A stretch of DNA of 16,751 nt from an uncultured Eubacteriales bacterium. Its GTDB lineage: Bacteria; Bacillota; Clostridia; Oscillospirales; Oscillospiraceae. Positions within the stretch are counted from its first letter, which is position 1, and each line of letters starts with the position of its first letter. The position numbers and the translations under genes are program-made. The stretch covers positions 1-16,751 of the forward strand of contig CABVBV010000030.1 of the NCBI GenBank assembly GCA_902496595.1. The letters run 5' to 3'. Under the pieces are notes generated by a model. That model searched no databases. It saw only the letters and a list, made by a program, of their open reading frames with translations, and had not been told where the DNA came from. This document shows, one piece after another, positions 1-16,751 of this stretch.

Positions 1-17
1 TGAGAAGGAGGGCGCAT

Positions 18-2303
18 ATGGACTTTACCGAACGTTCGACAAGGGTATACCGCACGAAGCAGCTCTATACGAAGGAGGAGCTGGCGCAGCGCGAATCGCT
101 CTGCGTACACGAGCAGCCGGCCTTCTGCGCCGCGGCCTGCCCGCTGCGGCTGGACGCGAGGGAGCTTTTGGGCTGCGCGGCTAAGGGCGAGCTCGCCCAG
201 GCCCGGGCCATGCTCGAGCGGGCGACGCCCTTTCCCGGCATCCTGGCCTCCGGCTGCGAGGCCCCATGCAAGGCCGCGTGCAGACTCAATGAGGTGCCGG
301 ACGCTCAGGCCGTGGACATCCCGGCCATAGAGCGGGCCGCCATGCGGCACGGGGCGGCGCGGACGGGAAAGGGTCTTCTGAAGTTCAAGAAGAAAAAGAC
401 CGCCGCCGTTTTCGGCGCGGAGCTCTTCACGCTCGTCGTCGCGGGGGAACTGGCGGGCAAGAGCTACCCCACCAGGTTCTGCGTCGCCGAGGGCTCGGCC
501 GAGGAACTCATCGACAAGTGCGCGCCGTTTTTGTCCCCTGAGGACAGGGCCGCGGAGATAAAGAGGCTCGAGGCCATGGATTTGGAGCTCAAATTCGGCT
601 CGGAGCTCACGCCGGAGCTCGTGCGCGGCGCGGGCGCGGACATAGTCTGCGTCTCGCAGGAGGTGCTGGCGCTGCTCGACGGGCCAAAAGAGCCCGACCC
701 CGTCACGCTCTGGTGTGCGGAGCTGGGCGTGCTGGCCCGCTCCGGTGAGGAAGGAGGCGTCATCGGCGCATTTTACGACGCGAGAAGGGCGGGAGTCTCG
801 GCGGACAGGCTGGCGCAGGGTATGTCTCCGGACAACGCCCGCGGCGAGGAGGGCCCCGTCGAGAGCCGGCTGTACACGGATCTCTCCGAGGCGAGGCCGG
901 GCGGGAGCCTGCCCGAGGGCGAGGGCTACACGGCGGAGCAGGCGAGGGCCGAGGCCGGGCGCTGCATACAGTGCCGCTGTGAGGAATGCGTCAAGGGCTG
1001 CGCCTGGCTGCGGCACTACGACAAGTTCCCGAGGATAATGACGCGGGAGATATACAACAACGTCGGCATAATAATGGGCGACCACATGATGAACGGGGCC
1101 ATCAACTCCTGCGCCCTCTGCGGCCAGTGTACCGTCACCTGCCCGAACGGCTACGACATGGCCGAGATCTGCCTCTCTGCGCGGCGGAACATGGTCGCCA
1201 CGGGCAAGATGAGCCTGGCCGTACACGAATTTGCGCTCTACGACCAGATCTTCTCGAACACCGAGGCGTTTTTGTGCCGGCCCGAGCCGGGATACGAGAC
1301 CTGCAGATATGTGTTTTTCCCGGGCTGCCAGGCCGGGGCCGTAGCGCCGGAGTCGGTCTGGCGGGCCTACGCCGATCTGAGGTCGAGGCTAAACGGCGGC
1401 GTGGGCATACTGCTCGGCTGCTGCGGCATCATCTCGCACTGGGCCGGAAGGGAGGGGCTCTTTGACGAGACCTGCGCACTGCTGCGCTCGGAGCTTGCAA
1501 AGCTGGGAGATCCCGTGATAATAACCGCCTGCCCGAGCTGCATGAAGACGCTCAAGGAGTTGGGCCTGGGCGAGTGCAGGGGCATCTGGGACGTGCTGCT
1601 CGAGCTCGGCCTGCCGGAGAGCGCGCCGAGGGCCGTAGGAGAGGCTGTCGTACACGATGCCTGCGGCGCGAGGGGCGACGCGGACACGCAGGAGGCGATA
1701 CGGAAGCTCGTGTCGGAGCTCGGCTGCGAGGTGAAGGAGCCGGAGTACACTGGCGACAGCGCCCCCTGCTGCGGCTACGGCGGGCTCGCGGGCTATGCAA
1801 AGCCCGAGGTCGCCGCGGACTACACGAAGGCCGCGCTCGAGGGCTGCGAGGGCTTGCAGCTCACCTACTGCATGGGCTGCCGCGACCGCTACGCACGTCA
1901 GGGCGCGGAGAGCGCGCACCTGCTGGAGCTCGTCTACGCATCCCCCGCCGGGTGCCCGCCGGGAATATCGGAAAAACGCAAGAACCGTTTGAGCCTGAAG
2001 CAGCGGCTGCTGCGCGACATCTGGAAGGAGGACACACACATGGCCCCGAGAGGCTACAAGATCGAGTACACCCCCGAGGTGAAGAAGCTCATGGAGCAGC
2101 GCATGGTGCTCGAGAGCGACATTGAGACCGTCATGCAGGCCTACCGCGAGGGAGGCGAGGCCATCTACGAGGCCGACACGGGCCTGCGCATCTCGCGCTA
2201 CCGGCTCGGCAACGTCACCTTCTGGGTGAAGTTCACGGAGGACGCCGAGGGCTATGTCATCCACAGCGCGTACAGCCACAGGATGACCGTCGAGACGAGG
2301 TAG
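18..2303 (+). CDS. Multidomain Fe-S oxidoreductase: GltD-type N-terminal Fe-S helical domain, degenerate dinucleotide-binding remnant, ferredoxin-like dicluster segment, two CCG (HdrB/GlcF/LutA-type) Cys-rich domains, and a ~85-aa C-terminal domain of unknown function
   Basis: 761-aa ORF. GAAGGAGGG RBS at 5-13 precedes ATG 18, and a TGA at 1-3 may end an upstream gene. The N-terminus (LCVHEQPAFCAAACPLRLD...GCEAPCKAAC) matches the Cys pattern of the glutamate synthase small subunit / DPD domain II Fe-S region. CIQCRCEECVKGC and CALCGQCTVTCP are ferredoxin-like cluster motifs. FFPGCQ..GCCG..CPSC and HDACG..PCCGYGG..YCMGC are two CCG-type domains. Confidence 0.8.
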   Translation: MDFTERSTRVYRTKQLYTKEELAQRESLCVHEQPAFCAAACPLRLDARELLGCAAKGELAQARAMLERATPFPGILASGCEAPCKAACRLNEVPDAQAVDIPAIERAAMRHGAARTGKGLLKFKKKKTAAVFGAELFTLVVAGELAGKSYPTRFCVAEGSAEELIDKCAPFLSPEDRAAEIKRLEAMDLELKFGSELTPELVRGAGADIVCVSQEVLALLDGPKEPDPVTLWCAELGVLARSGEEGGVIGAFYDARRAGVSADRLAQGMSPDNARGEEGPVESRLYTDLSEARPGGSLPEGEGYTAEQARAEAGRCIQCRCEECVKGCAWLRHYDKFPRIMTREIYNNVGIIMGDHMMNGAINSCALCGQCTVTCPNGYDMAEICLSARRNMVATGKMSLAVHEFALYDQIFSNTEAFLCRPEPGYETCRYVFFPGCQAGAVAPESVWRAYADLRSRLNGGVGILLGCCGIISHWAGREGLFDETCALLRSELAKLGDPVIITACPSCMKTLKELGLGECRGIWDVLLELGLPESAPRAVGEAVVHDACGARGDADTQEAIRKLVSELGCEVKEPEYTGDSAPCCGYGGLAGYAKPEVAADYTKAALEGCEGLQLTYCMGCRDRYARQGAESAHLLELVYASPAGCPPGISEKRKNRLSLKQRLLRDIWKEDTHMAPRGYKIEYTPEVKKLMEQRMVLESDIETVMQAYREGGEAIYEADTGLRISRYRLGNVTFWVKFTEDAEGYVIHSAYSHRMTVETR

Positions 2304-2307
2304 GGCC

Positions 2308-2529
2308 ATGGCCGAGGAAAAGAGCTATTACGTCGTGGACCCCGGCGGGCGCTACCGCTGCCTCAAGTGCGATGTGCCGCTCGTCAAAGGCAACGCGGTG
2401 TTCGGATACCTCGACAACGCCTTCCCGGTGGAGCTGCCGGTCTGCCCGAAATGCGGCTTTGTCTTCGTGCCCGAGGAGCTGGCCATGGGCAAGGTGCTCT
2501 CGGTGGAGAAGGTGCTGGAGGACAAGTAG
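2308..2529 (+). CDS. Small (73 aa) four-cysteine zinc-ribbon / rubredoxin-like protein, function unknown
   Basis: ATG 2308 lies 4 nt after the upstream TAG, with GAGGTAG just before it. Two CxxC pairs are present (CLKC and CPKC, about 25 residues apart). Its stop overlaps the GTG start of the next gene (TAGTG at 2527-2531). Confidence 0.65.
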   Translation: MAEEKSYYVVDPGGRYRCLKCDVPLVKGNAVFGYLDNAFPVELPVCPKCGFVFVPEELAMGKVLSVEKVLEDK

Positions 2530-3056
2530 TGGAGCGGCATCCGGGCGGCGCTGAGGCGACGCTGAGGCTCATAGAACTCGCGGGCATCGCCCCGCCCTGC
2601 CGCATGATAGACCTCGGCGCGGGCGCGGGCGAGGCCGTGAGGCTGCTGCGCTCCCTCGGTTTCGAGGCCCTTGGCATAGACCTCGCGCCCGGCGCGGACG
2701 TGGAGAATGGCGACATACTCGACCCGCCCTTTGACGGGGGCGGCTTCGACGCGGCGCTCTGCCAGTGCAGCTTCTACCTGACGGGAGACCCGGAGCGGGC
2801 GCTCATCGAGGCTGCGCGGCTGCTAAGGCCCGGCGGATGTCTGCTCTTTTCGGATATCTGCCCCGGAGGCGAGAGCCGGCTGCGCCGGGCGGCGGGGGAG
2901 GCCGGGCTCCGGGCGGAGACGGTCGAGGACATCACGGACGAGTGGAAACGGTATTACATCGAGGCCCTCTGGAGCGGCGAGGCAGAGCACCCGCCGGAGG
3001 GGGCCAAAAACTGCCGCTATCTCTGCGCGGTGTTCAGAAAGGGAAACACGGCTTGA
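2529..3056 (+). CDS. Class I SAM-dependent methyltransferase (~175 aa)
   Basis: Motif I is MIDLGAGAGEAV, with a downstream acidic loop (GIDLAP), DILDPPF, and post-motif LRPGGCLLFSD. I prefer the GTG start at 2529, which overlaps the upstream stop. The ATG at 2367 in the track would lie entirely inside the preceding gene. Confidence 0.75.
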   Translation: MERHPGGAEATLRLIELAGIAPPCRMIDLGAGAGEAVRLLRSLGFEALGIDLAPGADVENGDILDPPFDGGGFDAALCQCSFYLTGDPERALIEAARLLRPGGCLLFSDICPGGESRLRRAAGEAGLRAETVEDITDEWKRYYIEALWSGEAEHPPEGAKNCRYLCAVFRKGNTA

Positions 3057-3163
3057 GGGCGGACGTGGAGCGTCCGGTCTGGCTGGAAAACGACCCGGGC
3101 GGCCCGCTGCCGGAGAGATACAGGGACTGCCCGGCTATCAACTTCTGAAACGGAGGAGACGCC

Positions 3164-3571
3164 ATGGATGCATTCGACAGGATGCTTGAGCTCTCGAGGA
3201 AGGGCTATTTCTGCGCACAGATACTCATGCAGCTGGCGCTGGACGCCGAGGGGAAGGACTGCCCGGAGCTTATCCGCGCCATGTCCGGGCTGAACGCGGG
3301 CATCGGCTTCTCCGGCGGCCCCTGCGGGGCGCTGACCGGCGGGGCCTGCTTCCTCGGCTATTTCTCCGAGGGCATGGAGCCGCAGGAGCGCGACGCCATG
3401 CTGAAGGAGTTCCGCGACTGGTTTAAGGAGCGCACGGCGGAGTACGGCGGCGAGAGCTGCGACAGCATCCTCGCGGGCGACCCTGCGAACCAGCTGCGCC
3501 GCTGCCCGCCGCTTATACAGGAGGTCTACGGAAAATGCGCCGAGCTGCTCGCGGAGAGGGGCCTTGCCTGA
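3164..3571 (+). CDS. C_GCAxxG_C_C family protein (putative redox-active Cys protein)
   Basis: 135 aa. GGAGGAG RBS precedes ATG 3164. Diagnostic pattern: YFCAQ ... GGPCGALTGGAC ... GESCDSIL ... RRCP. Confidence 0.8.
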   Translation: MDAFDRMLELSRKGYFCAQILMQLALDAEGKDCPELIRAMSGLNAGIGFSGGPCGALTGGACFLGYFSEGMEPQERDAMLKEFRDWFKERTAEYGGESCDSILAGDPANQLRRCPPLIQEVYGKCAELLAERGLA

Positions 3572-4854
3572 TGTACGAGGTCTTTGCGAGGACAAGGAGC
3601 GTCTGCCCCGTCTGTCTCAGGACGATAGACGCCGAAAAAGCCGTGGCCGGGGACGGGTTTGTCCATCTCATCAAGACCTGCCCCGAGCACGGTTTTTTTG
3701 ATACGCTCATCTGGGAAGACGGAGCGGAGGGATACCTCGCCTGGGGCGGGGCCTGCTCCGGAGGCGAGCCGGACGACGCCTGCCCGCGAAGCTGCGGCCT
3801 GTGCGGAAACCACGAGAGCGGGGGCTGCTGCGTGCTGCTCGAGCTGACGCGCCGCTGCAACCTGCGCTGCCCGGTCTGCTTCGCTTCCGCCGGAGGGGAG
3901 GGCGACCTCGGCCTCGACGAGATAGCGGAGCTCTACGATATGCTCATGTCCCGCGGCGGGCCGTTCAACATCCAGCTCTCGGGCGGAGAGCCGACCATGC
4001 GGGACGATCTGCCCGAGGTCGTGAGGCTCGGCCGCGAGCGGGGCTTTACCTTCTTCCAGCTGAACACCAACGGCCTGCGCCTCGCATCTGAGGACGGCTA
4101 CGCGGAAAAGCTGCGCGGGGCCGGGGTCTCCTGCGCCTTTTTGCAGTTCGACGGGCTGCGGCCGGGGACGTATGAGGCGCTCCGGGGCCGCGACATCCTC
4201 GCGGAGAAGCTCCGGGCCATCGACGCCTGCGAGCGGGCGGGCCTGCCCGTAGTGCTCGTGCCGACCCTCGCGCCGGTTGTGAACGGGGACGAGATCGGCG
4301 ACATCCTGCGCTTCGCCCTGGGACGGGGGAAAATAGTGAGAGGCGTACACTTCCAGCCCGTGAGCTACTTCGGCCGCTGCGAGCTGCCGGAGCCGGGGCG
4401 CAGGCTGACCATCCCGCAGGTCATACGGGATATCGAGGCGCAGAGCGGGGGACTCATGAAGTTCGCGGATTTCGGCGGAGGCGGGGCCGAGAGCCCCTGG
4501 TGCAGCTTCCACGCGAGCTACCGCAAGCTCCCGGACGGGAGGCTCAAGGCCCTGCCGAGGCGCGAGAGCGCCTGCTGCTGCAAAAAAAGCTCCGAGGCCC
4601 GGGACTTCGTCGCCGACCGCTGGGGCCTCAGCTCGGCCCAGCGTGAGGACGAGGACGGCTTCGACCGCTTCATGCGCGAGGCCGTGGAGAACACCTTCAC
4701 CGTCTCCGGCATGGCCTTCATGGACGCGGACAGCCTCGAGCTGGACAGGCTCCGGCGCTGCTACATAAGCGAGGCCGACGCAGAGCGCGGCATGGTGCCC
4801 TTCTGCGCCTACAACCTCACGGCCCGCGACGGGAGGGCGCTGTACAGGAAATGA
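3571..4854 (+). CDS. Radical SAM enzyme with N-terminal zinc ribbon and Cys-containing C-terminal extension (~427 aa)
   Basis: CNLRCPVC is the CX3CX2C radical SAM motif, followed by the glycine-rich SAM motif LSGGEPT. The N-terminus has CPVC...TCPEHG. The C-terminus has WCSFHAS, ACCCKK and MVPFCAYN. I chose the ATG 3571 start because it overlaps the upstream stop (TGATG). The track start at 3535 would overlap the previous gene by 37 nt. Confidence 0.8.
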   Translation: MYEVFARTRSVCPVCLRTIDAEKAVAGDGFVHLIKTCPEHGFFDTLIWEDGAEGYLAWGGACSGGEPDDACPRSCGLCGNHESGGCCVLLELTRRCNLRCPVCFASAGGEGDLGLDEIAELYDMLMSRGGPFNIQLSGGEPTMRDDLPEVVRLGRERGFTFFQLNTNGLRLASEDGYAEKLRGAGVSCAFLQFDGLRPGTYEALRGRDILAEKLRAIDACERAGLPVVLVPTLAPVVNGDEIGDILRFALGRGKIVRGVHFQPVSYFGRCELPEPGRRLTIPQVIRDIEAQSGGLMKFADFGGGGAESPWCSFHASYRKLPDGRLKALPRRESACCCKKSSEARDFVADRWGLSSAQREDEDGFDRFMREAVENTFTVSGMAFMDADSLELDRLRRCYISEADAERGMVPFCAYNLTARDGRALYRK

Positions 4855-6071
4855 GAAAGACGAGACTTGAGGACTGGATATGCGAAGTCGAGGGCCTTCC
4901 AGGCCTCGACCGCGAGACGCTGGACAGGATACAGCTTCGGCGAATAAACGAGCTGCTGGCGCGGGAAAAGACGCGAAACGGCTTCTACAAGGGCCTGCCG
5001 GAGCGGCTGGGCAGCCTCGCGGAGCTCAGACGCCTGCCCTTCACGACGCCGGAGCAGCTCGCAGAGAACGCGCCGGGCCTGCTGCTCGGCTCGCAGGCCG
5101 AGGTGAGCCGCATCATCTCCGGAGCTACGAGCGGCACGACGGGGCCGTCGAAGCGGGTATTCTACACCGAGCGGGATATTGAACACACGGTCGGCTTCTT
5201 CGCCGCGGGCATCTCGGAGCTGGTGTCGGAGGGCGAGGCGGTCTGCGTCGCCATGCCCTTCTCCGGGCCGGACGGGCTGGGAGAGCTCATCTGCCGGGCC
5301 GTGGAGCGCCTGGGCGCAAGGCCGGTGAGGATGGGCGTGGGCAGGAGCCTCGGCGAGCAGGCGGAAATGCTCGGGGCCGAGAGGCCGGAGGCCTACATCG
5401 GTATGCCGGTGCCGCTGCTGGGGCTCATCCGCTGGATGGGTTCTCCGGGGAGCCTGCGCCGGGCGCTGGTCTCGGGCGACGCCTGCCCCGAGGGCGTTAT
5501 GCTGGAGCTGGAGCGGCTGCTCGGGACGCGGCTCTTCCCGCACTACGGCTCGCGGGAGATGTGCCTCGGCGGGGCGGTGACTTGTGCGGCGCACGAGGGT
5601 ATGCACCTGCGGGAGAACCACGTCGTTGCGGAGATAGTCTCGCCGGAAGGAGAGGCGCTGCCCGACGGGGAGTACGGAGAGCTGGTCGTCACCACCGCCG
5701 ATATGCAGGCCATGCCGCTCATACGCTACAAAACCGGCGACTACACGCGATTCCTGCCCGGCCCCTGCCCCTGCGGCGGTGCCACGAGAAGGCTGGACAG
5801 GCTCAGCCGAATGGACTCCGGGGCGGGCATCGAGAGCCTGGACGACGCTCTCTTCAGGCTTCCCGGCCTCATCGACTATGAGGCGGCCCTCTCCGGCGGC
5901 CTGCTCAGGCTGAGGGCGGTCGGCCGGACGGAGCGGGAGCTCCTGGAGAGCGAGGTACGCAGGCTCATGCCAGGACTTGAGGTCAGGCTCGAGCTGAACG
6001 CGGCAGCGGCGGAGTTCAGAGGCTTTTTCCGCGGCAAGCGCAGGCTGCTTGACTGCCTGGATCGATTCTGA
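4851..6071 (+). CDS. Adenylate-forming enzyme of the phenylacetate-CoA ligase (PaaK) / coenzyme F390 synthetase type
   Basis: 406 aa. ATGA start/stop overlap with the radical SAM gene. Motifs: P-loop-like TSGTTGPSKRV, YGSREM, RYKTGDY, and CPCGGATRRLDRLSRMD, which is typical of the PaaK C-terminal domain. Confidence 0.75.
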   Translation: MRKTRLEDWICEVEGLPGLDRETLDRIQLRRINELLAREKTRNGFYKGLPERLGSLAELRRLPFTTPEQLAENAPGLLLGSQAEVSRIISGATSGTTGPSKRVFYTERDIEHTVGFFAAGISELVSEGEAVCVAMPFSGPDGLGELICRAVERLGARPVRMGVGRSLGEQAEMLGAERPEAYIGMPVPLLGLIRWMGSPGSLRRALVSGDACPEGVMLELERLLGTRLFPHYGSREMCLGGAVTCAAHEGMHLRENHVVAEIVSPEGEALPDGEYGELVVTTADMQAMPLIRYKTGDYTRFLPGPCPCGGATRRLDRLSRMDSGAGIESLDDALFRLPGLIDYEAALSGGLLRLRAVGRTERELLESEVRRLMPGLEVRLELNAAAAEFRGFFRGKRRLLDCLDRF

Positions 6072-6099
6072 ATTGGAATCGATACGCGGACAAAACGAA

Positions 6100-6128
6100 T
6101 TGCTCCCTCACAGCGGCGTATCTATACT
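6100..6128 (+). promoter_or_regulatory. Candidate sigma-70-type internal promoter (TTGCTC-17 nt-TATACT) upstream of the UbiD gene
   Basis: Hexamers at 6100-6105 and 6123-6128 with 17-nt spacing, inside the 94-nt gap between the ligase stop and the UbiD start. Motif match only. Confidence 0.35.
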
Positions 6129-6165
6129 GGTAAGTGTAGAATTACGGTCGGGAGGGGGCATTTTT

Positions 6166-7659
6166 GTGGATATCCATCGTTTTGAGAACAGAGTCAGGGA
6201 TCTGCGCTCGGCCCTGGACTATTTGAGGAGCCTGGACGGGCAGCTGGTCGAAACGGATGTGGAGACAGATCCGGAGGCGGAGCTCTCCGGAGTATACAGG
6301 AGGGTCGGGGCCGGCGGCACGGTGATGCGTCCGACAAGGACTAACGGGCCTGCGATGCTCTTTCGGAATTTGAAGGGTTTTGACGAGGCCTCCGCTGTCA
6401 TAGGCGTGCTCGCCTCGAGGGAGAGGGTCGCGGCCCTGCTCGGATGCAGGAGCGCAGACCTGGGCAGGCTGCTTTGCGACTGCGTGGCGTCCCCGGTGGA
6501 GCCGGTCGTGAAGGAGGGGCCCGCGCCCTGCCGCGAGGTAGTACACCTTGCTTCGGAGCCGGACTTCGACCTCAGAGCGCTCCTGCCCGCTCCGACGAAC
6601 ACGCCTCTGGACGCAGGGCCGTACATAACGCTCGGTATGTGCTACGCCACTCATCCGGATACCGGACGTTCGGATGTGACGATACACAGACTCTGCATCC
6701 AGGGCAGGGACGAGCTCTCCATCTTCCTGCAGCCGGGCAGCCGGCACATCGGAGCCATGGCGGACAGGGCCGAGGAACTTGGGCGCCCTCTGCCGATATC
6801 CGTCTCCATCGGCGTCGACCCTGCGATAGAGATCTGCGCCTGCTTCGAGCCGCCCACTACCCCGCTGGGATATGACGAGCTTTCGATAGCCGGGGCGCTC
6901 AGGGGAGAACCTGTTGAGCTCTGCCGCTGCCTCACCGTGGACGAGAGGGCCATTGCGAACGCCGAGTTCGTAATCGAGGGAGAGATAATCCCCGGGGTGA
7001 GGGTGCAGGAGGATCAGAACTCGGGGACGGGCATCGCCATGCCCGAATTTCCGGGCTACAACGGGGTCGCGAGTTCCGAGTGCAGGCTCCTCAAGGTCAA
7101 GGCGCTGACGCACAGGAAAAAGCCCATACTCCAGACCTGCATAGGCCCGAGCGAGGAGCACGTCAACATGGCGGGCATCCCGACCGAGGCGAGCATCCTG
7201 GGCCTGCTCGAGCGGGCCATGCCGGGAAAGGTCAAAAACGTTTACGCCCACCGCTCCGGAGGAGGGAAGTATCTGGCCGTGCTCCAGATTTGCAAAGCGG
7301 TTCCCACCGACGAGGGCCGCCAGAGACAGGCGGCGCTTCTGGCCTTCTCGGCCTTCCCAGAGCTCAAGCAGGTCATACTGGTGGACGAGGACGTGGACGC
7401 ATTCGACACCGACGATGTGCTCTGGGCCATGACCACGAGGTATCAGGGAAACCTGGACACGGTGTTCATACCCGGAGTCCGCTGCCATCCGCTCGACCCG
7501 AGCGCCGGGCCGGAGTACGACCCGAGGATACCGGGCCGAGGCGTATCCTGCAAGACCATCTTCGACTGCACCGTGCCCTTCGCTCAGAAAGAGCGCTTCC
7601 GCAGGGCGGGCTTCCTCGAAGTAGACCCGGGACGCTGGCTGCCGGGCTGGGAGGACTGA
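6166..7659 (+). CDS. UbiD-family (prFMN-dependent) decarboxylase/carboxylase, divergent subfamily
   Basis: About 497 aa from GTG 6166, with GGAGGGGG RBS at 6151-6158. Family-typical segments include GPYITLGM, SDVTIHRL, PLPISVSIGVDP, GYDELSIAGALRGEPVEL and AEFVIEGEI. The track start at 6049 overlaps the ligase and has no RBS. Confidence 0.8.
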   Translation: MDIHRFENRVRDLRSALDYLRSLDGQLVETDVETDPEAELSGVYRRVGAGGTVMRPTRTNGPAMLFRNLKGFDEASAVIGVLASRERVAALLGCRSADLGRLLCDCVASPVEPVVKEGPAPCREVVHLASEPDFDLRALLPAPTNTPLDAGPYITLGMCYATHPDTGRSDVTIHRLCIQGRDELSIFLQPGSRHIGAMADRAEELGRPLPISVSIGVDPAIEICACFEPPTTPLGYDELSIAGALRGEPVELCRCLTVDERAIANAEFVIEGEIIPGVRVQEDQNSGTGIAMPEFPGYNGVASSECRLLKVKALTHRKKPILQTCIGPSEEHVNMAGIPTEASILGLLERAMPGKVKNVYAHRSGGGKYLAVLQICKAVPTDEGRQRQAALLAFSAFPELKQVILVDEDVDAFDTDDVLWAMTTRYQGNLDTVFIPGVRCHPLDPSAGPEYDPRIPGRGVSCKTIFDCTVPFAQKERFRRAGFLEVDPGRWLPGWED

Positions 7660-7660
7660 G

Positions 7661-8233
7661 ATGGAGGCTCGGCTCACGGTGGGCATTAGCGGGGCCTCGG
7701 GGGCCTCGTTGGCGCTCAGCTTTTTGAAACTGGCTCGAAAAAGCGGCGTTCCCACCGAGCTCATCGTCACGAGCGGAGGAGAGAGGACGCTCAGGGACGA
7801 GCTGGGCCTGGGGCCGGAGGCGCTCTCCGGCCTCGTGGACGAGGTGTACGACTGCAGGGATATCGGCGCGGCCCCGGCTTCGGGCAGCCGCCCGTCCCTG
7901 GGCATGGCCGTTGTCCCGTGCAGCATGAAGACCCTCGCCGGCATCGCCTCGGGTTACAGCGAGAACCTCTTGCTCAGAGCCGCGGATGTAGCGCTCAAGG
8001 AGAGGCGCAGGTTGGTTCTTGCGGCGAGGGAGACGCCGCTCTCGGCCATCCATCTCAGGAATATGCTGGAGCTCAGCCAGGCCGGGGCGGTCGTCTTTCC
8101 CCCCGTGCCGCTCTGGTATGCCGGGCCGAAGACGATGGAGCAGATGGAGCTTCAGCTCTCCGCGAGGCTGCTGAGCCTCTTCGGGATCGTCACCCCGGAG
8201 CTCCACGTCTGGACGGAGAGCGGACAGGAGTAG
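7661..8233 (+). CDS. ubiX: UbiX-family flavin prenyltransferase (prFMN synthase)
   Basis: 190 aa, starting 1 nt after the UbiD stop. Motifs: GISGASGASLA, VPCSMKTLAGIASGYSENLLLRAADVALKERRRLVL, RETPLS. All are typical of UbiX/Pad1. Confidence 0.85.
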   Translation: MEARLTVGISGASGASLALSFLKLARKSGVPTELIVTSGGERTLRDELGLGPEALSGLVDEVYDCRDIGAAPASGSRPSLGMAVVPCSMKTLAGIASGYSENLLLRAADVALKERRRLVLAARETPLSAIHLRNMLELSQAGAVVFPPVPLWYAGPKTMEQMELQLSARLLSLFGIVTPELHVWTESGQE

Positions 8234-8300
8234 CCCGCCTCCAGGCCCGCGGAGTTTCGCGGCCGCCGCGCCGTACCATTTGCCTTCATAAATAAGCTGT

Positions 8301-8324
8301 GCCGGAGCGCCTGAGCGCTCCGGC
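8301..8324. terminator. GC-rich hairpin between convergent ubiX (+) and trxA (-); candidate bidirectional terminator
   Basis: GCCGGAGCGC-CTGA-GCGCTCCGGC is a perfect 10-bp stem with a 4-nt loop. Flanks are modestly T-rich on both strands. Confidence 0.5.
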
Positions 8325-8355
8325 ATTCTGCGATTTGAAGGGATGGATGGGAAAA

Positions 8356-8664
8356 TCAGTTTAAGAGGGAGAGGATACTGGATTTGGGTCTTGCACCGGT
8401 GGCCCGATTCGTGACCTTGCCGTCCTTGAGAACCACCAGGGTGGGGATACTGGTTATGTTGAAGGCCGAGGCCAGCTCGGGCTCTTCGTCAACGTTGACT
8501 TTGCCGACGAGCAGGTCGCCGCGTTCGGAGGCGATCTCGTCGACAACGGGCGACACCATACGGCAGGGGCCGCACCAGGAGGCCCAGAAGTCCAACAGCA
8601 CCGGTTTGGAACTGCCGGTAACGAGTCCCGCGTAATTCGATGAGGTTATCTTTACAGCTGACAT
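8356..8664 (-). CDS. trxA: Thioredoxin
   Basis: 102 aa from MSAVKITS, with GGGAGGAA RBS upstream. Canonical WCGPC active site and thioredoxin fold sequence ([11 protein letters not shown]...[10 protein letters not shown]). The upstream 15 codons in the track contain the RBS, so they were trimmed. Confidence 0.9.
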
Positions 8665-8730
8665 TTTAAATTCCTCCCGTGTTCTTTCTTTGTCTGCATG
8701 ATAGCACACGGGATACGGGCGAACCGTAAC

Positions 8731-9612
8731 TTAGTCACATTTCCTCCAGAGCAGCCTGTTGCCCTCGACCAGCGTCCCGACCAGGCCAGCGTCGAGCAGG
8801 TAGGCCAGGATGGATTTCACGGTGCTGCCCACCAGAACATATTGCTCCATGGTCAGCTGCAGGCCGTAACTGTCGAAGGCCAGCTTCAGGATGTCCTCGA
8901 AACCCTTCGGCTCTCCGCAGAGGCCAAGGACGAAGCCGCAGAGGCCCTCGACGTGCCGGAGGTTCAGCTCGGCGAGCGGCCCTATGTCCTCCGCCGCCTC
9001 GGCGTGCGCCGGGATATAGAGCTTTGCGCCCAGTCCGGGCAGCTTCCTGAGCGTTTCCATATAGGCCGCGACGTCGTAGATAAAGGGGAAACCGTACTTC
9101 TCCAGGGTCGCCGCGCTCGAGAGGCAGTCCGCGATGTAGGCCGTGCCGTCCGGAGTCATATATCCGGCCATGTCGAAGTAGTGCCCAGGCAGAGGGATGA
9201 GCTCTATCTCTTCGGGAAAGCCCCCGGACGAAATGAGCTCCGCCGGAGCGGGCTGGGCCATCAGGAACTTGTGCCTGAGCGGTTTCGGAGGGAAGCCGCC
9301 GTAGAGGAAGGCGGATTCCAGCACAGGGTTCCTTGTGAACGCCGCCTCAATATCCGGAGCGAATATCCGGCAGCCGGTCTGCTTCTGCAGGTACTGACAG
9401 CCTCCGACATGGTCTGCGTTCGAGTGCGTGACGAGTATGCCCCGGAGCTTCCAGGAGTTTCTGTCGAGGATCTGCCTGACCTTCCGGCCGGCGTCCTTGT
9501 CGTTGCCGCTGTCGATGAGCCAGACTTCCGAGTCCGAGGCCAGCCAGAGCCCGATTTTTGCCGGACAGTCGATATAGTAACTCCGCTCTCCGGCCTGAAC
9601 AAGTTCAAACAT
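8731..9612 (-). CDS. MBL-fold metallo-hydrolase family protein with variant metal motif
   Basis: 293 aa. [12 protein letters not shown] corresponds to the HxHxDH motif with Asn replacing the second His. Downstream His/Asp positions (LPGHY, PAHAE) fit the MBL fold. Confidence 0.7.
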
Positions 9613-9635
9613 TCAAAGCCCCCCTTTTTTCAGCT

Positions 9636-9664
9636 AATTTATCACATTAAACCGCGAAACGCAA
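9636..9664 (-). promoter_or_regulatory. Candidate promoter for the MBL-trxA unit (TTGCGT-17 nt-TAAATT on the minus strand)
   Basis: By-eye hexamers with 17-nt spacing, about 25 nt upstream of the MBL start codon. Confidence 0.3.
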
Positions 9665-9684
9665 GCCCCGTCTCGCACCGGCGC

Positions 9685-9712
9685 TTTACAAATCGGTGTT
9701 GTATGTTAAAAT
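9685..9712 (+). promoter_or_regulatory. Candidate fhs promoter (TTTACA-16 nt-TAAAAT with TGn extended -10)
   Basis: TTTACA at 9685-9690 and TGTTAAAAT ending at 9712. It lies 30 nt upstream of the fhs ATG in an AT-rich divergent intergenic region. Confidence 0.5.
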
Positions 9713-9741
9713 ATAAGGGAATTTTGACTGTGAGGTGCCAC

Positions 9742-11403
9742 ATGACCGATATTGAGATCGCCCAGGCGGCAAAGCCGCTGCCCATAACAGAAGTCGCCGC
9801 AAGAGCCGGCATCGACGAGGGGTATATCGAGTGCTACGGCGGGAGCAAGGCGAAGATAGACCCCGCGCTGCTCGACGAACCGGGGGAAGAGGGAAAGCTC
9901 GTCCTGGTCACTGCGATAAACCCGACGCCTGCCGGGGAGGGCAAAACGACCACCACCGTCGGACTCGCGGACGCGCTGCGGAAGCTCGGGAAACGCTCGG
10001 TCGTGGCGCTCAGGGAGCCCTCGCTCGGCCCGGTCTTCGGTATAAAGGGCGGCGCGGCCGGGGGAGGCTATGCCCAGGTGATACCGATGGAGGACATCAA
10101 TCTGCACTTCACCGGCGATTTCCACGCCATAGGCGCGGCGAACAACCTGCTCGCCGCCATGCTGGACAACCACATCTATCAGGGCAACACGCTGAACATT
10201 GACCCGAGGCGCATAACCTGGAGACGCGCCGTCGACATGAACGACCGGCAGCTCAGGGCAATAACAGACGGGCTTGGCGGCAGGGTCAACGGGGTGCCCA
10301 GGGAGGACGGTTTCGACATAACCGTCGCGAGCGAGGTCATGGCCGTGCTCTGCCTCGCCTCTGGCATCCGGGATTTGAAGGAGCGGCTGTCGAGGATTGT
10401 GGTGGGCTACACCTACGACGAGAAGCCGGTGACGGCAGGGCAGCTCAAGGCCGCCGGAGCCATGGCGGCGCTCTTGAAGGATGCGATAAAGCCCAACCTG
10501 GTTCAGACGCTCGAGGGCACGCCGGCCTTTGTACACGGAGGGCCGTTCGCGAACATCGCCCACGGCTGCAACAGCGTGACCGCCACGAGGATGGCGCTCA
10601 GGCTGGGTGAGTACGCTGTAACGGAGGCGGGCTTCGGAGCGGATCTGGGCGCGGAGAAGTTCTTCGACATAAAGTGCCGTATGTCCGGGCTGAGACCCTC
10701 GGCGGTAGTCATAGTCGCGACGGTGAGAGCGCTCAAGCACCACGGCGGCGCGGCGAAGGACGAGCTGGGAGCTGAAGACCTCGCGGCGCTGGAGAGGGGC
10801 CTGCCCAACCTGCTCCGGCACGTCGACAATGTTAAGAACGTCTACGGCCTGCCCTGCGTCGTGGCGATAAACAGGTTCCCGACGGATACGGAGGCGGAGC
10901 TGGAGCTGGTCGGCCGCCGTTGCCGCGAGCTCGGAGTGAACGCGGCGCTCTCCGAGGTCTGGGCAAAGGGAGGCGACGGAGGGCTCGAACTGGCAAAGGA
11001 GGTCGTCAGGCTCTGCGGCGAGGAGAACTGCTTCCGCTTCGCCTATCCGGACGAGCTGGACATAAGGTCGAAGATAGAGGCGATAGCGAAGAAAGTGTAC
11101 CGGGCCTCCGCCGTGGCTTTCACCGGGCCCGCTGAGAAGGAGCTCGGGCAGCTCGAAGCCCTGGGCTTCGGCGGGCTGCCGGTATGCATGGCGAAGACGC
11201 AGTATTCGTTTTCCGACGACCCGGCCAAGAAGGGCGCGCCTGAGGGCTTCACCCTGACGGTCAGGAAACTGAAAGTCTCTGCCGGAGCGGGCTTCATCGT
11301 GGCTCTGACCGGAGACATCATGACCATGCCCGGCCTCCCGAGATCCCCGGCGGCAGAGCGCATAGACGTGGACGAGACCGGCCGCATCTCCGGCCTTTTC
11401 TGA
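9742..11403 (+). CDS. fhs: Formate-tetrahydrofolate ligase
   Basis: 553 aa from [15 protein letters not shown]. It carries the [16 protein letters not shown]-loop and is full-length FTHFS-like throughout. The track ORF (8698..) has a 348-codon upstream extension that is antisense to the MBL gene and is not credible. Confidence 0.92.
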
Positions 11404-11437
11404 CAGCGCGGCCGGAGCTCGGAGAGAAATACGAAAA

Positions 11438-11480
11438 AATACGCCCCGTTTCCTTGAACAGCTGGGAAACGGGGCGTATT
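11438..11480. terminator. Intrinsic terminator hairpin between convergent fhs (+) and the YhhN gene (-)
   Basis: Perfect 16-bp stem (AATACGCCCCGTTTCC / GGAAACGGGGCGTATT) with an 11-nt loop. The A-run on the + strand immediately 5' gives a U-tract for the minus-strand transcript. The U-tract on the + strand is weaker. Confidence 0.7.
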
Positions 11481-11509
11481 CGTGCGGCAGCCGGGCCGAC
11501 AGGCCCCGG

Positions 11510-12163
11510 TCAGCCGAGGCCGAAGCCAATGGCCAGCAGGGTTTGGGCTGAGATATAGGTCAGCATGACGGCGACGTCGGCGGCGTTGCTGTCACCATCC
11601 CTGAAAGTCTCAAAAGAGAGGATCCCGTCGGAGCAGAGGAAGAGGCAGGCTCCGGCGAGCAGCCAGCCCGCTCCGGGGGCCCCGGCCCTGAGCCCTATGA
11701 ACGAGGCGGAGCCCAGAGAGGCGAGCAGCAGCCCATAGAGCAGTCCCGGCAGTCTCAGAGGTTTGGGGATGCGCTTTCTCAGGACGAAAAAGATCACGAG
11801 CGCTACCGCCCCCGGCACCAGGGTCGCCGCTAAGGCGGTTATGAGTTTCGGCTGGGCCGCCGCTGCGAGCGCGCCGATATGCGCAACGTAGAGGACGTGT
11901 CCCAGCCCGAAAGCCGCCATGCCGAGGCCCAGGAAGACTTCCCTGTGTTTGTAGATCATGAATATGTCCCCGGCCCAGCCGCAGAGCATGGCGGCGAGGA
12001 CAACCGCCGAAGGTCTCGGCGCGATGCTCAGGTAGAGCAGGCAGATGAGCGGCATGAGCAGCAGCTTGGTGAAGTATCTCAGCTTCTGCCTGCCCAGACC
12101 GCAGGCGGCAAGGTGCGTGACGGAAGCCGCGGCTGTTGCGGCGGCGGTGAGCACTGTTACCAT
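11510..12163 (-). CDS. YhhN-family (lysoplasmalogenase/TMEM86-like) integral membrane protein
   Basis: 217 aa from MVTVLTAA, with GGGAGG RBS 5 nt upstream. It is polytopic and hydrophobic, with YhhN-like segments (FTKLLLMPLI, GWAGDIFM, FGLGHVLY, LFLCSDGIL). Confidence 0.65.
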   Translation of the reverse strand: MVTVLTAAATAAASVTHLAACGLGRQKLRYFTKLLLMPLICLLYLSIAPRPSAVVLAAMLCGWAGDIFMIYKHREVFLGLGMAAFGLGHVLYVAHIGALAAAAQPKLITALAATLVPGAVALVIFFVLRKRIPKPLRLPGLLYGLLLASLGSASFIGLRAGAPGAGWLLAGACLFLCSDGILSFETFRDGDSNAADVAVMLTYISAQTLLAIGFGLG

Positions 12164-12191
12164 ATGAACCTCCCGATATTTATCCGCCCCC

Positions 12192-12220
12192 ATAATAACC
12201 TATGCGCAGTTTCGTGTAAA
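12192..12220 (-). promoter_or_regulatory. Candidate promoter for the YhhN gene (TTTACA-17 nt-TATTAT on the minus strand)
   Basis: Hexamers at 12220-12215 and 12197-12192 (minus-strand orientation), in the 71-nt AT-rich gap after the long moeA stop. Confidence 0.45.
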
Positions 12221-12234
12221 GAAGTTATAATAAT

Positions 12235-14163
12235 TTAAGAATCCTTAAGAAATCCCGTCCTAATCCGTCCGGGAGAGCCCAGGGTATAGCCGCCGAGCCG
12301 TTCCAGCCGTTTTGCGAACTCTGCGGAGCGCAGAACCTCCAGGAGCCTTTGCACGGGCAGGCTGTCCCAGGCGGAATCCGGGATGAGCAGGTCGTACTGT
12401 TCGGTGCAGACTGGAAGGAAGTCCAGACCGTAGAGCCTGGCCGCCGACAGGATGCCCATGCCCGCGTCGGCGGAGCCTGAGGCTATCTGGGCCGCGACGG
12501 AGGTGTGCGTCAACTCCTCCCTGCCGTAGCCGTAGACCCTGCCGGAGTCCACAGAGTATATCCGGCAGAGGTAGTCGGCGAGGATACGGGTGCCCGAGCC
12601 CTTCTGCCTGTTCACATATCTCAGGCCGGGCCTCGCGATATCAGGGAAGCTCCCGATCTCCAGGGGGTTCCCCGGAGCGAGCATGAGCCCCTGCGTCCTG
12701 CATACGCATTCGACGAGCTTCACGCCTCCGTTCGGGAAGAAGCGCCTTACATGGCTCTCGTTGTAGCTGCCGTCCGCCTCGTCCAGCAGGTGTATGCCCG
12801 CCGCTGCGGCCTCGCCGCGCATGACCGCCATTATGCCGCCCATGGAACCGACGTGGCTCGAGACCATGCGCAGCGGAGGCTCGGAGCGCCGGAGCAGGTC
12901 TGCGACCTCGTCCAGCAGCGGGTCGTGGCTGCCTATTACTATAAGCCCTCCGGAGAGCTCGCTCAAAGGCCGGAGGAGCTTCACTTTCACCTCGGCTCCG
13001 GCCTCCAGGCCCTCGCTGCCCTGCGGGATCTCCAGCATCGCGTCGGCGCGCATGAAAGAGCTCACGACCCCGGCACCCCTGTCGAGCGGCGAGGCCACAA
13101 GGCCCTCGGGCCCCTCTCCCAGCCTCAGCCGGACATATTCCCTGTATTTGAGCCCGGATACCACGCCTCTGGCCAGCTTCGCCTTCGCCCAGTCCTCCTC
13201 CCGAGCCCCGCCGGACGCGCCGAAGCAGAGCTCCAGAACGGGCCTCAGGAGCTCTTCAAGGACTATTATGCCCGAGACGGGGTAGCCCGGGACGCCCAGG
13301 ACGGGCTTTTTCCCCGAGAGCCCCAGTATGGCCGGCTTGCCGGGTTTTATCGCGAGGCCGTGGTACATGACCTCTCCCACCGAACCAACGGCGGCGCAGC
13401 TCAGATCTTCCCTGCCGGCGGAGGAGCCCGCGTTCAGGATGACCGCGTCGCACTCTGACAGGGCGAGCCTCAGCGCGGCCTCTATGGCCCCGGCGTCGTC
13501 GCGCACTATGGGATAACGCCTCGGCTGTGCGCCCCAGTCCCGGAGCATGGCGGAGAAGATGGCGGAGTTGAACTCGATTATATCGCCCTCGCCCGGCGCT
13601 TCGCAGGGCTCGACCAGCTCGTCCCCGGTGGGGATGACGCCCACCACCGGCCTCCTGCACACCTCGCACTCGAGCACGCCGGCGGCCAGCATCGCGCCCA
13701 CGGCAGAGGGGCTTATCCTCGTATACGAGGGCAGCAGCATCTCGCCGGCGCAGATGTCCTCGCCTATCTGCCGCACGTGCTGCCAGGGCGCGGCCGCGGC
13801 CCGGAGCCTTATCCCGCCGTCCTCCAGCGGCTCTATGTCCTCGGCCATGACCACGGCGTCGCAGCCCTCCGGCAAGGGGTCGCCCGTGTCCACCGGGACG
13901 TAATCTCCCTTCCCCAGCGTCACGGGCGTCGTCTCCGTGGCGCCGAAGCTCAGGGAGGCATTCAGGGCCGCGCCGTCCATGGCGCAGGCGTGGTAGTGCG
14001 GGGCGCAGATCTTCGCGTACACTGCGCCGAAGCTCACCCTGCCCGCCGCGTCCGCTGTCCGGATGCGCTCGGGAACAGGGCCGAGGCCGTTTTCCCTGAG
14101 CCTCTTTATGTAGTTGCCTCTGGCCTCATCCAGAGGCGTGTTGGTCAGGTATGCAAAGCCCAT
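12235..14163 (-). CDS. moeA: Molybdopterin molybdotransferase MoeA paralog fused to a C-terminal periplasmic-binding-protein-like (molybdate/tungstate-binding-type) domain
   Basis: 642 aa from MGFAYLTN, starting 1 nt after the upstream moeA stop. MoeA motifs: AMDGAAL, DTGDPLPEGCDAVVM, IPTGDELV, NAGSSAGRED, IKPGKPAILG, GVPGYPVSG. The C-terminal ~230 aa (VIGSHDP...NRQKGSGTR...GSADAGMG) resembles a type 2 PBP fold. Confidence 0.85.
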   Translation of the reverse strand: MGFAYLTNTPLDEARGNYIKRLRENGLGPVPERIRTADAAGRVSFGAVYAKICAPHYHACAMDGAALNASLSFGATETTPVTLGKGDYVPVDTGDPLPEGCDAVVMAEDIEPLEDGGIRLRAAAAPWQHVRQIGEDICAGEMLLPSYTRISPSAVGAMLAAGVLECEVCRRPVVGVIPTGDELVEPCEAPGEGDIIEFNSAIFSAMLRDWGAQPRRYPIVRDDAGAIEAALRLALSECDAVILNAGSSAGREDLSCAAVGSVGEVMYHGLAIKPGKPAILGLSGKKPVLGVPGYPVSGIIVLEELLRPVLELCFGASGGAREEDWAKAKLARGVVSGLKYREYVRLRLGEGPEGLVASPLDRGAGVVSSFMRADAMLEIPQGSEGLEAGAEVKVKLLRPLSELSGGLIVIGSHDPLLDEVADLLRRSEPPLRMVSSHVGSMGGIMAVMRGEAAAAGIHLLDEADGSYNESHVRRFFPNGGVKLVECVCRTQGLMLAPGNPLEIGSFPDIARPGLRYVNRQKGSGTRILADYLCRIYSVDSGRVYGYGREELTHTSVAAQIASGSADAGMGILSAARLYGLDFLPVCTEQYDLLIPDSAWDSLPVQRLLEVLRSAEFAKRLERLGGYTLGSPGRIRTGFLKDS

Positions 14164-14164
14164 T

Positions 14165-15388
14165 TCAGTCCAGCCCCTCCAGCTCCACGAGCACCTCTGC
14201 CCCGGCGGGCAGGCCCTCACAGTCCCTCGGCACCCTCAGCACGCCGTCCGAGGCCGCGAGCGCCCGGATGAGCCCGGACTTCGTGCGCACGGGCTCGGCC
14301 CTGTACTCTTCGCCCTCGTACCTGAGCTTCACCCCGCAGAAGAGCTCGCGCCCGTCGTTTGCGGGCAGATTCGTTTCCAGTTTCGCTCTTACATATCTCG
14401 GTTCCGGTCTGCGGCCCAGCATCGAGCGCAGCTGTGCGCCCATGAGAAGTTTTCCGGTGAAATATGCCGCTGCCGGGTGGCCCGGGAGCCCGAAGACGGG
14501 CCTGCCGCACAGCTCGCCCAACATGGCGGGCTTGCCCGGGCGCATGGCAATGCCGTGAAAGAGCAGCCTGCCCCGGCGCTCCAGGATCCGGCTGACGGCG
14601 TCCCGGGCCCCGGCGGAGCTGCCGCCGCTCACGGCCACGAGCTCGTGCTCCATGGCCGCACCGATGAGCGCAGACTCCAGCAGCGCCTCCTCGTCCTTCA
14701 CTATGCCCAGGAAATCCGGCTCGGCGCCGAGGCTCTCGAGCAGGGCGCAGAGCATGGGCCCGTTCACGTCCCTGACTTCGCCGGGCCCCGGCGCGGCTGA
14801 CGGAGGCACCAGCTCGTCCCCGGTGCTGAGCACCGCGGCCCGCGGCCTTTTGCGCACCCGGACGGAGCTCAGGCCCAGCGCTGCGAGGGCGCCTATGTCC
14901 ATGGCCCGGAGCCTCCTGCCCTCGCTGAAGACCACGGAACCCGGCTCCACGTCGTCCCCTTTGAACACCACGCTCCGGCCCGGGGCGGAGCTTCTCCTGA
15001 CGCCGATGAGCCCCGCGCCGTAGTCGTCCGAATACTCGAGCATGACGACGGCGTCGGCGCCCTCGGGCAGACGTCCCCCCGTGGGTATGGCCGCGCACTC
15101 GCCGGGCCCTATGGAGAAACCCGGGGCCCGGCCCATCTCCACCTCGCCCGCGAGGCGCAGCAGCGCCGGCGCAGCCTCGCCGCAGCCGAAGGTATCCGAG
15201 GCCCTGACGGCGTAGCCGTCGACTGCGGAGCGGTCGAAACCCGGGACGTATGCCGAGGCCTCGACATCCTCGGCAAGCACGCGGCCCAGGGCGCTGCCCA
15301 GGGCACAGGGCTCGGCCTCCGTGCGCAGGCCGCCGAAGTTCTTCCTCAATATCTCGAGCGCCTCTTCCGGCGCAACGGTGTTAAGCAT
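14165..15388 (-). CDS. moeA: Molybdopterin molybdotransferase MoeA (stand-alone, 407 aa)
   Basis: Motifs: PGFDRSAVDGYAV, IPTGGRLPEGADAVVM, LSTGDELV, VSGGSSAGARD, MRPGKPAM, GLPGHPAAA. A GGGGGAG RBS lies upstream. Confidence 0.9.
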   Translation of the reverse strand: MLNTVAPEEALEILRKNFGGLRTEAEPCALGSALGRVLAEDVEASAYVPGFDRSAVDGYAVRASDTFGCGEAAPALLRLAGEVEMGRAPGFSIGPGECAAIPTGGRLPEGADAVVMLEYSDDYGAGLIGVRRSSAPGRSVVFKGDDVEPGSVVFSEGRRLRAMDIGALAALGLSSVRVRKRPRAAVLSTGDELVPPSAAPGPGEVRDVNGPMLCALLESLGAEPDFLGIVKDEEALLESALIGAAMEHELVAVSGGSSAGARDAVSRILERRGRLLFHGIAMRPGKPAMLGELCGRPVFGLPGHPAAAYFTGKLLMGAQLRSMLGRRPEPRYVRAKLETNLPANDGRELFCGVKLRYEGEEYRAEPVRTKSGLIRALAASDGVLRVPRDCEGLPAGAEVLVELEGLD

Positions 15389-15408
15389 CCTGTCTCCCCC
15401 TTTACACG

Positions 15409-15437
15409 AGTTTAAACCGATACCCCGGCTTTTGCAA
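15409..15437 (-). promoter_or_regulatory. Candidate promoter for the moeA-moeA operon (TTGCAA-17 nt-TAAACT on the minus strand)
   Basis: By-eye hexamers with 17-nt spacing. The -10 overlaps the 8-bp palindrome GTTTAAAC (15410-15417). The leader would be very short. Confidence 0.35.
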
Positions 15438-15445
15438 GTCCGCCC

Positions 15446-15474
15446 TTGCGCCTCGGGGCTGCAGAGGTTAAACT
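15446..15474 (+). promoter_or_regulatory. Candidate promoter for the ThiF/MoeB-like gene (TTGCGC-17 nt-TAAACT)
   Basis: By-eye hexamers with 17-nt spacing in the divergent intergenic region. Confidence 0.3.
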
Positions 15475-15497
15475 AAAGAGTGAGGAGGCGATTGCGC

Positions 15498-16127
15498 TTG
15501 AAGGTTTCGGAAGGAGGAGTTTTCATAGCCGGGCTCGGCGGCCTGGGAGGCTATCTGCTGGAGCATATGCTGAGGCTCGGCCCGGCGTTCATCAGGGCCG
15601 CGGACGGGGACGTGTTCGACGAGTCGAACCTGAACCGGCAGCTGCTCTCGGCGCCTTCGCTGCTCGGCAGGAAAAAGGCGGAGCTGGCCTCGGAACGGGC
15701 GAGGCTCGTGAAGCCGGGCCTGCGCTTCGAGGCGGTTGCCGATTTCCTGACCGACGAGAACTGCGCACAGCTGCTCTCGGGCTGCGCCCTGGCCCTCGAC
15801 GGGCTCGACAATGTGCGCTCGAGGCTGATCCTGGAGCGAGGCTGCGAGGAACTGGGCATACCGCTCGTCCACGGGGCCATAGGAGGGCCGCTTTTCGAGG
15901 CGGGCACGGCGCCGCCGGGAAGCTCCATGCTCTCAAGACTGTACCCCGGAGGTTCGGAGCCGGGAAAACTTCCGGGAGTGGGAACTGCGGCGGCAGTGTG
16001 CGCCGGGCTCCAGGCCTCGGAGGCGGAGAAGCTGCTCAGAGGCGAAAGACCGCCGCTCTGGGGCAGGCTGCTCATGGGAAATCTGGATACTATGGAGTTC
16101 CATACGGCGGTAATTGTCCGAGATTGA
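15498..16127 (+). CDS. Short ThiF/MoeB/HesA-family E1-like adenylyltransferase
   Basis: Motifs: GLGGLGG nucleotide-binding motif, DGDVFDESNLNRQ, DGLDNVRSR. The start is uncertain. The track gives GTG 15480, but GAGGAGG at 15482-15488 is best placed for TTG 15498 (TTG 15492 is also possible). Confidence 0.75.
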   Translation: MKVSEGGVFIAGLGGLGGYLLEHMLRLGPAFIRAADGDVFDESNLNRQLLSAPSLLGRKKAELASERARLVKPGLRFEAVADFLTDENCAQLLSGCALALDGLDNVRSRLILERGCEELGIPLVHGAIGGPLFEAGTAPPGSSMLSRLYPGGSEPGKLPGVGTAAAVCAGLQASEAEKLLRGERPPLWGRLLMGNLDTMEFHTAVIVRD

Positions 16128-16137
16128 AAGTTCGCTC

Positions 16138-16166
16138 TTTACAGGGAGGCTAAAATCCGATATAGT
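16138..16166 (+). promoter_or_regulatory. Candidate promoter (TTTACA-17 nt-TATAGT) about 195 nt upstream of the lipoprotein gene
   Basis: Hexamers at 16138-16143 and 16161-16166 in the AT-rich gap after the ThiF-like stop. Confidence 0.35.
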
Positions 16167-16361
16167 ATAAGGGTGAATTGTGTTTTGTTTGACAAAATAT
16201 AAGAAACGGCGTGCGCGGCAAACAGTTTTTCAGCAGACTATTTATCCGCGCCGCTCTTGTCTCAAGAGAAATTGTTATTTCTTTGACACGGCTGTTGACG
16301 TCCCGTGCTGTCAGCGGGGCGAACAGATATAAAAAACCATCCATATTCAGGAGGTAGGAAA

Positions 16362-16751
16362 ATGAAGAAACTGTTTGCGATCCTTCTCGCCGCGATACTT
16401 TGTCTGGGCCTGCTGGCAGGCTGCGGCCAGACGACCATCATAGTCAACATGGGCGACGATGACGACGATGCCGACGCCACCCCGACCACCGAGGTCGTGG
16501 AGACCGAGCCGCCCGCCGACGACACTGCGGCTCCCGTGGCCGACGACACGCCGCTGCCCGAGGGCCAGCTGAAGACCGGCCTCGCCATCGTCTCCGTCGT
16601 TTCCAGCAGCTCCAAGGCTGCGAGCGCGGACGCCGACGGCAACGCCCAGGCCGACACCACCTTCGTGGCCGTCCTAGTGGACGCCGACGGCGTCATCAAG
16701 GACTGCCTCATCGACTGCGTGCAGACCAAGATAGCCTTCAACGCCGCCGGC
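16362..16751 (+). CDS. Putative lipoprotein, 5' part only (runs off the window end)
   Basis: AGGAGG RBS at 16349-16354, ATG at 16362. My translation: MKKLFAILLAAILCLGLLAGCGQ..., a signal peptide plus LAGC lipobox. An acidic D/T/P-rich linker follows, then KTGLAIVS...VAVLVDADGVIKDCLIDCVQTKIAF. It is open to the window end and absent from the supplied ORF track. The 16262..16741 minus ORF is its antisense shadow. Confidence 0.7.
   Translation, partial: MKKLFAILLAAILCLGLLAGCGQTTIIVNMGDDDDDADATPTTEVVETEPPADDTAAPVADDTPLPEGQLKTGLAIVSVVSSSSKAASADADGNAQADTTFVAVLVDADGVIKDCLIDCVQTKIAFNAAG

Follow-up and report, generated by a model that had tools for sequence, protein, structure and literature searches.

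The window analysed here, a stretch of 16,751 nucleotides from an uncultured Eubacteriales bacterium, carries eight tightly packed genes on the forward strand between positions 18 and 8233. An earlier note on this DNA had read them as one pathway, a six-gene core with a UbiD/UbiX pair appended, and had offered two hypotheses: (A) maturation or modification of a Mo/W or other redox cofactor, or (B) anaerobic activation and decarboxylation of an aromatic or unsaturated acid. The locus raises the question of whether the eight genes belong together and which process they serve. The region 18-8233 is two units, not one eight-gene pathway.

Gene order and junctions

The coordinates of all eight genes, and every junction described earlier, were reproduced on the sequence. 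G1 (18-2303, 761 aa) is followed after a 4-nt gap (2303/2308) by G2 (2308-2529, 73 aa), whose stop overlaps the GTG start of G3 (2529-3056, 175 aa) in a TAGTG (2527-2531). G4 (3164-3571, 135 aa) overlaps G5, which encodes TrsS (3571-4854, 427 aa), in a TGATG (3569-3573), and G5 overlaps G6 (4851-6071, 406 aa) in an ATGA (4851-4854). The genes for UbiD (6166-7659, GTG start, 497 aa) and UbiX (7661-8233, 190 aa) are separated by 1 nt (7659/7661). A clear Shine-Dalgarno-like purine run lies 5' of seven of the eight starts; the G6 start, within the ATGA overlap, has only a weak AGGAAA.

Two spacers interrupt this packing, one of 107 nt between G3 and G4 (3057-3163) and one of 94 nt between G6 and UbiD (6072-6165). 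Alignment with loci L175 and L083 showed the former to be an insertion (about 105 nt) peculiar to this sequence, the G3 stop and G4 start being 2 nt apart in relatives; the spacer has no Rfam match. The TGA at 1-3, 14 nt ahead of the G1 start, is probably the stop of an upstream same-strand gene cut by the window edge, and in the closest relatives (91% identical) such a gene terminates 17 nt 5' of G1; the transcription unit therefore probably starts outside the window. Its end is likely a GC-rich hairpin of 11 pairs (8300-8325) between UbiX and a convergent thioredoxin gene.

The conserved cassette and its neighbours

By profile searches and synteny, genes 1-6 (18-6071) form the "DVU_1553-1558 / TrsS" cassette of NCBIfam, which is catalogued, widespread and functionally uncharacterised. 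The curated HMM cut-offs were passed by five of the six genes, confirming the family names that the earlier note had proposed. The six genes are colinear in 53 of 80 loci surveyed in other species, with a further 22 cut by contig ends and 5 variants, so that the arrangement is far beyond chance. The earlier note had matched the genes to no characterised pathway, and likewise no HMM, PDB or literature match assigns the cassette to one.

G1 (diclust_near_Sec, NF045663, 763 bits, cut-off 530; Pfam Fer4_20, Fer4_17 and CCG) is a multi-cluster Fe-S oxidoreductase with an N-terminal GltD/DPD-type Fer4_20 domain, a degenerate Rossmann-like segment without GxGxxG, a 2x[4Fe-4S] ferredoxin domain, one or more HdrD-like CCG domains and a C-terminal domain, some 100 aa long, that the alignment shows to be conserved. 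The zinc-ribbon protein G2 (DVU_1557 family, DUF7479; NF045645, 91.6 bits, cut-off 60; PF24292) always follows G1 in the surveyed loci. G3, a class I SAM methyltransferase of DVU_1556-like type (NF045667; Pfam Methyltransf_11), is the sole cassette gene under its HMM cut-off (103.8 versus 155 bits); it nevertheless occupies the orthologous position in every locus, and a D-GAG-G motif and one Cys are conserved. G4 is a DVU_1555-family C-GCAxxG-C-C protein (NF045669, 142 bits, cut-off 103; PF09719) with five cysteines invariant in the alignment (C17, C54, C62, C99 and C114), and its AF2 model (all-helical, seven helices, pLDDT 94.8) gave no fold match in the PDB. G6, a member of the DVU_1553 family (NF045666, 332 bits, cut-off 300), is a PaaK-like, adenylate-forming ligase that matches PDB 4R1L (E=1e-32), scores only 106-108 bits on the PaaK models and conserves the adenylation motifs TSGTxG..KR, YGSRE, TGD..R and a C-terminal KR.

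The radical SAM protein TrsS (NF045646, 517 bits, cut-off 490), present here in its Cys form without selenocysteine, is closely homologous to Tes, the tetraether lipid synthase of archaea (PDB 7TOL, GDGT-MAS/Tes; E=7.8e-70), and retains all four Tes metal sites. Alignment to the Tes ligands, with motifs taken from PMC9433317 and PMC13459092, gave C12/C15/C37/H40 for the rubredoxin-like site, C71/C75/C78/H81 for [4Fe-4S]N, C96/C100/C103 for the radical SAM cluster and M381 as the equivalent of the labile Met of [4Fe-4S]C; the invariant C397 and C412 are probably among the Cys ligands of the last cluster.

The gene 5' of G1 in relatives is an aldehyde oxidoreductase (AOR) or an SLH-domain protein that follows one. 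A D. gigas MOP-type molybdopterin AOR (NF045668, 1527 bits, cut-off 1100) stands directly 5' of the cassette in 41 of the 50 loci that reach far enough, and farther upstream in most of the other nine. Conversely, among AOR-seeded loci having at least 7 kb downstream of the AOR, G1 was found in 42/42 and TrsS in 38/42, and AOR and G1 adjoin on the same strand in almost all loci. The AOR gene is not visible within this window and probably lies just 5' of it; the earlier note recognised the cassette and could not have seen this partner off the edge. In D. vulgaris, Aor is DVU_1559 (PMC10920352), and the NCBIfam names of the cassette families bear the adjacent locus tags DVU_1551 to DVU_1557. A few AOR loci (L149, L150 and L115) have no TrsS, so that not every AOR of the MOP-type family depends on it.

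Genes for Mo maturation also accompany the cassette, namely those for a MocA-like NTP transferase (DVU_1551 family), a cysteine desulfurase of EF2568 type, a MoeA-like protein, ModABC and an "aldehyde oxidoreductase maturation factor" of the XdhC family. Distant lineages have the MocA-like gene, either alone or together with the desulfurase, embedded between G4 and TrsS, and MocA-like::TrsS fusion proteins are found in four independent 50%-identity clusters, two of them confirmed in their contigs. This genomic context, together with the adjacent AOR, supports a Mo-enzyme or Mo-cofactor link as put forward in hypothesis A; its original basis, nearby moeA and thiF genes, did not hold, as these are not syntenic in relatives. 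Methyltransferase::TrsS fusions (five representative clusters) and TrsS::ligase fusions (six) tie G3, G5 and G6 into one process. Some metagenome fusions could be frameshift artefacts, especially those of TrsS and ligase, whose genes normally overlap by ATGA.

Possible roles of the cassette

The explanation we prefer, to which we give about an even chance, is that the cassette is an accessory system of the D. gigas MOP-type (MCD) AORs, consisting of a redox partner and a tailoring branch, with UbiD/UbiX independent of it. The GltD-N-terminal-like and HdrD-like multi-Fe-S protein G1, with the Zn-ribbon G2, would be the dedicated redox partner of an FAD-less AOR, taking electrons from its 2x[2Fe-2S] chain to a thiol/disulfide acceptor, for which the Cys-rich G4 is the obvious candidate, and/or to TrsS. 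The minimal locus L149 (AOR-G1-G2) and loci L088 and L089 (G1-G2-TrsS::DUF5714), in all of which G2 stays with G1, support a G1/G2 redox unit common to AOR and TrsS.

G3, G4, TrsS and G6 would form a radical-SAM tailoring branch in Mo-cofactor maturation and delivery. The target of this branch would be MCD, a precursor bound by a MocA-like or XdhC-like factor, or a protein or thiol carrier working for the pathway. TrsS would likely abstract hydrogen from a C-H bond and then form a C-S or C-C bond with the help of a cluster, a proposal drawn from its full complement of Tes metallocentres, among them the labile-Met [4Fe-4S]C cluster, which captures a substrate carbon radical on a cluster sulfur; methylation by G3 and carboxylate adenylation by G6 would be companion steps. 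The target may be broader than Moco, since a second cluster (L083) has TrsS-like, ligase and methyltransferase genes beside CobW-like and SIR2 genes without an adjacent AOR, and a reduced cassette adjoins corrinoid uptake and salvage genes.

The MOP structures from D. gigas and D. desulfuricans, solved at high resolution, contain MCD in its ordinary form and are not known to show any unusual modification of the protein. The MOP enzyme is active as a purified homodimer, and a stable modification of cofactor or protein is thus not evident. This weakens the maturation reading and favours a possible but rather doubtful alternative, in which the cassette is a small-molecule pathway and the AOR one of its catalytic steps rather than a client. 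The AOR would interconvert aldehyde and acid, G6 would adenylate or thioesterify the acid, TrsS would functionalise an unactivated alkyl or aryl C-H and G3 would methylate; G1, G2 and G4 would move electrons, and the reductant for radical SAM cleavage could come straight from the low-potential aldehyde/acid couple. The near-constant same-strand adjacency of AOR and G1 fits this scheme, as do a bona fide adenylate-forming G6 nearest to phenylacetate-CoA ligases and the action of Tes on hydrophobic chains. However, MocA-like::TrsS fusions and MocA-like or cysteine desulfurase genes between G4 and TrsS are hard to fit to catabolism, no transporter, regulator or further catabolic gene is conserved with the cassette in the surveyed loci, and the corrinoid-linked reduced cassette and the CobW of the paralogous cluster point to metallocofactors.

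A role of the cassette in handling soft metalloids or chalcogens (Se, S or As) seems improbable to us, whether it would make or deliver the labile terminal Mo=S/Se ligand or form an organometalloid through a radical SAM and ArsM-like methyltransferase pair; binding would then take place at G4, which is Cys-rich, and at the vicinal Cys (or Sec) motif of TrsS. TrsS proteins are classed as a (seleno)protein family (PMC13188914), TrsS carries a CCC motif at 335-337 where many homologues have long CC-rich inserts, and a fusion of TrsS with an MbdU-like "metal-binding double selenoprotein"/DUF5714 domain exists. Fifteen of the 80 loci have an EF2568-type cysteine desulfurase / selenocysteine-lyase-like gene within the cassette, and the next-best matches of G3-type methyltransferases include the arsenite and arsinothricin ArsM models. 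Against this, none of the TrsS genes in the 160 cassette or AOR loci surveyed in total has an in-frame TGA, the conserved neighbours of the cassette do not include selD, ars or selenium-transport genes, and the ArsM likeness, with scores far under the cut-offs, reflects the generic class I methyltransferase fold only.

That TrsS is a bacterial membrane-spanning-lipid synthase in an incidental neighbourhood is very unlikely, even though it aligns with Tes at all four metal sites and a role as brGDGT synthases has been suggested for bacterial Tes homologues (PMC8941075; PMC13159169). The Tes model (NF045702) scores 292 bits on TrsS against a cut-off of 450, and about 120 residues within the Tes C-terminal domain (chain residues 330-452) find no alignable counterpart in TrsS, being replaced by about 70 different, Cys-rich residues, a loss that may bear on lipid binding. 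Lipid-biosynthesis neighbours are lacking, whereas synteny and fusions with Mo-enzyme genes are tight.

The UbiD/UbiX module

UbiD (6166-7659) is a prFMN-dependent decarboxylase of the hydroxyarylic-acid VdcC/LpdC type with three Pfam UbiD domains (433 bits on the VdcC model, under the cut-off of 650), whose GTG start is the same in an independent gene call on identical metagenome contigs; UbiX (7661-8233) is its flavin prenyltransferase partner (NF004685, 202.5 bits, cut-off 188). The spacer preceding them (6072-6165) contains TTGCTC-17-TATACT, which weakly resembles a promoter, as well as a strong ribosome-binding site, and no terminator was detected in it; the pair may be co-transcribed with the cassette by read-through. 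Recurrence in three independent metagenome contigs (L175, L081 and L082) establishes the adjacency as real and rules out an assembly chimera.

The adjacency is nevertheless confined to this lineage. UbiD/UbiX occur in none of the 160 surveyed loci and in none of four loci of the 91%-identical relatives, which have DUF3021, LytTR, MFS and TetR genes in their place. Nucleotide synteny with these relatives breaks at about 5800, shortly ahead of the spacer, and from about 5500 on the GC content falls to about 0.62-0.64. UbiD orthologues (75-87% identity) stand in self-contained TetR-MFS-UbiD-UbiX or LysR-UbiD-esterase-UbiX-LpdD modules. On this comparative evidence UbiD/UbiX is an independent phenolic-acid decarboxylase module and not part of the cassette, one that would have landed in a variable region 3' of it. 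Hypothesis B, by which all eight genes activate an acid through the ligase and decarboxylate it through UbiD/UbiX, thereby loses its basis and is hardly credible, despite the shared strand, the short gap, the recurrence in this lineage and an AOR that could in principle yield an aromatic acid for the decarboxylase.

The region joins a cassette that is already known and catalogued to a UbiD/UbiX pair that is its neighbour in this lineage only.

Gene layout and family assignments

Eight consecutive ORFs are found on the + strand between positions 18 and 8233. The earlier note had described them as tightly packed, and this proved accurate when every junction was read again on the sequence. G1 (18-2303) belongs to the NF045663 pyridine nucleotide-disulfide oxidoreductase/dicluster-binding proteins (763 bits against a cut-off of 530) and is followed after a gap of 4 nt by G2 (2308-2529), a member of the DVU_1557 family (NF045645, 91.6 bits against a cut-off of 60). 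The GTG start of the methyltransferase gene G3 (2529-3056) lies in a TAGTG overlap. After a 107-nt spacer comes G4 (3164-3571), a DVU_1555 C-GCAxxG-C-C protein (NF045669, 142 bits against 103), then G5 (3571-4854), which starts within TGATG and encodes the radical SAM (seleno)protein TrsS (NF045646, 517 bits against 490), and G6 (4851-6071), which starts within ATGA and encodes a DVU_1553 AMP-dependent ligase (NF045666, 332 bits against 300). A second spacer of 94 nt separates G6 from the UbiD gene G7 (6166-7659, GTG start), and a gap of 1 nt separates the latter from the UbiX gene G8 (7661-8233; NF004685, 202.5 bits against 188). A clear purine-rich ribosome-binding site precedes seven of the eight starts; that of G6, at the ATGA overlap, is only weak.

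The NCBIfam DVU_155x names given in the earlier note were right, with five of the six cassette proteins passing the curated HMM cut-offs. The sixth, G3, stays below its cut-off (NF045667 DVU_1556 methyltransferase, 103.8 bits against 155), yet this family is its best match and it is the positional orthologue of the family's members. In Pfam, G2 is a DUF7479 protein and G5 consists of an N-terminal "HMPTM" zinc ribbon and a radical SAM domain, while an alignment of G4 reveals five invariant cysteines. G6 shares its fold and adenylation motifs with PaaK (PDB 4R1L, 2Y27) but fails the PaaK equivalog cut-offs (TIGR02155, 106.6 against 646.3 bits; NF041878, 108 against 700).

The Pfam domains of G1 are Fer4_20, a dicluster ferredoxin domain and a CCG domain. 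It thus resembles HdrD, other CCG (hetero)disulfide reductases and proteins with GltD/DPD-type domains in having Fer4_20, a 2x[4Fe-4S] ferredoxin and CCG domain(s), but its matches to the HdrC, TfrB, GlpC and DsrK models are weak and all far below the cut-offs, and its fused architecture, which has no FAD/NAD motif, is specific to NF045663. A GxGxxG motif was sought in residues ~120-300 and is missing from the window protein and from all 14 aligned homologues (AAVFGAELFTLVVAGELA); by its sequence, the segment behind the name "pyridine nucleotide-disulfide oxidoreductase" looks like a vestigial Rossmann domain. Among solved structures, relatives of G1 cover only the N-terminal 60-135 residues.

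Bases 1-3 of the window are TGA, 14 nt ahead of the G1 start. The nearest relatives have a gene on the same strand that ends 17 nt upstream of G1, so the window edge has very probably cut off the beginning of the transcription unit. At the other end, an 11-pair GC-rich hairpin (8300-8325) is placed between UbiX and a convergent thioredoxin gene, with no further ORF in the interval between UbiX and this terminator. No terminator was detected in the spacer between G6 and UbiD, where a promoter-like TTGCTC-17-TATACT can be seen by eye, although it fails the scanner threshold. An Rfam search over the window gave zero matches, including to the Moco riboswitch. Further downstream, a 901-aa ORF (8698-11403) was rejected as a single gene; it is the formate-tetrahydrofolate ligase gene, whose true start is near 9736-9742, with an artefactual 5' extension that crosses a metallo-beta-lactamase-fold gene on the - strand (8731-9612).

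The spacer between G3 and G4 is itself an insertion of ~105 nt (3057-3163) relative to both L083, one of the closest relatives, and the 98%-identical contig L175, in which 2 nt separate the G3 stop from the G4 start. It opens with a short inverted repeat (GGACG-TGGAG-CGTCC) and gives G4 a new ribosome-binding site and start.

Association of the cassette with an aldehyde oxidoreductase

When one genome per GTDB species was scanned by pattern, 516 stretches with a TrsS relative were found, and the best 80 loci were taken with 10-kb flanks. These loci are mostly from Oscillospiraceae but include Megasphaera, Solobacterium/Bulleidia, Mogibacterium, Tissierellia and Peptococcaceae. By tBLASTn, G1-G2-G3-G4-TrsS-ligase are colinear on one strand in 53 of the 80, in the order seen in the window, which answers the concern that the genes might be juxtaposed by chance. 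The other 27 comprise 22 cut by a contig end and five variants (two without G3 and G4, two with G4 relocated and one degraded).

Recurrent neighbours were found by clustering all flanking ORFs and scanning representatives for families. They include a molybdopterin-dependent aldehyde oxidoreductase (AOR) of ~917 aa of the type known from Desulfovibrio gigas as MOP (NF045668, 1527 bits against a cut-off of 1100), a DVU_1551-family MocA-like NTP transferase, often with a ModE-type HTH, the XdhC family aldehyde oxidoreductase maturation factor (NF045664), ModA, ModB, ModC, a MoeA-like protein and a CobC-like histidine phosphatase. The AOR gene is directly adjacent to G1, upstream on the same strand, in 41 of the 50 loci with at least 2.8 kb of upstream sequence, and in most of the others it is one gene further away. 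An EF2568-type cysteine desulfurase is inserted between G4 and TrsS at 15 of the 80 loci. Of the companions that the earlier note asked about, the MocA-like NTP transferase, the AOR and the MoeA-like protein do travel with the core; UbiD and UbiX do not (none in the 160 loci of this and the converse survey). At one locus (L002, 6455-6556) the stretch from the AOR stop to the G1 start contains a terminator-like hairpin followed by a T run (GGGGGAGGCCGGGCGCCTCCCCCATTTTG), a sign that some species may express the AOR separately from the cassette or at a different level.

For the converse survey, metagenome contigs were scanned with an alignment of twelve AORs (from loci L005-L083), spanning Oscillospiraceae, Negativicutes and Erysipelotrichia, and 80 loci were obtained. 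They come from soils, peat, sediments and bioreactors, with AOR identity down to 58%. G1 is present in 42 of 42, and TrsS in 38 of 42, AOR loci with at least 7 kb downstream. The XdhC-like gene is found at 32 of these 80 loci and at 14 of the 80 seeded with TrsS. In distant lineages a MocA-like gene, with or without the cysteine desulfurase, is embedded between G4 and TrsS. Exceptions are reduced units: L149 consists of AOR-G1-G2 followed by unrelated genes, and L150 is without TrsS and the methyltransferase. The twelve aligned AORs share 77-95% identity between bacterial classes, whereas the cassette proteins of the same loci share only 45-65%, which points either to extreme constraint on the AOR or to separate transfer histories.

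Fusions of TrsS were sought in a profile-free search of 1.84 billion representative proteins, which gave 539 clusters at E<=1e-30; the best 150 were examined, with partners identified by local BLASTP. Among these 150, the MocA-like NTP transferase is fused to TrsS in four clusters (P0125, P0132, P0161 and P0269), the DVU_1556 methyltransferase in five, the DVU_1553 ligase in six and an MbdU-like/DUF5714 metal-binding domain in one. Since the ligase and TrsS genes normally overlap, some of the ligase fusions could be frameshift artefacts. Two of the MocA fusions were confirmed in their contigs: in one, a GCAxxG gene precedes an 861-aa NTP_transf_3+HD+TrsS gene and one further gene, and in the other the order is G1, DUF7479, methyltransferase, GCAxxG, MocA::TrsS, ligase and histidine phosphatase. 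The DUF5714 fusion belongs to a reduced G1-G2(DUF7479)-TrsS unit (L088 1-9817, and L089), which is directly upstream of CbiM, CbiN and CbiZ and adjoins a BtuF/FecCD/ABC corrinoid-type transporter; the contig ends upstream of the unit. G1 and G2 are thus the members most tightly linked to the AOR and also accompany TrsS in this reduced unit, and G3, TrsS and G6 are interlinked by fusions. Two-way synteny and the fusions connect the cassette with the MOP-type AOR and with molybdenum-cofactor maturation genes.

In the closest relatives (L083-L086, with 91%-identical TrsS) a MocA-like gene on the - strand is followed on the + strand by an AOR of 913 aa, an SLH-domain protein and G1-G6, and then on the - strand by DUF3021, LytTR, MFS, TetR and YhhN genes. 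The SLH-domain protein of 614-627 aa between AOR and G1 (L083 4695-6539, L085 4656-6539) is presumably extracellular and wall-anchored, which is odd in a cytoplasmic redox operon, and it may be the source of the stop codon at window positions 1-3. Nucleotide similarity to the window runs from position 5 to ~5800 and then ends, YhhN (window 11510-12193) being the next shared gene, so that UbiD, UbiX, thioredoxin, the metallo-beta-lactamase-fold gene and Fhs occupy a variable slot. After YhhN, on the opposite strand, L083 (16314-21284), L085 and L086 have another gene cluster, a paralogous mini-cassette in which a metallochaperone takes the place of the AOR. Its products are a PaaK-like ligase, a further radical SAM protein above the TrsS cut-off (534 bits), a protein of 65 aa, a SIR2 deacylase, a GTPase resembling CobW and a methyltransferase of the DVU_1556/ArsM-like kind. 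The window lacks this cluster and has two moeA genes at that position. At 12235-16127 it encodes, as the first reading had it, a MoeA fused to a periplasmic-binding domain, another MoeA and a ThiF/MoeB-like protein, which that reading took as weak support for a role of the operon in maturation of a molybdenum or other redox cofactor. This use of them had to be given up; the block is not syntenic with the closest relatives, in which the second TrsS-like cluster follows YhhN, and its proximity to the cassette is lineage-specific.

Comparison of TrsS with tetraether lipid synthase

After TrsS, the model that G5 matches best is that of the archaeal tetraether lipid synthase Tes (NF045702), with 292 bits against a cut-off of 450; the match is confined to profile positions 2-318 of 486. 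An alignment of residues 7-302 with GDGT-MAS/Tes (MJ0619; PDB 7TOL) has E=7.8e-70 over 296 residues, and residues 375-419 align with the C-terminal cluster region of 7TOL. Tes has a rubredoxin-like C-x2-C-x20-C-x2-H iron site, a [4Fe-4S]N cluster on C73/C77/C80 and a histidine (Lloyd et al., PMC9433317), a CX3CX2C radical SAM cluster and a [4Fe-4S]C cluster with a labile Met439 (PMC9433317; reviewed in PMC13459092). A carbon-sulfur intermediate with the substrate has been described on one Tes [4Fe-4S] cluster (PMC9433317) and assigned to [4Fe-4S]C (PMC13459092).

The corresponding sites of TrsS are C12-x2-C15-x21-C37-x2-H40, C71-x3-C75-x2-C78-x2-H81 and C96-x3-C100-x2-C103, all invariant in the TrsS alignment. 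M381 aligns with Met439, and C397 and C412 are nearby; these three residues are likewise invariant, and the two cysteines would be among the Cys ligands of [4Fe-4S]C. All four Tes metallocentres therefore have counterparts in TrsS at the level of sequence. The differences lie in the C-terminal region, where Tes chain residues 330-452 (~120) are without counterpart and TrsS has ~70 Cys-rich residues including a CCC (335-337), and in the bacterial host and molybdenum-enzyme neighbourhood of TrsS. TrsS is thus predicted to be like Tes at the level of its cofactors, and fails as a Tes on score and in the C-terminal region.

Long, low-complexity vicinal-Cys inserts (..SCCGCG..ACCGTPAETGCCGEPAESCC..) were observed at the position of the window CCC (335-337) in many TrsS-family proteins, including P0128, P0129, P0177, P0189, P0190 and P0194, and have the appearance of a metal- or metalloid-binding tail.

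According to its NCBIfam name, "(seleno)protein", selenocysteine is optional in TrsS, which a 2026 review (PMC13188914) counts among the selenoprotein families, citing Haft & Tolstoy 2025 (mSystems 10:e0141724). The window TrsS is the cysteine form, with an uninterrupted ORF of 427 aa. Across the 160 loci there was no in-frame TGA in TrsS and no conserved in-frame TGA in any cassette gene. The older annotation of MJ0619 as a pterin methylase, from which the Pfam name "HMPTM" originates, was dropped as a lead, as Lloyd et al. could not corroborate it (PMC9433317).

Proposed role and significance

The cassette itself is already catalogued. A consecutive NCBIfam block (NF045663-NF045669, with NF045645 and NF045646) covers its families together with the AOR, XdhC and NTP-transferase partners, and the same six families, in what would be the same order, belong to the NCBIfam-defined neighbourhood DVU_1551-DVU_1559 of D. 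vulgaris Hildenborough. The relatives of the window share with that neighbourhood the NF045668 AOR, the DVU_1551-family NTP transferase and the XdhC-family AOR maturation factor. The window differs in its Cys-form TrsS, short methyltransferase (175 aa), G1 without a dinucleotide-binding motif, ~105-nt insertion between G3 and G4 and succeeding UbiD/UbiX genes, and the AOR, MocA-like and XdhC-like genes are not inside it. In the literature on the DVU locus tags we found only a proteomics table, which names DVU_1559 as the D. vulgaris Aor (PMC10920352), and no demonstrated function for the cassette. Because the family names carry tags neighbouring DVU_1559, the Desulfovibrio arrangement would match that of the Firmicutes, judging from the numbering of the locus tags.

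Maturation of xanthine-oxidase-family enzymes employs a MocA cytidylyltransferase, an XdhC/PaoD chaperone and a NifS-like sulfurase. Homologues of all three travel with the cassette or inside it, although none is in the window. In contrast, a radical SAM enzyme, a methyltransferase, an adenylating ligase, a GCAxxG protein and an HdrD-like protein are foreign to this canonical system. The FAD domain, which is the electron exit in other members of the family, is missing from MOP-type AORs. G1 may serve as a dedicated acceptor of AOR electrons, handing them to a thiol/disulfide couple; G4, with its invariant cysteines, would be the obvious candidate for the recipient and TrsS another. TrsS, the methyltransferase and the ligase may form a route for tailoring a cofactor or a carrier. 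Because of the TrsS-MocA-like fusion and the interleaving with the MocA-like enzyme and the desulfurase, the arena of this trio would be the pathway that matures and delivers the molybdopterin cofactor of the AOR (MCD). By analogy with Tes, TrsS might abstract hydrogen to give a carbon radical that is caught on [4Fe-4S]C and leads to a C-S or C-C bond.

An AOR redox partner joined to a molybdenum-cofactor tailoring branch is the overall model we prefer, and we consider the case for and against it to be about evenly balanced. The main counter-argument is that high-resolution structures of D. gigas MOP contain ordinary MCD and are not known to show an odd modification; the purified MOP homodimer is also active. 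More tentative is the possibility that the TrsS cassette represents an unrecognised radical-SAM branch of molybdenum-cofactor maturation or redox coupling, specific to MOP-type AORs, in which Tes-like C-S or C-C chemistry would take place on the pterin cofactor or a carrier.

A small-molecule pathway in which the AOR is one step is compatible with the ordinary MCD of the D. gigas structures, but the MocA-like::TrsS fusions are hard to reconcile with it, and we hold such a pathway to be rather unlikely. Handling of S-, Se- or As-type metalloids, or provision of a terminal ligand, appears improbable, with the ArsM-like methyltransferase of the paralogous cluster on one side and the lack of an in-frame TGA in TrsS at the 160 loci on the other. 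That TrsS is a lipid synthase, as its resemblance to Tes could imply, seems very improbable, no lipid-biosynthesis gene having been found in the 160 neighbourhoods.

The least credible reading is the eight-gene route for activation and decarboxylation of an aromatic or unsaturated acid that the earlier note had considered. G7 is a UbiD-family protein, with the N-terminal, Rift-related and C-terminal UbiD domains (PF20695, PF01977 and PF20696) all above gathering scores and an adjoining UbiX flavin prenyltransferase. The best models in comparison with VdcBCD/LpdBCD are VdcC for G7 (433 bits against a cut-off of 650) and VdcB/UbiX for G8 (VdcB, 205 against 290), both below the Vdc cut-offs, and the window has no gene for a small subunit of the VdcD/LpdD type. 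The arrangement of cassette and UbiD/UbiX is genuine: other samples yielded contigs with the same junction (L175, L081 and L082), which begin inside G6 or G1. However, tBLASTn with the window proteins found UbiD/UbiX at none of the 80 TrsS-seeded loci, and the pair is equally absent from the 80 AOR-seeded loci and from L083-L086. UbiD orthologues of 74-87% identity are widespread in Oscillospiraceae and Lachnospiraceae; the 87% orthologue is found in a TetR-MFS-UbiD-UbiX arrangement and a 75% orthologue in LysR-LysR-UbiD-esterase-UbiX-LpdD. Such contexts are characteristic of a VdcBCD/LpdBCD-type module for phenolic-acid decarboxylation that is complete in itself, and the eight-gene route has thereby lost its only support. 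The description of the operon as a DVU_155x cassette with UbiD/UbiX appended holds for the identity of the cassette, by HMMs and gene order, and not for the membership of UbiD/UbiX, which are incidental to it.

The window therefore adds little in itself, being one more instance of the cassette whose seemingly special UbiD/UbiX pair is not part of it. New here are the synteny counts in both directions, the recognition of minimal units (AOR-G1-G2 and G1-G2-TrsS) and of MocA::TrsS fusions, the finding that TrsS conserves the Tes metal sites, and the incidental nature of UbiD/UbiX. With a BLAST criterion of E<1e-50, homologues of Tes in bacteria have been put forward as branched-GDGT synthases (PMC8941075, PMC13159169), and TrsS proteins would probably be retrieved by the criteria of PMC8941075. 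This calls for caution in geochemistry when such homologues serve as genomic markers of brGDGT producers; if the radical-SAM branch of cofactor maturation is real, the candidates counted as brGDGT synthases include hundreds of non-lipid enzymes.

The MOP-type AOR is a textbook molybdenum enzyme, although opinion is not settled on which acceptor takes its electrons in the cell or on whether its maturation has special requirements. Its near-ubiquitous six-gene companion, which includes a close relative of an archaeal tetraether-lipid enzyme, points to a missing part of the biology of this enzyme; the set occurs in gut Oscillospiraceae, Megasphaera and Erysipelotrichaceae, in metagenomes of soils and sediments and, by NCBIfam naming, in Desulfovibrio. 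With the synteny, the survey from the AOR side and the MocA-like::TrsS fusions, an unknown operon becomes a specific hypothesis that is genetically testable in the tractable D. vulgaris Hildenborough.

Follow-up and report, generated by a model that had tools for sequence, protein, structure and literature searches.

TrsS, a cysteine-form radical SAM enzyme with a Tes fold, and its cassette beside a molybdopterin aldehyde oxidoreductase

A six-gene cassette with TrsS in fifth place

The stretch of DNA analyzed here, called the window throughout, is 16,751 nucleotides long and comes from an uncultured Eubacteriales bacterium. It carries a translationally coupled cassette of six genes in which an Fe-S/CCG oxidoreductase, a DVU_1557 zinc-ribbon protein, a methyltransferase, a C-GCAxxG-C-C protein, TrsS, and a PaaK-like ligase follow one another in that order, TrsS being the fifth:

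18 to 2303, plus strand: Fe-S oxidoreductase, dicluster-binding with a CCG domain (NF045663, "diclust_near_Sec"; 763 bits against a cut-off of 530; Pfam Fer4_20, Fer4_17/8, and CCG)
2308 to 2529, plus strand: 73-aa zinc-ribbon protein, DVU_1557 family redox protein, DUF7479 (NF045645, 91.6 bits against 60; Pfam DUF7479, E = 1.8e-25)
2529 to 3056, plus strand: class I SAM methyltransferase, DVU_1556-like (NF045667, 103.8 bits, under the cut-off of 155; Pfam Methyltransf_11/25)
3164 to 3571, plus strand: DVU_1555 family C-GCAxxG-C-C protein, a small Cys-rich putative redox protein (NF045669, 142 bits against 103; PF09719, E = 2e-21)
3571 to 4854, plus strand: TrsS, Tes-fold radical SAM enzyme in its cysteine form (NF045646, AlphaFold2 model, Foldseek)
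4851 to 6071, plus strand: DVU_1553 family AMP-dependent (PaaK-like) ligase (NF045666, 332 bits against a cut-off of 300)

The TrsS reading frame translates to 427 amino acids plus a stop, with zero internal stops. Its ATG at 3571 shares bases with the stop codon of the gene upstream (TGATG) and is preceded by a Shine-Dalgarno-like stretch, GGAGAGGGG, while at the other end the ligase overlaps the TrsS stop by 4 nt. A 439-aa version beginning at ATG 3535 was rejected, since 3571 is favored by the N termini of homologues as well as by the overlap of stop and start and by the Shine-Dalgarno-like stretch. The methyltransferase likely begins at GTG 2529 rather than at GTG 2367; in the close relative L151, a 174-aa methyltransferase gene begins at the stop of the DUF7479 gene. 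NF045667 is the best-scoring model for the window methyltransferase, though the score lies under the cut-off. Pfam found no pyridine-nucleotide domain in the window copy of the Fe-S oxidoreductase. Two MoeA genes also lie within the window. The locus continues in the window into an unrelated UbiD/UbiX pair; these genes were dropped as cassette members, being present in 0 of 80 related loci and absent from a 91%-identical relative.

An earlier note on this DNA had described a series of cysteine motifs in the gene at 3571 to 4854, and every one of them is present in the translation: CPVC at residues 12 to 15, followed after exactly 20 residues by TCPEHG (36 to 41), then CNLRCPVC (96 to 103), WCSFHAS (310 to 316), ACCCKK (334 to 339), and MVPFCAYN (408 to 415). 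A second CX3CX2C-plus-His motif, CPRSCGLCGNH at residues 71 to 81, had been overlooked. Pfam assigned just two domains to the protein, Zn_ribbon_HMPTM (6 to 49) and Radical_SAM (91 to 249), and no SPASM or twitch domain anywhere in its 427 amino acids, in agreement with the note.

Family placement and predicted metal sites

The window protein scored 517.3 bits against the TrsS model NF045646 (cut-off, 490), with residues 7 to 426 aligning to model positions 2 to 441 of 441, and a search of the whole genome gave the same result. The E value of 2.6e-155 puts this match far above chance. The model, named "radical SAM (seleno)protein TrsS," is credited in PMC13188914 to Haft & Tolstoy 2025, mSystems 10:e0141724. 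An AlphaFold2 model of the protein (pLDDT, 87.8; pTM, 0.90) was matched by Foldseek over nearly its whole length to the Tes structures 7TOM/7TOL at TM 0.82 and 32% identity, and other radical SAM structures reached a TM of 0.45 or less. It is near certain that the gene encodes a cysteine-form TrsS with the Tes fold.

The earlier note had likened the enzyme's architecture to that of the clade of Tes and MJ0619. The relationship holds at the level of fold and of sequence, the match to PDB 7TOL having an E value of 7.8e-70. Membership does not, since the Tes model NF045702 gave only 292.3 bits against a cut-off of 450, its best stretch covering model positions 2 to 318 of 486. TrsS is a separately named family outside the Tes family proper. 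The note had also counted the MJ0619 pterin methylase and the tetraether lipid synthase as two enzymes, and here it was mistaken: MJ0619 is itself Tes, or GDGT-MAS, and its structure has a hydrophobic lipid tunnel (PMC9433317).

The HMM and phylogenetic placements proposed in the note both led to TrsS. In a maximum-likelihood tree of 118 rows (quick method; outgroup, one partial Tes sequence), the window protein groups with L038 and L073 (SH-aLRT, 100) inside a 115-row TrsS clade (SH-aLRT, 95), outside which fall Tes and two paralogues encoded on contig C22 of the same genome. Assignments that would have spoken for another family were rejected: MoaA at 73.8 bits against a cut-off of 284, PqqE at 54.3 against 381, and all SPASM families at 60 bits or less, matching core residues 87 to 270 only. 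Within its own family the window copy stands near the low end of scores, at 517 bits versus 620 to 718 for many members.

Conservation was counted over 115 full-length TrsS homologues. Fifteen positions are invariant in all 115: C12, C15, C37, H40, C71, C75, C78, H81, C86, C96, C100, C103, C311, C397, and C412. Aligned to Tes, the sequence predicts four metal sites with conserved ligand residues, namely, a Cys3His rubredoxin-like site, a Cys3His N-terminal [4Fe-4S] cluster, the SAM-binding [4Fe-4S] cluster, and a C-terminal [4Fe-4S] cluster with a labile Met. The ligand assignments come from this alignment, the AlphaFold2 model being free of metals. The stretches concerned, together with a Cys-rich insert, are the following:

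3604 to 3690, plus strand: rubredoxin-like/zinc-ribbon site, C12-X2-C15-X21-C37-X2-H40 (four residues invariant; aligns with the Tes iron site C9X2C12X20C33X2H36)
3781 to 3828, plus strand: N-terminal auxiliary cluster motif, C71-X3-C75-X2-C78-X2-H81, plus C86 (invariant; aligns with the Tes [4Fe-4S]N ligands C73, C77, C80, and His)
3856 to 3879, plus strand: radical SAM cluster motif, C96-X3-C100-X2-C103 (invariant in the 115 homologues)
4498 to 4581, plus strand: TrsS-specific Cys-rich insert, from WCSFH (C311) to CCC at 335 to 337 (conservation of C311, C336, and C337)
4711 to 4815, plus strand: C-terminal auxiliary cluster region, with M381, C397, and PFCAYN (C412) (alignment to Tes)

TrsS shares with Tes (GDGT-MAS, MJ0619; 7TOL, 7TOM; TM 0.82) the rubredoxin-like CX2C...CX2H site, the N-terminal CX3CX2C-plus-His cluster, the radical SAM cluster, and the labile Met and RC.. 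and PFC.YN cysteines of the C-terminal cluster. M381, kept in 112 of the 115 homologues, falls opposite Met439, which is the labile ligand in the [4Fe-4S]C cluster of Tes. For C397 the aligned counterpart in Tes is the Cys pair of RCC, and for C412 it is the Cys of PFC. Conserved cysteines specific to TrsS are C86, a position at which Tes has no Cys, C311, and C336/C337, the last two not fully invariant. The N- and C-terminal cysteine motifs on which the earlier note had staked its reading are therefore kept among homologues, with one adjustment. The note had drawn attention to a CCC triplet, which is present in the window copy; C337 is kept in 111 of 115 homologues and C336 in 102 of 115, whereas C335 is kept in just 47 of 115, so the conserved unit is a CC pair.

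The insert lies within TrsS residues 303 to 374, a run of 72 amino acids between two matched stretches. At this place Tes has approximately 123 residues without a sequence match, which TrsS replaces with the shorter insert bearing invariant C311 and the CC pair. This part of Tes, situated between the radical SAM core and the motifs of the C-terminal cluster, is the C-terminal domain, lining the second of the enzyme's lipid pockets (PMC9433317). The pLDDT falls below 50 at residues 333 to 338 of the AlphaFold2 model, which suggests that this loop may be mobile or metal dependent.

The cassette and its aldehyde oxidoreductase across genomes

Neighborhoods were counted in 80 related GTDB loci, 48 of them with full flanks. 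The ligase sits directly 3' of TrsS in 67 of the 80 and is its steadiest neighbor but for the small DUF7479 gene, detected by tblastn in 71. A relative of the Fe-S/CCG oxidoreductase lies upstream in 60 loci, and the C-GCAxxG-C-C gene is found in at least 54. The gene order is kept in at least seven phyla: Bacillota, Chloroflexota, Acidobacteriota, Thermodesulfobacteriota, Nitrospirota, Spirochaetota, and Pseudomonadota. An aldehyde oxidoreductase (AOR) gene is present in 36 of the 48 full-flank loci, and loci near TrsS also carry genes for a MocA-like NTP transferase/HD protein, an XdhC-family "aldehyde oxidoreductase maturation factor," and MoeA/MoaB-like and ModC-like proteins, with a cysteine desulfurase in 14 of 80. 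Among 401 Bacillota genomes, 27 of the 28 that were TrsS positive had a MOP-type AOR, G349 being TrsS positive without an AOR over the cut-off; conversely, all but three of the AOR-positive genomes, those three being fragmentary, had TrsS at 450 bits or more.

The window's own cassette belongs, as in most genomes, to a locus of a MOP-type molybdopterin AOR and cofactor-insertion genes, a locus that the assembly has broken across contigs. The N-terminal half of the AOR lies at C248:889-2286, where it matches NF045668 model positions 1 to 468 with 810.7 bits before being cut off by the end of the contig, and NTP transferase and XdhC-like genes are found on C248 and C43. The 91%-identical relative retains the intact order, AOR ... 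A-DUF7479-MTase-CGCAxxG-TrsS-ligase, with the AOR upstream. The tie to molybdenum cofactor genes suggested in the earlier note is borne out by neighborhood and co-occurrence; the homology to a pterin enzyme from which the note had argued is not its basis. Compared with the family at large, the window copy keeps the partners NF045645, NF045663, NF045666, NF045667, and NF045669, and the linkage to the NF045668 AOR, NF045665, and NF045664. It differs in that it is a Cys form in a genome without detected Sec-decoding genes and that its methyltransferase partner falls under its own cut-off.

The statement in the earlier note that homologues can be selenoproteins was sound: the NCBIfam name includes "(seleno)protein," and a table in PMC13188914 shows selenoprotein members of the family. 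One Sec-containing TrsS named in that paper is WP_327020591.1. The window TrsS gene contains no TGA, and its translation needs none, as the note had said. Neither selA nor selB was found over the cut-off in this genome, which is 86% complete. No Sec-form TrsS appeared among approximately 190 matches, many of them common to several samples (28, 40, and 43 over-cut-off genome matches plus the 80 GTDB loci). A read-through HMM search of 401 Bacillota genomes, 401 genomes of the G401 phylum, and 376 of the G401 order found no in-frame TGA, the lone "1 TGA" match being a terminal stop, and the 80 GTDB loci had no in-frame stop. C-terminal fragment proteins, many starting from Met320, were also seen; those examined further proved to come from long-read contigs with frameshifts (L140, L141), from a deletion (L153), from calls at contig edges (L154, L155), or from a decayed cassette (L142-L144). 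A metagenome scan for PF-U-AYNLT gave seven matches, all random.

New here is a second cassette in the same genome, on the 20.7-kb contig C22, with two deep-branching TrsS-like paralogues accompanied by Sir2 and CobW genes. Together with L167 and L168 it makes up what we call type 2. Type-2 cassettes share with the TrsS cassette DUF7479, a class I methyltransferase, Tes-fold Zn-ribbon radical SAM enzymes, and a DVU_1553-family or AMP-binding ligase. They differ in having two radical SAM paralogues, in tandem or nearly so, whose branches lie outside the TrsS clade of 115 sequences, a lipoamide-dehydrogenase-like flavoprotein in place of the dicluster/CCG protein, and extra genes for Sir2, for a CobW GTPase, or for BcrAD plus HGD-D. 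In one, a BcrAD activase is joined by four HGD-D subunits of the 2-hydroxyacyl-CoA dehydratase family. A Sir2 (protein deacylase) gene adjoins TrsS-2, and a 692-aa Sir2-TrsS fusion protein, P0269, exists. No AOR gene was present on C22 or within 10 kb of the other type-2 cassettes.

Candidate chemistry and competing explanations

The window gene is an ordinary member of a catalogued family, and the function proposed here is a guess; the literature searched contained no biochemical or genetic study of the family or of the cassette (DVU_1551-1559 locus tags). In Desulfovibrio vulgaris Hildenborough the homologues of TrsS and of the ligase are DVU_1554 and DVU_1553. TrsS forms the bacterial branch of an enzyme family that is the sole one known to link a pair of unactivated sp3 carbons by way of an iron-sulfur cluster intermediate. 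The enzyme occurs widely in anaerobes, gut Clostridia included, and accompanies the much-studied Desulfovibrio-type AOR. Knowing what TrsS catalyzes would account for a conserved cassette of six to nine genes and might also show why some members use Sec. The window gene itself represents nothing new in kind; it is useful as a clean example of the Cys form, in a genome that carries both cassette types for comparison.

Our best guess is that the ligase activates an acyl substrate and that TrsS then acts on it by radical chemistry. The ligase is a steady neighbor; type-2 cassettes keep the ligase, methyltransferase, DUF7479, and TrsS-like genes; and one AOR-free cassette adds BcrAD and HGD-D, all of which argue for an acyl-directed reading. 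The ligase could, however, adenylate something other than a free acid. The methyltransferase score under the family cut-off and the lack of a Pfam pyridine-nucleotide domain in this oxidoreductase, a possible electron source, also count against the explanation. Taken as a whole, with identity, context, and mechanism combined, we give this explanation slightly under an even chance.

The mechanism, which we put forward tentatively and rate somewhat below that, might run as follows. The ligase would turn a carboxylic acid into an acyl-adenylate or CoA thioester, the acid in the MOP-linked type being of the kind that the AOR makes or consumes. TrsS would cleave SAM to a 5'-deoxyadenosyl radical and remove a hydrogen atom from a substrate other than a lipid, at an unactivated carbon. 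The C-terminal cluster, or else the C311/CC thiols next to it, would then capture the substrate radical, as in Tes, yielding a C-S bond (C-Se in Sec forms) or a C-C bond. The methyltransferase would complete the product, and the Fe-S/CCG, zinc-ribbon, and C-GCAxxG-C-C proteins would give or recycle reducing equivalents.

The type-2 cassettes raise a broader version, which we consider doubtful. Here the TrsS module, made up of the zinc-ribbon protein, the methyltransferase, the Tes-fold radical SAM enzyme, the PaaK-like ligase, and a flavoprotein or Fe-S reductase, would be a self-standing pathway. With the help of a cluster, as in Tes, it would form C-C or C-S(Se) bonds on an acyl-activated small molecule, leading to an undescribed metabolite or cofactor; the AOR would be just one of several paired enzymes and the C22 cassette a distinct variant.

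The near-perfect co-occurrence with AOR and XdhC/MocA suits a maturation role just as well. The cassette would then belong to no metabolic pathway and would modify or load the AOR's molybdopterin cytosine dinucleotide cofactor, its S or Se ligand, or the apoprotein. The 27-of-28 genome count fits this, as do the MocA-like, XdhC-family, cysteine desulfurase (14/80), MoeA/MoaB-like, and ModC-like neighbors, the two MoeA genes of the window, and the selenoproteins among TrsS family members. However, MocA and XdhC accompany any xanthine-oxidase-family operon and are not specific to TrsS, G349 is TrsS positive but lacks an AOR over the cut-off, and type-2 cassettes hold the same core, an AOR being absent from the 10 kb around them or from the whole 20.7 kb of C22. 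Neither a PaaK-like ligase nor a class I methyltransferase is known to take part in Moco maturation, which also counts against this role. We judge it unlikely.

Modification of a small protein is more improbable again. TrsS might cross-link or thio/seleno-modify the DUF7479 or C-GCAxxG-C-C protein, with the ligase adenylating a protein or a tethered group. These are two constant Cys-rich partners (71 and at least 54 of 80 loci, respectively), the C-GCAxxG-C-C family includes selenoproteins, and Sir2 is found both beside TrsS-2 and fused to TrsS in P0269. Sir2 enzymes also regulate acyl-CoA synthetases through deacylation, though, which would account for the Sir2 link without a protein substrate, and the locus has neither a hypervariable gene resembling a precursor peptide nor a SPASM or RiPP recognition domain.

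Two further readings are very improbable. As an orthologue of Tes, TrsS would couple lipid tails into membrane-spanning lipids in bacteria; Tes is its closest characterized relative by sequence and fold, and Lloyd et al. 2022 noted Tes homologues in bacteria, their role not known (PMC9433317). The Tes model is missed (292 against 450 bits, positions 2 to 318 of 486), however, about 123 Tes residues are unmatched where TrsS has its 72-residue Cys-rich insert, and in the tree with a single partial Tes outgroup, Tes falls outside the one clade made up of the 115 TrsS sequences. The gene context is likewise a soluble redox, ligase, and methyltransferase cassette beside the AOR, not lipid synthesis.

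The earlier note had favored, should the relationship hold, C-C bond formation or C-methylation, possibly of a pterin-like substrate. In the pterin reading TrsS would be a cobalamin-independent C-methylase analogous to MJ0619, and the cassette's link to a pterin-cofactor enzyme, the Pfam N-terminal domain still named after "HMPTM," and JGI fragments still labeled "7,8-dihydro-6-hydroxymethylpterin dimethyltransferase" all point that way. The founding activity, however, could not be reproduced by Lloyd et al. 2022, who called the annotation of MJ0619, a Tes with a lipid tunnel, incorrect (PMC9433317); the analogy is therefore void and the inference without basis, and the cassette already holds a separate class I methyltransferase.

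TrsS family membership and kinship with tetraether lipid synthase

The ORF at 3571 to 4854 translates, with no internal stops, into 427 residues followed by a stop codon. This protein aligned end to end with the NCBIfam model NF045646, "radical SAM (seleno)protein TrsS," and scored 517.3 bits, above the curated cut-off of 490. The second-ranked model, tetraether lipid synthase (Tes), gave 292 bits, below its cut-off of 450, and was matched only over its initial two thirds. The earlier note had considered confident membership in the MoaA, PqqE, or anSME families as a competing assignment, but the MoaA, PqqE, and all SPASM maturase models in NCBIfam scored no higher than 74 bits. A review of prokaryotic selenoproteins tabulates "Radical SAM selenoprotein TrsS, NF045646," crediting Haft & Tolstoy 2025 (PMC13188914), and the window gene is a new member of this known and named, functionally uncharacterized family. 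Overall, what the earlier note had observed was confirmed and what it had made of those observations was supported in part. All of its motifs were found in the translation, along with a further one.

Motifs in the TrsS translation (residues)
12-15, CPVC, then a 20-residue spacer and TCPEHG
71-81, CPRSCGLCGNH, a further CX3CX2C motif with a His after it, missed in the earlier note
96-103, CNLRCPVC
310-316, WCSFHAS
334-339, ACCCKK
408-415, MVPFCAYN

Pfam detected a Radical_SAM domain and an N-terminal Zn_ribbon_HMPTM domain only, upholding the reported absence of SPASM and twitch domains. The A of the ATG at 3571 is shared with the TGA stop of the preceding gene and GGAGAGGGG lies 5' of it, both of which favor this codon over the ATG at 3535 as the likely start.

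By sequence, the sole close solved structure was Methanocaldococcus jannaschii GDGT-MAS/Tes (7TOL, E = 7.8e-70), aligned over TrsS residues 7 to 302 and 375 to 419. An AlphaFold2 model of TrsS (74 sequences used; mean pLDDT 87.8, pTM 0.90) has the Tes-like fold, matching 7TOM/7TOL with a TM score of 0.82, while the runners-up, SkfB and MoaA, reached merely 0.43 to 0.45. Pterin C-methylase and Tes had been named as two members of this clade; both names belong to one enzyme, the mj0619 product, which is GDGT-MAS/Tes according to Lloyd et al. 2022, where the pterin-methylase assignment was not corroborated and was judged incorrect in light of the structure (PMC9433317). The suggestion that TrsS methylates a pterin therefore falls.

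In the alignment, the Tes iron site C9X2C12X20C33X2H36 corresponds to TrsS C12, C15, C37, and H40; the [4Fe-4S]N ligands C73, C77, and C80 plus a His correspond to C71, C75, C78, and H81; and the cysteines of the RCC and PFC motifs correspond to C397 and C412. All 10 of these TrsS residues were invariant across 115 full-length homologs from many phyla. M381, the counterpart of Met439, the labile ligand of Tes [4Fe-4S]C, was kept in 112 of the 115. Two further invariant cysteines, C86 and C311, have no Tes counterpart. The window protein does have the three consecutive cysteines described earlier, but with C335 in only 47 homologs, against 102 for C336 and 111 for C337, the conserved element is a CC pair rather than a triplet. 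The loop carrying this pair (residues 333 to 338) was modeled with very low AlphaFold2 confidence. The two matched stretches are separated by 72 residues in TrsS and by about 123 in Tes, and these intervening segments do not match in sequence; in Tes the segment is part of the C-terminal domain, and that domain lines the second lipid pocket (PMC9433317).

The cassette and its link to an aldehyde oxidoreductase

TrsS is encoded within six closely packed genes spanning 18 to 6071.

Cassette genes in the window
18-2303, plus strand, Fe-S/CCG oxidoreductase (NF045663, 763 bits)
2308-2529, plus strand, 73-aa zinc-ribbon "DVU_1557 family redox protein" (NF045645, DUF7479)
2529-3056, plus strand, class I methyltransferase (best match NF045667, 104 bits, under the cut-off of 155)
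3164-3571, plus strand, DVU_1555 family C-GCAxxG-C-C protein
3571-4854, plus strand, TrsS (NF045646)
4851-6071, plus strand, DVU_1553 family PaaK-like ligase (332 bits)

Among 80 TrsS loci from GTDB species genomes, this order was repeated in Bacillota, Chloroflexota, Acidobacteriota, Thermodesulfobacteriota, Nitrospirota, Spirochaetota, and Pseudomonadota. Clustering all flanking ORFs of TrsS loci identified further recurrent neighbors: a MOP-type molybdopterin aldehyde oxidoreductase of 914 aa (NF045668; representative, 1573 bits), a MocA-like NTP transferase that also carries an HD domain (NF045665), an "aldehyde oxidoreductase maturation factor" of the XdhC family (NF045664), and histidine phosphatase, cysteine desulfurase, MoaB/MoeA-like, and ModC-like genes. 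Flanks of at least 7.5 kb upstream and 4 kb downstream were available for 48 loci; of these, DUF7479 was present in 45, the ligase in 42, the Fe-S/CCG oxidoreductase in 41, and the aldehyde oxidoreductase in 36.

The cassette is statistically tied to the aldehyde oxidoreductase. When the same 401 evenly drawn Bacillota genomes were searched for both families, TrsS exceeded its cut-off in 28, and 25 of these also had an aldehyde oxidoreductase over cut-off; since related genomes are not independent, we give counts without a P value. In two more TrsS genomes, including that of the window, the aldehyde oxidoreductase is cut by a contig end, and the remaining one (G349) has just a 744-bit relative. 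Conversely, the aldehyde oxidoreductase occurred in 34 of the 401 (three contig-end cases included), and TrsS scored at least 450 bits in all of these except three fragmentary ones. The system is complete in the window's assembly but split across contigs: contig C248 carries aldehyde oxidoreductase model positions 1 to 468, running off its end, and the first part of the NTP transferase, the rest of which lies on C43 with an XdhC-like gene; and the window contig starts 17 bases 5' of the cassette. The intact layout is seen on a 309-kb contig of a relative (TrsS 91% identical), where the aldehyde oxidoreductase is followed by three small ORFs, an SLH protein, and the six cassette genes.

The window's Fe-S/CCG oxidoreductase matched NF045663 end to end, yet no Pfam pyridine-nucleotide/FAD domain was detected in it; homologs such as that of locus L141 show Pyr_redox_2 and NAD_binding_8. 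With FGAELF in place of GxGxxG, this dicluster enzyme may have a degenerate nucleotide site in the window's lineage. A decayed cassette was seen in Logan contigs L142 to L144, in an arrangement common to 24 contigs, with DUF7479, a 773-aa fusion of aldehyde oxidoreductase and CCG, a truncated ligase, and no more of TrsS than its final 142 residues.

Second cassettes and the proposed role of TrsS

Further TrsS-like cassettes were found in the window's own genome and elsewhere.

Additional cassettes
C22:8173-16429, minus strand, second cassette of the window's genome (locus L138)
L167:393-14023, type-2 cassette in another genome
L168:6345-13982, type-2 cassette in another genome

The neighbors of TrsS-2 (519 bits, over the NF045646 cut-off) on C22 are a third TrsS-like gene, which scored 362 bits, a ligase of the DVU_1553 family, and a DVU_1556-like methyltransferase; a lipoamide-dehydrogenase-like flavoprotein, Sir2, and a CobW-type GTPase are also in the cassette. 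Both C22 paralogs branch outside the 115-sequence TrsS clade (SH-aLRT 95, in a quick tree with long branches). In L167 and L168, DUF7479 is followed in order by a methyltransferase, a disulfide reductase of the flavoprotein type, a tandem pair of radical SAM genes of the Tes fold, and an AMP-binding ligase. L167 also has a BcrAD activase together with four HGD-D subunits that resemble 2-hydroxyacyl-CoA dehydratase, and L168 has an additional C-GCAxxG-C-C gene. In a close relative (L151), the second cassette lies about 8 kb downstream of the first and is convergent with it, and a 692-aa Sir2-TrsS fusion protein (P0269) was found elsewhere.

By analogy with Tes, we tentatively favor, at somewhat under even chances, a joint reading in which TrsS performs Tes-like chemistry on a non-lipid, probably acyl-activated substrate that is then methylated, with redox support. 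A 5'-deoxyadenosyl radical would abstract hydrogen from the substrate, probably an acyl-adenylate or thioester from the neighboring ligase, and the substrate radical would be caught on the C-terminal cluster or adjacent thiols; methylation would follow, and the Fe-S/CCG, zinc-ribbon, and C-GCAxxG-C-C proteins would supply the redox support. That the cassette instead matures the aldehyde oxidoreductase or its cofactor is unlikely. No aldehyde oxidoreductase was found on the 20.7-kb contig C22 or within 10 kb of the type-2 cassettes of other genomes; the enzymatic core can thus occur without it, which weakens a pure maturation-factor reading. Modification of a small cassette protein by TrsS is more doubtful still, and we give scarcely any credence to lipid coupling or to pterin methylation, whose MJ0619 precedent was judged incorrect in the structural work (PMC9433317). 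A literature search on the TrsS-cassette genes found no experimental studies.

Selenocysteine and the other window genes

As noted before, the window TrsS needs no in-frame TGA. Neither selA nor selB was found over cut-off in its genome (86% complete), so the Cys form is expected. No Sec form appeared among about 190 TrsS matches, many common to several samples, so such forms are rare across the sets searched. For the Cys equivalent to Sec, structural considerations make C311, the C336/C337 pair, and C86 candidates, since they are invariant or, in the case of the pair, conserved in most homologs, are absent from Tes, and would not be required by the Tes-type clusters. A 637-bit TrsS match in a genome from the order of G401 (G1302:C520:5206-6534) contains two in-frame TAG codons, which could reflect a pseudogene, an assembly error, or pyrrolysine decoding.

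Window features outside the cassette
6049-8233, UbiD-like and UbiX flavin prenyltransferase genes, immediately 3' of the ligase gene
8356-8709, thioredoxin, strand opposite the formate-tetrahydrofolate ligase ORF, beneath its extension
8731-9612, metallo-beta-lactamase-fold protein, same placement
12235-15388, minus strand, two neighboring MoeA-type genes overlapping by 56 bases

The UbiD-like gene (VdcC model, 432 bits, below the cut-off of 650) probably starts about 45 codons past the listed TTG. We rejected UbiD/UbiX as cassette members: not one of the 80 loci had the pair beside TrsS, nor did the 91% relative, making its pairing with the cassette specific to the window's genome. The remaining genes, which are those for thioredoxin, the metallo-beta-lactamase-fold protein, formate-tetrahydrofolate ligase, YhhN, and the two MoeA proteins, are not related to the cassette. 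The formate-tetrahydrofolate ligase ORF, within the stretch 8356 to 11403, has 901 codons, with the enzyme match beginning at codon 349 (about position 9742) and a promoter-like site 5' of that point at 9685 to 9712; its N-terminal 348-codon extension is spurious. The two MoeA genes echo the general molybdenum-cofactor company of the cassette, and the downstream one (661 aa) carries a fused PBP-like domain, PF12727, whose ligand is presumably molybdate or tungstate.
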